Part shown: piece by piece, positions 1 through 64,000 of the stretch
Numbering within the stretch: the stretch's first letter is position 1
Layout: each line of letters begins with the position of its first letter
Origin: Pseudogymnoascus verrucosus
Lineage: Eukaryota
Length of the DNA stretch: 64,000 nucleotides
Strand: one strand, 5' to 3'
Assembly: GCA_001662655.1 (NCBI GenBank)
Contig: KV460216.1
The notes under the pieces: model-generated
Seen by the model: only the letters and a program-made list of their open reading frames with translations
What the model was told of the DNA's origin: nothing
Databases searched by the model: none
Made by a program: the position numbers and the translations under genes

Positions 1-307
1 AAACAGAAAGTCCAAGAGCAAGTTCTTCATACGTTCAAATAGAAGCAAGCCTCAGAAGTAAGTTCTTCATAAAGATCAGCTGTGAGTTCAGCTGCGAATT
101 CAACAGCATGTTATTTCAAGGCGTGAATAGAATGTACACCAAGACCTCACTCTCTATCATCTCATCTCATTTAAAATCCCACATCCCACATCTCATATCC
201 ATAATCCATATCCCTCTCACCCACAACTCGCTGCAGAGGATACAAGCACCTCCCCCCTTCTCAATCCCACCTGCCGCGTTGTCAACCATCCAGTATCCAA
301 CAGCCAG

Positions 308-352
308 CCAGCACTCATCCAGCACTCGTCCAGCACTCATCCAGCACTCATC
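308..352. repeat. 11-nt tandem repeat (CCAGCACTCAT x4)
   Basis: Four consecutive units ccagcactcat/ccagcactcgt read directly. Confidence 0.85.
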
Positions 353-1185
353 AAGCCTCCTCCATCACCCGGCCCATCAGTCAGCAAGCAAGCAAGCAAC
401 AGCTCCGATCATATCAGATCAACACATTACACCTCAGATCAGACTAAAACAAGAACGTAAGTCAGCACGAACTGACACCTAGAACGGCAAACCCCAAAGC
501 CAATGACGACATACCGCCGTTCTCGTCACGGGTCTCGGGCCGAGAGCGAGTGAGTGTCTCGGGGGAGATAGGACGGGATGGAAGGTGAGCGGATTTACGT
601 TTGCGGCCTTGGTGGTATAGTATAGTTTGGAAAGGGGATGAGGTAAGTGGGAGGTGAGAGGAGGGCGGAGGATGGGAGGTGGGAGTTGAGGGAATTGCGA
701 GTAAAAATAAAACCCCAAGATCTCAGGGTTCTTCAGTTGTTGACAGATAGGACCAGCAAAGCAGACTTCATATTCACCATCAAATCCAATACAATTCACA
801 CCCCAAAGATCGAAAGGTGGTTAAAAAGATATTAAGAAATACCATTCATCTATATCCCCCCAACCCCTCTAAATATTCCCCCCAGTAATACAGAAACCCC
901 GCCCATCCACTTGCACACGCACACACACAATGGTATGATGTTGCCTCTCTCGTGCTTCTACCCCTTCCGAAAATCAGATCAGGTCCAATTTATCGGTTTT
1001 TCTCCCTTCCATCCGCGTAATTACCTCCTCCACCCTTCTTCCCCTTCTTTCGTCCCCGTTCAACTCACAAAGTTCACCTGAGACGCGCTGATGAGGCACT
1101 CCTGAAAGCGCAACCCGAACGCGCACTCAAGATCACCCATCCACTGACTTTCTCACCAAGCAGTCCAACACTAACAGACCGCTCC

Positions 1186-1951
1186 TTACAACAGCATAGC
1201 CGCAACAGCCATAACAGCCGCCGCCGCACCGCTGCCTCCCATCCTGCTAGCCGCACCACTCGCATTCGGCGCCGGGGTCTGGGTGAACGCGCCCGTTGGC
1301 TCCTGCTGTGGAGCTCCGCTGCTGGTGCCGGCGGCGGCGCCGGTGGTGGTGGCAACGGCGGAGGTGGCAGCGGCGGATGTGGCAGCGGCGGAGGTGGCGG
1401 CAGAGGTAGGGGGGAAGGAGGAACCGCCGAACGATCCCTCGTCGGCGGAGGAGGGCGCGGTGACGAGGGTGGTGGGGGTTGCGGCACCGCCTGCTGCTTG
1501 GGTGGTGACTGCGCCGCCGGCTGCGGCGGAGGAGGAGCCGGAGCCAGAGCCGACTACTTTGCAGAGCTCGCCGGTTAGGGAGAGGACCTCTGTGGGTGTG
1601 TTAGTGATTATTATTTGCATTGAGTTTTGTGATGGATGTGAGAAATGGATAGGTGTCTTGGCAGTGAAATTGAAATTGGATATGAGAAATCCAGGACAAA
1701 AAGAAAAACGTACTAATAGCATCAGCAGCCTGGCACTTGGTGGTGACACAAGGAGTAGCCGAAGTCTGGATAGCAGACATCTTGCCGCACTGGCACGCAT
1801 AGTCGGTGATGGCGCAGTTCTGTCCCGCGGATGCGGTGGCGATGCAGGTCAGCGCGCACGAGGGGATCTGGGACACGATGCTCGCGACGTCCTGGGCGGC
1901 GACGGAGGTTGCTGCTGCGACGGCAGCGATGAGGGCGAGTGAGAAGCGCAT
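1186..1951 (-). CDS. GPI-anchored CFEM-domain cell-surface protein (~213 aa; exons 1951-1714, 1589-1186)
   Basis: Signal peptide MRFSLALIAAVAAATSVAAQ; 8-Cys CFEM pattern IPSCALTC..C.ITDYACQC..PC...C..ELC restored across a GT..CTAAC..CAG intron; Ser/Thr/Ala-rich stalk; C-terminal omega site (NASGA) plus hydrophobic tail. Confidence 0.92.
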
Positions 1952-3727
1952 GGTGAAGTTTTTTTTGAGGTGAGAAGAATTTGACTTGGCTTTTGGCTTT
2001 GACGGTGAGTTGATGATCTGTTTGAGATGATCGATTGATTGATTTTTTGTCTGCCTGAGCGAGCGTGGTGGAGTGGAAGAAGGAGGGAAGGAAGAGATGG
2101 AGGGGAGGAAGGGGAATATGAACAGGGTGGGTGGGGGGGGGAGGATGGGGTAGTGTTGTTGAGGCGTCACATGTCATCAGCCAGCTTTGTTAGGATGATG
2201 GATGGGAGTGAAGAGCCTAACCATGGCAGGTGCGGGGGGGAGGATGGGCGGGAGACGAGCAGAAAGCAGAAAGCAGATTGAGGGAAGGGACATTTTCGAG
2301 GGACATTTTAGATCCCGGGGGGGGGGAGGAGGAGAATAGAGAGGAATGGGCCAATGGAGATGGGGGGATTGGGTAGATTGGCTGAATGGGGGATGGTGTC
2401 AACGGGGAAATAGTGGGAAGGGAAGTTCAATAATGGGGAAGTAATCTGGAAAGTGGAGGGGGAAATGTTTGTTTTGGGTAGAGGGGAGGGATTATCGTTA
2501 TTCGACGTTTATTGTGAGGAGCGTGAGGAGCGTGGGTGGTACCATGAGTGAGTACCACACGGGAAGGACTGGGAGAGGCGTAGATTGGGGTTGTTCGGGG
2601 TGTACTAGGCCAGGATGGGGTAGTGGGTGTGTTAGTGTGGTGGTAGTTTTGTACTATTCTGGTAGAAGATAGTAGGAGATGCAATTAGAGTAGTCTAGCT
2701 GGGGGAGAGAGAGTAGTCTAGCTGGGAGTAGACTGGAGCAGAGCAGTCAATAGTGTGGGCGCGGAGACAGGGAAAAAGTTGGATTTTGGGTGGAGGTGGG
2801 TGGGTGGTGGTGTAATGAGTGATGAGTGATGAGGAAGGGTGGAGAGGTGGGGAGATGGGGAGGGATTGGAGTGTATGGGGGTTGGGTAGGTATGGGGCCA
2901 AGGAAATGATGGAGAGAGAAAGTGAGCATGGAGATTGGAGAGAGATTAGAGGGAGTCTGGAGCCAAAGTCTGGAGTTGTCTGGAGTGAGGATGGGGAGGG
3001 GGAGGAGGAGGGGGAGATTAGAGAGAGAGGGTATTGTGGAGGATGGATGCACAGTCTGCACAGTCTGGTGTCCATAGACTTTTATTTATCAGCCATACAC
3101 ACACTCTGTTTAGCCAACACTCAGTCTTATCCACCATCTTCTTCTCTCCATCAGCCATACACTCAGCTATACCCACTTCAGTGTCTGCTTCATTACTACA
3201 TTTGTCTAGTCTTGCGATGAGTCTATACGTACTGCACACACGGCTGACTGACACTGACAGTGACATCTATTGACAGTCCTGTCTCCTCTCCTCTGCATTC
3301 TCTGCCGCGTATCCTCTTCTCTCTTCTCTCTCCTCTGCATTCTCTGCCGTCTACTCTACCGCATATCCTGTGTCTATCATCTCTACCATCTCTGCATACG
3401 TACATACATACCCAGTCTCTCCCTCGGACGACAACCACGTCCCCTCTTACTCAGTAGCCTCGGCACGGCAGGGTCTCTGTCTCTCTGTCTGTTTCTCTCT
3501 GTCTTACAATCCCCTCTCATCCATACCACGTCCGTAATGTCTTACCTGTTCTCTATCCTGCATTGTCTTACCTGTCTATCTTACCTGTCCTACCTTCCTA
3601 CCTCTCTGTCTCACCTGCATTTGTTCTCGTTCACTTCTTTCCTTCCATCTCCGGCCTCACTCTTCTGCTCTTCCCTGCTGTCTCACTCGTCATCGCCACC
3701 ATGCCATGATGCCATGATGCAGATGCA

Positions 3728-4578
3728 GCCAAGCAAGCAATCGACCTCCAAGTCAAGCAAGAATTGCCGTACTGCAGGCAGTCCAGTTTGTGCAGTAGTA
3801 AGTGGGACCATCGTCGACAGGGACAGGCTGGCTATCTGTGGTGCAGCTATCTCATTGCCAAGTATATCAGCTGTAAGCAGAGTACGTATACTTGCTGTAC
3901 AGCTGGGCGTGGAGTTAGAGTCATCGACACAGGCATCGTCGCCAAGAATCGCCATCGCTCACAGCAACAGCATCATCATCAACAGGCATGTTGCCAAGGA
4001 GTGCAGTGAACATCCCCCCATCCCCCTCCCTAGCATCACATCACAGCGTTACCAGCAGGCACCTTGCCAAGGCCTGAAGTGTAGTAAACATCCCATCCCC
4101 ATCCCCAGCATCACCAGCCAAGTATCACCAGCCAAGTACCCTTCCCCCCCCCCGATGTCACCCTCCGCCCGTTTTCCCACATAATCGGCATCGAGGGCAT
4201 CGAGGGTACATCCCAGAGCATCCCAGCCACCCCTCTACCCTCGCACCACCACACGGCACTCACCGCATACACGAACAAGCAATGCACACATGCCTGCACG
4301 CACACATGCATCCATGCACACACCGGATTTAATACCGATCGGCGCTACCTTAGTCCTGCAGCGGAGGGATTTTACCCATCTCTGTCCAGGGGGAATGGCA
4401 GGGGGGGTGGGTGAGGTGGGTGAGGTAGATGAGGTGGCAACCCTGCGAGGGGAACCGAGGTGACTGGCCACAGCTTTTAGAGGTTAGCGCGCATGGGGAC
4501 CATGCTGATCGTGGTGTGGATGCGGATGGTGCTAGGATGTTGCTGGGTAAGGGTCGTGCGACGATCTTGGCTCTTGGC
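3728..4578. promoter_or_regulatory. Cluster of PacC/Rim101 consensus sites (GCCAAG) upstream of the CFEM gene
   Basis: GCCAAG at 3728, 3857, 3941, 3993, 4066, 4117, 4131 (+) and CTTGGC at 4566, 4573; GCCARG is the established PacC consensus. Confidence 0.65.
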
Positions 4579-6721
4579 GGAGAGGGGAGATGGGGGTGCT
4601 AGGCTGGGTTTGGGTTAGGGGGGGTTTAGTCTGGGATTGAGGAAGGGGGTAGTACTGCGTTCGCTGATAGATAGTGGCGTTTGGGGGACTTGCTGTGGCC
4701 CGTAGACGAGCCTGCTTACCTGACTGACCTAGCTGATCCCGGAGAGAGGGAGGAGGGAGGGGTTGACGTCAGGTACAGTACGTCCAGTACGCCACGCCTA
4801 GGAAGGTACGGACGGGTCGGCAACGTTGGCATGCATGTGCGCGCGCGGGGGTGTTCTGTTTGTGTGTGTGTGTGTGCTGGTATTGCTGCTGGCTGCTGCC
4901 GTTGTTGGTGTGGGTGAGTGTGTGGGTGTGTGGGTGGTAAAGAGAAGGGGAAATTTCTAGTGCAGAACTGCGGAGTCCCTTTAATTTCGCAGGAGATTTC
5001 CAGGACGGGGTGCGCATTGCGATTGCGGGAGGGATATCGTCCGTCTGGGTCTGTCTGGATGTTCTAGCTGTTCTGGCCAGACTACTAGATTACTGCTGTC
5101 TATCAACTAGGTGGTGGGTGGATTGGTGGTGGGTGTGAGAAATTTCTTCATTCCCTTCTTTTCCTATCTCGTTTGGTAGACGGCGACGGCGACGGCGAGG
5201 TGCTGCTGCGAACGAACTCGACTGACTGGTACGTACCCCCACTCGATGGATTCGGTGGACCATCCCGTCTACAGTCAGTGGATATGAGTAAGTAACTACC
5301 ACAGCTACCTATCTGTCACATGACTCGCCCCTCGCAAGCCTATCCTCTCTTGTCAAAAACTTTCTTTGCTCGGGAACCGCACATGGCGATGAACGGGTCG
5401 ACTCGCCTCACTCACCTACCCACGTACCTTCGGGAGCGCGTTCCAAGCTTTCGGGTTCGGGTTCGGTGATGATGATGGTGGTTGGTGACGCGAGGGGAGG
5501 GAAGCAGTGACGACTTGTTCGCTTAGAAGTGTGGGTGAGGTGAGTGAGGTGAGGGGAAGCTGTTTATGTGGAGGGCTCAGTGAGTTAGTCGGTCGGTCGG
5601 TCGGTGGTGGATCGGAGTCGGGGAGTTCGGGGATGGTGGATTGGTACAGCACAACACCAGCACCAGCATCAGCTAGACAGACAAACAAAAAGACGGGAAG
5701 CAGGATTTACCACTCCGAACCCCAAGCTTGTGATTGGCCAAGACGACGGGTGGTAGGCATTAGGTCCTTACTGCACGTCAGCGAGGCGTCGCGGCTCGGT
5801 CGGCGGCTGGGGCTGGGCATTCTCACATGCTTATACTTGTGCTTTGGGGATGGAGCTCGGATGGGGAAGACGAGGGGGATTGCGGGATTGCGGGATTGCG
5901 GAGTTTGTGGGTGAGGTGGATTGAGGATGGATTATGGGGACAGTGAGAAATGGAGGTGCGGGGTAAGTGATGCATGGTTCGTATCCTGTCTGTCTGGAGT
6001 GAGTGGGTGAGACTCTGGGGAACGGGAGGATTTGGGAGGAGGAGGATTGGTGGTGGTTTGGAATTGAGTGGTGGTGAGTGGTGGGGTAGGTTGCATGTGT
6101 AAAAAAAAGCTTTCAAGGTTGAAAGTTTGAGAAAACTGAGAATTGACTGAGTGTGAGTATAGGGGTGGGCAAGCAGATTAATCTTGGCAGTTTTCAAATC
6201 TGATACTATTTCAAAATACCCAATATGAACACGGTAGAGTAATTTTTATATGATAGTATTTCAACCGCTAAACGAATGTTCTGTATGTATGCACGTCCAA
6301 GAATGATATCTATATACACATCCAAAATATCTCCAATTCACCCCCGCCCAAAATATCTTCCCCTCCCCTTCAAAAAAAAAACACCACTTCCGATGCCAGA
6401 AAATGCCAATCAACCCGTATATGTGAAAAACAAACGCCCTACTCCATCCAGATCCAAACCAGACTAGACAAGACCATCTATCTATCCCCCTTCCCCTCCG
6501 CCATCCCCAGACTCCGCGTGTAAAAAAAGATTCAACCCATCCATCCATCCCAATCTCATCTAAGTATCCCCTCTCTGGACATAGTCACAGCCAGCTGGCA
6601 TCTCGCAGAAATGGCAGGTTCCCAGGGCTCTCTCGCTCATGAACGAGGCAGCTAGACACAGTCCCGCATGCCTCCTCTCTCCACCACCCACTCTCACTCC
6701 ATCTCTTCCCCTTCACCCCCC

Positions 6722-7912
6722 CTACGACGCCGCAGCCGCCAGCGCCGCCGCCGCCTTCTGCGCATCCCCCACCTCCTTAATCGCCACCATCTTCGCCTGC
6801 TCCTCTATCGACAACGCCTTAAACGCCGCCGTATTCGCGTCCCACAGCTGAATGCACTGGATATCCCAATTGCACCTCTCCACCTCCCCATACACCGGGT
6901 GGCTGTAGCGCGGGTGCACGGTCGGCCAGCCGGAGGCGTGGTACCGGTGCTTCACGAGCGCGGTGCGGGCGTTGTGGTTCCCGGAGTCGGAGTGGCCTTG
7001 TCCTGCGGCGAAGGCTTCGACGGTGAGGACGAGGGCGCCGCCGATGAGTTTGCTTTCGCGCATGGCGTGGAAGGAGTCCCATGTTACTGCGTGTCCTGCG
7101 CCTGCGGAGATCTCAGCTAGAATCGCCGAAGTAAAAGCGGACGGGCCGGTGCCGGAGATGACCTCGTCGAAGTCGAGTTGAAGTTGGGAGATTGGCACGC
7201 CCTGCGTTTCGGAGAGTCCCTGGAGCCACAACAAGATGCCGTCGACGAGGCGGAGCATGACGGGCAGGCCGGGCTTGGCCATGAAAGTCCATTGGCAGAA
7301 GGACTGGGATTTTGGGCCGAGGATGGCGTGGTCCTTGAACTCGGGCTGGTCGATCTCAACGCCGATTACCATGTCGATGTCGCCCTCTTTGTAGCGGTCG
7401 GGGATGAAGGAGTCGATGGGCTTGAGCGCCTCGACGTCGATGTCGGTGTACAACCCGCCGTCCACGTACATGACCAGATACCGCAATAAATCAGCCTTGA
7501 TGATCTTGGCGGTGAGCGAGCGGTAGGTCTCGACGATGTCCGGGCGGTTGAGGCCCGCTGGCCCGTAGTGCGACTCAACGTACATGAGGTCGTTGCTGTC
7601 TGTCAGCACCTCGTATCTGTACCCTGGGTTCTTCGACGTCCAGGTGCGCGCGCACGAAGAGTCGCGCTCCTCGAAGCCGAGCGGGTCGACCTTCCACGTC
7701 TGCCAGATCTTGCGGGGGAACTTGGTGGCGAGGGCGAGGGGCTGCTGGTGGGAGAAGCCACGCTTTGCGACGCGCAGGGGGGCGCCGAGGGAGTCGGCGT
7801 GCGAGATGATGAAGATGATGAGGATGCAGGCGAGGTAGACGGGGAGGGCGCGCTGGATCTGGCGCGGGAGTCGGCCGGTGAAGGCGGTGGGGGTTTGGAG
7901 TTTTTCAATCAT
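6722..7912 (-). CDS. Glycosyltransferase family 32 (Och1-like alpha-1,6-mannosyltransferase family), type II membrane, ~396 aa
   Basis: N-terminal TM (LPVYLACILIIFIIS), FPRKIWQTWK, KADLLRYLVMYVDGGLYTDIDVE (DXD), FCQWTF, TGPSAFT; single exon from ATG 7912. Confidence 0.9.
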   Translation of the reverse strand: MIEKLQTPTAFTGRLPRQIQRALPVYLACILIIFIISHADSLGAPLRVAKRGFSHQQPLALATKFPRKIWQTWKVDPLGFEERDSSCARTWTSKNPGYRYEVLTDSNDLMYVESHYGPAGLNRPDIVETYRSLTAKIIKADLLRYLVMYVDGGLYTDIDVEALKPIDSFIPDRYKEGDIDMVIGVEIDQPEFKDHAILGPKSQSFCQWTFMAKPGLPVMLRLVDGILLWLQGLSETQGVPISQLQLDFDEVISGTGPSAFTSAILAEISAGAGHAVTWDSFHAMRESKLIGGALVLTVEAFAAGQGHSDSGNHNARTALVKHRYHASGWPTVHPRYSHPVYGEVERCNWDIQCIQLWDANTAAFKALSIEEQAKMVAIKEVGDAQKAAAALAAAAS

Positions 7913-8846
7913 TGCTGTTGTTGCTTTGGTGGTTGTGATTGTGATTGTGGTGGTGCTCCTGCTGCTTTTGTCGGTGTCGTCTGTCTGGAGATTGGATTGT
8001 TCAGAAGAAGAGACGAAGACGAAGACAAAGAGGAAGAGAGCAGCAGTTGGGGATGAGCAGGAAAAAGTTTGTCCCTTTTCGATCAGCACGGGAAGGGAAG
8101 GCAGGGAAGGGGAGAAGAAGGGAAGAAGGGGAAGAAAGGGCAGGCCTTAAAGTTGGCGGGTGGGGGTGGGTAAGTGAGGTGGGTGTGAGGAATTGGAGAA
8201 GCTGGGGACGCTAAAAGGATGGGTATTCTGGGGACGCTATTAGGGGCGAACTTATGATGACTATGCTCGGAAGAGTAATTGAGAGGGGGATGGAGGGGGA
8301 TGGAGGGGGATGGGAGGTATGGGAGGTATGTGAGAGTGGGAGGGGGGTACAGGAGGGTGTATGAGATATAGGAGGGAGGGGAAGTATTGAATTGGGTGGG
8401 AATCGGAGTGAGTGAGTGAGCATGGGAGAGAGTTTGTATGAGGGAGGAGAGTGGAAAAGAGAGTGAAGAGAGAGAAGGCGGTACATGGCGGAGCGGGTGT
8501 GGTTTGCGGGAAGATGGAAGTACTGTATCCCTTCGTTTACTGATTTCGGAGTATCAGTTGAAAGTATCAGTGGAGAGAATCTCTCTGTCTGCGTGAGTGG
8601 AGACTGGACTGACAAGGATTCCGGGCACTCAGGGACTTTGATGAACATACCCATACTCCCAAGTTAGGCTAAGAGTACCCGAAGCGGATAGGGTAGCACT
8701 TGCCGTTGCTCTCGCCAAAACGTTGCCGTACTCTGTGAAACAATCGGCAGTCTAGAGTAGAGTAGAGTAGAGTAAACTGAGTACTGAGCAGAGCAGAGCA
8801 AGTGTAGTCAAGTCATGCTCATCTGGCACCTTTTCCAAGCTTTTCT

Positions 8847-9531
8847 GCCAAGTGATACCGCCCATCCCTGTTGCTGGTGGTGGATAGGTGGTGGATAGGT
8901 GGTGCATGCGTCCTTGGTATGTGAATCCCCGCACGGTGGTCAAGAGTTGGCCAAGATTGTCAGGGATTATCCATGATTGTCCCACCGAGGTGCCTGTTCT
9001 GTTCTGGGGGTGTACGTATCTTCCCATACCTGCCGCTAAAATGCCCGCTAAAAAGTGCCTTCTTCTTCGTTCTGCGCTAAACAAGCCCTACGCTTACCCT
9101 GTTAGTCCCACGCTAAGCGAACAACGGGTGCGTCGGTAGATAATCTTGGCGATTTAGTTCTACGTTAGTAGAACTGCTTGGCGGTTTGGTATGACGGTGA
9201 ACTATGCTGTCCCACATGGGAACCAGGGGTTAGTGCGAGGAACGCCAATCCTAAAGCCATTGTACCCACACAAACTGCTCGGTTACCGGGGTGGCTGGTA
9301 GCTGGCTGGTGAGGAAGAGTGGGGGTTTCGAGGAAAGGACCTGCCTCGGAATTTTACATTTGTTTTCACATGTCAGTCAGTCTCAGTCAACCACAGCAGC
9401 TAACAATACTGTACCCACAACGCCACAACGGCTCTTTCCTTCTTCTTTCCTTGATGACTGTGATGAATACTGGGATAATTGGCATCCTGGATACTGGGAT
9501 TCGGGGATCCTCAAACACGCCACCAGCCAGG
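8847..9531. promoter_or_regulatory. PacC-type GCCARG sites in the divergent GT32 / acyltransferase promoter
   Basis: GCCAAG 8847, 8950; CTTGGC 9145, 9177; GCCAGG 9526. Confidence 0.5.
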
Positions 9532-10801
9532 TTATACCACTCACTCACTCACCCACTCACTTATTCTCACACTCTCACACTCCCACACGCTCAATTGGCG
9601 TCAATTGCGCCAATTACACGTAATAATGCCCACCACAGACGATGACTGTATGATGCGTATAGTATGATGCTCTCAGCAGAGTACTGCTGTAGTACTACTG
9701 TAGTACTACAGTTCTCTACTGAGAGCATCATGAGTACAGCAGTAGTACTCTGTTATCCGACACCTCTACTACCTCTACTACCCTTACTACGGCAACACCA
9801 GCCACATCCGTCACAACTGCCCTCCGCAAGCACTTGCGCTTGCACACTTCCAAGTACTACTGTACTGTAAACACACTTACAGTAAACACACACACAAACT
9901 CCATTCGGCATTTTCACATTCCCTTTCTCCATATCTCCAGTCTCTCCATCTCCACCTCCACCCTCATCCACCTCCTCCTCCTCCATCCTCTACCCTGCCT
10001 TACCACTCTACTTGCTACTCTACCCCATACTCCCCAGACTCTCACTATCCCACTTCGCAACTTCACTCCTGTTTCTCCCCGCACTCCTCTTCATTCCATG
10101 CTAACCCTACACACTTACCAAACTATGCCTATGCTCCTGCCCTGTCGCAACTTACTTACCATCCTGCCCTGCCATAACTCACCATCCCGCCACTCGGACA
10201 TGCCGCCCGTGATTTGACTCGCCGATCTATACTCCCCACGTACCGTACCTGCACGCTCTTCCGGCATGTGAACATGTGAAGATGAAACAGCGCGATAGCA
10301 CCAAGGACCGCCTGTACTCGCCTGCACTTGCCTGCACTTGCCTGCTCTTGCCGGCACTCTCCTCCACTCTCCACTCTCCCATGCACTGTGGAAAATACTC
10401 TCCACACTCTTTCTGCTCTACCCTACCTGCTCCACCTACTCTACCCACTCCACCTACTCGCTCGACTCTACCTTTGTACTCTACCCATCCTACAACAGCT
10501 CCCCCCATCCGCTGACTAATCATTGCCTCCACCATCTCTCTCAATCCTCATTATTTACTCCATCTCTTGGCTGATCCTGATCGTCCCTGCATCCCCTCCG
10601 CTTCCCTCTCCCGTAACCACCTTCCTGGCGCCGGCGTCAGTCAGTTTGTCTGATATCTCTATAAAAAAAAGCCACCGCGACAGCATCAATTGCCCATCAA
10701 CTGCTCAAAGGGCCTCACGACCTCATCCCCCTCCAGCCGTGAGCCGGCATCACCCCCACCTCTCCTCCCTTCTCCCCTCCTCACCGAAACACCCTCAAAA
10801 A

Positions 10802-12265
10802 ATGTCCCTCCAACACGACGGCCTCCTGGGCCAGAAATGGGTCCCCGCCGACCCCTCCAGCAAGCTCTCCCCCCTCGCGCGCATCGCCAAAAACTGGGCC
10901 GAATACCTGCGCCCATCCTTCCTCACGCGCGCCGGTGGGAGCAAGACCAAGACACAGCTCGGGCGGACGGCATACCTCGACGGGCTGCGCGGATTCGCGG
11001 CGTTTCTCGTGTACTGGCAGCATCACCAGCTGTGGGCGCACGAGGCGCTGGGGGCGGATAAGATTCTCGAGAATGGGTTTGGGTATGAGAAGCAGTATTA
11101 CTTCGCCTGTTTGCCGTTTATACGTACGTTCTTCACGGGGGGGCACTTCGCTGTCACGGTATTCTTCGTCATCTCGGGATACGTTCTGTCTGCGAAACCG
11201 CTCGCGTTGATCCAGGGCGGTGAGTATGGCAAGCTGGGGGATAACCTGGCCTCTGCGCTATTCCGACGTTGGATGCGCCTCTACATCCCTATCATCGTCA
11301 CGACCTTCATCTACATGACATCCTGGCACGCGCTGGGCATCTGGACCGACTCAGAACACCAGGGCAGCTACGGCGACGAGCTGATAAAGTGGTACCGCGA
11401 CCTCAAGAACTTCACCTTCATATTCGACGGCAGCGGGGACCCGTTCTTCCACTACAACGGCCACGTGTGGTCCATTCCCGTGGAATTCAAGGGCTCGATC
11501 ATCATCTACACCTGCCTCCTCGCCTTCTCGCGGTGCCGCAAGAACGCGCGCCTGTGGTGCGAGATCGGCATGATATACTACTGCATGTACATCGTTGACG
11601 GATCTTTCTTCTCCATGTTCCTCGGGGGAATGCTGCTGTGCGACCTGGACCTGCTCGCGGCCAAGGACGAGCTCCCGCGCTTCTTCGCCCTCTTCGAGCC
11701 CTGGAAGGAACTCATCTTCTTCAACCTCTTCATTATTAGTCTGTACCTCGGCGGCGTCCCGTCGCATAGCGGGGAGGTCAGCGTCCTCCGCGAGACGGGT
11801 GGGTGGTATTACCTCTCCTTCCTCAAGCCACAGGCTGTGTTTAACTATAAGTGGTTCTACCTCTTCTTTGCGTCTGTGTCGATGGTGGCGTCTGTGCCGC
11901 ACATGCCGTGGCTGAAGACGTTTTTCGAGATGCGCTTCAACTTATACCTCGGGCGCATCTCATACGCCTTCTATCTTATTCACGGCCCTGTCATGTGGAC
12001 GCTGGGCGATAGGTTGTACGTCGCCGTCGGCTGGTATAGGGATTCGCATCTGAAGGGGGTACCCGGGTGGGTGAACCTGCTCCCGTTGTCGAAAGCTGGG
12101 CCGTTCTTCGGGGCTGAGTTTAGTTTTTTGGTGCCGCATATTATTATCCTCCCTGTCACGCTGTGGTTGGCGGAGGTGGTGACGAAGACGGTGGATAAGC
12201 CGACGGTGAGGTTTGTGCAGTGGGCGTATTCGAGGACGTTGGCGCCGGCGGTTGGGAAGTTATGA
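10802..12265 (+). CDS. Acyltransferase family 3 (OafA/OatA-like multi-TM sugar O-acyltransferase), ~487 aa
   Basis: YLDGLRGFAAFLV, GHFAVTVFFVISGYVL, FRRWMRL, WSIPVEFKG, YLGRISYAFYLIHG; many hydrophobic helices; start at ATG 10802 (MSLQHD). Confidence 0.9.
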   Translation: MSLQHDGLLGQKWVPADPSSKLSPLARIAKNWAEYLRPSFLTRAGGSKTKTQLGRTAYLDGLRGFAAFLVYWQHHQLWAHEALGADKILENGFGYEKQYYFACLPFIRTFFTGGHFAVTVFFVISGYVLSAKPLALIQGGEYGKLGDNLASALFRRWMRLYIPIIVTTFIYMTSWHALGIWTDSEHQGSYGDELIKWYRDLKNFTFIFDGSGDPFFHYNGHVWSIPVEFKGSIIIYTCLLAFSRCRKNARLWCEIGMIYYCMYIVDGSFFSMFLGGMLLCDLDLLAAKDELPRFFALFEPWKELIFFNLFIISLYLGGVPSHSGEVSVLRETGGWYYLSFLKPQAVFNYKWFYLFFASVSMVASVPHMPWLKTFFEMRFNLYLGRISYAFYLIHGPVMWTLGDRLYVAVGWYRDSHLKGVPGWVNLLPLSKAGPFFGAEFSFLVPHIIILPVTLWLAEVVTKTVDKPTVRFVQWAYSRTLAPAVGKL

Positions 12266-12358
12266 TGATGTTTATGATGGGTTGGTTGTGGTTGGCGTTG
12301 GCGGGCGTTGGCATTGGATTGGCATTGGATTTGAATTGGGTGGTGTATTTTGGGACTG

Positions 12359-12665
12359 TATAGAATTGGAATTGGAATTGGGGGATATTTGTAGAATTGT
12401 GATATTGGGGATGTATATAGAATTGAGATATCGGAAGATCTACAGAATCATAACATCACAGAATCTGTAGAATTGAACAAGAGAATCTATTGAATTGAAA
12501 CATCGCAGAATCTTCAGATTTGAAACCCAGCAAAATCTTCAGAATTGAACATGAGAATCTACAGAATTGAACAGCAGAATCTATAGAATTGAACTGAACC
12601 CTCGCAAAATCTACAGAATCGAACATGAGAATCTACAGAATCAAAACCTCCCAGAATCTGCACCT
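12359..12665. repeat. Degenerate minisatellite, about 10 units of 21-30 nt with core AATCTACAGAATTGAAC
   Basis: Repeated gaatct(a/g/t)(c/t)agaattgaac units downstream of the acyltransferase stop. Confidence 0.8.
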
Positions 12666-13279
12666 TCAAAACCATAAAATGTCTCGAATTAAACACCACA
12701 CACACAATTGAAAAACTATCACCAAAATCCCTCAATCTCAATCTCTCACACCCCACCAAAATCATCACTCAATCCCACACCCCCAATAAAACAAGCCGCG
12801 ATCACCGCACGCAAATCTCCACGAATATTGGATCGCAAATCTCCCCCTCCCCGCCCCAAATCCCAAAATGACGCACGCAGCACGCATCACAAGCCAAGGA
12901 AATCCCCCCCCGTCCCGGCCTAACGCCCCCCCGCCTCACTACTCCCTGAATCGTACCGTGCGCTGATCGTGGTGTAGGTACCAGGCCGGGGTCTAGTAGT
13001 GCTAGTGTTAGTGTTAGTGCTAAAACCGGCGGTGGGTGGGCGGTGGTGCTCCCCACATTTTGGTGTGTGGTGTACCCCAATAATTATTTCCCCAGCAGTG
13101 AGCGGCGATGGGGGGGGGGGGGGGGAGGGAGCACATGCGCTGCTGCGGTGGGGTGGGGGGAGACATAAACTCTCATTCATTTATTCATTCATATCATTAA
13201 TCCTTTTGCTCGCCAAGCATCTTGATCTGAGATCTGATCTTGGCTACGACCTCAATCAAGCCAGAAAATAGGGAAAGGT

Positions 13280-13321
13280 NNNNNNNNNNNNNNNNNNNNN
13301 NNNNNNNNNNNNNNNNNNNNN
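13280..13321. other. Assembly gap (N run) next to a (ATAC)n microsatellite
   Basis: N run in sequence. Confidence 1.
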
Positions 13322-13469
13322 ATACATACATACATACATACAGTACTTTCCAAGCAATTAGTCTCGCATCTCCAGCTCCAGATCAAGCTCCATCGAGCAT
13401 CTTTTAAACCCCATTTGCGCCTACGACCACGACACCACCACCACCACCCACTACACACACCACAGCACA

Positions 13470-15299
13470 ATGCTCACCCGCCGCACAACCCTCCTCACGG
13501 CCCTCCTCGTCGCCAGCACCTTCGTCCTCTTCCTGAACGTTGATTTTTTGTCAAAATACGCGGGGTCACCACTTGCTGTGCCTGTTGCGCCTGGGGGGTT
13601 CCCCGCGGGGGCGCCTGGGGGGGAGGGACTGGGAGATGGGGGATGGCCGGCGGCGCCGGAGAGGCCGCAGGTATTTGGTGATGGGGGGTTGGCTGTTGTT
13701 AATGATAAGGATGGTGGGTTGGGGGGGTTGAATGGGGATGGCGGTCTTGGTGGTTTGGGAGGGGATAAGGATGCGGGTTTTGGGGGGGACAATAAGAACG
13801 CTGGTCTGGACGGATTTGGGGGAAACAAGGACAGTGGTCTTGACGGCCTGGGGGGAGATAATAAGAACGCTGGTCTGGACGGCCTCGGTGGCCTCGGTGG
13901 CCTAGATGGCAACAACGAGAGCAAAGAAGCTGGCAACACCGCGCCAATTGACTTCCCACCCTCAAACACCGATAGCACCACCATCGCCGTCCCTCCCGCC
14001 ATCCTCCCAGAAACCACCACCACCAACACCAACCCCAATACCAACCCAGCACCCACCAACGCCGACGGCTCTCCAAAAAACACCTACTTCGACCAAGCCT
14101 TCTCGGCCTCCCCCCCCACGCCCTACGACTTCCCCGCCCTCACAGCGCAATGCGCACGCACGCACTGGCGCACCGACGACGTCTACCTCCAATGCGGCGG
14201 CATGGCCGCTGGCCTCACCTCCATCATGTCTCAAGTCAAAGTGTGCTTAAAAATGGCCTTCGAAGCCGGTACCGGGCTCGTCCTCCCCAGCATGCCGCTG
14301 CGCGACTCGGAGCACCTCGAGCAATTCAACCTCATGAACCAGGATGCGTATATGACGTACGACCAGTGGTTCGATGTTGCGCACCTCATGGACTCCGTCA
14401 AGCGCGTGTGTCCGCAGATGAAGATCGTGCACCCGGCGCAGCTTGATACGGCGGAGTACCCCGTGAAGAATAAGTGGCTTATCAAGCTCGAGGATGCGAA
14501 GGGGTATAGGCAGTTCCAGAGCTATTTCTGGACTGGGCGGCCGTTCGCGACGTTCTTCGATGAGCAGTATACTAAACTCACGCAGCTGGATAAGTTGAAT
14601 CCGCATAACAAGGCTGCTGTGGAGCAGGGGGCGCCGGCGAAGAAGGGGATGACTGTCGTGAAGATGTCGAGTAACTTCCTCCTTTTCCGCATTACCGACG
14701 ACCCGACGGGACAGGATCTGAAACTCTGGAACGACCTGGGCCATCTGATCCGCTTCACGCAACCGACGCGCGATCTCGTCTCCGCGCTCCTCGGCCACGT
14801 ATCACGCCCGTTCTACGGCGTGCATTTCCGCGTCGAGAAGGACACGATCTGGTCCTCGCTCGAGAACCAGCTCAAGGTCGACCTTGACGCGCTGGATAAG
14901 GCGTGGGGGATGTTTGGCACCCCCGGCGGGGAGAAGCCGCTCGTCTACCTTGCGTGCGGGGACCAGGAGCAGGTTGCTAAGTTTGTGGAGGCGGGTAAGG
15001 CGCGCGGGTGGGAGGTGACGCATAAATGGACGCTTGCTGGGGGGGATAAGACGACGCTTGAGAAGATTGATGCGCTGCCGTTTGATTTTCAGGGGGCGGT
15101 GGATATGGGGTTTATGGTTAAGAGTGAGTTCTTCTTGGGGATTACGGGGAGTGCGTTTTCGAGCACGATTGGGAATGCGAGGGATGTTACGGGGAGGTAT
15201 AGGGGGAGTTCGTTGTTGTTGGGGAAGGGTGGGGATGGGGGGGCGAGGACGCATTTGTTTAATGATGGGGATGCGAGTCTTTATGCTTGTTGTTTGTGA
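13470..15299 (+). CDS. O-fucosyltransferase-like (GT-B, O-FucT family-like) type II membrane glycosyltransferase, 609 aa
   Basis: N-terminal signal anchor; Gly/Asp/Asn-rich repetitive stem; GLVLPSM; FYGVHFRVEKD (GxHxRxExD); VYLACG; AVDMGFMVKSEFFLGITGSAFS (D...s..F.G...S.FS). Confidence 0.75.
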   Translation: MLTRRTTLLTALLVASTFVLFLNVDFLSKYAGSPLAVPVAPGGFPAGAPGGEGLGDGGWPAAPERPQVFGDGGLAVVNDKDGGLGGLNGDGGLGGLGGDKDAGFGGDNKNAGLDGFGGNKDSGLDGLGGDNKNAGLDGLGGLGGLDGNNESKEAGNTAPIDFPPSNTDSTTIAVPPAILPETTTTNTNPNTNPAPTNADGSPKNTYFDQAFSASPPTPYDFPALTAQCARTHWRTDDVYLQCGGMAAGLTSIMSQVKVCLKMAFEAGTGLVLPSMPLRDSEHLEQFNLMNQDAYMTYDQWFDVAHLMDSVKRVCPQMKIVHPAQLDTAEYPVKNKWLIKLEDAKGYRQFQSYFWTGRPFATFFDEQYTKLTQLDKLNPHNKAAVEQGAPAKKGMTVVKMSSNFLLFRITDDPTGQDLKLWNDLGHLIRFTQPTRDLVSALLGHVSRPFYGVHFRVEKDTIWSSLENQLKVDLDALDKAWGMFGTPGGEKPLVYLACGDQEQVAKFVEAGKARGWEVTHKWTLAGGDKTTLEKIDALPFDFQGAVDMGFMVKSEFFLGITGSAFSSTIGNARDVTGRYRGSSLLLGKGGDGGARTHLFNDGDASLYACCL

Positions 15300-16737
15300 G
15301 GTGGGGGGTGAATGTGGTTTGTGAGATTTTGGGTTGGAGTTTTGGGAGTTTTAAACGAAAGGCTGGAGGCTTGAGTTTTGGGGGTGGGTGGGGGTTATTT
15401 TTTTGCGTAAAGCAGGGTGTATATATTATAAATTTAGATTCTATATAGATGAGGTGCAAGACATTGAGGATGTTATGAGTTTAAATTTCTTCGTTGTGAT
15501 TATAAATCTGTTTTGTAAACCTCAATATCGTATTTCCATTCATATTCCACAAAAACAAACCACCAGTTTCCGAACAATCCACAAGTTCAAAATCTTCCAT
15601 TTCCGTAATATATAATCTATAGCATTCCATCATCCTATTTCTCTATTGTGAACGCCCAAGACCGACCTGGACCTCCATGGAGACCACCCATGCCGCTATG
15701 TCATAAAATGATCATGGTGCGTGATGTCTGGCTTCGGATCTGTCATCTAGTTGGTGAAGGTCTGGGAATTATGCACTGCCGTCACTAGTTTTGAGTTCTG
15801 ATGCATCATTTGAGGTGTTTTGTAGATTGATCTGTAGAACAAGATGAATAAAGCGTGTCCTGCTGTGTCGTTGCTGTGAAAACTCCCCATGCACGTTAAA
15901 GCCACAATCCCCATCCACGTCAACGCTCAACACAGTGGCAGTGAAAGAGTTATCCTGCCCTCAGAACCACAACCGTCAAAACCACACAAAAGAAACCCCC
16001 AAGAACCGTCAAAACAAACAGAGACTACAATCACAATTCACAAGAACCGACATTTCAATTTCAAATTTTCCATTTCCTATTCTAGAGTACGACACAGTGT
16101 GGAGGCTTGATTAACACACCATGCCCCCCTGATCGGAAACCAGCGAGCAAACACGCCATCACCAGAGTCTGAAAACCATCCCAAACACCCTCCCATGATA
16201 TTTGCCCACTAACACCCAGTACCAGGCGCCATCACGAAATGAAGAAGTTGAAAGTCCGATACCAGCCCATCCGAAACACCACGCCAGGCACTCATGCCGA
16301 CAAACAAACAAACGAAACAAAAGAAGAACAATACCCATAGGCGGGCAAGTCTTCATCCAGACCCACGCGCATCCCAAAGGAGGAGAAGCACGGGAAAAGA
16401 AGGATCTGGATACGAAGTGAACATAAGATATATTGGCAGACCGGCAGCTCGGAGCTGCACCCGCATCGCGTCGAACCCGGGTAGTAAGGGGGTTTGAAAG
16501 GAGACACGGGGGCCTGAAAAAAAAAGTAACAATCGAAGACATACGGAAGAACACCGACGCTAGATACGTGAACTCGAAGTAATGAGTTAGGCATGTGGAG
16601 GTCGGATCAAAGGACCACACACGAGGAACACTATCTTTGCCATGGACATGCTTTGTTGGAATCTGAACAGTCGAGAAAATACCGGAGTGAAACAAGATGC
16701 GGCACGAATAGAGTGAGTGCGTGGTCGAGCTGGCAGC

Positions 16738-19041
16738 TTAGTTGTTGCTGCTGCTACCCGTGGATCTAGCCTGCTGCTGCGAAATCATAAGCGCCTTGCG
16801 ACGACGCTCGTATTCCTCAATGTCTGCAGCCATGTAGTTATAGGTGATGGGTCCGGGCTCTGGTGAGATTCGGAGCTCCTCGCGCAGACGATGGTAATGC
16901 TCCAACTCCTCGGGCTGGATAGGCTTGACAACAGCCTTGCCAGGGCGTTTTGGATCCATGTCATGCAAGTCGTACGGGGATGACTTCTTCTTCTTGTTCT
17001 TGCGCGAACGGGAACCTGGGGTTGGGGCACCTTCAACATATGGTGGGATGTTGTTGTGAGGGATCGTGATTGGGAGACCAAAAGCATGATTCCATGGGTT
17101 GATGAAGATCTGTTTGAAGACACGTCTGCAGTGGGCGCGCAGATAATTGCATGCATCAGTTGAGATGCCGATGTAGATGCAGGCATTGAAGAAACCCTGA
17201 AGAGGCAGAAGAACAGCCTCCGCGATGTTAAGCTCGTACGACACCAAGGCTGGATTAACTAATGTCGCAATGCGGTTGGCGGTGGCCGGGACCTGGTGGT
17301 GATTAGTCTTCGTGAATAAATGGGGGGAGGTCAAGATGGTGAGGTGTGAAGGCGGGGAGAAATTGTTCGGAGGAAAGAAATTAGAGGGAAGGGAGGAAGA
17401 CATACCCAAGTAACGATCATAGCGGTGAAAAACATCAGGGCACACTTGAGATAGACCCAGGCGGCGCGGTCGGCACTGGACACCTCCTTCTTCTCCTTCT
17501 TGGCCTTGACCTTGGCAGTGGATTTACCTTTCTTGTATTCCTCGCGCTCGACGGAGTTAGCTGCGTCCGAAGTGACGTTGATATCGGTGGTGACCGCAAT
17601 ATGGCCCTCCTCTAAGACGGAAGGACTGCCAACAATGGAGGCGGCCATAGAAGCTTGGTTCCTGGAGGCTTGGGCGGTTAATTCATTGAAGCGGGCTCGG
17701 TTTCGGAAGACAATTCTGCCCACAAGGATGTAAATAGTCATCGTGGAAAGAAGGACAACCCTAGGAAAAGTGTTAGTAAGAGGTGGAAACATCGAGAATG
17801 AGAATGGCTGAAATGTGAGGGGAATCAATGTGGGAATAAAACGAAATCTCAGTCAGGGGTTGAAGACCAACAGAATATTATGTGCTCAAGTGACATGGCC
17901 GTATAATGAAAAAATAAGTAACATCAACGATTAAATTATCAAAGTAGGATAGGCCCTATCCACAAGTGTATTAAGGTTCGGAAATGTCCAGATCGGGAAG
18001 GGAGGAATAGATCAGGGGATGTATAAGTTCGCCAACACAAAATCCGCAATGGTGGGAAAATTCCAAACAGCAAAAAGTGCGCAGTAGGGTCAAAGTCGCC
18101 TGTGAATAGATCAAAGGCGAGATTGAACCAAAGCAAGAATAGATCAAGGCGAGAGTGAACAAAAGCAAGAATAGATCAAAGGCGAGAGTAAACCAAACCA
18201 AGTTGTGTATCGAAGCCAGAAGCACGTTGAAATGGTGAAGAAAAAGAAAAACAAGACTAAAAGAAATGAGAAATTGTGTCCAAAACTCACCAGACGGGGC
18301 CATAGAAGGTGGCAATACGGAGAAAGTTCCATTTGACGGTCACCCAGCACCAGAGCTAAAAAGCTATTAGCCACATAAACGAAGGTGACATGTTTGCTTT
18401 GAGAAGAGTATAGATCGAGAAGGAAAGTATGGAAGGGGGGGGTGGGGGAAACTTACTGTAGCATTCCCAAAAACACGACCACGCTCCTCAGTTTGAAGCA
18501 GCACAAATACGATTGATGGAATAGCCGGAACTCCATAGTTGAAGACGAGGTAATATTTCTCGAGAGCCAGGAATTCCGTTGGACCATACTGATAGAAGAA
18601 CGTGAGGAACACATTCAAAGCCATAGAAAACATCCAGAGAGCGTCAGCAGGCATGAACCTAGAAGCAGTGTTAATACAGATGCACGGATTTGAGGTCCGA
18701 TCTGAGTAGAAGTTTATATTGAAGTAAACTGGGAAGGAGCAATAGAAATGGTAGTAAAGATGAGGTACTCACATTTGGATAATGAAGGCTTGAAACTGGC
18801 AGAGCGATGAATTTTGACCAGTCAAGATGCTAGAGCGTGAGATTAGAGTGGCTAAGTTCGTAACGAGGTTGCCAAAGGTAGCGAAGAAGACCAATCTGTT
18901 GATCGGCTTGCGGAAGATCTTCATCGAAGAAAACGTTACAATGACGAAAAAACAGCCTAGAATAGAGAACACCGAAGAGATGCGCTCAGCGAGCTGAATA
19001 TTAGCGAGCTCTTGCTCGGTGAAGTAAAGTTTCTTGGCCAT
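16738..19041 (-). CDS. cAMP-receptor-like (CRL / Dicty_CAR family) GPCR; exons 19041-18773, 18658-18457, 18355-18291, 17760-17406, 17292-16738
   Basis: ERISSVFSILGC..FRKPINRLVFFA, CQFQAFIIQMFMPADALW, GNATLWCWV..LRIATFYGPVW, AAWVYLKCALMFF..TWVPATANR, LPLQGFFNACIY; all junctions GT-AG and in frame. Confidence 0.9.
18104..18202. repeat. About 32-nt tandem repeat x3 inside GPCR intron 3
   Basis: gaatagatcaa(a)ggcgaga(t/g)t(g/a)aac..aa.caa repeated three times. Confidence 0.8.
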
Positions 19042-21987
19042 TGTAGCTGAAACAAACTGTATGAGCTGTGAAGATTGAGGTCGGCGAGTTGAATCGTTTG
19101 ATTTGAGTTGATGAAGATTGATTAAACAGGTGCATCAATGTGTTGATGAATAGAATGAAGTGAGCAAGTGTTGGAAGAGGCAAGAAGTAAAAGGGTGAAG
19201 GAAGCAAAGAAGTAAAGTGGGTGAAGGAGATGAAGAAGTGAAGAGGGTAAAGGAGATGAAGAAGTAAAAGAGTAAAGGAGGTCAAAAGGTTGTTGTGGGC
19301 GGGAGGAAAGTTTATGATAAACAGAACCGCTGAGAAGGGCGGAAGCGTGTTGTGAACGTTTGGCTCGCCGAGAAAACGAGCGGGCCAGAACTGAACCAAG
19401 CCCGTTTCAGTGATTGACAACAAGAAATATGTTTGATTTCTGGATCGGGCAAAGTGCGGTCTGGAGGTGGTTCTTCCTAGTGGAAGCGTTTTCGCCTGGC
19501 GCGGAGGAGGGGGGAGGGGGAAGACAGCGGGGGGCGCAGGGGACGCGGCGAGAGCATTAGAGGGGTTGGCACAACGGCAAGAGCGGCGAGAGCGGCATGG
19601 CCTTCTTCTTCTTTGTTCTTCGTATCCTTAAGACGAACAATCGTTCGCAGTCATCATGCTGTATATATATATGTATATATCTCTTCTTTGTTCCCTATAG
19701 CTTTATACGAGCAATCGTACTCTCGTTCGCTGTCATACCGAATATATATCTGCCTCGCCGTCATAGCCGATAGGAACCTGACCACAGGAGCGAATACAAT
19801 ATAGACGTAACTTCATAAGAGCACCAGCTTCCTAGAGATATCCTGCAGCAGATATTCTCAAGCACGTCTCATCCGTTCTCATTCATTGATCCTCCTGCGA
19901 CGATCTTCCCATAGCGATCCTAGCCAAGAAATTCCACAACCCCAGAATGACAGAACCCAGGCAAGATCATATCATATTTTGGCTTTCTCGTTCATCCGCT
20001 GACAAGGAACAGAAGTTTCACTGCCAAAAGAACAGGGCGCCAGGGGTATCTGAAAAGCCATAACAAAGCACAGGGTCCGAAATATGGTGGCCAGGAACAC
20101 GGCGTCAGTTAGTTCAGATTCGGCCAGCCTGAGGTAACCGTCACCACCTATCAACCACTTCCTGCCCCAACCTGTTTCCCTTCTACCAATACACCCGTCA
20201 CCGAAGACATGTCTTGCCTCGGATATGACTAGACCTAATCAGTCTTCATTCTCTGCCAGCCCATGTTCTCTTGCGTCAAGCAGTCTGAGGTAGGGGGGTA
20301 GGAGGAGATGGCGATCAGCAGCAGTGGAAGGGATGTCTAGCATTTGACAGCTTGGTCTTGCTTGAACTTGCTTTCCCAAGCGGCCTCTCAAACCAAAAAT
20401 GGTGAGCCGTGCCGTCTTTGGACTTGCCTAGCTGGCTATGGGTGCGGTGGTGGTGGCGATTTGGTGAAGTGAGGTGACAATGGTGATGTGTACAAATGAT
20501 TGGGATTCTTGATGCGGCTGGAATCCTCTGGGGCTTCTATGGATAAAGCTGATGCTGCATTCAGGTGTTGATATGGGGCAGCGCGAGTGGCCTTCAGAGA
20601 TCCCTTCTCATCTACCACATCAGCCATATCTCACCCTCCATGCTGGCATGGGTATGGGTGGATAAATCAGTGGTTCTGGTCCTTGCTTGGTAAATCAGGT
20701 GCTGGATGTGCATCTCCTTTGTCTTCATTTTCTCCCTGGAATACAGTTGCTACTGCCATGGGATGGGAACTACCCTGATTACTCCTGAGAAACATCTGTG
20801 AGTACTCTGCTCTCTACATATCTCACAGTGTGACTAACATATAGCTGATATACACCCTCCACCTTTACCCATGCAAAGGTCACATCCTGTGAGAAAGCCC
20901 AGAGAGTGCGATGAGAGAAAGACAAGACAAACAGTGGTTGTGGGCAAGGAGTAGAGAGACCGGGGAAGCGGGGTGCAGCATGGGGTTGCAGTTGGACAAG
21001 TGAAGCTGGTGTGGGGGAAGCAAAGCTAATAGGGGTAAAATAAGGGCAAGGAACGATGGTGGCTGTCAGCACTGGGGACCTGGGAGACAGCAAGGGGCAA
21101 GAGCAAACGTCTGCTGTTCCTGGCGCTAGCCAAGAGCAGCTAAAGGCGGGAGCGGGTGGCTGACAGCCGGAGGCAAAGAAGCGGAGCCACGAGCGAAAGA
21201 GGAGTGGCAGAACAGTGTGGCCATGTGAGTCTGCATCTGTGGCAGCTATTTGAATTTGAGGGAGAGCAAGGATGGGAGGATGGGAGGATGGGATAGAGGA
21301 TATACTACAATCCTCTATGGAACATGTAGGAGGGCAAACTACAAATCTTCACGCATTTGAAGTTTCCAGTCCTTGGCTGTGAGGTGAATGGATGGATGTT
21401 GAGAGTATGAATGTAGGTAAAGGGAAGGGCAGGAGAGTGACAAAGGTAGCAGAAACACGACGACGATGACAAGGCCCAAGGGATGAGAAGGGATGGTGTG
21501 AGGTTTCAAGCAACAAGAGATGGTCCAGAAGAACTGACACTCACATAAACCATCACTCTTCTCTGCTGTATGCAGAGTATAGTGACAGAATCCCACCAAA
21601 GGCACATTAATCATTCATCATAATCACTCCATCCCAGAAACACTTGAATACACGGTTTGTGAAACTTCAAACCTCACCTCACCTCACCTCACCCACCATC
21701 TCACCCACCATCTCACCCATCCCATACGCTTGCATCCCACATGCACCATCTCTGAGAGACCCGATGAAGCAGAATAACCGTTATTATTAGGCACCACAGC
21801 TAGGGATCCCAATAGGTGATGTTGCAGGGTGCCGTTGGGATTCTCTGTCTTCAGTCGAGACAACCAGCATCATCGACGTTGAAGCAAAGTGGTGCACGGA
21901 CCACCGTCGCGTCTCCCCTCACAACCTTTGGAAATAGCGCGACGAGCTCCAAATTGACGTCTCTCCCAGCCAACATCTCGACCCACA

Positions 21988-22430
21988 ATGGCCGATAATA
22001 TGGACGACGAGACGCGCGAGGTAAGATACCAGTATCCCCACATTATGTGGCTGAAGTATTAACGCACCCGCAGCGCCTCAAGGCCGCCCTCTGGTTCTCC
22101 ATCGGCAAAATCGTCGATGCCGAGACCCTCCGCCTCGGCGTAAACGCAACCCCCCAGTTTATCGGTGCCCTGACGGAGATGGTGTGGGCGCAGATTGGTA
22201 AGCTACTTTAAGATACGCATCACGGGCACGGGGCGAATTGTGCTGACAACTCCTCCCCAGAAAGCGTGTCCCAGGACCTCGAGAGCTTTGCGAAGCACGC
22301 TGGTCGCTCGACGGTCACCACGGATGATGTGCTGCTTGTTACGAGGCGGAACGATGCCCTGCATGATATTATGAAGGAGTTTATTGATAAGGAGAAGGCG
22401 GCGAGTGGGAAGGGGAAGAGGAGGCAGTGA
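21988..22430 (+). CDS. MHF1: CENP-S / MHF1 histone-fold protein; exons 21988-22020, 22074-22197, 22261-22430
   Basis: Spliced product MADNMDDETRERLKAALWFSIGKIVD..ATPQFIGALTEMVWAQIESVSQDLESFAKHAGRSTVTTDDVLLVTRRN; absent from the ORF track because of introns. Confidence 0.92.
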
Positions 22431-22901
22431 GGTCGTTCATCGCGTGCGTGGGGGAGAGGCGTTTGCGGCGTTTGAGGGTTTACGGGAGATACACAACCAT
22501 GCTTGCTCTGCAGGCTGTGCACACGATATAGGACGAATAAATGACAATAATCTATATATGAGAGCCCTTCGATTGGGAATGGAGTTTAATCTTCGAGAAC
22601 CTGGGCCGCGTCAATTATGGATCCGAAATCCCGGACCACCGAAAGGGGATCGTTGGCGGCGCCGTACTTCTCGACTAGGAACATTTCCAACTGACCTTGA
22701 AGAAACCTCCCTCTGCACACGGTCTTCCACCTAACGTCAAGGTGGACCTTCTTTAAGAAACAACAAAAAAATAAGGATATTTTCGGGATTTTTGGGGTTC
22801 TTTTCCTTGGTTAAGGTGGGAGTTTGGAGGTGAACTTGGAGTGCTGGTGATGATCTGGCGGGTTGTCTAGGTCAGGGTTTTTTAAAAACCCAGCCACTTC
22901 T

Positions 22902-23183
22902 GGAACAGTCTTCTACTAAGGCTCATTCAATGTGAAGAGCACGGATGATACTTTCCTCGAACTTCCTGGTTGGACAAAAGGTGTTGTGTGGGTGAATGGT
23001 GTTATTATTGGTTGTTACTAGACTGTTGGTCCTCAGCAGCAGCTAAATCTTCCAGGCGACTACCTGAAGAAACGGAATAGTGAGACTACCGTGCTGGTTT
23101 TGGAGCCGAATGGGAATCAAGCTCCGGCTAAGGGGATACAGGTGCGGAGTTGGAGTAATAATCCTGATCCTGATGCTCTGTGA
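22902..23183 (+). pseudogene. C-terminal fragment of a GH35 beta-galactosidase with in-frame stops
   Basis: Translates [69 protein letters not shown]; matches the GH35 C-terminal pattern DTFL..GW.KG.VWVNG.NLGRYW..GPQ..LY.P; stops at 22917 and 23019. Confidence 0.85.
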
Positions 23184-23295
23184 TGATCATGGGCGGGTAC
23201 GGTTATAATAGTCTTAAAAAAAAGATCTATTCATCATCCTGGGAGTTTGAATTTGAGATATACAAACTTGATCAAGATTTTGATGCTACCGCCCC

Positions 23296-24417
23296 CTAAC
23301 TAATAACACAAACCACCTTCCCCTTAGTCCCATTGCCCTCCAGCAACTCATGCGCCTTAATCACATCCTTCCAATCAAATACCTTCTCAATCTTAACCTC
23401 CAAATCCCCCTTCGCAAACGCCTCCAAGTAACCCTCCAACTTCCCCGTCAGCTGCGACTGATACTTCTCATCACGGCTTCTCAAACTGCTTCCCTCGTAT
23501 CTAAGCCTCTTCGCCAGGAACAAGCCGATGTTCGTTTCAGCTGGCAGGTTGACGCCGCCCATAAGTCCCAGGTTCGCGATGCGGCCATCCTTTGCCGCTG
23601 CCTTCAGGTTATCCGCAAATGTCGAGGCGCCCATAAAGTCCACGATGACATCAATCCCCTTCCCTCCAGTGGCCTTCTGTGCCTCTTCTCCCCAGCCCTT
23701 CTGCGTGGTGTCGAAGCCACCAGCGGCGCCAAATGTGTCGACGCACCACTTGACCTTCTCCGGTGTGCGCGAAGTAACGTAGACGGCGGATGCACCAGCG
23801 AGTTTGGACAGCTGCATGCCAGCAATCGAGACGGAGGAAGCGCCGGCGTGCCAGAGGACGCTGTCCCCAGGCTTGAAGGCGCCGATCAGGTGGAGGGCTT
23901 GTGTGGCAGTCATGAAGGTCTCTGGGATTGCAGCAGCGGTCACCCAGCTTAGTGTGCTAGGCTTGTGGAGGAGAGTCGCAGCGGAGACGGTGATGAATTC
24001 GGCGTAGGCGCCTGGGAGGGGTTAGTATGTGTATCAACCTCGAGTGGGCAGTGGGTGGGAGACACACCTCCATACGCGAGTCCAAACACCTCATCTCCAA
24101 CCTTGAACTTCCCCTTCTGTGCTTCGGCACCTAGCTCCTCTACGACGCCGCTGAACTCGACGCCGAGGATCAAGCTGATGTTCGGGGGTAGTGGGTATTT
24201 GCCCTCTCGCTGGAGGAGGTCCATGCGGTTCAGCCCGAAGGCCTTGACGCGCACGAGGGCCTCGGTGGGCTTGGGCAAAGGTTTGGGGACAGAGGAGTTG
24301 AGAAAGAGAGCGGAGGCAGGACCTTTGCCATTTTTGATGTCTGGGGAAGGGGTTAGTGGGGTGAGATGAGGGGAAGGAGAGGGGATGCGGGGTACCGATT
24401 GCGCGCATTGTAGCCAT
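23296..24417 (-). CDS. NADPH quinone oxidoreductase (PIG3/zeta-crystallin MDR family); exons 24417-24396, 24340-24068, 24011-23296
   Basis: VKAFGLNRMDLLQREGKYP, ILGVEFSG, GGAYAEF, AAAIPETFMTATQAL, VLWHAGASSV, GSSLRSR, KGKVV. Confidence 0.92.
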
Positions 24418-24674
24418 GATGGGCAGTGGTTTGGCTGTTTCTGGCTGGAGTTGGTGGATAAAGTGATTATAGAGGGGAATTAACGAGAACAATCAATTTG
24501 AGGGACAATTTTTTTATTGTAGATGTATTTGAAAGTCGAATTTGAAAGATGGATTGGAGAGCATTTCTAAGCAGCGCGGGGCAGCTTGGAGCTTGGGCCA
24601 TGTGCGGGGATGACGTATAGGTGAGAGCGGAATCAACAACAACCGCGGATACCGGATGGGAAGGAGCGACTAAG

Positions 24675-24762
24675 GGAACAAGCGAACTACGGAAAGAGCG
24701 GGATAGGGAAAGAGCGAAGTACGGAAACAGCGAACTACGGAAAGAGCGAAATACTGAAAGAA
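24675..24762. repeat. Degenerate tandem repeat (GAAAGAGCGAACTACG-like, about 5 units of 16-17 nt)
   Basis: agcgaactacggaaagagcg occurs twice with related units between and after. Confidence 0.6.
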
Positions 24763-24957
24763 CAACCAACGGAAAGGGCAGGCTAGGGAAGGAGCGGCCC
24801 AAGAGCAAGAGCGGCGGCCTAGACCGCGAGGGAAGAAGCGACCGCTGAGGAGCAACTGCCGTTCAAAAGAATCTAGTGTTGCATTTACGTGAGTATATTA
24901 TAGATATGTAAATTATTTGATTATATTTATTTACCATGGTAGTTCAACCCCCAAACC

Positions 24958-25356
24958 ATGCCGAGACTCTACATAGCCATGTATGAGGCCGGAACCGGGA
25001 ACTACGAGCACTGGGCTCTTTGTCTCGACGACGAGGACGGGAATGTACCGACCATCTTCGAGGTTAGCGGCGAAGATGGCACCTTTGAGAAAAGCGCTGT
25101 TCAGGATGAGCCAGAGAACAGGCTCTTACACAAGCGAAACCTTGCTGTTGGAGAAGTTAACGAGCGTGATATCCCCGAGTTGCTGAAAGTGATTGATGAT
25201 GCGAAGGTGGATAATGAGACCACGGAGTGGAATTGCCAGGACTATGTGATTGAACTACTAGAAATGCTTTATGAGGAGTGCATTATTGACGAGGATGACA
25301 AGGAGTATAAGAGGGGTATGAAGAAGGCGAAGGATAAGTATTTTGGCCCGCTATAA
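24958..25356 (+). CDS. Small acidic hypothetical protein (132 aa) with HW...NCQ motif
   Basis: Intact single-exon ORF; EHWALC and EWNCQDYV resemble DUF6540-like / permuted papain-like fungal proteins. Confidence 0.75.
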   Translation: MPRLYIAMYEAGTGNYEHWALCLDDEDGNVPTIFEVSGEDGTFEKSAVQDEPENRLLHKRNLAVGEVNERDIPELLKVIDDAKVDNETTEWNCQDYVIELLEMLYEECIIDEDDKEYKRGMKKAKDKYFGPL

Positions 25357-25461
25357 AATGCTGTTTTTACATTGCCTGAAATGCGAGTGATCTATTATAA
25401 TATACACGCGCCCTACAACCCGTTTGTTGTATGCGTCCAAATACACGCCGAAGCTGGCTCA

Positions 25462-27858
25462 TCATTTCTCCTCGGGCCCCTTTCCCACTACCGCCAACTG
25501 ATACGTCGCCAGCTGCCCCTCGGTCATGACACTCGGACTCCCCACCATAACATCCTCTCCCCTATTATTCTTCGGAAACGCAATCACATCCCTAATGCTC
25601 TCCGTCCCTGTCATAACCGCCACCATCCGATCCAGCCCCAGCGCCATACCCGCATGCGGTGGACACCCGGCCCTGAGCGCCTCAAACAGGTGCTTGAAGT
25701 CCGCCAGCCGAGCCTCTGGCATACCCAGCACCTCGCGCATGATCCACTCCTGCATCTGCGCATTGTGGATACGGCGTGAGCCACCACCGAGCTCGACGCC
25801 GTTGAGGACGAGGTCGAAGTGGTCTGCGACTACGCGGAGGGGGTCGGAGTGGAGGAGGTCGACGTCGGCGGGGGTCTTGGGGGAGGTGAAGGGGTGGTGG
25901 GTTGATGAGAAGCCGGCGGTGCCGCCTTGGCCGGGATCGGTGGTGTTAGAGGGGGTGAAGAGGGGGAAGTCGACGATCCAGAGGAAGTTGAAGGATGGGT
26001 CGGGGTCGATTAGGTCGGCGGCAATGGCGGCTTTGTGGATGTGGCTGCGGAGCCGGCCGAGGGGTGTGGAGCCGCCGGATAGTTTGACGTCTCTGGGGCG
26101 CGCTTGGAGGATTATGAGATCGCCTTGTTCAAGCGGTTCGCGTGTAGTGGGTGGTGACCAAGTGTTGGTCTCTGTTGCGGGTGCTGGGTTCTCGGGGGAC
26201 ACCTCATTCGTAGCGGCCATAATTTTATCCACGATTGCTTGATCTTTAGAACTGGCCGGCTCTTCCACACCCGCCCCGTAAAATGCCCTTATACTTTCGA
26301 GCCCCTCGTGGCCGAATGCTGCGAGGCCTTCTAGTGGCTTCATAGGGTCGTAGATAAAGACGCCAGGTCCGCCATCAGGGTTGTCGTGGAATGGACGCAT
26401 TTCGGGCGAATCCATGATCGTCTTCACAAAGGCACCTACTTGCCTTGGGCTACAGTTCAAATTGATTTTGAAGATATCGACAATGGGGTCTTCTAGCGAG
26501 GTAATCATGCTCTTCAGGTTATCCGGAACTATGCTTTCAACTCTGTAGGTCTAGAATGGTCAGATAATGCAGTTTCACGGGATTGATAGACCTACCAAGT
26601 CTTTGATACGGAGGTCCGGTTTATCGACACCGTGGAACCTCATGGCATTGTCGTATGTCATACGCATAAAAGGGGCTGATGGCACATCTCTATCAGATCC
26701 TGCCCATAGCTTTTGCCTTAGTTTCCACATGTCTACAATAAAGCTTTCCATCCTCTTCATTACGCCGTCGGCATTTGTAAAGGCCATCTCCATGTCCAGC
26801 TTGAACCGCGTCAGTAAAGAGCACTCCTATCTGGGTATGGAATACTAACCTGGGTGAATTCGGGCTGCCGATCAGCCCTAAGATCTTCATCACGGAAGCA
26901 ACGAGCGACTTGGAAATATCTGTTGATACCACTCGCCATAAGTACCTGCTTATACTGCTGCGGGCTTTGCGGCAGCGCATAAGCATGTCCAGATGTGCGG
27001 CTTGGCACGAGAAACTCTCGCGCGCCTTCAGGTGTAGATTTGAACAGTATAGGCGTCTCAACCTCGTGGAAATCTGGGAGTGCTGTCCGTATACCCTTCA
27101 GTACCTCGCTCCTGAATATCAGACGTTTCTTGAGGGTCTCGTCGAATCGTATTTGCAGATGCCTCAGCTCTGGCCCGTATGTTGCATCTTCTCCCAGAAG
27201 AATATCTGCCGGAAAGTCGTTTAGTGACTGGACAGAGTTTATCAAGAGCTCATATTCTCGAGGCGGCTCTTGTTTCCCATCCTTTGTCGGCTTGACGTTC
27301 TTCCACTGGAGAGTACCGACGACTTCTACTGGAGTGTTCGCCCTGGCAGCCTTTAAGATTTTGTGTGCGTCGGGGCTGTTATCTCGCAGAGAGATGAGTT
27401 GGATAGTGGCAGCTCCGTCGGACAATGGAACGAAGGTCATCTTGCTGGAGACGTTCCGTACATTGCCAAGGGCGCCCTGCACTCGGACGGATTTCCCGAT
27501 GCTATTGTTGTCGGGGGATTTAACGATGGTAGCCAAGTTGCTCAAAGAGGGAGATTCATGGCGCTGGACTAGGTGAGAGGACAACATTAGCTGCGGATTT
27601 CACAAGTAGTAGGGACTGGGGCAATATACGGGTCTCTTTGAATTGCTTCATCCATGGTAACTCGTTCGCGCCAATTGTATTTGCTCCGCCAGCGGCATCA
27701 GCAGACAATGGGAAACCATCTGCGGCGCCGCCCGTAGGAAGCCCTGCTAAAGTTCTCCGTGTCAAACCAAAAGCAGCAATGGCCGATGAGCCACTATTAG
27801 GCAAGACATGGGATACAATCCTGGCGCCTACTCGAGGGCGGCAACATGCCCTCAACAT
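25462..27858 (-). CDS. MSD1: Mitochondrial aspartyl-tRNA synthetase; exons 27858-27630, 27568-26850, 26799-26596, 26550-25462
   Basis: Arg-rich presequence; [95 protein letters not shown]. Confidence 0.95.
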
Positions 27859-28131
27859 TGGTTGTGAGATTTGCAGGATATGGTTTCGGTATCATATACA
27901 AATAATCAAATATGGCATGCGTAAATACAGCGATAATGAATGTGAATAAATAAGTGAAAGTAGTAATACAGGCCGAGATGGGGATGGAGGTCGGCGAGGC
28001 TGCTGGAATAAAATACAGGCACTTACTCAGCCTTGCGTATTAGCCACATATCCAAGGCAACAATATTCTCGCTAACGACCTTTTGCGCTAAGATCAAATA
28101 AATACCGCCCGTAGTGTAGAATTTCGATCTT

Positions 28132-28406
28132 TATGACCTTCCAAGTTTTAAACAGTAAGTGATTGCTCGCTCCCCCAGCGATATACTTTCATCCAACACA
28201 GTGCAACCTTGCTAACTCATGTCTGTTACAGAATGATGAAAGCCTAGCGTGTTTTATATGATATGGCTCCCTCCTCGCCGAGCTTCCGAACTCTCTCTTC
28301 ACAGGGCTTCAGTGGTTTGGTTGCAAGGCGAGGTTGGGAGACGTGAAATCAGCGTTCGCCACACCCCCCTTGTTAACAAGCGGACGCGAATACGGCATCT
28401 CTGATC
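28132..28406 (+). ncRNA. snR45: snR45/U13-like box C/D snoRNA (18S rRNA acetylation guide) interrupted by a spliceosomal intron 28155-28231
   Basis: 5' ATGACCTTCCAAGTTTTAAA (as I recall the S. cerevisiae snR45 5' end; antisense to the 18S 3' terminus GGAAGGAUCAU); GTAAGT..GCTAAC..CAG intron; box C ATGATGA 28233; second 18S-antisense element CCTTGTTA 28368; ACAAG..GGACGC; box D CTGA 28401. Confidence 0.8.
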
Positions 28407-29344
28407 CTTCAAAGCCTTGGAAGGGCGCATTCTTTGATTTTTGTTGTTGGTTGGGGCTCGTGGAAGCGCCTGTGGAAGCGCCGTTGGTGGTTGGCTCCCA
28501 CACGGCCGGGGCGGTGCTGTGTCAGATGCAGACATGACCGGCAGTGTTGGGGATCATGGGAAAAACAGGGCGACAGGCACCATTTCAAGTGTTCTGATGT
28601 CTGAAGCCTTGATATCTCTAGAATTTTTTATTTTGACCTGTGTCTTTGATTTCTTCGTTTTTAGCCGTAAGTTAGATATCCCCCAGCGCGCCGGACTACT
28701 ACGGATTAATCGCAATATGACTTGTATTCTTCCGCTTTACAAACAATCTGTTCTAAATTACCTGGTGTGATAATGATTATAAATTAAACGTTGGAAGTAA
28801 TAAGATTAAACGCTCATATGTATGCTCCGGAGTGCGGTGCGGGAAAGGCGGCCGCCCACTTACGTTGGGCCACATGGATTTGATGTTTATGACGCTCATC
28901 CTCAAGTCCCCGGCTCAGCCCAAGCTTTGTTCAACGAACAAACAACAACTTCGCCTCGACTACCAACAACGACCTTCCAGGAGCGGCCACGAATACATAT
29001 AGGGCCATTCTGCGCTCGAATCCGCAAATCCGAAGTGAACTTTACCTTGCCTACAAATCCCCCGCACTCACGATGCCGGCTTCTTGGTAGATGAGATCGG
29101 GAGACCCCTACATTATTGACCAGGATTGACACGAGCTTAATCTTGCGATTAACAACACCACGTCCGTTTGCGCGCCCACGATCTACAGCATTCACGAGGC
29201 ACCAAAGGCTTCTTTAGCCGTTTCTACATCGGCTAGGATTTGCAGCGGCACTTTCTATGCGCACATTCTCGCCATTGACTGTTCGTCTCTTGCCGGAAAC
29301 CTTGGAGGCTTAGCCCATCGACGGTAGGCCCGTGGCATGAAACC

Positions 29345-31504
29345 ATGTCAAGTTCATTCGAGAAATCTGTGAAGGGCGCGACAAAGATAAAGGTGACTTG
29401 CCCTTTCTATCCGCTCAATGGCGCTCTGTCCTATCCAGTACTGACCGTGTCGCCCTCTCCCAGCTTGCCCCGCCGAAATCAAAATACATTGAGCATATCC
29501 TCATCGCAACACATTCCGGTGAACATGGCGTCGCAGAAGTCTTTCGCGCCCTTCAGAACCGGTTGCGCGACTCCACATGGACGGTGGTTTTCAAGGGTCT
29601 TATAACTGTACACCTGATGATTCGGGAAGGGTCACCCGATGTTACGTTGGAGTTTCTATCAAATCACAAGAACATGTTGGCTACAAGCAGCTTCACGGAC
29701 GGTATGTACAAAGCCTGGCAACCCAAGCGTATGTGCAAGCAGTGTGTCACCGCGAGTCGGATATGGTGTATCGTTCAGGAATGATTTCTTCGGGCACGTT
29801 ACTGATTGTTCTACAGTTCAAACGCATGGCAAGAATATCCGCCACTATTCGAGCTATCTGACTGAACGAGCGCGAGGATACCGACATAGCAAATGCGATT
29901 TTGTCCGAGGAGCGGAGAATCGATTTCAAAAGTTAACTGTCGACAAGGGCTTATTGCGGGAGACCGAACTCGTCCAACTCCAGATCAGTACGCTGCTGAA
30001 ATGTGACGTAAGTTGTCCATATGTGAAGAGAAAGGTGGATCTCTAACACTCTACAGGTGCTTGATAATGAGCCCGAGAACGAAATCACAATCACTGTATT
30101 CCGTATGCTGGTTCTTGACCTGCTGGCTCTTTACCATGTCATCAACCAGGCAATGATTGCCATCCTAGGTATGCTCGACTGGTTATATTTGTTGTATGGT
30201 GACGCTGATACAGTGTAGGTCAATTCTTTGAAATGACAAAAACAGATGCCCAGAGAGCTTTGGAGATATACAGAAGATTCACAAAGCACACGGACCTTGT
30301 AGTTGCATATCTTGGTACCGCACGGACATATGAGCACAAGACACGAGTTGAGGTACCAAAGCTTAAGCATGCGCCTGTGAACTTAGGGAAGCAGCTGGAG
30401 GACTACCTCGCCGACCCCGATTTTGATATCAACAGGCGTCAATATCTGGCGGAAGAAGAGGCAAAGAAGAAGAAGAACGGCACATTCAAACCATTTCTCA
30501 CTGCACAGAAGACAGGCGGTAGCTCTTCTCGTGTTGATGAAGCAAAGGCATTCCCAGATGCCAAACCAACCAAAGAGACGGCAGCCATCACGACAAAGGC
30601 ACAACCAGCTCCGCCTAAAGGTCCCGCGCCAGACTTGATAGATTTCTTCGCCTCCATCGAACAAAAACAGGAGCCCCTCGAAACTGCACCGCCACAACAG
30701 CAGGTAAATGCGCCCAACTTCACAGGCGCCCCGCAATTCCAAGGACAACAGCAGCAACCTATGCAGCAGCAAGCTATCCACCAACAACAGGTATTCCAAC
30801 AGAATGGATTCATGCAGCAACAAACAGGCTTCCAGGACCCGAACCAACAGCAACAACAGTTTAATAATGGATTCGCACAACCTCAACCGATGCAACAACC
30901 GCAGCAACTCCAACCTAACATGACTGGAGCTGGCTTCGGCGGGTACACCCCGCAACCACAAGCATACCCTTCAAACTCCCTCTCCCCAATCAATCAAAAT
31001 TCCCTCTCACCCTTCCCCGGACAACCACAACCACCCTTCCAAACCGGCCAACAGCAACAAGTCACAAACCCCTTCCGCGCAAGCATGATGATGAACCACG
31101 CCGCGAGCGCAAGCCCAACGACCATGGGCCAGAGTACCAGCCACACACTCTCCCCCGTATCGCCTCAAAACACAAACCCCTTCGCCAAACCAGCCTCCGC
31201 TCCTCCTGGCGGGCCACAAGCACAGCAATACCAACCAACTGGCCCCACTGCGAGCCCATTGCAGCCCGCGCCTACGGGGACTAACCCGTTTGCGCGACGA
31301 CCTGGGACGAGCGGTGCGGGAACACCGGGCGGACTGGCACCGCAACCTACAGGCACGAATCCATTTAGGCAGAGTGCATTTGTGAATACCGCGACGGGGA
31401 TGGGATGGCAGAATAATCAGGCGCCGATTGGTGGGGGACTAGACTCGATGCCGACTATTGAGGTGTTTCCGAGGCCGGCACAACAGCAGCCGTGGTCGCA
31501 GTAG
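29345..31504 (+). CDS. YAP1801: ANTH-domain clathrin adaptor (AP180/CALM, Yap1801/1802 family); exons 29345-29392, 29464-29702, 29817-30007, 30057-30168, 30219-31504
   Basis: MSSSFEKSVKGATKIKLAPPKSKYIEHIL, RLRDSTWTVVFKGLITVHLMIREG, PDLIDFF clathrin box, Gln-rich tail with four NPF motifs. Confidence 0.93.
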
Positions 31505-32106
31505 ATAGGATGACGAGGGGGAGATGGAGATGGGCAGGGGGGGGGATGGGTGATGGGTTTGAAACCTTTCATGGTGTGGATGGATTTATGGAATGAGAAT
31601 GGCAGTGGAGGGAGCGATGTGGACTTGACGGGGGTTGGTATAGCGTTGATTTTAAGTCAGAGATGGAAGATTTGACAGGGCAGAGGTAGAAAGGTAGCTG
31701 GCAAGCTATAGCTCTGGGATAGGATACGTAATACCATTTCGAAAGGCGGCATGGCTCAGAGTGAACTTTCTTTGTCTTGATATATTTGATGATTCCCTGA
31801 CCACCCACTCAGCTTCACATGGCGCGATTACAAGGTAACATATATTATTAAATGCGACAAAGGTACGGTAAATATAAAGGGTGAAACGAATCGTCATGGC
31901 CATTGAGGCCAACATGCCAGGTCCACGACGTCAGAGGGCCCTAAACTTTGATCTTGGACCAAGCGCGAAGATGAAAAGCGAACTTTCCATCATTTTGGTT
32001 CGCTTGTTCCTGTTTCTCCAGCATATCTTTTTATCACCAGGAGGGATACATCTACATCCCTCAAAGCCACCCAACCTCAAATATACAATTCATATTTCCT
32101 ATCTAC

Positions 32107-33957
32107 CTACTGTCTCCCAAGCCTCGCGGCCATAAATCTACTCACTTTCTTTGGCCTTCCTTCGTCATCATACTCGTCAGCATATTCTAGTATCGTTCCT
32201 TCATCATCAACCTTCGCCTCTTTCTTTTTGAATCCTCCCTCTCGCTGAATCATTCGGTTCCTCAAACGGTGAAACTCCGTCGAGACCTCCTGGTGCAGCA
32301 AGCCTGGATCAAGCTCATCTGGTCCCGTTACATCACCAGTCTCAACAACTTCTCTCTCCACAACTTGTGTGGCGAGCGTTGCATTTTCAGGGCCAGTAGG
32401 GACGGTTCGTTCACTTCGTGACGATTGGACTGGTGGCTGGGGAGGGATGAAGCCCTGAACAGGGTGGGCCTGTCGAGACGACTTAAACCGGGAAACTATC
32501 TTCCCGGTTGGAGGAGCAGGTGCTGCGACAGCGGCTGGTTGGCGCTCGACAATATCTGTGAGTGGTGCTAGGACAGCAGTAGGTTTTGGGGGCGTTGGTT
32601 TAGCAGCGGGTTTAGCAGCGGGTTTGGTTTCGGGCGCCGGAGAGACGTCGACATCGTCGGCGAAACGAACTCCCTTCTTCCCCTTCTTTGCTGTCTTTAT
32701 TTCTTCCTCTGCCGGCTTATCAGGCGATTGTAGCTTCGCCGCACGATCCACATCCTCCTGGGTGATCCTAATCTGGGCGATCCCTGCGTCCGGCTCAGAC
32801 CTTTCCGTAGATACGTCCGATGGCGGTTTAGGACCGAGATTCTGCATCATCCGCACGCCCAATTTCTCCTCCAGTTCGCGCATCCGCTGGTGCAGGTCAT
32901 CATCGACAACCTTGCGGGTTGAGCGGCCAAATGCATCCTCATCATCATCGCCATCGCTGAACTCGTCGTCGTAGCCCTCGTCGTCCTCGGACCACTCGCT
33001 GCCTGATTCTAGGTCGAGCTCAGCGACAACGGCGCCGATTTCAGACATGGAGTACTGGAGCATTTCGCGTCGGAGAGCTGCCTCCTCTTCGCTCTCAGAA
33101 GTGGGCACAATAGGCGCATCCGGGCCAGTTGAGGGTAGAGGTTCGTTTTGAGCTTTGGAGAGGGACATTATTTCGGCAATTCGAGTCTCGGTTGCGGATA
33201 GTTCGGATGAGGGCCCAGGTTTCGTGTCTTCGGTGAAGGTGACGCTCTTCTTCCTGGGTTGGACACTAGGACGTATGGGTGCTGCATCTTCGGTGACCGC
33301 GCCGGTGGGCTCTTTCGGTGAAGGTTCAGACGTTTTTGGCAATACGTTTGTCACATCGTCTTCCTCCACTTCGGCATCGACGGGATCCAACCCTCTTACT
33401 TGAATCTCTTCTTCGGTGACGCCGACCTGTCGTAGGACATCCAATAACTGTTGTTTCTCGCTTCCTGGTGTATTCGTCTTGTAGTTTATCACATTTCCTT
33501 CATCATCCAGCTCCTCTATGATCTCCGTCAATGGTAAACCCTCTTCATCTCTTGCACTGTCTTCCAGCTCTTCAGACACCATCCCCACCTTCTCCAGCTT
33601 ATCTTCCGCCGCATGTAACTGCTTCTCGGCTGTTTTCACATTCTGTGCCACATAGTCGATTCTCCGATCAAGTAGATTGATGATCTGCGCAGCATTCCGC
33701 TGTTCACCCTTAAGATTTAAAATGTCGTCTATTTCGACAAGAGTCACCACCTGGCCGTTGAAGTTTTGCCCTATCGCCAGGAGGTCTGCGTTGGTGGGAG
33801 ATGAGAGGGCTTCGATTTCTTCTTTCAAGCCCTCATACTCCGCGGACCAGAGTTGCCATGTCTGAAGAGCTTTTCGAAGCTGGGTAATTTGTGTCTCGAG
33901 CAGCAGGCGGTGGCGCTCTAAGTCTTGGAGGGCGTTGTCATTTAACGGCTGTGCCAT
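32107..33957 (-). CDS. Prefoldin-like URI/Bud27-related protein (N-terminal prefoldin coiled coil, acidic stretch, C-terminal KVSRF.AAR), 616 aa
   Basis: LRKALQTWQLWSAEYEGLKEEI, LDRRIDYVAQNV, GLPLTEIIEELDDEGNV, KKVSRFMAAR. Confidence 0.8.
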   Translation of the reverse strand: MAQPLNDNALQDLERHRLLLETQITQLRKALQTWQLWSAEYEGLKEEIEALSSPTNADLLAIGQNFNGQVVTLVEIDDILNLKGEQRNAAQIINLLDRRIDYVAQNVKTAEKQLHAAEDKLEKVGMVSEELEDSARDEEGLPLTEIIEELDDEGNVINYKTNTPGSEKQQLLDVLRQVGVTEEEIQVRGLDPVDAEVEEDDVTNVLPKTSEPSPKEPTGAVTEDAAPIRPSVQPRKKSVTFTEDTKPGPSSELSATETRIAEIMSLSKAQNEPLPSTGPDAPIVPTSESEEEAALRREMLQYSMSEIGAVVAELDLESGSEWSEDDEGYDDEFSDGDDDEDAFGRSTRKVVDDDLHQRMRELEEKLGVRMMQNLGPKPPSDVSTERSEPDAGIAQIRITQEDVDRAAKLQSPDKPAEEEIKTAKKGKKGVRFADDVDVSPAPETKPAAKPAAKPTPPKPTAVLAPLTDIVERQPAAVAAPAPPTGKIVSRFKSSRQAHPVQGFIPPQPPVQSSRSERTVPTGPENATLATQVVEREVVETGDVTGPDELDPGLLHQEVSTEFHRLRNRMIQREGGFKKKEAKVDDEGTILEYADEYDDEGRPKKVSRFMAARLGRQ

Positions 33958-34295
33958 GGTGGCGAATATTGCGGGCTCAACAATGTACAGTTGTACGGGC
34001 CATATAATTCAATCTTCGGCTTTGTTGAACTTTACCCAAATTGATTTTCTCTTTCACAATTGGGAGCAAGCTGTTCCAAGAAGAAAGGCTGGTGTCTGAT
34101 GCGAACAATAAATTTCCGTCAGCCTTGAGCTGCTTAGTCACCCCCGCATATGCCTATTTCAAAGCCTCGCCTTAGCCTTGCTTAGCCTCGCCAACCACCC
34201 ATGCGATCATCTTTCTATCAAGCTCACATACGAAACGGCACTTCAAGCTGAGCTCCTCCAGATCCCACGAGCTCAGCATTGCGTCATTGCCCATC

Positions 34296-35351
34296 ATGCC
34301 TCCACGGGCCCAGACCAACACCCTCACCTCCAACCCCCTCGACGACATCTGCCCGGTGTGCAAGTCGAACCGCTACCTCAACCCGTCCCTCACCTTCCTC
34401 ATAAACTCAGAATGCTACCATACGATGTGCACATCCTGCGTGGACCGGCTCTTCACATCCGGTCCCGCGCCCTGCCCTGTCGCCGGTTGCCACAAGACGC
34501 TGCGCAAGCGAGGCTTTCACACAGCCTTTTTTGCAGACTTGAACATCGAGCGTGAAGTCGACGTGCGGAAGCGCGTGGCTGCGGTCTTCAATAGGCGCCA
34601 AGACGATTTCGAAACGCTGCATGATTGGAATAATTATCTTGAGAGCGTGGAGGACTTGGTATTTAAGATTGTGGAGGGGACGCCAGCTATGAAGAAGGAT
34701 GCTGAAGAGGCGCTGAAGAAATATGCGGAGATGAACCGTATGGAGATCGAGGCCAACTTAGAGGCTGAGAAGGAGGAGGAAGAGATGGGACGGAGAGCAC
34801 AGGCGATAGCTGATGAGAGGGCAAGGAAGAGGCGAGAGATGGGGAAGAAGAAGGAAGAGGCGGACCGAAGGGATTTGGAGAGAACGAAGCGCAATGTTAT
34901 TGAGACGCTGGCGAGGTCGGAGGGCAATGCCGACGAAATTACCAGGAAAGCTGAGAGGTTAATCTTGGAGAAGACGGAGAAGATGAAACGAGATCAGGTA
35001 GAGGATCTAGAAGGTCCCAAGATGGCGATCAGGGGCTTGAAGAAGAGGAAGGCTGTGGAGGTAGAGAAGCCATATGATCCATTTGGAGATTTGGACTTGA
35101 CGCCGACGAGATACGTGCTGCAGACGCGGTACAAGAACGATTGGCTGAAACAGGCGGAGAACGACCCAAGGCATATGGTTGGAGGTTATAGCTTTCAAGA
35201 GTACTATGCCCGAACGATGTTCGAGGCTTTCTCCGGGTTGGGTGTTTTCATCGAGGATGAGCTGCAAAATACCACTGCGAGTGGTGCTCCTCTTGCTGCA
35301 ATTGCTGCTACGGCCAGGAGCGGGGACAAAACGATGGAGGATGTCTTCTAG
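34296..35351 (+). CDS. TFB3: CDK-activating kinase assembly factor MAT1/Tfb3 (TFIIH)
   Basis: RING CPVCKSNRYLNP..CYHTMCTSCVDRLF..GPAPCP..GC, F.DLNIEREVDVRKRV, NNYLESVED. Confidence 0.95.
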   Translation: MPPRAQTNTLTSNPLDDICPVCKSNRYLNPSLTFLINSECYHTMCTSCVDRLFTSGPAPCPVAGCHKTLRKRGFHTAFFADLNIEREVDVRKRVAAVFNRRQDDFETLHDWNNYLESVEDLVFKIVEGTPAMKKDAEEALKKYAEMNRMEIEANLEAEKEEEEMGRRAQAIADERARKRREMGKKKEEADRRDLERTKRNVIETLARSEGNADEITRKAERLILEKTEKMKRDQVEDLEGPKMAIRGLKKRKAVEVEKPYDPFGDLDLTPTRYVLQTRYKNDWLKQAENDPRHMVGGYSFQEYYARTMFEAFSGLGVFIEDELQNTTASGAPLAAIAATARSGDKTMEDVF

Positions 35352-35670
35352 TATGTGGTTCATTACTTGAGCTTATTGGCGTTCGCATAGCGTTTGGAAA
35401 TGGATGGCGACAGCATTGTCACGGAGTTTGGTTTCATACATTTGAATATACCAGGGCAGTAAAAAGATATGGGACATCGTAGAACATAGAATATGGTCGC
35501 ACAAGCAAGCAATAATTATGGTCACGTCTTCTCTGCTACATTTAATGTTGGGACTAAATTGTCGTGATCTCGTTGTAGGATTATCGTACTTCATATAAAC
35601 ACCGCTGCTATGCAATTCCGCCGATCCCATGCCTCAATTTTTTGCCACTCTGGGGCATCCTCATGCCTAT

Positions 35671-36495
35671 CTAACTCATCTTTGCGTTCGAGAAATCCAA
35701 CTCGGGGTGCTGTTTCTGGAACTGCGCCAGCATATCTGCCTTCTTCTGCTCCTCGCTCGTGGGCTTACCCAGCTCCTTCTGCCTCTGGTCAAACATCATC
35801 TTCTCGACCATTCCCCTTGTCTCGCCATCCAGGTCGCCCAGGTTGCTGTTCTCAGGCTGGATCTTGGTCACGTCGATCTTCGGCGCCGATGTGACAACGT
35901 GCTCCCACCACTGCATCTTGTTCATTTTATCGAGATGGATGTCGATCTGCTTTAGCTCCTTGCCATCAACAGCAGGGATCGAGGCGAGTGTCCATGTAGA
36001 CTCGTCGACGTGGATGGGATGTGGCAGGTCACCCTGGATTTGTTAGCTCCATCCTATCCATCTGGCCGCATCCAGCCAGCGGAAAACAAGCCAGGAAGAT
36101 CCATGTGAGTGGCTTTGGGTGCATACACTTATAATTGGCTCCTGCCCCTTAACTCCAGCGCTCAACTTCGTCTTCTTGATATCGACGACCAGGTCTCGGC
36201 CTTTGAGGTTTCCGGGGACGGTGAAGTTGAGGGAGAGGTCGCGGATTGTCTGAGTCCATTTGTAGGGAAGTGCAGCTTGCTCTTCTTCCTCGAGGGCACG
36301 TGCCGCCGCCTCGGCAGCTTTGTCTACTGGTGCATCACCTGTGTGACCGTCAGTCGATGCTGAGAATATAGAAGCATCTTACGGAAGGCAGTATAATTTC
36401 AGGATATAGACTTCGTAGCTCTGGTGTGCTGGGAAGGCTTGAAAAGAATAAATTCTAGCACACAATATTATTATAAAGAGCTTACCTGAAGACAT
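35671..36495 (-). CDS. nudC: Nuclear distribution protein NudC (CS domain); exons 36495-36486, 36338-36127, 36033-35671
   Basis: [79 protein letters not shown]. Confidence 0.93.
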
Positions 36496-36905
36496 GGTGT
36501 ATTATGAGATCAGTTTTGCGGATGGGGCGTTAGAGGGGTTCTGAAGATAATTGAGTTGTTGACGCGGCTACCCGTCAGGTCCATGACCCCGCGATGGGGA
36601 ACAAACGGCGGTGGTGCAGCCTTGCGCAAGCCCAAAGCTCGTTTACCGCATTCAGTTACGAGCGAGTATAATCGATCCACGTGACTAATGCCTCAATATA
36701 CGGGACCAACAGTGCTGTCATCCACCATCGCGCGGTTTGGGCAGCTGCCTGGTTTTGCATTCATAGATTCAATGGCACCGGATACAGAATTTTGCGACGT
36801 CGAAAACCATTATCAGCTGTCAGTTCTTGAGGTAATTTGAGTTTGACATCCCAAAGCGTTGTCTATCTGTACCTCCACATTATCTCGAATCGAAACCATC
36901 TCAGC

Positions 36906-39900
36906 ATGTCTTTGTTAGAGAATTGCCAACGTAAGTGGTCTTTGTTATTTTGCCGGCGCCAAAAGAAGAAGAATACCCATCATGGTCGCCTTCATTCTCT
37001 TGGACAATTCCGGACATTCTTTCTTTATGCTCCTTCACAGTCTTGTCACAATTTCCTGAAACCAAAATTTATTCAAAGGGACGGTGAGCTCAGAGGAAGT
37101 ACCCCTTCCTTCTTCAGTCCTATTCTGTCCGAAATCCTTTCTTTGATACTTTGCTTTGTTACACTTGGTCCTATTCTATGTTATTTTGACCATGGCCTCT
37201 TCGATACCTAAAGTTGATTTTCTTGTCAAACAATATCAGCGAATGTTTTCAATTTACTACATTTCAAATTTTGCCACAATTGGAAGATATGCAGGCGCCG
37301 TACATGACCGCGACCGACGGCGCAGATCCACCAATAGATGATGGATTAGACAATGGTCCTGGAAAGCTATTTGTTGAGAGTCGAAACGAGAAGGGAGAAG
37401 TTAAGTATACCATGTTCTCTGGCAAGCCGTTAAGATGGAGAGGTGACTATATTCCTTCGCCAGAAGCCTACCAGGAGACTCTGCGCGACAAAGCCCTCGA
37501 AGCTCAGGAAGGATATGTTTTTCATGCAGAAGCTCTGCGAATGTTGGGTGTCAAAGTCTTCCGCACTGGGGACTATCACATTGAGACAAAATTACGAGGA
37601 AAACGCGATGTGGTTAAATTCCAAACCAAGGAACTCCTTCCAGGGGGACAGGTGTGGACAGGCCCTCGCAATATTGCCCATCTCGCCTTTTTATCTTTGG
37701 AGGATGGGGAGCTTCCGATTTTTCATTTCTGGATCGATCCGACTATCTTTGGGAAGAAGCCTGATCAGATGACACTCGCAGAAACAATCGACTCCGAAAC
37801 TCACAAACAAAGAACCGAAGACGAAGCCAAGCAGATCGAAGAAGGACTTAAAATGCGTTTAATGCCCAATATAACTCCTTCGGATCAAATCTGGGTCGAT
37901 AAGCTAGCCGAATTCCGAAAACTTCTCGCCGATTATGGAGGTAACAACCGCAATCAGTCGCTTATGGATCTTATGAAGAAGACTTTTCTTGAAGACCAAA
38001 TCCGCCGCTTGGCGGCTTCGGGAGAGCATTCTATGCTTGCCATGTTGCAAGTGAGAGACCAGTTGCTATATTTTGATAACCTCGACAACGACGCGTTCAA
38101 GGGAGTAAAAAACAATGCTGCAACGAAATTTTGCATGGTTTACTTTGGCCTTCCTGTTGAGCCTCTGACTTTGACCAACATTCTCAACGCTAGAAAGAAT
38201 GAGGATGACGCTCGAGAAAAAATTGAACCCGATTACAGCATACTGCCTGGAATATACGGCGCAGAGGCCGACTTGGAATTCTTGGATAACTACCACGAGA
38301 GAGCTTATGGATATCCGACTCTGCGAAGTAAGTTATGCGGTGCCACATTGATATAATAGACAGGCACTAGAAGCTAACATACTCCAGAACCGAAGGCAAA
38401 AAGGCCCTACAAGGACATCCCAGAAGAGGTCTCTGATCTAATCCGAGAGCAGAACCGGATTGACGAAGAGCTATATCCTCAGCCAACAAGGAGATGCGGG
38501 GGTAATCGTAATGCTTTCCGCGGCGTGGACAGCTATGATTTTGGGTTTGACAAACCCGAACCTGACCTCCCGTCGTTCAAGGAGTTTCTAGCTCTTCGTG
38601 GTGGCGCAGGACCGTCCCAAATTTCAGGGGATGTCAATGATGGTGATGACGATGATTCGCAACTAAACTCTGGGCATTTCAGTGACATGGAAGATGTTAT
38701 TATGAATGATATGAGCATGCTTGAACACTCTGACGGAGATTATGGTTTGCCATCAAGCCTCCATAATCCTTCTTGGGTTGATGGCTTCGATGGAGGACTT
38801 AGAGGTGGAGCTTCGCCACCCAGAGGCAATGAGGGGGACGATGAAGAACAGGGCGGGCCCTCCGCACCACCACCAAATGTCAACACCCCTGGCACAAACA
38901 CGAACAATGCCGCCTTGCCTCCGCCGGTCTCACTTCCACCACTTGCCTCCATGGAATCTGTTCTTGCCACTTTACAGGATAATCCTCGACAGCCGCCTAG
39001 CGGGCGTCGTGGTCGAACGACGCCTGCTACGAATGGGAGCACTTTCGACCCTAGCCAATTTCGAGAATATATGGTTGAAACAGAGAAGAATCTAGAACAA
39101 GATGACCTTCGCGTGGGTGCGTACCACAAAGCGCAGTCTGCCCACGAACCCCACTCGGGAAGTCCGGAGCCACCAAGATATGGCAAGTCAGTTGAGGAGC
39201 AGTTGGTTACTGGGCCCACAACGCCAGGTGTGTTTGCGAACGATATTAGTCTCGCTGAAGTTCGACGACTGCAAGCACGCAATGGAGAATTGGAAAGACT
39301 AATATTGGCCCGTGGGACATACTGTGGCATGTGTGATAAGACCATATCCTTCACCACCAAAGAACAGCGAGACTCCCATTTTGCAGGTCATGTGGACGGA
39401 CTGCATTCCTGTGGTTTTTGTGGAATTAGCTTCAATTCGGCCACTCATGCAGAGAGAAAATCTCATCTTGCTAGCCATGCAGATATTAGATATACAAAGC
39501 AAACCGGGAAAACGCCCCAGAGGCCTACCGCCTCAGCTAGGCCTTTGGCAGCAACTCCTCCAGCCAGTTCCAGCCCAGCTCAAGTCGCGCGAGTAACTGT
39601 TGTTGAGGGCGATACCATATTGTACTGCCAGAACTGTAGCGTGGACTTGGCCAATTTTACCACTCCCGCCCAACTTATTCAACACACACGCGCCTGCTCT
39701 GGGAGGAATCGTGCGCCAAGCGAACCGGCATATTGTAAATTCTGCGCCATTGAAATTTCTAGACTCGGCAGCGCGGATGATGTTACGAACCACCGCAATC
39801 TGTGTAAAGGCTCCTCTGCCGGCCGGGGCCGACAACGAGATCTTTGGGCTGCAGCAGGCTGTTCCAAAGATGACCGGGAGTTGACGTACTGGAAGCTATG

Positions 39901-41324
39901 TGCCCTGGCTGGGGTCCCTGATCTTCATTACAGGCCTCGCAACCCAAACCCAAGACCATACGAGTGTCGTTACTCTGGCTGCGACGCTAGTTTGCTTGAA
40001 ATGGCAAAGGAAGGGACTCTGGACGCCCACCACAAGAAGCACATCTCCGGCGAAGACAGACTCAAGTACATATGCCAGGCCAACGTCTGCGGGATGGATC
40101 TTTCCATGCATGAGAAACGGGGCGAGGAGCGGCTCCAACGACATCTCACGAGGCATCTTAAGGCGCATTGCACATACCCAGGCTGCGACGTCATCTTCCG
40201 TGACGAAGACATTTCGCCGAGCACACGTGAAATTGAACTTGAAGCTAAGAAAAAGTGGGTTGATCACGCCCATAACCATATCAACGATGATGAGGACGAG
40301 CTGGGTCATGATGGCACTTATAATTACATTGACAGTGATCCTCCAAGTGATGATGATGGCGATGGTGGACATCAAAGCACTACTGGTCACAGCCGTCAGG
40401 GAAATGGTGCAAACACCGGCGGTGGACAAGGAGCTGGTACACGTCAAACTGAAGGTAATAACCCAGCCAGACCCCCAGTCCCAAAAGCTCCAGCCCCGAA
40501 AGCTCTAGTCCCAGGTACCACTATTAGAACCACAACTACTGGCATTCTACCTCGGAGGCGTCTGCCCGCAAACACAATTCCAGAATATTTTATATCCCTC
40601 CCTAAAGAGTGGAATGCAGCCGTAAAAATGCTCCCCGCAGTGCTCTATGGTGGATCGAAGAAGCCACAGAAGTCGACATTTATCTGTCCAGTTTGTTATT
40701 TAAGCATACAAGGATTTCAACTTTCCGTGGGCCCCTACCTTTCTGTTTATTCTTCCACTTCACCATGCTTATAATACTATATAGAATCTTGCTAACTGAA
40801 CTTAGTGGCATCGCAGTATCTGCCCCGACGGCACAAAGGGTTGCGGGGTGGACAACGACGATGACTTGCTCATCTTCAGCGCTGTGAGCGCTGGCCGCGT
40901 CCGCAGCTCCAAGACAGGCTACGACCAAGTCGACATGGATAACGAAGGCGCTAAGACCTGGGGAGCTACTCAACAACTATCGGTAGTGTCGCAATACCTC
41001 GCCAGAAACCGACCAACGGCAGATAAAGCACCACATACTTTGCTCGACCCGCGTTTCAACACAGCAAACGAGCAGCAGAGGGCAGCGGGACTGGTGGTGA
41101 GGAGGCAACAGGCAAACTCGGAAGAAACCGTACAAGGTAAGGCAGCGAAGAGAGCACCGCGGCCGCCGAAGCGCGCAGCTGCGGCTGCACCGGCTGGGCA
41201 GAGGCCAGCTAAGTCAGCGAGGGGAGCAGGAGGTCGAACAAGGACCAGAGCGCCAGGGACACCGGTAGCACCTCCTGCAGAAAGACAAGGAGGCGGTGGA
41301 TTGTTTGTATCGCCAGATACTTGA
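36906..41324 (+). CDS. Large hypothetical multi-zinc-finger protein; probable exons 36906-36930, 37041-37083, 37240-38327, 38388-40726, 40806-41324 (5' exons uncertain; alternative ATG 37289)
   Basis: Introns 38328-38387 and 40727-40805 join three long ORFs in frame; repeated C2H2/C2HC-like fingers (CGMC..H..H, CGFC..H..H, CQNC..H..C, CKFC..H..C, CRYSGC..H..H, CTYPGC..H..H, CPVC..WH..C). Confidence 0.72.
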
Positions 41325-41799
41325 AATATATTTTAAAGTGGGCTTTGATAAGGGAGTTTTGTTTATGGGGTCTGGAAGTTGGGTTTCTTTTGTGTGCTGG
41401 GTTTATTCGAGAACGGGCCGTGTATCCTGCGTTTGCTTGGTTATTTATGGCGCATTGATCTGTTATAAATGTTTTATTCGAGGGCGCATTGATATTCTAT
41501 AAATCTGGTATTTAAATATACCTGCTTTGTCTGCCGTATTGTGCTATTAAGACTCCGCCCCCCCATATCCACCGTCTTCCGATCACGACACAGCACACCA
41601 GTACATCCACGCGGATAAATAGCCATTAAATCATATAACACAACCCCGTATTCTTAGACCATTTCCTATCCGAAACCAAGCAGTTGGTGCAGTAGGTTAC
41701 GTTTCTTATCTTCTGTCTTCAGTGGTGATACTCGGAAATCCAAGCGAGCACCTTCTTTGAGCTTAGAGTCTGAGTGAATGGGCTTTGTATACATTCTTT

Positions 41800-43930
41800 A
41801 ACGACCACCTTAGCTATCTTTTAGTGAATTGGTGAATTTCCCTAATAATGAGTTATTTGTATATAGTACTTACAGAAGGATCAGCACCATGCTGTAAAAG
41901 GAGTTCTGCAATTTGGTATGCTGTCTCGGGATAGTCCAATCCATTATGCAAGAAGATATGCCACGGCGACCTTCCGTCGAACTTCTGATTGGGTTTCGCA
42001 CCATGATCAAGCAATACATTTACCATATCTGGGCTATAAACCCCTGGATTGCCTACTGTGTGGTAAAGTGCATAGTCAAGATATGGCCGGCCCTTTTTTC
42101 TGCGGAGGATAGAATTGCCATTCCCCAGCTTCTGTGCTACGTAACTATGCAGTCCATAGGTCACAGCTACTGCAAGGAAATCATCTCGCCAGTCAGGGCG
42201 GCAGAAGTTACAGTGGAAGTTAATGTGTTCTCCCCAATGTTTCTAATTTTTGCAATACCATAGTCGGTCTATCGTCATGTCCAATTTGTCAATAAACTCA
42301 ACCTGGCCCTCACTCGTTTCATTTTCAGCTTGATGGGCTAGAATAAGGGTTGTGTCTACGGATTTTATAATGTCCTCCACTGGTTTTACTTGTTTTTCTA
42401 ATTGCTTAGAGGGTACAATTGGTTTCCACAAGGACTGGTATATCACCAACCGAGCTCGAAACAAAGCCGTGCTCGGACTGAATCTATCTCCCTGTTGAGT
42501 TTTTACCATTAGATCTTGTATATTTTTGCCATCTAAAAGGTCCTTAGCGGTCCTGTGATGATATAAAATTGTTGCCGATGCATTCATTGAGAATGTACCA
42601 GGAACTTCCTCTTGGCTTCTTCGAAAATGTCCTCCGCCTGACACCTCTAGAAGTCCAGCACAAGATTTTCGTAGTTTAATATCAAGTTGTTTCATCCGCA
42701 ATTCTAAGTCATGTTTATCGATTGGAGAGGGATTTATCGCAAAATCTTGGTTCTTATCGAGCGCGAGAGACAGTTCTAAAGCTGTTAATCCTGGAATTCG
42801 GAATGTAAGATCTCTGTATCTCTGACTGTCAAATATCGGCCTTTTTAGACTGTGCTGCGCTATCGACATTATTCCGAAGATACGAGCAGCATCCTCTGCA
42901 TATATTCCGTCGATATTCTTAAGCATGTGCTTATAAAGTTCTTCGATTTCCGGTGGCACCCTAACTAATCGTTCCCTTAGTTGTGCGATGTCATCAAGAT
43001 TTCCGAGACCAGTTATAAGGGAATTCAGGACAAGCTCAACCCAGAGAAAGACGCCGTTCGCTGCAGACACAATCTCCTCCTCTAATTTTAGAGCCTCTGC
43101 TTTCTCATCATGGTAAAGAGTTTTCATTTTCTCGTCGTTATGAAGAATGCCGGAAACGTAAAGATTAATGCCGTCAGATGTCAAGTCTTAGGGTCGACGC
43201 TTTGGATTATTATTAAACTGGTCCATAAAGACGGTTTCAGGGCGACTTGATACGCAAACCTTGACATCAGCGGATTTTTGAATGATAGATCTTAAAATCT
43301 TGATTGTCTCCCTGTCGTTTCCGGTACACTCATCAAGACCATCGATGAACAAGCATACCTTACCCAAATCGACTTTGCAGAGGTTATTAAATGCTTTATG
43401 GGTCCTTTCGAAATTCCACCAGTTCCGTCGTAGTTTGTCAGGATTTTTTGATGACTCTATCATCTGCCATGCGTCCTCGCACACGTCTTTGATTGGATGT
43501 TTCTTTTTATCGAGAATGTCATATAGTAGTGATCGCTGGAGTCATCATGCGATGCTTGGTCCTCAATCTTACCACTCCTCCAGAAGAAGAAACTAACGAG
43601 TAGTGGCTCATCTTCGCATGACCACTTCCGAAGGAGCAATCGCGTCTGTTTATTATCGAAAATGTAACGCATCAAGGTAGATTTTCCTGAGCCGGCCTTG
43701 CCCTCAATCCAATACAACCCATCGTCTTCGCCCAACCGTTGTTCGCCTAACCATTTCGCGAAGTTGTCCCAATCCTCAATTTTTTCTTTTGGATCATGAA
43801 AAATCCACTGGAAGGTTTCTGGATAAGGCTCCTGAATGTCGCTATAGCGAACTCCGAACGACTCAGGTTCTACAACAGTTACGGTGAAGTTGATATGACA
43901 AAAAAGGCTCTGTATTATCGATCTTCTACT
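41800..43930 (-). pseudogene. Decayed NACHT-domain (NLR-like) gene with ankyrin-like C-terminus
   Basis: ETFQWIF, Walker A YWIEGKAGSGKSTLM, SFFFW, Walker B CLFIDGLDEC, KVCVSSRPE, ANGVFLWVELV, LLDHGAKPN/LLQHGADP; frameshift near 43545, in-frame stops at 43188, 42243 and 41853; no recognisable N-terminus. Confidence 0.85.
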
Positions 43931-44911
43931 AAGACTTAGCCTTACAGCGCCCTGCAGATAGATGTCTACAGTGAACACATTGTCGCACTCAAAACTGAAC
44001 GCCCTACGGCCTGCCTACCCCCCGCCCTCCCACATCGAGTTAGCGGGTTCGTGCTACTGCCTAGCGGTTCCCAGTGCCGGAGGGCTGCGTCGTTTTGCCA
44101 GTAGGGGAACTCAATATGGCCCTGGCTATGCACGCTGCCTTTAACTACGACGTACCAGGTCCCGTAGGCGCCGTGCAGCAGCTAGTCGAGTTTATCCTTC
44201 TCGAAGACGAAGAGTTTACAGGATCATGTTATGTTAGCCGTAGATGGCGATGTCCAGATTAGTAGGACTTGCTAAAGCTAAGCAAGTTGTGCCCGCCGTC
44301 GGCCGAGGAAAGGGCTGAAACGATGCAGCTTAAACGTCCGGACTTGTATCATGCCGCTGACGCGTTTTAGATTCTTATATGAATAAATACGCATTTAAAA
44401 TTGAGGGGTTTCTATTCTTAAAATGCAGTATGTAGAGAGCATCCTGCCCGCCTCGAGGTTTCTTACTATTGGTAGGGCGAGGTTATAATTTAGGAGAAAA
44501 CATTCATTTCCTTATTATTTAACAAGGTAACTTTTATGTCCCTTTACCCGACAAAAGAAGTGCTATCATCTAGAGGTATTCCCATGAGAATCCGAAGGAC
44601 CGCCCTCAACTCCTCTATCCTCTACTTCGCTATCTGCGCCTTTTTTAATAGCATTCTCTAGCGCCACTGCCTTATATCCCATAAAATACATATACACTCC
44701 TGCCTATCCAACTTAACCACCCCCCTATTCCCATATATTGCCATACAACAGCTATAGCAATGAAAAATTTCTTGTCATCAGTCATGATCGTCATCTCCGT
44801 CAATAGCGTAACATATCAGCTCTCAACCAGCCCACTCCCTAACCACAACTTCTCCGTACTCACCTCATTTGCCCTCCTCATCTTCTCTTCACCTCAGCTG
44901 CCCCAACACCT

Positions 44912-47715
44912 CTAACGTCCCCATCCTCGCTCCTCATCTTCATCACTCCTTCGTCTCCTAGTGAGAACCCCGTTCTGTCGTCTCTGCGACTTAGGCCTCT
45001 CTTCCCCCCTTCTATCCTTGACCTTCCAATCCACAACAGACCTTGCCTTCTTCGACACAGAGAGATACACCGGAAACACCAGCGCGATGCCAAGCCAAAA
45101 AATTATGACCCAAAACGATTCCCTCAACCTCCATTTTCTCATCGCCCCAAATATAATCCACGGGCCCACCGCCCCTAAACTAATCGAGGCCGTCAGCATT
45201 GCCGCCGCTAACCTCGTATTCTTCCCCATTCCCCTTAGCGTTATCGAATAGACAAGGGGGAAAACGGGTGCTAAAAAGAAGAACACCATCATTCCGAGCC
45301 CAGCGACCAAGTTTGGGTCTTTAGCTGCCCTGCCCTCTGGGAGAGCAACAAAGGCGATGGTGAATGTTAGGGCACCAGCAAGGGAGAGTAGAAGGATGAG
45401 CCGCGGCCACATCACAAAACAGAGGGCTCCACCTATGACTCGCGAGAAGAACTTCAAGCTGTAGGCCAGGAGGAGGTAGTTTCTAGGTGACAGATTGAGG
45501 CCGTCGATCTTGTGTTCTGCGGGCGGCGGGGCGAGTACGTAGATGTACCAGGTATCAAAAGCTACTTGTGAGAGAATGTAGATAGATTGTACCATAACAC
45601 CAAGGGCAAGGGTCAGAAACACGACTCTAATGCCACCTATGTGCGTCAACGAGGTCGTCTTAACCATCCTGTTCATTGGCAGGAGGTCTGGCTGGAGCTC
45701 TTCTTGCAGATCGTCGTCGCTTGCCTCGGGGAGCGGCATGTAGTGGTAGAAGAGCGCGATGACGATGGTGAAGAGCGCGATGGTAAAGTAGGTCCACTGT
45801 ACGTGGATTAAGTTCTTCTTCGTTTGAATGAGTGGGGCGAAGGCTTTGTCGGCGATTAGCTCACTGACTGTTGCCCCGAGTGCTTGCATGGCCTGCGCAA
45901 AAAGAAGCCGCATTTCGCCATACTGTGGAGGCCCGCAGAGAGTGATAAAAGAATTCGCGGCCATTTCGAGGGATGACAGGCCGATGGCAGCAACGACATT
46001 TGAGACGAGGAAGCCTGGCAAGGAGATGAAGGATGCGGAGGGCCAAAGCATAAGGGATCCAATGCCATAGATGCAGAGGCTAACAATGAAAATTATTTTG
46101 AATCCTCCTTCCTTTAGAGCGTACCATCCGACGGTGAATGGGCCTATAATATAGCCGCCGTAAAAAGCTGTACTTAGGGATAAAGATTGTTTAAAAGTTA
46201 GCTGTGCGATGGTCGAGATCTGAATGTTTAGAGCGTTAAGAAGCCCGTTAGAGAACCCCCACAAGAAGAATAGGATAGTGACCACGCTGCAATATTTCCA
46301 CGAGTCACTAACAGACATCCTTAGCATGCATTTTGGGGGTTGAAGGTTAACGAAGCCAAAGTAGACGGCGGTTCCGGTTGGTTGAACGGAAAGCAACGTC
46401 TGTTCTCGAGCCGCGATATTGTTCTCTGTAAGAAACTCTAACTGGATATCCGAATCACGAGCGTCCGGGTGGATCGGTCTGTCCTCGGTGGGCGCCGTGA
46501 CACCCCAACTTCCATTTGTGGTAACCTGAACATCTAAAGTCTGTTCTTGAGCCGCGATATTGTTCTCTGTAAGAAACTCCAACTGGATATCCGAATCACG
46601 AGCGTCTGGGTGGATCGGTCTGTCCTCGGTGGGCGCCGTGACACCCCAACTTCCATTTGTGGTAACTTGAACATCTAAAGTCTGATTCTCAGGCCACGGC
46701 TTCGGCTTCGGCTTCGATAACCCATCACTGCTGTGACTTCCGACCTGCTCAATAAGCCATGGCACCACCCTTTTCACCAACGGCCTCAACGTCGGGATGC
46801 AAGCACAGATAATCCCAACATTAATTTCCACAGCTGACCACATTAGTGCAGGCGACACGAGATATGCAAAGTCTGTAGTGTCTTCGAGGGAATCCGTCGT
46901 TGTTGGCACAGGGCCCCCAGCAGTGATGATCAATATGGTATTTTGCAGAGCATTAATCCGAATCACATCGACAATCATTACGAATATCCCTAGTGCGAAT
47001 GTAAAAACTAGAATAACCTTTTGCTTCCGAGGCAGCTGCATTCCGGTGAGGATGGGTATTGGAAGTATTAGAATCACAATGTCAGTTGCGACGTTTGTGG
47101 GCGAGGCGGCAAAGTAAAGAGTGACGAGCCGTATGCACTTTTGCGTTGAGCTGTTGCTGAAAGTCTTGGTGATCGGATCACAGACGAATATATTGAAGAA
47201 TGTCAAAATCGTGCCGGCTATGATAACCACCGCAATCGTTAAATATGTGGCTAGCCGGAAATATTTCATATTCTTTGATAGGCATAGATAGAATATTAAT
47301 ATGCTTGTCTTCGTCGCCATAAGCGCGGGGTTCTATGAGTTATTAGTTACAACTCTCATTTTCACTACATGCAGCTTCCTCCGTTCATCCTCCTCATAGG
47401 AGACCACCACAGAATACGCACATAAAGTACGGAAAACGTATACTCGCACTTCCTCAAATCGTCTAGCGACTGGGGTGGAATATCCACATCATGCCTGCCC
47501 AAGCCTTTCGCAACACCGATGGTAATCGAAAGGGTCACACCGAGCGCCAAGGTCCAGCCAACGACAATCATCAAGTCATCCAATGTCGATCTCTTTACAA
47601 TGCCGAGGCGCGTAACCAGCCGGGCCACGACGAACAGCGTCGCAATACCTAGCGTGGTCAGCGCCACTAGCTCAACCGCTGGGCCACGGTTTGGAAGCTT
47701 AGCGGGGGGAAGCAT
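44912..47715 (-). CDS. PTH11-like (fungal rhodopsin-domain) GPCR fused to a FucP/glucose-galactose MFS permease; exons 47715-47422, 47332-44912
   Basis: N-half: FVVARLVTR..DD, GLGRH, YNPALMATKTSILIFYL, NVATDIVILILPIP, WSAVEINVGIICACIPTLRP. C-half: ILFFLWGFSNGLL, LSLCIYG-like segment, GLSSLEMAANSFITLCGP, APVFP..TLRGMG. One continuous reading frame. Confidence 0.88.
46398..46684. repeat. 141-nt (47-codon) near-perfect tandem duplication in the GPCR-MFS linker
   Basis: Copies 46398-46538 and 46539-46679 differ at 4 positions. Confidence 0.95.
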
Positions 47716-48699
47716 CTTCGAATCACGACCCAAGCATCGCGTCTGCCAAGTCGATGTCTCGTCTTTAGAAAGCTTGATCTGTCACCTGCATGCGTGTGTG
47801 TATCTGTTACCACCATGTCGGGTCTGTGCCTCTATATATATCGAACCAGTTTTGATGACATCACAACATTTCTCTATAGATTTTGAAAATCCCGCGTTTC
47901 CAGGGCAAGCCACGCGTAATGCTTACTTTCGCCCCTCGCACTATTCGCAAGCAGACTAGCCTCTCACCGTTCCATGGTGCCTCTAGAGGTGTGCCGCTGG
48001 TGTTCCGCTGGTGTTCCGTGGTATAACAAGATTTGGTTGTGCTTCAACCAGCGTCTATTGCCTGTTCCTAGTGTAATATATGGCCCAACATTCTAGTAAC
48101 TAGCACATACGACCATAGACTCAAGAGAATTGGGCATCCCGTCCGCTCTGCCATACACAAGCTTGAGATCGGTGGATTAGTAGTTGGGTGGGTGACCACC
48201 AGCGAATACCCACTGTTGTATGTTTTTTTGTCAATTCTTTTGCCGTTTTATTGCGTTAACATTTTGGCCCCTGAAGTTGAAGATCTTGGAGCGGAGGAGA
48301 GGAGAAGGGAGGGTGCGCTCGATGGGTGTTGTGTTTGTGTTTTTGGGCGGAGAAAGGGAGGGGATTGTTATTTCGTTTTTGGAATAATGCCATATTTGCG
48401 CCTATTCCCAGATAGATGGCTAACAATGATGTGCCGTGCCAAACTGTATCGAGTTCGAGCATATACACGCAATCAAATCTCTCCCACATGCACCTGAACA
48501 ACTACAAGATCACATCAAACCACAAGCACAAAACCCCAGCAGCCATCCCACAATAAAACTTCATATCAGTAGTCATTAAAGACGCCAGCCAGCCTCTCCC
48601 CAAGCAAGACCAGCAAACACCATCTATCCCAGACATTGACCATACCCTTCACCCCACTCCCTCCCTTCATTCACCCTCGCCACCTTGCACCCGACTCAC

Positions 48700-49171
48700 T
48701 TAAGCAGCAGCCGGGAAATCATTAGGCCAGCACTTCTCCTTCGGCCACAGCTTCTGGTCATGCGTCTCGGCATGCACCTGCAGCTGGGTCTTATTCGAGC
48801 TGACGATCTCCTTGCGGCAGTTTGCGCACTGGGGGGAGGTGTTAGTTTCATTTCCCCTTCCTCATTGATTTTTCACGATAAGCACGTCCACGCCACACCA
48901 GGCACCAGGAACGTGACCGGGGATAGAGGGGAAAAGGCAGAGGGGAAGTGAGAGGCATACGATGGAGGTAGCCTTGGGCGCCTTGACGGGGAGACCGTTG
49001 GCCTTGACTGGGGCGCGGGTACCGGCTGCGTCGGCCTTCTTGTGCTCGCGCTGGACCTGGATGAGGCATTAGTATATCTCTTTGGCCGTTCATACGCGTC
49101 CCCCGCTCTGTGTGCGGTGCGGTGCGGCGGGTGAGTGGCGGACTTACTCTGGCTTTCTTGGAGATAGGCAT
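48700..49171 (-). CDS. Small basic zinc-finger protein (82 aa, zf-met2/DUF1909-like); exons 49171-49148, 49056-48961, 48828-48700
   Basis: Spliced: MPISKKARVQREHKKADAAGTRAPVKANGLPVKAPKATSICANCRKEIVSSNKTQLQVHAETHDQKLWPKEKCWPNDFPAAA; canonical introns. Confidence 0.85.
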
Positions 49172-49614
49172 CTTGACTGATCTTCGGACTGGGAAGTATG
49201 AAGCTGGAGTATGGGGGATCTGGTGGAGGGCGGAGAGAAGAGGGGGTGGTTGGAGGGGCAAGAAGGGAGGTTGTTTATTTGAAAATTGTATTTGGTGGGG
49301 TGACACGTGATGATAAGCTTTTTTTTGTGAAGGGAAAAGTGGATGTGTGGTGGTGGTGGTGGCGAGGCTGAGAAAAGGTTATAAATTGCCTGATTGGGTA
49401 ATGGGTGGGCGGTGAAAGGGCGGTTGTGCCACCAAAATGTCTTGGGAGGGACTACAAATTGATTTTGGCGATTTAAGCTGCTGGGATTGATATATCATGG
49501 ATCATTTCGGAAAATCTACTTACCTATAGATGTGAAATAAGACCGCAAAGACGACTATATACAGCAACACACGAACTATACAAAAATTTCTCATATCCCT
49601 CCCCTCCCAATTAT

Positions 49615-51617
49615 TTACAACTTCACCCTTCCCCCATTCAACTCCTCCCAATCCCTGTTCGTAAACGGCGTATACGTCCCATTTTTCAACCAGTAAATCT
49701 GATCCCCCCCAACCACCTTCTCTGGATCCACGCCCTCCGCCCGTAGCGTATGCTTCTGTTGCTTATTCGTCCCCGTGATCGGCCCGCCGCCATCCGTGAT
49801 TCTCAGGAATATCGGAATCGCAAACCTTGGCAGCGCTTTCACATGCTCCGCCAAGCTCTTCATGAGGGGTTCGCTCGGCGACTCAGCAAGGATCACTGCA
49901 GCGCAGCCTGCGCGGCCGTCGTGGTGGGGGAGCTCAACACCATAGACGTTCGCCTCGTGCACAGCGGCATGGTAGCCCATAACCTCGCTGACCTCGTTGG
50001 TGGAGACGTTCTCGCTCTTCCAGCGGAAAGTGTCGCCGATGCGGTCGACGAAGTAGGTGCGCCCCTCCGAGTCCTTGCGAACGACATCGCCAGTGCGGAA
50101 GAATGCGTCGTCCTTGACAAGAACGCTGCGCAGGACCTTGCCCGAGGTGGCTTTCTTGTTGTTGAAGTAGCCCTGGAAGCCCTTCTCGATGTCTGCGCCG
50201 TCGAGGGTGAGCAGGAGCTCCCCGGGCTCCCCGACAGCGACCTTCTTGCCCAGCCCGGTCTTGGGATCGCGCCACGGCTCTTCCTTCTCCCAGTCTACGG
50301 TGACGATGGCGGATTGACCGCCGAGTAGCTTGCTGGAGATGGCGCCGACGCGACCGATGGCGCCGAGGGAGAAGTCGTTCCGCGACAGGTTCCAGGAGCC
50401 GGCTGTGCCCTCGGTGGCGGCGTAGAACTCGGCGATAGTCTCGATGCCGAAGCGGGCCTTGAAGGCGTTCCACACATCGGGGCGCAGGCCGTTGCCGAAT
50501 GCGGTGCGGACGTTGTTCTTGAGGTCGAGGTTCTCCCCCGTCACTGGGTCGACCTGCGGTGGTGCGGCGAGGAGATAGCGGCATGTCTCGCCGACGTATT
50601 GGATGACGGTAGCGTTGCAAGCGCGGACTTCAGGCCAGAAGAGTTTTGTGCTGAATTTGCGGCCGATGCAGACAGTGGCACCACTGCCCATAACGTTCAG
50701 CGTGCCGAGGAGAGCTGCGGAGGAATGGTATAGAGGCATGGACTGAAAATTGTTAGGATAATAGGAGCTAGGGTTTTGCGACGAGACTTACTGTGTAGAA
50801 GATGTCGGGGTGCTTGAGGCTCAGCCACTTGCCTGGGAAGGCAGACGAGACAATGCACTTGATCCAACTGACAATTGCTGGTTTCGGGAGGCCGGTGGTA
50901 CCGGATGTGTAGATGAGAATGGCCATGTTTTGTTGCTTATCCTCAAAGCGGTCCTCGTCTGGAGAGCGAATGGGCTCAATGCATTCTGCCTTGGCCTCGA
51001 CGTCGGGCGAGAAAATGACAAACTCGACGCCCGGGAGGTCGCTCTTGAGATCATCTGTGATGTTGTTGGAGAATTGCGGGTCGACGACGACCAGTCTCGC
51101 TGTCGAAACCTTGACGCAATGCGCCAGCGCCTTGCCGGTCAAATTGTAATTCAAGAAGGCAGGCCGGGCGCCGATAGCCCACAGACCGAACCACATGAAC
51201 ATGAACTTCTCCGAGTTGCCAAACTCCATGGCCACAATCTCCTTCGCCTTGACGCCGTGATGCTCCTTCAGCCATGTTCCGTACTTGAGCGCCATACCGT
51301 AAAATTGCTTGTAGGTCCATTGCCGTCCTTCGAAGATGAGGTAGACATTATTGGCGGTCTTGGGGTTGAGCGCAGCTTCCTCGAGGATATAGAAGAGCGA
51401 AAGGCGGCCCTTAAACTGACGCCACTTGCCGCGGAAGACGGCGGAGAGGAAGGATGAGACCATATGGTAATCGTAGCCGACGTTGCCTTTGGCATTTATG
51501 TAGGCAAGGGCCGCAGCAGCAGCTGGGACGGCCACGGAGAGGGGAGCTGAGAGGTTGCCCTGTTAGAATGTCTCGCGGCGCAAAGAGGAGGAGGAGGCAG
51601 GACAACTTACCAGGCAT
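49615..51617 (-). CDS. FAT1: Very-long-chain acyl-CoA synthetase / fatty acid transport protein; exons 51617-51611, 51546-50792, 50742-49615
   Basis: IYTSGTTGLPKPA, MPLYHSSA, QYVGETCRYL, AFGNGLRPDVW, EFYAATEG, FRTGD, DRIGDTFRWKSENVST; C-terminal VKL (PTS1-like). Confidence 0.95.
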
Positions 51618-51988
51618 GGCGATAGAGGTTCAAGAGGATGAAATGATCTTGAAGTGATGTGAAAGGACGAGGCTACCACGGCGGGTGAAAGTTCGAGGAG
51701 GACCGTATGATGTTGTATCCCAAACCAAAGACCAAGGCTGAGAGTGAGAGGTATGTGAGGATAATGATAAATAATAAAGAGTAGCGGTGTTGAAACAAAC
51801 AAAGATCAGCACCTCTCCGTATAAAAAATATAAATGTACTGTACTTCCTGGTATATGTATATGAGATATATAAACTACCTGTACCAGCGCATCGCTCAAA
51901 GACCAAAGAAAGGCCTGGGGCCAGGTCGTGCTATAGAGGAATATGTTGAGCTTACAGTAGTAAGGAAGATAGATTGGCTCCGCCCACC

Positions 51989-52075
51989 CCGAGGTCCATG
52001 GAAAGTTGGGAAGTTAGAGCATGAGTACGTACTTGGTGCTGGGGGGGGGGGAGGAACAACGCGATCATGCCTCGG
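51989..52075. promoter_or_regulatory. Two CCTCGG/CCGAGG elements (FarA/Ctf1-type fatty-acid response) upstream of FAT1
   Basis: CCGAGG 51989, CCTCGG 52070, about 370-460 bp upstream of the ATG. Confidence 0.5.
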
Positions 52076-52936
52076 CATTTTATAGCGCCGTCTTGTGGGT
52101 AACCCCTCAAAATGATAGGAGGATTGCGATTGGCTGATACGGGTAGGTGGTGGGCTAAATACGATGAACGAAAAGTGTGGGGAAAGTACGTACTGTGTAT
52201 GATGGTGCATCGGTTGCGGTGGAAAGGTTATGCCGAAATTTCACGTGCACTACTAGCCCCGCCGCCGGAATCTGCGGTAAGGAGATATCGTTCAGTCTAG
52301 TACCGCTTAATACCGTTTTAATTCCATTTGACGCCGTTAAGAGTACATGCTATGAAATACTGTTGAAGGCTATGAAATACTATAAAATAACCACGTGTGC
52401 TGTTGTATGTGGTTGAATTTGCGGTGAAGTTTGCTAGGTCACGTGCCGATTTTATCACAAATACCCTTTCATATTTACACTTACCCGGTAGAATTACTCG
52501 AGATAAGGACCCTATGTTTATCAAAGAATCCAAACCCCTGCAAACGATGCCGCCTGCGGAACATTGGAATTTAGTTCCTATCGCTTTTTTATACATTTTC
52601 CTAGATGCACATTTTCATATCTCATACTTGTGGGGTAAATGTGGGAACATACAGTACTAAGAGGCGTTTTTAGCATGACTAGAGTAACCTAAGATCTAAA
52701 ACGGTGAGTCGGAACAAGGAAGTTCCGTCTCCATTACTCGGCAAATTCGGTAAATTCGGTAAATGTCCCCAGTATGACGTCTATCGGTATCCCGACCTCC
52801 GTCCCACCCGCGTCTCACTCTCACTGTCGGCCCCATCGCTAATCTAATCTAATCAATCCCCATCAGCGGCAACCTCCGCACCGCGTTGTTCACATTGGAC
52901 CACCACGACCATGTGTAAATAGAGAGACAGCCCCCC

Positions 52937-54689
52937 ATGGCAACCCCTCCGACTGACGAAGCTGAGGCTTCAAACGCTGTCCAGCGCACGGGCAAGCATG
53001 GCATTGATGACGGGGAAGCTCCCGCTGAGGCTGTGTCCGCAATCCCGAAAAAGAAGGGGCCTCCTCCTGAGAAGCCAGAGAACATCCGTATCAGGCTCTA
53101 TGTGATGGCCGTGTCCTGGGCCATGGTGCTCTTTATTGGCCTGCCGATATGGTGGTGGACTACAGCTATATACCGGGCGGATCTTCCCTTGGATGCCATG
53201 ATGGATTGGGCGGATGGACGAGTGAGTTGACACTGTCGGAGATTCTTGTGCCCCGTACATACAATACTAACTAACAACCCAGGCTTGCCGGCCAGTCTTT
53301 CCACTCCGCATCTCCATCGACACCGGCTCTCTGCAGGATCAAGAGGCACAGAACCTCCTACGAGCCACACAACTCGCTCTTGACGACCTCAACGACTTCT
53401 CCGCCCATCACCTGAGGCTACAACTCTCCGGTCCCCAGGTACCCCCACACACCCCCGCGAACACCTCCGTCCTCCCTACCGCAAACCAGAACGATGAAGA
53501 AGTTGCACTGCTCGTCCGCCTGCTCCCTGGGCAAACCACAGAGGCTGTTTTACAGCCGTATGCGCCAACTCTCGACATCCACTACACACCAAACCAGGTC
53601 CCGACGAGCGCATCGTCCTCGGCCCCTCTGGCAACCTACATAGCGACGAACCTGCGCGAGATTTTCGCTGAAGAACAGGCCATGATTGCCTACCTCCTCG
53701 CCACTAGCTCGTCGCCGCCAGAGCGGAGCCCCAAGGCATTAGCCCCTGAGGTCGCAGAAGCGCTCGCCAAGCGATCCACTCGTTCGATGAAGTACTCGCG
53801 GACGTACCACTTGACATTCTCTCTCTTCACGCCCTCTGCCACACCCTCGACGTGGGCTATTGAGCAGGCGCTGGAGGAGCACATGAAGCCCCTCCTGGAT
53901 AGCTTTTCGGCGATCAGCAATTTCACTATTGACACGCAAGTTCAGCTCTATGCCCAGACTGGGGTAACAGGGGATATCCTCCGCAAAGAAGACCTGAGTG
54001 GCTTCATCAACCACGCTGAATGGCCGTTGAGCCCAAGCATCGGCGGCGCTCCAACACTGAACTTCATCATCTACATCGGTGACATGGAAGTCGAAGGCGG
54101 CAGCAAGAGCTGGCTCATCCCGCAATGGGGTGGTGTAATCATCCAACCCAACATGTAAGCGACCCCCCCCCCCCCACCTACCCTAGACTCTACTACAATC
54201 ATACTAACACCCCCAAGTGACGACCTCCGCCCCGCAATGCTCACCTTCTCCAACCACCTCCTCGCCCTAATCGGCGCTCCCGAATCCCTCACCCTCCCCC
54301 TCCGCCTCAACACCCTAACGCGCGTCCGCAGCGCCGGACTCCTCCTCAAAGCCTCCTCCACCCTCGGCTCCCTCGCGCGCCTCACCCTCGCCCTTCCCTC
54401 CATCTCCATCCCGCGCAGCGTCGCCGACGGAGTCTCCACCACGCTCGCGCACCTGGAAGCCGCGTGTGATGGCCTGGGAGGCGTCGCGGGGCTGGAGAAT
54501 GCGAGGGTGGCGGAGGAGGCGGCGGAGAGGGCTTTTTTTGAGAAGAGTATGGTGGGTCAGGTGTACTTTCCGGATGAGCATCGGATAGCGGTTTATTTGC
54601 CGCTGTTGGGGCCGATGGGGGTTCCGCTTGTGATGGGGGTGTTGAAGGAGGGGAAGGCGTGGTGGAAGAGGAGGAAGGGGGGGGTGTAG
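52937..54689 (+). CDS. GPI17: GPI transamidase subunit PIG-S/Gpi17; exons 52937-53221, 53283-54154, 54218-54689
   Basis: GLPIWWWTTAIYRADLP, YHLTFSLF, DLSGFINHAEWPL, SWLIPQWGGV, AERAFFEKSMVGQVYFPDEH.IAVYLPLLGP. Confidence 0.93.
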
Positions 54690-55138
54690 GTTAGGTTGGG
54701 TATAATATATGTAATACATGGGTTTGGTTTTGGAATATTCGTGACTGGGGTCTTGTCTTGAGATCGTGGTGTTAGATTTTCGTGCCCCTGAGCGAGGTTG
54801 TATCCAGCCATTGAGACACAACGACCATCAATAATCCTTTAAACGAGACAAATAAACATACAACCCCAATTAAAAAATCCCATCCTCAAACAAAACTCCG
54901 ATCTATTCGAGTATTCGTAAGTCCAAGCCGTCCGTCGTTGTCGCAAGTATCCCCTCACAAACCATCCGAGCCTAAAATCCCAGGCACAAAACAACCACCT
55001 AAATTTCCACCTCCTCATCCTCACCACCACCACTACCCAACCCCAATCCTCACGCCCACAACCACCACACACAACCTACAAGCACCTCACCCACCCAGCG
55101 CTATACTACCCCTCCGCCTCTCCCACACCAACCCAACA

Positions 55139-55524
55139 ATGCTCCCGCGCCTCCTCCTCTCCGCGCGCAGCGCGCTGCGCCCATCCCTCACCAAATGCGT
55201 AGCTCCCACAGCAACGAGGGCACTTTCTTCGGTAGCATTAGCGAAAACGGCAGCTGCGACGACGAGACCGACCGCGGCGGCGGCGGTGGTGAAGACGGCG
55301 GATGTGGCGATGGAGCAGGTTAGGGGGATGAAGGTTAGGAGTTCGGTGAAGAAGCTTTGTGAGGGGTGTAAGGTATGTTTTCTCTGCGCCGGGTCCTGAG
55401 GGGTGAGGGATTGAGGCTAATGCGATTTATATAGTCGGTCAGGAGGAAGGGAGGGAAGAAGGGGAAGGGACATGTGTATATTATCTGCTCGTTGAACCCG
55501 AAGCATAAGCAGCGCCAGGGATGA
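55139..55524 (+). CDS. RTC6: Mitochondrial ribosomal protein bL36m; exons 55139-55372, 55435-55524
   Basis: Presequence then RGMKVRSSVKKLCEGCK|SVRRK..HVYIICSLNPKHKQRQG. Confidence 0.92.
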
Positions 55525-55922
55525 GTTGGGGTGGAGGATTGGATTGGGGATTGAAGACTATTCTTGAGGAGGCAGGACGGGCAATTGGTGGATGACACAC
55601 GCGCATTGGACCTGTTGAGGGGGATGGGAAGGCTTGGAGCGAGAGGAAGGGTTGTAAGACATACAGATGTGAAGGGGCATAGCATTTATGGCGTTTTGGG
55701 AATGTTGGAATAGATAGTAGACTGGGGAAGTGTATGATATATTACAATATGTACAAAACCGCTCTATACACTCTATAAGTTCTCCGTCTTGAAGCACAGT
55801 TTTCCTGGCTTCGTGCCCAAAATATCCATTCGATCTCCTACAACACCGCGGCTATATATTCTTGCGCCTGTCCGCGGATTGTTGCTTCGTATGGTATGGG
55901 CCTGGGTTCGACGAGGGAGATC

Positions 55923-56489
55923 TCATAACCCGTCGATGTATCGCTCCGTGGCATCCCACTGTGATTTCCCCGTTGATATGAGGTATTTGATCTGTGACTG
56001 TTCCCTCATCATTAGCTTCAGTCTCAATGAATCCAATGCCGGGTTTTGACAGCTCCGAGTGAAGAAGGCAATATTGCAACACTCTCCCCCCCCACCACAT
56101 CACATCCACCCCTCCCATTCGCAAGCACTGGGTGTGTAAACTTACAATATCCTTCACGTCTTTATTCCGTTCAAACTCATCCCTTGCCATCTTTCTTGTC
56201 TCCGCCCTCGTCTCAAGATCGGCGATGCGCTTCGTGTCTCGTAAAACTCGTCGCCATAGGCTCAGCACCTTCCCTCGTTGTAAGAACTACTTCAGTTAGC
56301 GCATAATCCTCAAAACATAAATGCAAGACAGTAAGGTTTTGGGAAAGAGCGACTTACATGTTCCAAGCTGACCGTAGGCCCGAATCGGGATTTCGGTCGC
56401 CTTGCCGCTTCGCTAGCAAAGAAGCGATTCCGACCATGATCTATGCACCGCGCACAAACCGTGGCGGCGGGCCGACTAATCCATCGCAT
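55923..56489 (-). CDS. LYR-motif mitochondrial protein (LYRM2-like); exons 56489-56358, 56286-56146, 55997-55923
   Basis: SLEHFLQRGKVLSLWRRVLR..ARDEFERNKDVKDISQIKYLISTGK. Confidence 0.85.
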
Positions 56490-56699
56490 CCTCCACAACC
56501 TAAGCAATCAATTGGAGGTTGCGCATATAACTGTCCTCGAACAAATCGCATGAATCCATCGAGAGGCGCGCGGCGGGCTAGATGACGGAGATTATAAATT
56601 CTGCTCCACCTCACCGCTTTTGAAGGCGCTGGATTGGGTAATTGTAAACAGCACGAGGAGGACGGGAGCTTTGGATTTTTTTGAGATCTAACGCACAGA

Positions 56700-57418
56700 A
56701 TGGCAAATACTAAGAAGCCTCTCGGGATTGATATTGCGAATGCGAAGAGTCTTTTTGATTTTCTCAAGGATTATTTACCAATTGAGTGAGTACGTCCTTG
56801 CCAATCTAGGTTCACATGACTAACACCCACAGCACCCCATGGACGTCTTTCACCCACCCCGCAACTAAGGAGAAATATACGATTGAGCTCCAAAATTCAT
56901 CCAATCTCACCCGCGATGAACTCACGACTTGCTTTTCCCTGGTAGAAGAAAGCAGCAAGGGGGATTACTCCGCCAGCAAGCAAGGATGGAAACCCGCCGC
57001 CAAACGGCGAGAGATGCGCCTACTCGAGTTGAAATACCTCCTTGTTCGCAGTACCAAACCTCGTGATGGGGAGGAAACGGGAAAGCCAGGAGATATCGAA
57101 GCATTCGTTAGTTTCATGCCCACGATTGAAGATGATCAGGAAGTTCTCTACGTTTATGAGATTCACCTTGCCCCCTCGCTGAGGCGGTCTGGGCTGGGTA
57201 GGAGGCTTATGGGGGTTGTGGAGAGCGTGGCAAGGAGGATTGGGGTGGAGAAGGTTATGTTGACTTGTTTTACGAGGAATAAGGTGGCTAAGGGGTTTTA
57301 TGAGGGGATTGGTTATGGGAAGGATGAGTTTAGCCCGCTGCCGAGGGTGTTGAGGGATGGGAGGGAGGTGGAGGAGGCCTATGTTATATTGAGTAAGAGG
57401 GTTGGAGGAGTTGAATAA
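56700..57418 (+). CDS. NAT4: N-alpha-acetyltransferase 40 (NatD, GNAT); exons 56700-56785, 56833-57418
   Basis: CFSLVEESS..Y..S..GW...KRREM, VLYVYEIHL..RRSGLG..LM, KVMLTCF..N..FY..GY..DEFSP, YVILSK. Confidence 0.85.
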
Positions 57419-57682
57419 TACTCTCGGAGCTGGAGCTGGAGCTTTCGATGCTGGGGAGAGACATGCACAGTGGAGGATATCCAGATGGCAATATACATTT
57501 TTTCTCGATTTGGACTTCTCGACACCCCTTACATTGCGCAATACTGAAATAGCAATCACATACGAAGCTTGAAATTCAGTGACTTGATACTCTCAATCGT
57601 GCTAATAGGTATAGCGTACCTTAAGTGCCTTGCTCATATCCGCCAATTGTAAGACATATATCTACATATGTCATATCCGCCA

Positions 57683-57716
57683 TGTGGTTTTGATATGTAG
57701 ACATATCAAAACCACA
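57683..57716. repeat. Perfect 16-bp inverted repeat with 2-nt loop
   Basis: TGTGGTTTTGATATGT-AG-ACATATCAAAACCACA. Confidence 0.9.
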
Positions 57717-58690
57717 CAAGGCAAAGTTAATAGTAGAATATAAAGCGATAGCTCTTGCTCTCTAGGTAAGGAAGCGCCATGATTGGCCTAGCACCCTGCA
57801 CAGCCGCCTCCTACCAGCCTCTACGCACGCTGCTTTCTAGTTTGAAGTACTTGCAGCATGACCGACTCTTCTCTCGATCCTTGTGCGGGGAGAATTTCTG
57901 GTATTGGGACTCAAACACACAACCATCTTTAACAAGAATGGCACAGGCGAGGTGAGTCTGCTTCGTGTTGTACGTCATTGAGATATAGCCAAACAACCTG
58001 GAGTTAGTATGTCGTCACGAACTAAACATTTGGATCGCTGCCGAGTTTGAATGGAAGTTCTAGAGGGTCAGTACTATTAGCGGCACTCGGAGGGTTCCAC
58101 ATTTGACAAGTCACCCTACCCTCCGGGGCATGAGCGGAAGGAACCCGGGGAGCACCCGACACAATGAAGACGCCAGAATAGATGTTTTATTTTTATTTTA
58201 GTCGCCGATCGCCAGAACCGAAAACGCAGGGACTTACTTGGCGAAGAAACTATGTAGTCTGTTGACAAGATCTGAATAATTTGGACTGGTGACTATTTAG
58301 CGTAGAATTTTGATGGAGTTAAATACGTAGTACGGGAAACTACGTAGATAAGGGATTGATTCGCAGAATAAAATCGCGGGATGACGATGTGATGTGTAGT
58401 TTATACTCTGCAGCTCGAAATCATGCCATTCTAGACCAGGATCTAGACCAGTCTATATTTTTATCATATTAATGACTTCTATACCTTCCCCATATCATAT
58501 TTTCCACGGTATATAGGTAGACACCAAGGTTTTAACTAAGAATCGCCACAGGATACGATATAAAAACCACACAGAAGGCCAAGGACATTGTCCTTCCCTA
58601 CATCTGATGTTGCCATTGCAAAGGACCCTGGCAGCTTTTCTAGACCAGGGTGATGAGACAATCCCTGACCGGGCAGATCCCAAATCCGAC

Positions 58691-60161
58691 ATGCCGGGCA
58701 CTACATCTAGCGACATCGACTCATTGAAGGTTATCGTCATCGGCGCTGGCATCGGAGGTCTCGTCCTCGCGCAGATACTCCACTCAACGCCGGGAATACA
58801 GCTGTCATGCTACGAGCGGTACAAAGCTATCGATGATCGCGTTGTCGGGTTCCGCGTGATGCTGTCGGGCACGACGCTGTCGATGCTGAAGCGCAAAATA
58901 AAGAGCGACATCTGGGCAGACCTCGCCTTCGGCATCGGGGAGCAGCCGGAGGGAGGGGAGAAGATCGAGTTTTTCAAGGGAAATGGCAACAAGATGCTCA
59001 CCTGGGACTCGGACCCCACGAAGGACCAGTATTCCGTGTCGAGGTGGCACCTGAGAGAAGCCCTCGTGAAGGAGGCTTCCTTTGTCCGGACAGGTATTTC
59101 CTTCGAGCGCTATGAGGTGCTGCCGAATGGAAGAGTGAGAGCATTTTTCAGTGACGGGAGTACCGACGAGTGTGATCTCTTGGTAGGTGCAGATGGCACG
59201 AACTCGAATGTTCGAAAGCAGTTGCTCAACCATGCCACCATTAAGGACTTGGGCATGGTAGTCATTTATTTCAAGGTCCCGCTTACGGAAAGGTCCTTGA
59301 AGTTATTAGGGTCTCCTGGTAGATCAATGGTAAAACTTCCCGCCCTGCCACGCCCGTATGTATGGTCCTAAAGCTAACTCTACGCATACCTTCTGCCCAA
59401 ACAATCAATATATCATGCTCGCCCCCTGGCAGAATCCCCTCGCCCCCTTTTCTACACGCTACACCCAGCACACCATCGATCCCGAAGACTCCTACATCAT
59501 GCTCGGCGCCGGGTCTCCCCACGCCAACTTCCACAACCGCCGCTGCTCCCCTAACGAACTCACCCAGTCTGAGCTACAAGCTGAGGTGCTCGCGCGCACT
59601 TCTCAGCCAGGCATCCACGCTCGCTTTCGCGAGCTCGCCGAGATGGTCTGCCTTGACACAGCCTACGTGAACATCGTTCGCAAAAGCGAGGCCGTCCACC
59701 CCTGGACCTCTTCCCCTAATATCACCCTCCTTGGCGACGCCGTTTTCAACATGAGCAACACGCTCAGTCGCGGTGCGAACTGCGCGATAATGGACGCCGC
59801 CGCCCTTGCGGACCGCATCACATCACCGGAGTACAGGCGCGAGCGGCACCAGCCGGCCGCTCTGGATGACTATGTGAGAGGGAACATTGAGCGGCGCGAG
59901 GTCGAGCGGCAGCGCTCGGCTATGATGCAGAAAATTATGTTTTCGGGGCAAAATAAGCTAAGGGGATTTATAAGGAATAAGGCGCTGCCGTCTTCGCTGA
60001 AGAAGATCGATAGCTTGGATCGTGAGGAGCATGAGGGAGTGAATTGGATCGGCAGCGATGGGGAGGGAAGTGTGGACTCGACGGGGGAAGAGCCGAAGTG
60101 GGTAGAGGAGCTGAAGTGGGACGAGATCTTTGAAGGGAGGCATGGCCATGAAAAGGGTTAG
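58691..60161 (+). CDS. FAD-dependent monooxygenase (FAD_binding_3 type); one intron near 59330-59387 with an abnormal 3' splice site; upstream in-frame ATG at 58607 possible
   Basis: VIVIGAGIGGL, DLLVGADGTNSNVR, ITLLGDAVFNMS..RGANCAIMDA. Confidence 0.8.
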
Positions 60162-60866
60162 AGATGGAGCTACTGAGCATATAGGCGCTAGTGCCCGATG
60201 ATTTGCGGTTTAACAACTGGGGGACTGTTGACTACTGCGTCAGTCCTTGGGGTTCCCGCGTTGTACATAACTTCTCTCCTATCTACCTCTCGTCACTTCC
60301 GCATTTCGTCGCCTGCGACGATATTTATACCACTACAGCTCCATAACTATCACATACGGGTGCCAACTAGCGAATACCAAGTGTTGTATGTTTTTATTTA
60401 TTTATGCTTCTTGCTTCGGTATTATATTTTGGTTGCGTACGAGACAGAAGAAAACTTCGTCCGTGCGACTGCTTCGCTGTCTCTAGTCGAAGCTGTAGCC
60501 TCCACACAGCCTATATCCACCTTGGTTCCGCCCAAAATTGAGATATTGAAACGATCCGCAAAGCCCAACAAGAGGACTTCGCCCAGCATTGTCTATCACG
60601 CTCGCAGGAATGACCGCAATCTGTGACTATTGCTGCGTCATTGATAGGATCGACCTTTTTGGGTATAGACGCGAGGCCTTAAAAACCTCATTTTCCATCA
60701 GAGCCTTTTCATAGACCACCATCCCTCGATACTAGCCATTGGTATAAAGGTGAGTTGCCGCATTTAGTGGGTGGCTGGCTACCTTCAGGATATAACAGGG
60801 AAGCGCAGCATCTTCAACGTGATTCCCATATGGAACATCTGACACCAAGAATTCCACATCCAGGAT

Positions 60867-61576
60867 TCAGTTGCCAGTCGCTGTACCCGTCGTCATAAAC
60901 CGCGTGATAGCATTGAGATCTCTTGAGATCCCCGCCGGATTCCGACTCCCACCATCTCCATAAGCATGTTTCTTCTCACCACCTTCCTCATCCCCTTCCT
61001 CCTCCTCCTCTTCTTCCTCCTCGTCGCTCTCGGCATATATATCATCCAGCGAAGACCTACTCAGCTGCGCCGCCTTCGCAACTTGAGGTAACACGTAATC
61101 CTTCGCGAAGCTCCACAGCTCATCAAGGTCCTCATCTTGTCCTCCCCCTACGTTCTCTGTTTTCCCAAGTGCGCGCCCTTCCTCGACCCAGCTCTCGGCG
61201 CTCGGCTCGAGCTTCTTGCGTAGTAGTTGCCCGACTAAGCCTTCCTGGGTCCGGCCGGGGAAGTTGGTGGAGGTGTAGACGACCGTTTGTGCGAAGAGGT
61301 CGGAGTGTTTGGAGAGGTGGTCGGTGATGTTTTTGAGGCTTTGGGCGAGGATTGTGGAGTGTACTTGGATTGAGTCTCTGTGGATGTATTGTCAGTTTTT
61401 ATCCCATTTGGACTTCCCATCTTCTGAATGGGGTAGTTGGGGTATTCGTACATTGGTGGCATGACCGGAGATCGTAATATGTCGTTCTTGAGGGCGCCGA
61501 TGCTCTTGGTTAGCTGATCCAGTCGCGTTCGCGTCTGGTCAATGGCGCGCATTTCATCGGAGTTGAGGCTCGTCAT
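60867..61576 (-). CDS. MED8: Mediator subunit 8; exons 61576-61452, 61377-60867
   Basis: RAIDQTRTRL.QL..SI, VVYTSTNFPGRTQEGLVGQLLRKKLEP..E.WV. Confidence 0.9.
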
Positions 61577-62059
61577 ACTGGGCGAATTTCACTTGTATCT
61601 TGCGATGGTAACAAGGAGTATGATTGTACGGATAAATATCATCGAAGTGTCGTGGGGGTTCGCCGGGTGGACAATGCAAGGCTGACAATCGGCGGAGTTG
61701 TCGATCTGCCCAATTATCTGGCAAGGCTGTCAAATGGGTAATTTGTCCTCCCCACTCTCCCTTTGTTTGAAGTTGATTTTCAGCAGCCTATGAAGTAATC
61801 TTACAATAAATTTACAGCGGCAAGTCTTTATTTACCTAATAATGGATTTATATTGGCCTACTATGATCATCGGTATGAGTGTGGCCATTCGGAGTCTCAA
61901 CATCTCGAGGGTATGAGCATCAAACACCGGATATCATCATGGGGCAAACTCATGGCACTTCTTTCAAAGTCGATATTATAGTATTAAAATATTAAATAGC
62001 GACATCAACTGCGTATCAGGAGTCAAGCTACGGAAACGAGAAATATCAAGCGTCAGAGC

Positions 62060-62967
62060 CTATCCGCGGCGACGAGTAGTTGGGCTCTTGCCCTTACCCT
62101 TCGTTGGAGTGGCGGTAGATTGGCCAACAGCTGGCTTCTCCTTCTGCTTCTCCGCAGCCTTCTTGGATGGTGCATTCCAGTAGTATACCATCTGAGCGGC
62201 CAGCACAGCATTGAGGGCAAATCCAGCAATGTATCCGTATAGGATCAGGTTGTCATCCACCTCTTGTAGGGTTGTAAAGATGCGTGACAGCGAGCCAGCC
62301 AAAAAGTTGAAGACCTGCGCATTAAAGTCAGTATAGTGCATCTATGACTTGGGAACATCCTGTGACTTACAGCAAACGCGCTCAACTGTCCAGTTCCTCC
62401 CTGCTGATAGATTGTTGCGATCTGCGGCAGCTTGCTTGCGACTCCCAGGACTCCAGCGCCAGCTTGGAAGTAGCTCAGTGTCTTCATGTTCACCAGATCA
62501 GCGTTGAACATCGTCGTCAGGCCCATTGCGAGCGCCGCGACAAAGATCGCCGCCTGCGTGGCGCGACCGCTGTACTTCAGCACCAGCACCGAGATCACAA
62601 TATTCTGCACCACGATGAGTGCCGTCTCGCCAAACGTGCTGAACGGGAAGCCCGAGCGAACATTGTACGCCAAGCCGATCAGGTATGCCGACGTCTCCAG
62701 GAGGTAGCTGAGGAAGGAGATACCCGACGCGGATTTCGAGTTGACGAGCTTGAGGATCTGGGGAACCTTGACGACGGAGCTGGCGCCAATGATGCCGATT
62801 CCGAGGCCTTTGGAGATGGCGAGCTTGATGCATTCGGTCGCGGTTGGGTCGATTTCAAGGAGAAGCGTGTCGTAGCATTGTCTGCCGAGGATAGAGACTC
62901 CGAGTTCACGGATCGGCGCGGGGAGGTTGTGTGTGATGGGCTGCAGAGCAGCGCGTACGGAATCCAT
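62060..62967 (-). CDS. MPDU1: Mannose-P-dolichol utilization defect 1 (PQ-loop); exons 62967-62371, 62314-62060
   Basis: ISKGLGIGII..SSVVKVPQILK..SASGIS, GFPFSTFGE, SKLPQI...GGTGQLSAFAVF..LAGSLSRIFTTLQEV. Confidence 0.93.
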
Positions 62968-63539
62968 AGCGATGGTGTGTGGAATCTGAGGGTGGTGGCA
63001 GGGCTTGGGTTTGTGATATAGCTCAGAGAAGTAAGTGCTGGAAATTGTTCGCTATGACGCCGAGCTGGAGTATTAGTTGCTGCGATAACGATCTGACGAT
63101 CTGAGACCGCGCTAGCAGGAAGCCACACCTCAGCTTCTTTGTTGACAACGTACTGCTGTTGAAGAAAGGCAAACATTTCGTCACATGTGTAAAGTATTAT
63201 AGCATAATTTGTTGCAACTAGTGATATTGCTAACTAGGAGTGACCTCTTGAAGCATATTTATGTAGATCATCCCTTTTGTTTTGAACCTTTTATGACAAA
63301 GAATGGAGCTGTGGACCAGATCGGATTATAACGAAGGTCCTCGCATGTAATATAGGCCCCTTCGTCGTAATTCCACCAGTAGATGTCAAAAGTTATTTGT
63401 TTTTGAAGCTTCATGGTCTGATCGTTGGACCTTCATGTTCTGTTTGACTCAACGCGATTGTAGACGATCGACATTCAAACCCCTCCCATTGAACGCCGAA
63501 GAATAAAGCAAAAAAGCCTTCCAAATATCAACAGAGCAA

Positions 63540-63591
63540 CAGGCAACAGGCAGCAGGCAGCAGGCAGCAGGCAGCAGGCAGCAGGCAACAG
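63540..63591. repeat. Heptamer microsatellite (CAGGCAG)n, about 7 units
   Basis: Direct reading. Confidence 0.85.
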
Positions 63592-63632
63592 TAATGCCAG
63601 CAGACATACGGAGGTTAGAATGTCTGTTTAGC

Positions 63633-64000
63633 CTATGATGTTTTCTCAGCCGCCTTCAGAGATGGACGGCCGAGGCGATTGTTTGCCTTAGGTCCACCAG
63701 GGTTGCCAGGATGAGCATCGAAATATTCATCAATAGCTTCCGTCGAATTCTCCAAGTTAGAGCGCGGTTCCCATGTAGCCTCCTCTATCGAAAATCCCTC
63801 CCACAGGACGTAAAATTTGAGCTCCCCGTCCTTGACACGTGAATCAAGGACTCTCTCAACTTCATATTCTTCGTCCTCTCCGGAGTCATCCTTCCCATTT
63901 TTCTTTCCCTGGGGAAGTAACACTGCATTAGGCCCAAAAATTTGAAATATAAACACGCGTCATGGGTTTAATTGCAACTTACTGGCTTCACCTTGGTGAG
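63633..64000 (-). CDS. 3' end of a chromodomain protein gene (partial; exons >64000-63983, 63908-63633)
   Basis: EEYEVERVLDSR...FYVLWEGFSIEEATWEPRSNL; GTAAGT..CAG intron 63982-63909. Confidence 0.85.

What the first reader, a model, noticed from the sequence alone, without database searches (positions are those of the whole stretch)
1186..15299. Candidate pH-regulated cell-surface glycan module: CFEM-GPI + GT32 + acyltransferase-3 + O-FucT-like
Seen: three adjacent intronless genes for secretory-pathway glycan enzymes (GT32 divergent from an AT3 O-acyltransferase, then an O-FucT-like GT-B enzyme), next to a GPI-anchored CFEM protein with a Ser/Thr-rich stalk. The intergenic regions are long (4.8, 2.9 and 1.2 kb, against mostly under 1 kb in the housekeeping half) and every promoter carries GCCARG sites. 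Known: AT3 proteins O-acetylate or acylate surface polysaccharides, and GT32 and O-FucT-like enzymes build glycans. Inference: a clustered pathway making an acylated extracellular or wall glycan, or decorating the CFEM protein. Secondary-metabolite cluster tools would miss it because it has no PKS/NRPS core.
Basis: partly seen in the sequence, partly recalled or inferred. Interest (0 to 1): 0.8.

Follow-up and report, generated by a model that had tools for sequence, protein, structure and literature searches.

The report
Conserved fungal sugar-acylation gene cluster
A sugar-transferring enzyme gene and a membrane acyltransferase gene have stayed head-to-head across many filamentous fungi, often with a third, exchangeable sugar transferase, which points to an undescribed pathway that builds an acylated cell-surface glycan.

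Summary
The genes are there as described. The core is a head-to-head pair: an Och1-like GT32 (not OCH1 itself) and an intact AT3 O-acyltransferase. The pair was adjacent in 11 of 11 named genomes where both tags were seen, spanning four fungal classes. It very probably equals Aspergillus och2 plus its neighbour Afu6g14030, which moved as a block between chromosomes. The third gene has a POFUT-like GT-B fold. It is linked in four Leotiomycete lineages and unlinked in three genera. In Paecilomyces a β-mannosyltransferase-like protein takes its place. It is probably not a fucosyltransferase: no GDP-fucose pathway was found in this genome, but a UDP-rhamnose pathway was. Best reading (0.68): a Golgi module that makes an O-acylated mannose-containing glycan with a lineage-specific extra sugar. 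The acceptor is unknown. Linkage of the CFEM gene was not shown to be conserved. GCCAAG is truly enriched here (21 sites against 3–5 expected), mostly upstream of CFEM. The presumed A. fumigatus orthologues are absent from a ΔpacC list, so pH control of the cluster is unproven. Seven literature searches found no description of the cluster. Interest 0.62.

The parts
1186..1951 (-). CFEM protein, 213 aa spliced (exons 1951-1714 and 1589-1186; intron 1713-1590). Signal peptide, 8 Cys, Asp at the Csa2 haem-ligand position, Ser/Thr/Ala stalk, hydrophobic GPI-type tail. A neighbour; probably not a core member.
   Evidence: aligns to Csa2 (4y7s), E 0.0014, with the Asp kept; GPI signal by inspection
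1952..6721 (.). 4.77-kb spacer (CFEM upstream region and GT32 3' side) with 13 GCCAAG sites, 9 of them in 3728-4578
   Evidence: no Rfam hit
6722..7912 (-). Och1-like GT32 of the och2 type, type II membrane protein (TM about aa 19-37), D157-I-D159 motif
7913..10801 (.). 2.89-kb divergent spacer (likely shared promoter) with 5 GCCAAG and 2 GCCAGG sites, and a hairpin with 32-bp arms at 9664-9731
   Evidence: head-to-head layout kept in 5 metagenome loci
10802..12265 (+). Stand-alone AT3 membrane O-acyltransferase with R63-X10-H74, R156xxR159, W223/E228 and S387xxxY391
   Evidence: motifs from passages of PMC9833829
12266..13469 (.). 1.2-kb spacer with 3 GCCAAG sites, a degenerate 22-nt repeat (12438-12673) and a 42-N gap (13280-13321)
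13470..15299 (+). POFUT-like GT-B glycosyltransferase: TM about aa 8-26, Gly/Asp/Thr-rich stem of about 175 aa, catalytic domain aa 200-609 with invariant HFRxE and GSAxS. Donor probably not GDP-fucose.

Best explanation
A selected gene cluster for a Golgi-type glycan modification. The GT32 and the AT3 are expressed from a shared divergent promoter. The GT32 (DxD, metal-dependent, Och1 fold) adds an alpha-linked sugar, most likely mannose from GDP-Man, to a lumenal acceptor that OCH1 proper does not serve. The AT3 takes acyl-CoA (most likely acetyl-CoA) on the cytosolic side and passes the acyl group through its Arg/His channel to a hydroxyl on that glycan. A third slot, downstream of AT3 on the same strand, holds a lineage-specific glycosyltransferase that adds another sugar. 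In many Leotiomycetes it is a POFUT-like GT-B enzyme, with UDP-rhamnose the most likely donor. In Paecilomyces, and probably Aspergillus, it is a beta-mannosyltransferase-like propeller protein. The product is an O-acylated mannose-containing surface glycan, more likely on wall glycoproteins or heteromannan than on a glycolipid. SHOWN: genes, folds, intact AT3 and DxD motifs, conserved linkage, donor pathways found or not found. INFERRED: localisation, donors, acceptor, co-function, and identity with Aspergillus och2.
For: GT32 and AT3 carry consecutive tags in 11 of 11 named genomes where both were seen, across Leotio-, Eurotio-, Lecanoro- and Dothideomycetes. 27 contig lengths are shared between the two top-120 lists, against a control mean of 0.1. 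The pair is head-to-head in 5 of 7 informative metagenome loci. The GT32 tree fits vertical descent and lies far from this genome's OCH1 (109 vs 214 bits to yeast Och1). Aspergillus och2, an acyltransferase and a hypothetical protein are consecutive in three species while their flanks differ. The triplet is linked in Pseudogymnoascus, Sclerotiniaceae, Mollisiaceae and Stipitochalara. A Paecilomyces gene model joins AT3 to a BMT-like domain. The third protein folds like POFUT2/POFUT1/FUT8/NodZ, Z 16-18. No GMD or fucose pyrophosphorylase was found, but a UDP-Glc 4,6-dehydratase, an epimerase/reductase and a transporter-like gene were. Plant POFUT-like GT106 enzymes use UDP-Rha (PMC13010939). 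Paralogues in this genome are not clustered with each other.
Against: No activity or product data. The third gene is unlinked in Coleophoma, Scytalidium and Xylogone, and sits on other contigs in several fragmented assemblies. Two metagenome AT3 loci lack the GT32 within 8-10 kb, and neither locus with 10 kb downstream holds the O-FucT-like gene. One pair sits beside a non-reducing PKS. The A. fumigatus quadruple och mutant is reported without phenotype (PMC11237753). Co-expression rests on three conditions at low FPKM, and the third A. fumigatus gene is nearly silent. This genome has several other POFUT-like genes, so UDP-rhamnose may serve those instead. The genome may be incomplete.
Confidence: 0.68

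Rival explanations
1. The same module, but the acceptor is a glycosphingolipid (GIPC) head group, as in the A. fumigatus Af3c cluster. The result would be an O-acylated GIPC that alkaline lipid clean-up destroys. This is a sub-case of the best explanation's glycan module.
For: The sister paralogue OchC (Och1-3) is a clustered GIPC mannosyltransferase (passages of PMC9769593 and PMC11218662). Mutants without a growth phenotype would fit.
Against: The cluster has no GntA-, deacetylase- or transporter-like gene. AfOch3 is reported closer to MitA than to the other Och proteins (PMC3012087), whereas this GT32 is clearly Och1-like.
Confidence: 0.2
2. One reading: a four-gene, PacC-controlled module in which the enzymes decorate the adjacent CFEM-GPI protein.
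For: GCCAAG is enriched in all three spacers. In A. fumigatus a CFEM gene (Afu6g14090, PMC5049851) lies five tags from och2 on the same side, and a GPI-protein gene (Afu6g14010) flanks the other end.
Against: No CFEM in 9 metagenome loci, though only L038 has more than 3 kb beyond the GT32. The Aspergillus block has different flanks in each species. Afu6g14020/30/40 are not in the ΔpacC lists, while 14010, 14050 and 14090 are. Five orthologous spacers hold 0-2 GCCAAG, about background. The genome has 22 CFEM-domain matches on 13 contigs.
Confidence: 0.1
3. The pair tailors a secreted small molecule or glycolipid (glycosylation plus acylation) made by unlinked or nearby secondary-metabolite genes.
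For: In L038 the pair abuts a non-reducing PKS and an SDR. In A. fumigatus it lies just beyond the Afu6g13930 PKS cluster. Some bacterial stand-alone AT3 proteins (CmmA, MdmB, Asm19) use acetyl-CoA; that they tailor small molecules is recalled.
Against: The neighbours differ in every lineage. Both GTs have type II anchors that point to the secretory lumen. The curated boundary of the A. fumigatus cluster ends at Afu6g14000.
Confidence: 0.1
4. Linkage is a passive relic: a bidirectional promoter holds two functionally unrelated genes together.
For: Divergent pairs can persist for regulatory reasons (general knowledge). The third gene is easily lost from the block.
Against: The block moved as a unit. 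Two unrelated families in the third slot are both glycosyltransferase-like. All members are glycan-acting secretory enzymes.
Confidence: 0.12

Closest known systems
A. fumigatus Af3c glycosphingolipid cluster (OchC/Och1-3, GntA, deacetylase, ClpC)
   Same: A core-less fungal glycan gene cluster built around an Och-family GT32.
   Different: Different GT32 paralogue and different partners. Here an AT3 acyltransferase is the fixed partner. The primary paper was not held; I saw it only through citing passages.
Aspergillus och2 (Afu6g14040 / An05g01750 / AO090003001503) with Afu6g14030 and Afu6g14020
   Same: Very probably the same pair: GT32 next to 'acyltransferase, putative' and a third gene, consecutive in three species. 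Identity is inferred from names, layout and 61%-identical Aspergillus AT3 homologues, not from an alignment to the Afu proteins.
   Different: Function is stated to be unclear. The third gene is probably BMT-like, not O-FucT-like; this is inferred from Paecilomyces only.
Och1 alpha-1,6-mannosyltransferase (PDB 9n3s)
   Same: Fold (E 7.5e-16), DxD motif, type II anchor.
   Different: This genome has a separate true OCH1 (214 vs 109 bits; 33% identical to the window protein).
Bacterial stand-alone AT3 O-acyltransferases (Oac, WecH, IcaC; OafA/B domain)
   Same: R-X10-H, RxxR, W/E and SxxxY motifs kept. Acting beside glycan synthesis genes is recalled knowledge.
   Different: Eukaryotic, no SGNH domain, acceptor unknown.
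POFUT1/2 and plant GT106 (RRT/FRB1 rhamnosyltransferases)
   Same: GT-B fold, Z 16-18 to POFUT2/FUT8/POFUT1/NodZ; conserved Arg in HFRxE.
   Different: Only 12-16% identity in the structural alignments. No GDP-fucose pathway was found here, and the donor is untested.

Membership tests
GT32 / Och1-like | PF04488 domain with DxD motif and Och1 GT-A fold | tested here: met
   E 3e-15; D157 and D159 invariant in 82 rows; model matches 9n3s
OCH1 orthologue | Best match to yeast Och1 in the genome | tested here: not met
   Paralogue on C30 scores 214 bits, the window protein 109
GT32 / Och1-like | GDP-Man alpha-1,6-mannosyltransferase activity | not testable with these tools
   needs an enzyme assay
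Aspergillus och2 orthologue group | Direct sequence orthology to Afu6g14040 | tested here: inconclusive
   No A. fumigatus sequence was at hand. Eurotiales homologues nest in the same clade and the gene layout matches.
AT3 acyltransferases | PF01757 with R-X10-H, RxxR, W/E and SxxxY motifs | tested here: met
   H74, R156, R159, W223, E228 invariant; R63, S387, Y391 in at least 90% of 84 rows
AT3 acyltransferases | Acyl-CoA-dependent O-acylation of a glycan | not testable with these tools
   needs an assay
POFUT-like GT-B superfamily | POFUT/FUT8/NodZ fold | tested here: met
   pLDDT 92; Z 18.0, rmsd 4.3, 292 aligned to POFUT2; the next unrelated family is at Z 8.1
Protein O-fucosyltransferase (function) | GDP-fucose supply in the organism | tested here: not met
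   Best GMD match is 55 bits against a cut-off of 415 and is the RmlB-like gene; no fucose pyrophosphorylase. The genome may be incomplete.
Rhamnosyltransferase (GT106-like function) | UDP-rhamnose synthesis and import present | tested here: met
   Dehydratase on C9, epimerase/reductase on C55 (158 bits to 4qqr), TPT-like transporter beside the dehydratase, below the Pfam cut-off. Necessary, not sufficient.
Af3c glycosphingolipid cluster | GntA, deacetylase, ClpC and transporter genes with OchC | tested here: not met
   None among the ORFs in window 1-20000 or the long ORFs of the 40 kb to its left
PacC regulon | Excess of GCCARG sites (consensus recalled) | tested here: met
   GCCAAG 21 vs 3.3-4.5 expected, top hexamer; GCCARG significant only upstream of CFEM
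PacC regulon | Expression depends on PacC or pH | tested here: inconclusive
   No RNA for this organism. The presumed A. fumigatus orthologues are not listed in one in-host ΔpacC dataset.
Haem-binding CFEM (Csa2/Rbt5 type) | Eight Cys and axial Asp | tested here: met
   haem binding itself not testable

The most novel reading that the evidence does not exclude
Filamentous ascomycetes share an ancient, modular cassette for O-acylating a surface glycan: a fixed GT32/AT3 pair plus a swappable third glycosyltransferase that sets a lineage-specific epitope (rhamnose in Leotiomycetes such as Botrytis, Sclerotinia and Pseudogymnoascus; beta-mannose-like in Eurotiales). It would be a eukaryotic counterpart of bacterial O-antigen acylation and variation loci, and its product has been missed because alkali-based wall and lipid preparations remove the ester. 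The fungal O-FucT-like family would then include the missing Golgi rhamnosyltransferases.
Probability: 0.3. Interest if true: 0.85.

Novelty: new variant of a known kind. Interest (0 to 1): 0.62.

Why it matters
It gives a testable job to three orphan enzyme types: Aspergillus Och2 (function stated as unclear), fungal AT3 acyltransferases, and fungal 'O-fucosyltransferases' in a genome with no detectable GDP-fucose pathway. O-acyl groups on surface glycans change how hosts and hydrolases recognise them (general knowledge from bacterial polysaccharides and the Cryptococcus capsule). The cluster is present in Botrytis, Sclerotinia, Pseudogymnoascus destructans and Exophiala, and very probably in Aspergillus. 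Standard alkali extraction would hide such esters, which may explain why och mutants look normal. It has no PKS or NRPS core, so tools that look for such cores would not report it (inference; no such tool was run).

Tried and rejected
Complex prediction of AT3 with GT32: no answer (score 0.00, alignments not used); no evidence either way. Sequencing runs: no RNA holder listed; the one run laid was contigs of related strains and gave nothing on expression. The P. destructans expression table was cut before the relevant rows. The supplements of the AfOch1 paper could not be read. Two papers were not held, and one paper id was wrong. Rfam: no family in 1-18000. Sequence search of the O-FucT-like profile against PDB gave nothing significant; only the fold search did. 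The RmlD-like gene on C22, first taken for the rhamnose reductase, is MAT2B-like; the right gene is on C55. A second AT3 about 18 kb left of the window is a distant paralogue beside a GH20 gene, not part of the cluster. Horizontal transfer was considered; the trees give no sign of it, but the deep Leotiomycete branches are unresolved.
Full report
1. Observation. The window is G000:C11:62001-126000 of a 30.2-Mb fungal genome. The closest named homologues are from Pseudogymnoascus, at 83-99% identity. Pfam confirms a GT32 at 6722-7912(-), an AT3 at 10802-12265(+), an O-FucT-like protein at 13470-15299(+) just over the cut-off, and a CFEM domain at 1951-1186(-). The three enzymes are single ORFs that align to three distant homologues each with at most 15 gap columns. 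The CFEM gene has one intron, 1713-1590, and gives 213 aa with eight Cys and the Asp that aligns with Csa2. The spacers are 4770, 2889 and 1204 bp; the last spans a 42-N gap. P. destructans has consecutive tags on one 54,857-bp contig across that place, so the gap does not create the adjacency.

2. The motif. GCCARG (the PacC consensus, recalled) is near chance over the window: 94 against 82. Split by form, GCCAAG is enriched in each spacer (13 vs 2.4, 5 vs 1.7, 3 vs 0.54; 0, 5 and 5 of 300 shuffles) and GCCAGG is not. GCCAAG ranks first of 2080 hexamers under order-2 and order-3 models and seventh under order 1. Nine sites fall within 900 bp, 1.8-2.6 kb upstream of CFEM, where 272 background windows from 247 kb of this genome reach at most 3. 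Against a conserved PacC link: five orthologous divergent spacers hold 0, 2, 2, 2 and 1 GCCAAG in 1.6-2.2 kb, about background, with no shuffles run. In an in-host A. fumigatus ΔpacC dataset, Afu6g14020/30/40 are not listed, while the neighbours 14010, 14050 and 14090 and ochC (8G02040) are up (PMC4199764, supplement rows and passages). That is one condition, and array coverage is unknown.

3. Linkage of the core pair. Only the best 120 of 1186 GT32 hits and of 1398 AT3 hits were listed. In 11 of 11 named genomes where tags or accessions of both genes were seen, they are consecutive: P. destructans, Chlorociboria, a Mollisiaceae sp., Coleophoma cylindrospora (Leotiomycetes); Capronia epimyces, Rhinocladiella mackenziei, Exophiala xenobiotica, E. 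dermatitidis, Pyrenula (Eurotiomycetes); Diploschistes (Lecanoromycetes); Viridothelium (Dothideomycetes). Two more, Acephala and C. crateriformis, share a contig length. Among hits on contigs of 5 kb or more (88 and 85), 27 lengths coincide, against a mean of 0.10 when shifted by 1-50 bases. Of 9 metagenome AT3 loci, 7 have at least 2 kb upstream. Five of these show the GT32 head-to-head (L036, L038, L040, L043, L044; L040 and L043 may be one organism) and two do not (L037, L039). The GT32 tree (36 chosen rows) has a supported Eurotiomycete clade (100/96) and puts this genome's other GT32 on a very long branch. That paralogue is the true OCH1: 214 bits to yeast Och1, against 109 for the window protein. 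The other AT3, GT32 and O-FucT-like paralogues of this genome have no partner within about 10 kb.

4. Aspergillus. Supplement rows list Afu6g14040 (och2, 'glycosyl transferase'), Afu6g14030 ('acyltransferase') and Afu6g14020 ('conserved hypothetical'), with orthologues An05g01750/60/70 and AO090003001503/02/01 (PMC3689640, PMC4869263). The listed A. fumigatus genes on the och2 side map to other regions (An08g, An03g, An06g; AO090103), and the A. oryzae block sits beside the ags1 orthologue, so the three genes moved as a unit. I had no A. fumigatus sequence. Identity with the window pair is inferred from the layout, the names and 61%-identical Aspergillus AT3 homologues that nest in the same clade. 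och2 and the acyltransferase rank hyphae > conidia > 1-h germlings in all three species (FPKM 0-6.7); this is weak support, from three conditions only. Passages state that och1-2 function is unclear (PMC9769593), that the quadruple och mutant has no phenotype (PMC11237753), and that it lacks the conidial mannan G3Man (PMC9964227).

5. The third slot. The best 120 of 232 O-FucT-like hits are, where named, Leotiomycetes and Sordariomycetes only. The gene lies within two tags of the pair in Pseudogymnoascus (3 assemblies), Botrytis (BCIN_09g05950 and 05970), Sclerotinia, Monilinia, Ciborinia, Mollisia, a Mollisiaceae sp. and Stipitochalara: four lineages. It is unlinked in Coleophoma (about 900 accessions away), Scytalidium and Xylogone. 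It is on other contigs in Lachnellula suecica and three fragmented Pseudogymnoascus assemblies, which I could not resolve. Neither metagenome locus with 10 kb downstream holds it. In Paecilomyces variotii No. 5 a 986-aa gene model joins the AT3 to a 500-aa part whose best named look-alike is beta-mannosyltransferase (PF12141, score 0.93; GH130-like propellers by structure). I read this as two adjacent genes merged by annotation. That part has no match in this genome. So two unrelated glycosyltransferase-like families occupy the same position.

6. Mechanism. GT32: TM at aa 19-37, invariant D157-I-D159, Och1 fold. AT3: R63-X10-H74, R156xxR159, W223/E228 and S387xxxY391 match the motifs described as essential in bacterial AT3 proteins (PMC9833829 passages). 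Third protein: TM at aa 8-26, a stem of variable length, and a confident model (pLDDT 92) matching POFUT2 (Z 18.0, rmsd 4.3, 292 aligned), FUT8, POFUT1 and NodZ. Its invariant Arg in HFRxE likely equals CePOFUT1 R240 and FRB1 R386; I did not check this residue by residue. No GDP-mannose dehydratase or fucose pyrophosphorylase was found in the genome. It has a UDP-glucose 4,6-dehydratase beside a transporter-like gene, and a 3,5-epimerase/4-reductase. Plant POFUT-like GT106 enzymes use UDP-rhamnose (PMC13010939 passages). Hence rhamnose is the best guess for the third sugar (about 0.45); other donors are open. The model: GT32 mannosylates a lumenal acceptor, AT3 esterifies the glycan from cytosolic acyl-CoA, and the third GT adds a lineage-specific sugar. 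Wall glycoprotein or heteromannan is the likelier acceptor; GIPC is the main alternative.

7. CFEM. It keeps the haem-ligand Asp and has the densest GCCAAG block, which fits a pH- or iron-responsive surface protein (inference; CFEM haem roles from passages of PMC7409268). No CFEM was found in the 9 metagenome loci, but only L038 is long enough to count. A. fumigatus has a CFEM gene five tags from och2 on the same side (PMC5049851 passage). Since the block has other neighbours in A. niger and A. oryzae, this may be chance, but it is not explained. Membership stays unproven.

8. What is known. The closest precedent is the A. fumigatus Af3c cluster with OchC, seen only through citing passages (AfOch3 is said to be closer to MitA, PMC3012087 passages). 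Seven searches of the held library found no description of this pair or trio. The only mention of a member tag in a main text with any biology was Bcin09g05950, up after antifungal peptide treatment (bioRxiv 10.1101/2025.11.05.686674, one passage). Subscription papers, and supplements I could not see (the bioRxiv one, the AfOch1 tables, the cut P. destructans table), may bear on this.

9. Verdict. A real, old, apparently undescribed glycan-modifying cluster: a fixed GT32/AT3 pair with a swappable third glycosyltransferase. It is a new variant of a known kind, the core-less fungal glycan clusters. The product is unknown but directly testable. Interest 0.62.

Noticed in passing
window 13280-13321: 42-N scaffold gap inside the AT3 to O-FucT-like spacer; the true spacer length is uncertain.
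   Followed up: partly
window 12438-12673: Degenerate tandem repeat of about 22 nt, 6 copies, just 3' of the AT3 gene.
   Followed up: no
window 9664-9731: Hairpin with 32-bp arms, 84% complementary, within the divergent GT32/AT3 spacer.
   Followed up: no
window 13545-14070: Gly/Asp-rich repetitive stem of the O-FucT-like protein; total length varies from 450 to 647 aa among Pseudogymnoascus homologues.
   Followed up: partly
L038 7185-19743: GT32/AT3 pair directly followed by a non-reducing PKS with thioesterase and a short-chain reductase in a metagenome contig.
   Followed up: partly
L062 2934-9236 (G000 C9): UDP-glucose 4,6-dehydratase divergent from a TPT-family transporter-like gene: a possible UDP-rhamnose supply pair.
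   Followed up: partly
G000 C24:17589-20537: One open frame of 1120 aa with eight tandem CFEM domains.
   Followed up: no
window 44912-47332: 806-aa frame with a fungal rhodopsin (Pth11-like) N-terminal part, an internal repeat of about 48 aa, and a transporter-like C-terminal part not matched by Pfam.
   Followed up: no
window 16738-17792: Spliced 7-TM receptor-like gene converging on the O-FucT-like gene; weak 7tm_1 match only.
   Followed up: no
L017 2330-6891 (G000 C11, about 18 kb left of the window): A distant AT3 paralogue next to a GH20 hexosaminidase gene.
   Followed up: partly
A. oryzae AO090003001500-1503 (PMC4869263 supplement): The three-gene block lies next to the ags1 alpha-1,3-glucan synthase orthologue in A. 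oryzae only.
   Followed up: no
P0053, P0101, P0219: Stipitochalara has two GT32 copies of this clade, and Coleophoma crateriformis a second AT3 on another contig.
   Followed up: no

Follow-up and report, generated by a model that had tools for sequence, protein, structure and literature searches.

In Saccharomyces cerevisiae, the box C/D snoRNA snR45 guides the acetylation of 18S rRNA C1773 by Kre33, with snR45 nucleotides 1–15 pairing with 18S positions 1781–1798 and nucleotides 120–127 pairing with positions 1760–1767 (PMC5464676). The snR45 family has been reported in Saccharomycetaceae only, and the snR4 family in some Pezizomycotina (PMC5824354). In human SNORD13 (U13), a stretch of about 15 nt beyond the mature 3' end base-pairs with the 5' antisense elements; the 3'-extended SNORD13 precursor forms stems IV and V past box D, of which stem IV is needed for accumulation (PMC9670809). 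Known SNORD13 members are described as barely alignable, and a cross-eukaryote survey, mainly of animals and plants, left open whether the guide is of ancient or repeated origin (PMC9226516). Spliceosomal introns in small structured RNAs are said to be known only for U3 and U6 (PMC5832005).

We describe a conserved non-coding gene in a 64-kb stretch of Pseudogymnoascus verrucosus DNA (the window, meaning the whole stretch that was analysed). It is flanked by a mitochondrial-type AspRS gene on one side and an ANTH-domain gene on the other. The locus is probably the so far unannotated equivalent of snR45/U13 in filamentous ascomycetes, with a spliceosomal intron dividing it.

Layout of the locus

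Every sequence element named in an earlier sequence-only reading of this DNA was found in the window, namely the 5' arm, GTAAGT, GCTAAC (28211–28216), CAG, ATGATGA, CCTTGTTA, CTGA and AAATAAATA. The last of these, reported there as a TATA-like element upstream of the gene, lies at 28096–28104, 29–37 nt before 28133. The gene extent given in that reading ended at 28406; the conserved unit is ~20 nt longer and reaches 28424. The features are as follows.

28096–28104, + strand: TATA-like AAATAAATA, 29–37 nt upstream of 28133; putative Pol II promoter element
28133–28154, + strand: predicted 5' exon of ~22 nt, ATGACCTTCCAAGTTTTAAACA; kept in 28/28 copies, pairs with the tail
28133–28142, + strand: 18S 3'-end antisense element AUGACCUUCC, within the 5' exon
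28137–28149, + strand: terminal helix, 5' strand, within the 5' exon
28155–28231, + strand: predicted spliceosomal intron of 77 nt; GTAAGT at 28155–28160, branch-like CTAAC at 28212–28216, CAG at 28229–28231
28233–28239, + strand: box C, AUGAUGA, in invariant alignment columns; 1 nt after the 3' splice site
28266–28279 with 28327–28340, + strand: variable long helix (RNAalifold on the intron-removed alignment)
28290–28316, + strand: conserved hairpin region, enclosed by the variable long helix (28266–28340)
28352–28387, + strand: hairpin presenting the internal antisense element; 7-bp stem, from pair counts in 28 sequences
28352–28358 with 28381–28387, + strand: stem of that hairpin, GCGUUCG with CGGACGC, 7 bp
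28368–28375, + strand: loop element CCUUGUUA (DNA CCTTGTTA), antisense to 18S
28401–28404, + strand: box D, CUGA, invariant in the alignment of 28 sequences
28405–28424, + strand: 3' tail; conservation stops at 28424
28411–28414 and 28416–28424, + strand: terminal helix, 3' strand, CUUGGAAGG; masks the 5' antisense element
28425–28647, + strand: non-conserved 3' extension found in transcripts of relatives; precursor or read-through

The 5' exon presumably starts at 28133, AAATAAATA may serve as the promoter element, and the 3' tail may be trimmed in the mature RNA. A/T-rich, TATA-like stretches at a similar distance were seen in many orthologues by eye, without counting. The pattern of box C, 120–150 nt, CCTTGTTA, 15–35 nt and CTGA occurs once in the window, and the same pattern was found in 0/100 dinucleotide-preserving shuffles; this combination is not due to chance.

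Comparison with known guide RNAs

With yeast snR45, the locus shares boxes C and D, a 5'-terminal guide upstream of box C directed to the 18S 3' end, a second guide of 8–9 nt in an internal loop directed to the segment just before helix 45, and a long variable helix that forms the bulk of the RNA, without a usable methylation guide (PMC5464676). It differs in that the gene is split by an intron at box C, the 5' guide comprises 8–10 nt here against 15 nt in yeast, and no similarity is detectable with Rfam models. The description of the locus as snR45/U13-like was upheld by the presence of boxes C and D together with both antisense elements at the two 18S sites used by yeast snR45 (PMC5464676).

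SNORD13 is an independently transcribed Pol II snoRNA, as the RNA described here may be too; it resembles this RNA in its 5' and internal 18S antisense elements, and its stems IV and V are comparable to the exon–tail helix found here (PMC9670809). However, SNORD13 has no intron, and the sequence likeness is confined to the boxes and the antisense motifs. SNORD13 is also about half the size of the RNA described here. The divergent SNORD13-like Or-CD1 RNAs of Diptera were likewise missed by homology tools and found through antisense elements and boxes (PMC9226516). They lack a 5' element and are often hosted in introns, whereas the snoRNA here has retained its 5' element and is the carrier of an intron, not its guest.

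Fungal U3 offers a parallel for the gene structure: it is a box C/D RNA with its own transcription unit, and a spliceosomal intron interrupts it towards the 5' end, inside or beside the rRNA-pairing region (PMC5832005), with GT..CTRAY..YAG signals and similar intron lengths and branch–acceptor distances (PMC5832005; N. crassa U3, PMC2780460). But U3 belongs to another RNA family with another function, and its intron lies in the first stem-loop, whereas the intron here abuts box C. A U3 identity was rejected, as no U3 model in Rfam matched. Yeast snR4, which guides acetylation of 18S C1280 in helix 34, is built on the same bipartite principle, similar to that of pseudouridylation guides, and has the same overall fold (PMC5464676). 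The conserved single-stranded elements at this locus, in contrast, fit the flanks of helix 45 and not those given for snR4, and an snR4 identity was left unsupported by any Rfam model match.

Conservation in related fungi

The search set consisted of 80 fungal metagenome contigs, fetched via the neighbouring ANTH gene. Using nhmmer, a homologue of 28233–28424 was detected in 38 of the 80 loci, with E-values from 5e-54 to 3e-25 for the weakest. In 31 of these 38 it lies 763–1426 nt upstream of the ANTH match, the same arrangement as in the window; the RNA was absent from that place in 16 loci whose contigs extend 1.6 kb or more beyond the ANTH gene on its upstream side. Exon, intron and body were all retained in the 28 distinct full-length copies, and boxes C (AUGAUGA) and D (CUGA) were invariant among them. 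In two loci, L071 and L073, the body is present but neither an exon nor a tail helix could be recognised. Among the 28 copies, mean pairwise identity was 0.73 for the exon, 0.70 for the body, 0.62 for the tail and 0.37 for the intron, and 0.22 for the 60 nt on either side (upstream and downstream). Past 28424, no similarity was found in any of the 38 loci.

The predicted intron shows the same contrast in detail, with its interior diverged (identity 0.37) while its splice signals are kept. Orthologous introns measure 51–118 nt, and all 28 have GT at the 5' splice site and a YAG acceptor. CTRAY stands 11–16 nt before the acceptor in 26 copies; in the remaining two, CTAAA or CTGAA takes its place. 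The AG is directly followed by box C (0 nt) in 26/28 copies and separated from it by 1 nt in 2/28, so that the intron position is fixed at box C throughout. The textbook 77-nt intron proposed earlier was recovered with its signals in the window, and the suggested survey of relatives gave a canonical intron at box C in 28/28. We conclude that this is probably an ordinary spliceosomal intron in a snoRNA gene. As in intron-containing snoRNA genes, it is canonical in its signals, lies in the mature RNA region and keeps a fixed position.

RNA structure

The exon pairs with the tail. In this helix (helix 1), 97.6% of cells in the alignment are paired, and three of nine pairs show compensatory changes on both sides. 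The mean energy of the exon–tail duplex is −18.1 kcal/mol, compared with −5.6 for shuffled tails. For a 29-pair structure including this helix, none of 500 shuffles matched the covariation score, and slid controls were at most 50% paired. Taking all 51 pairs of the structure together gave 91.9% paired cells and double changes at 15 pairs, and again 0/500 shuffles reached the score. U–G pairs fixed in 28/28 and 25/28 sequences are compatible with the + strand only. Of the body helices, 4 and 5 have 9/12 pairs changed on both sides, 6 and 7 are 97.6–100% paired, and the stem of the internal-element hairpin is 100% paired in the 28 sequences, with one double change.

The terminal helix adjoins boxes C and D only in the spliced RNA, and it likewise takes splicing to place the 5' element of the exon directly ahead of box C. 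The earlier proposal that splicing joins the 18S-antisense arm to box C is backed by the intron signals, the contrast in identity, the exon–tail covariation and the intron-free RNA contigs of relatives. The 3' flank pairs with the 5' antisense element, as do stems IV and V in SNORD13. Because the terminal helix ties up the 5' element, this helix would have to open or be trimmed before the element could guide. The covarying exon positions fall outside the CCUUCC antisense core. When locus L006, in which the alignment is shifted, is excluded, deviating cells number 0 in the exon core and three in the tail.

Antisense elements to 18S rRNA

The 18S target motifs were partly checked against helix-45 sequences of other species in the supplement to PMC9226516. 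In that supplement, the helix-45 sequence ends in GCGGAAGGA in human and S. pombe. The 5' element AUCCUUCC forms an 8-nt antisense run to the 18S motif 3' of helix 45 in 23/28 copies and a 6-nt run, CCUUCC, in 5/28. In four of these five, including the window, AUGA adds four pairs across a bulge; the complementarity in the window is thus interrupted, with 6 bp, one bulged rRNA base and 4 bp. CCUUCC itself is present in all 28 exons and is preceded by AU in 23. CUGAUCCUU, which directly follows box D in the window and is antisense to the 18S 3' end, was dismissed as a coincidence because it is not conserved in orthologues.

The loop element CCUUGUUAC is antisense to 18S before helix 45, with a run of 9 nt in 15 copies, 8 nt in 8 and 7 nt in 5. 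We take its 18S target motif to be the 3' end of the ITS5 primer site. In the RNA, CCUUGUUA(C) is located in a 20–24-nt loop that is closed by the 7-bp stem, ~25 nt before box D.

Transcripts in relatives

Expression was assessed in assembled RNA contigs of relatives, which were built from 31-letter words and in which the flanking genes are spliced, so that they are RNA-derived. Two contigs cover the locus, X2 spanning 28232–28610 and X5 spanning 28236–28647, and both are separate from the neighbouring mRNAs. They start at or near the 3' splice site, and their downstream parts continue as diverged sequence. The TATA-like element 29–37 nt upstream and the separation of the relatives' contig from both neighbour mRNAs would be compatible with independent Pol II transcription. 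Relative to the window, both contigs have a 1-nt and a 3-nt indel, and X5 has a further 1-nt deletion; these indels indicate that the RNA is non-coding. Protein coding was also rejected for the small open reading frames over 28299–28537, which are broken in relatives by a 1-nt insertion at 28410.

Among the relatives' assembled contigs, 28108–28231 was uncovered, the 28154^28232 junction was not seen and intron sequence was absent. The junction check set by the sequence-only reading thus yielded no junction but an intron-free contig starting at the 3' splice site. Absence of the exon from these contigs is expected because it has 22 nt, shorter than the 31-letter words, and lies at a poorly covered 5' end.

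Database and literature searches

Searches were made against Rfam release 15, which covers U13 and snR45 only if they are present there. At the gathering threshold, the only match in the window was a 5S gene elsewhere. With E up to 10, no snoRNA family matched the unspliced region 27950–28650, and the gene region gave two chance-level hits on the opposite strand; eight orthologous loci searched at the same limit gave no family match and one miRNA-like chance hit. The warning that a genomic covariance scan may miss the gene agrees with the lack of a match. The intron had been offered as the cause, but the unspliced body, ~88% of the RNA, also went unmatched, and the gene is therefore missed through divergence and not only through its intron.

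In the literature, with partial journal coverage, we found neither a description of a spliced or intron-split snR45-type RNA in filamentous fungi nor a report of an ac4C/18S snoRNA for Neurospora, Aspergillus or Fusarium. No Aspergillus or Neurospora SNORD13 entry was seen in the part of the PMC9226516 supplement covered. Afu-511, a 164-nt orphan RNA of A. fumigatus, was discarded as an orthologue, as it is reported to match the H/ACA RNA snR32 (PMC5824354).

Proposed mechanism and alternatives

The RNA most likely does the work of snR45 in yeast and of SNORD13 (U13) in vertebrates, and would direct the acetylation of one cytidine near the 18S end. The data show conservation, intron signals, covarying helices, complementarity, and transcription in relatives with a boundary at the 3' splice site; we infer the act of splicing, the guide function, the RNA ends, a cap and the snoRNP proteins. 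The primary transcript would start ~30 nt after the TATA-like element and comprise a 5' exon of ~22 nt, an intron that runs up to box C, the body of the snoRNA and further sequence at the 3' end. Splicing would join the exon to box C, and the spliced exon would pair with the sequence immediately following box D. The resulting terminal helix of 9–15 bp would adjoin the kink-turn of boxes C and D, where it should aid assembly of the snoRNP while keeping the 5' guide masked. Once the 3' end is trimmed or the helix opens, the exon element and the loop element would pair with 18S on either side of helix 45, making the CCG cytidine accessible to Kre33/NAT10 for acetylation.

Exon and tail might instead form only an external stem of the precursor, which draws boxes C and D towards each other and is then trimmed away, leaving a mature RNA that starts a few nt before box C and acts through the internal element alone. 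The exon–tail helix does covary like a purely structural element, the RNA contigs start at 28232 and 28236 without exon letters, and SNORD13-like RNAs of Diptera are linked to acetylation though they lack a 5' element (PMC9226516). A structural helix could drift, however, yet CCUUCC is kept in 28/28 exons and the AU before it in 23/28; the covarying positions lie outside the antisense core, in which the exon deviates in no cell against three in the tail (without L006). The 5' element of yeast is moreover reported to be essential (PMC9226516, citing Sharma 2017), and a 22-nt exon is expected to be missing from contigs of 31-letter words. We therefore regard this alternative as unlikely. An absence of splicing, with the upstream conserved block acting as a promoter or leader and the RNA starting at or near box C, would fit the unseen junction and the contig starts at 28232 and 28236. 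But a promoter would not covary with an RNA-strand segment 270 nt downstream, and an RNA starting 1 nt before box C would have no terminal stem. GT and YAG in 28/28 copies, with a branch-like motif at 11–16 nt and a diverging interior, likewise speak against this reading, which we judge very improbable.

It is also conceivable, but quite unlikely in our estimation, that a spliced box C/D snoRNA pairs with the 18S 3' region to chaperone folding or cleavage at the 18S 3' end, or to time the maturation of helix 45, and not for acetylation. Complementarity alone is silent on the enzyme recruited, some box C/D RNAs, U3 and U14 among them, serve rRNA processing and not modification (PMC5464676), and Rfam gave no match to U13 or snR45. 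Yet the two 18S segments are the ones that snR45 pairs with, on either side of the CCG target (PMC5464676), the loop holding the internal element precedes box D by ~25 nt in the manner described for both snR45 and SNORD13, and a masking helix with the 3' extension is common to SNORD13 (PMC9670809). The probability that the locus is a chance combination of motifs or a short protein-coding exon seems negligible: the exon does begin with ATG, but the frame running from it across the junction stops after 12 codons (by reading), relatives differ by 1-nt indels, the motif pattern appeared in 0/100 shuffles and homologues occur in 38 loci with E-values down to 5e-54.

Beyond the reading as a spliced acetylation guide, we tentatively raise a broader possibility, in which a helix-45 guide snoRNA is ancestral to fungi and animals, filamentous ascomycetes have retained it with the 5' guide on a mini-exon of its own, and splicing of the intron fixed at box C is an obligatory licensing step that gates 18S acetylation. 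Only the spliced RNA would then form the terminal helix beside the kink-turn, assemble the snoRNP and later unmask the guide. The guide-masking helix shared with human SNORD13 would argue for common descent over convergence. That splicing regulates rRNA acetylation, as the sequence-only reading had ventured, is speculation.

If the assignment is true, a counterpart in filamentous fungi fills a gap beyond Saccharomycetaceae and the animals and plants, and the two 18S pairing sites and the masking helix shared with human SNORD13 support an early origin. It would likewise add a further small structured RNA family that is regularly split by a spliceosomal intron. A functional element on a 22-nt exon is one route by which genome scans can miss such genes, and the locus offers a practical entry point for experiments on how filamentous fungi acetylate helix 45 of 18S.

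Around the loop element CCTTGTTA, a 12-nt palindrome is confined to the window sequence and does not occur in orthologues. As for the 5' element, the Sordariomycete 18S end reads GGAGGGA according to PMC9226516, and locus L006 carries AUCCCUUCC, which is possibly a case of guide–target covariation.

Structure of the candidate gene and its setting

The candidate gene lies between two genes in divergent arrangement. The sequence-only reading had proposed an snR45/U13-like acetylation guide split by a 77-nt spliceosomal intron, and all the sequence elements that it named were found at their places in the window, including a stretch from GTAAGT to CAG of exactly 77 nt.

Elements of the candidate gene, from the window sequence
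28096-28104, + strand: TATA-like AAATAAATA
28133-28154, + strand: 5' arm ATGACCTTCCAAGTTTTAAACA
28155-28160, + strand: GTAAGT, 5' splice site
28211-28216, + strand: GCTAAC
28229-28231, + strand: CAG, acceptor
28233-28239, + strand: box C ATGATGA
28368-28375, + strand: internal antisense element CCTTGTTA
28401-28404, + strand: box D CTGA

The pattern of box C, 120-150 nt, CCTTGTTA, 15-35 nt and CTGA occurred only once in the 64-kb window, and the box C/CCTTGTTA/CTGA pattern appeared in 0 of 100 dinucleotide-preserving shuffles. None of the 42 N counted in the window falls within 27600-29000. A 12-nt perfect palindrome (CTTGTTAACAAG, 28364-28379) covers part of the internal antisense element; it is peculiar to the window, without conservation in the aligned orthologues.

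The minus-strand neighbour (26599-27964) has a largest exon whose translation resembles class II aspartyl-tRNA synthetase (named by eye), and the plus-strand neighbour (28912-30500+) encodes an ANTH/AP180-like N-terminus. RNA contigs of relatives confirmed introns of both genes (joints 26799^26850, 27568^27630, 29390^29462, 30007^30057 and 30165^30216). Two more joints, 26551^26599 and 29699^29816, had replaced letters; divergence, not non-canonical splicing, is the probable cause.

Conservation in related loci

Using the conserved ANTH exon (29464-29697) as bait, we fetched loci from fungal metagenome contigs; 91 of 585 pattern matches encoded a relative, and the best 80 of these 91 loci were kept. 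A blastn search with 28050-28700 as the query detected homologues of the element in 38 of the 80 loci, and a profile built from the body (box C to box D) recovered the identical 38 loci plus the window (E 5e-54 to 3e-25). In 31 of the 38, the element and the ANTH match shared a strand, with the element 763-1426 nt upstream (1040 nt in the window); in five it was 4.4-6.9 kb upstream, and in two (L071 and L073) it was downstream on the other strand. Among the 42 loci lacking it, 26 have less than 1.1 kb of upstream sequence, while in 16 with at least 1.6 kb it was absent upstream of the ANTH gene. One of these 16, L001, has an ANTH gene with ~72% DNA identity and no upstream similarity.

By blastn, the main conserved block begins at box C (28233) and ends at 28424, and a second short block, 28137-28160, covering the exon and 5' splice site, lies at a variable distance upstream. 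We aligned the window with 27 loci (alignment A1), leaving out six near-duplicates (L012, L029, L032, L033, L042 and L044), whose exon and intron are the same as in aligned relatives, three loci starting inside the element (L031, L054 and L080) and two without a recognisable exon. The latter two, L071:2831-3229 (-) and L073:2892-3405 (-), are GC-rich body copies, mutually identical from 2 nt before box C, with unrelated sequence upstream and a tail that has no GGAAGG strand and forms no tail helix. They may be assembly chimeras or may represent a lineage with another arrangement.

Intron signals

In all 28 A1 sequences, GT directly followed the exon (GTAAGT in 10, GTGAGT in nine, and five other GTNNGY forms in nine, among them GTAAGC in L015 and L018), and intron length ranged from 51 to 118 nt. 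The acceptor was CAG in 24 of the 28 and TAG in four, with a gap to box C of 0 nt in 26 and 1 nt in two. CTRAY was found 11-16 nt before the acceptor in 26 sequences, and the remaining two had CTAAA or CTGAA there, at a distance of 12 nt.

Mean pairwise identity in A1 (n = 28)
60 nt upstream: 0.22
Exon: 0.73
Intron: 0.37
Body: 0.70
Tail: 0.62
60 nt downstream: 0.22

The conservation pattern and the signals are those of a real spliceosomal intron, and the signals agree with those reported for fungal U3 introns in PMC5832005.

Exon-tail helix

RNAalifold, applied to A1 with the intron residues removed, predicted a terminal helix between exon and tail, a long variable helix, a conserved central hairpin and a 7-bp stem closing a loop with CCUUGUUA(C). 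Pairs were counted on the genomic alignment. In the terminal helix (28137-28145 of the exon against 28416-28424 of the tail), 97.6% of cells were paired, and three of nine pairs showed two-sided changes (A-U to C-G or G-C; G-C to A-U). For a 29-pair structure, the covariation score was reached by 0 of 500 shuffles, and sliding the partner by 1-3 columns reduced pairing to 29-50%. A 51-pair structure had 91.9% of cells paired and 15 pairs with double changes, its score likewise being reached by 0 of 500 shuffles. U-G pairs fixed in 28/28 and 25/28 sequences are compatible with the + strand only.

The mean exon-tail duplex energy was -18.1 kcal/mol, compared with -5.6 kcal/mol for shuffled tails (the tail of locus L006 was extracted short in this set). 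In many orthologues, the helix reaches 13-15 bp and stops 3-4 nt short of boxes C and D. Only once the intron is removed can a terminal stem sit directly against the box C/D motif in this way; the exon and the tail are therefore parts of a single RNA, whose structure requires the intron to be removed. The proposed architecture of a snoRNA split by an intron is supported by the intron signals, the exon-tail covariation and conservation in 28/28 A1 sequences.

Transcription in relatives

RNA evidence came from assembled contigs of four runs from four studies, chosen among many small runs that contained about a fifth of the sampled words and that we guessed to be RNA, none being recorded as such. 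At 90-99% identity to the window, these contigs skip the introns of the two flanking genes at GT..AG or CT..AC joints, which marks them as derived from RNA of close relatives. A separate contig over the element, joined to neither neighbouring mRNA, was present in two of the four runs: 395 nt over 28232-28610 (X2) and 436 nt over 28236-28647 (X5). Both run on 3' as diverged sequence. Relative to the window, each carries one extra nucleotide after 28410 and lacks three near 28516; a further base is missing at 28618 in X5. No reading frame is kept.

The X2 contig boundary is exactly the first base past the proposed 3' splice site. RNA retaining the intron would give contigs running through it, and the contigs of the four runs contained no intron sequence. 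The junction 28154^28232 was not among the contig joints listed for these runs; the first exon, at 22 nt, falls below the 31-letter assembly words in length and sits at the 5' end, where coverage is poor. The contig boundaries and this short exon make the data consistent with splicing, short of proof. We consider it very likely that the element encodes a real, spliced and conserved box C/D RNA.

Complementarity to 18S rRNA

The family was compared with short 18S motifs. In 23 of 28 sequences, the exon was perfectly antisense to these over 8 nt (AUCCUUCC), and the other five had a 6-nt run, CCUUCC. In four of those five, including the window, AUGA precedes CCUUCC and could form four further pairs past a single bulged rRNA base. 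In the loop, the antisense run measured 9 nt (15 sequences), 8 nt (eight) or 7 nt (five), with C-to-U changes preserving G-U pairs. The downstream motif was partly confirmed by helix-45 sequences in the supplement of PMC9226516.

The exon antisense core is invariant, and covariation in the helix falls at positions outside it; without L006, there were no deviating cells in the exon core and three in the tail. This fits, if weakly, a constraint beyond helix formation. At L006:7070-7349, the exon element is AUCCCUUCC and the tail is the G-rich GAGGAGGGG. The 18S rRNAs of the Sordariomycetes Neurospora crassa and Podospora anserina end in GGAGGGA according to the PMC9226516 supplement, and AUCCCUUCC may represent guide-target covariation.

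Class membership

In yeast snR45, nt 1-15 are reported to pair with 18S 1781-1798, and the loop segment nt 120-127 with 1760-1767 (Sharma et al., PMC5464676). The element resembles snR45 and SNORD13 in having both pairing sites, in their order along the RNA, and in placing the internal antisense element ~25 nt before box D. Rfam gave no such match for the genomic sequence: in 27950-28650 at E up to 10, no snoRNA family matched, and the two matches were chance-level and on the other strand. Covariance-model membership was not found for the unspliced sequence, nor did a snoRNA family match any of eight orthologous loci at E up to 10. The sole Rfam match of the window at the gathering threshold was a dispersed 5S rRNA gene (48105-48224, +; 74.2 bits, E 7.7e-14), which fits a filamentous ascomycete-type genome organisation.

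Known members of the helix-45 acetylation-guide class are described as barely alignable (PMC9226516), and a fungal snoRNA survey reports snR45 in Saccharomycetaceae only (PMC5824354). The main text and tables of the N. crassa and Aspergillus fumigatus snoRNA catalogues contain no such RNA, and our literature search on intron-containing snR45 or U13 relatives found no description. We rate the element as a putative divergent member of this class, interrupted at box C by a conserved intron, for which we found no literature precedent. A function as a helix-45 acetylation guide, judged from complementarity and analogy, is plausible and quite likely; the joint claim of a spliced box C/D RNA with this function is fairly likely.

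A possible route to the guide RNA

In human SNORD13, the 5' antisense elements are reported to pair with a ~15-nt segment downstream of the mature RNA's 3' end as stems IV and V, so that the 3'-extended precursor masks the 5' guide; accumulation depends on stem IV, which is rescued by compensatory mutations (Thalalla Gamage et al., PMC9670809). The fungal exon-tail helix has the same arrangement as these stems. Taken with the 3'-extended transcripts in relatives, this arrangement suggests a tail that may belong to the precursor and be trimmed later. The mature RNA would be ~200 nt if the tail is trimmed and ~215 nt if it is kept, a range that accommodates the ~195 nt first estimated.

Transcription by Pol II would start ~30 nt past the TATA-like element, and the spliceosome would then take out the intron, as the signals, covariation and contig boundaries suggest. 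By analogy, exon-tail pairing beside the box C/D kink-turn might aid snoRNP assembly, and trimming or helix opening could unmask the guide. Complementarity and the yeast and human systems suggest that the exon and loop elements would finally grip the rRNA on either side of helix 45 for Kre33/NAT10.

By eye, a motif CGG(C/T)TAGCG, often with TGAAGC before it, was seen ~70-90 nt upstream of the exon in many orthologues (loci such as L013, L019, L018 and L027), preceding the TATA-like stretch. The window carries GCGCTAAG at 28086-28093 in its place, within the upstream region ~28040-28095. The motif may be a promoter element common to copies of this snoRNA gene.
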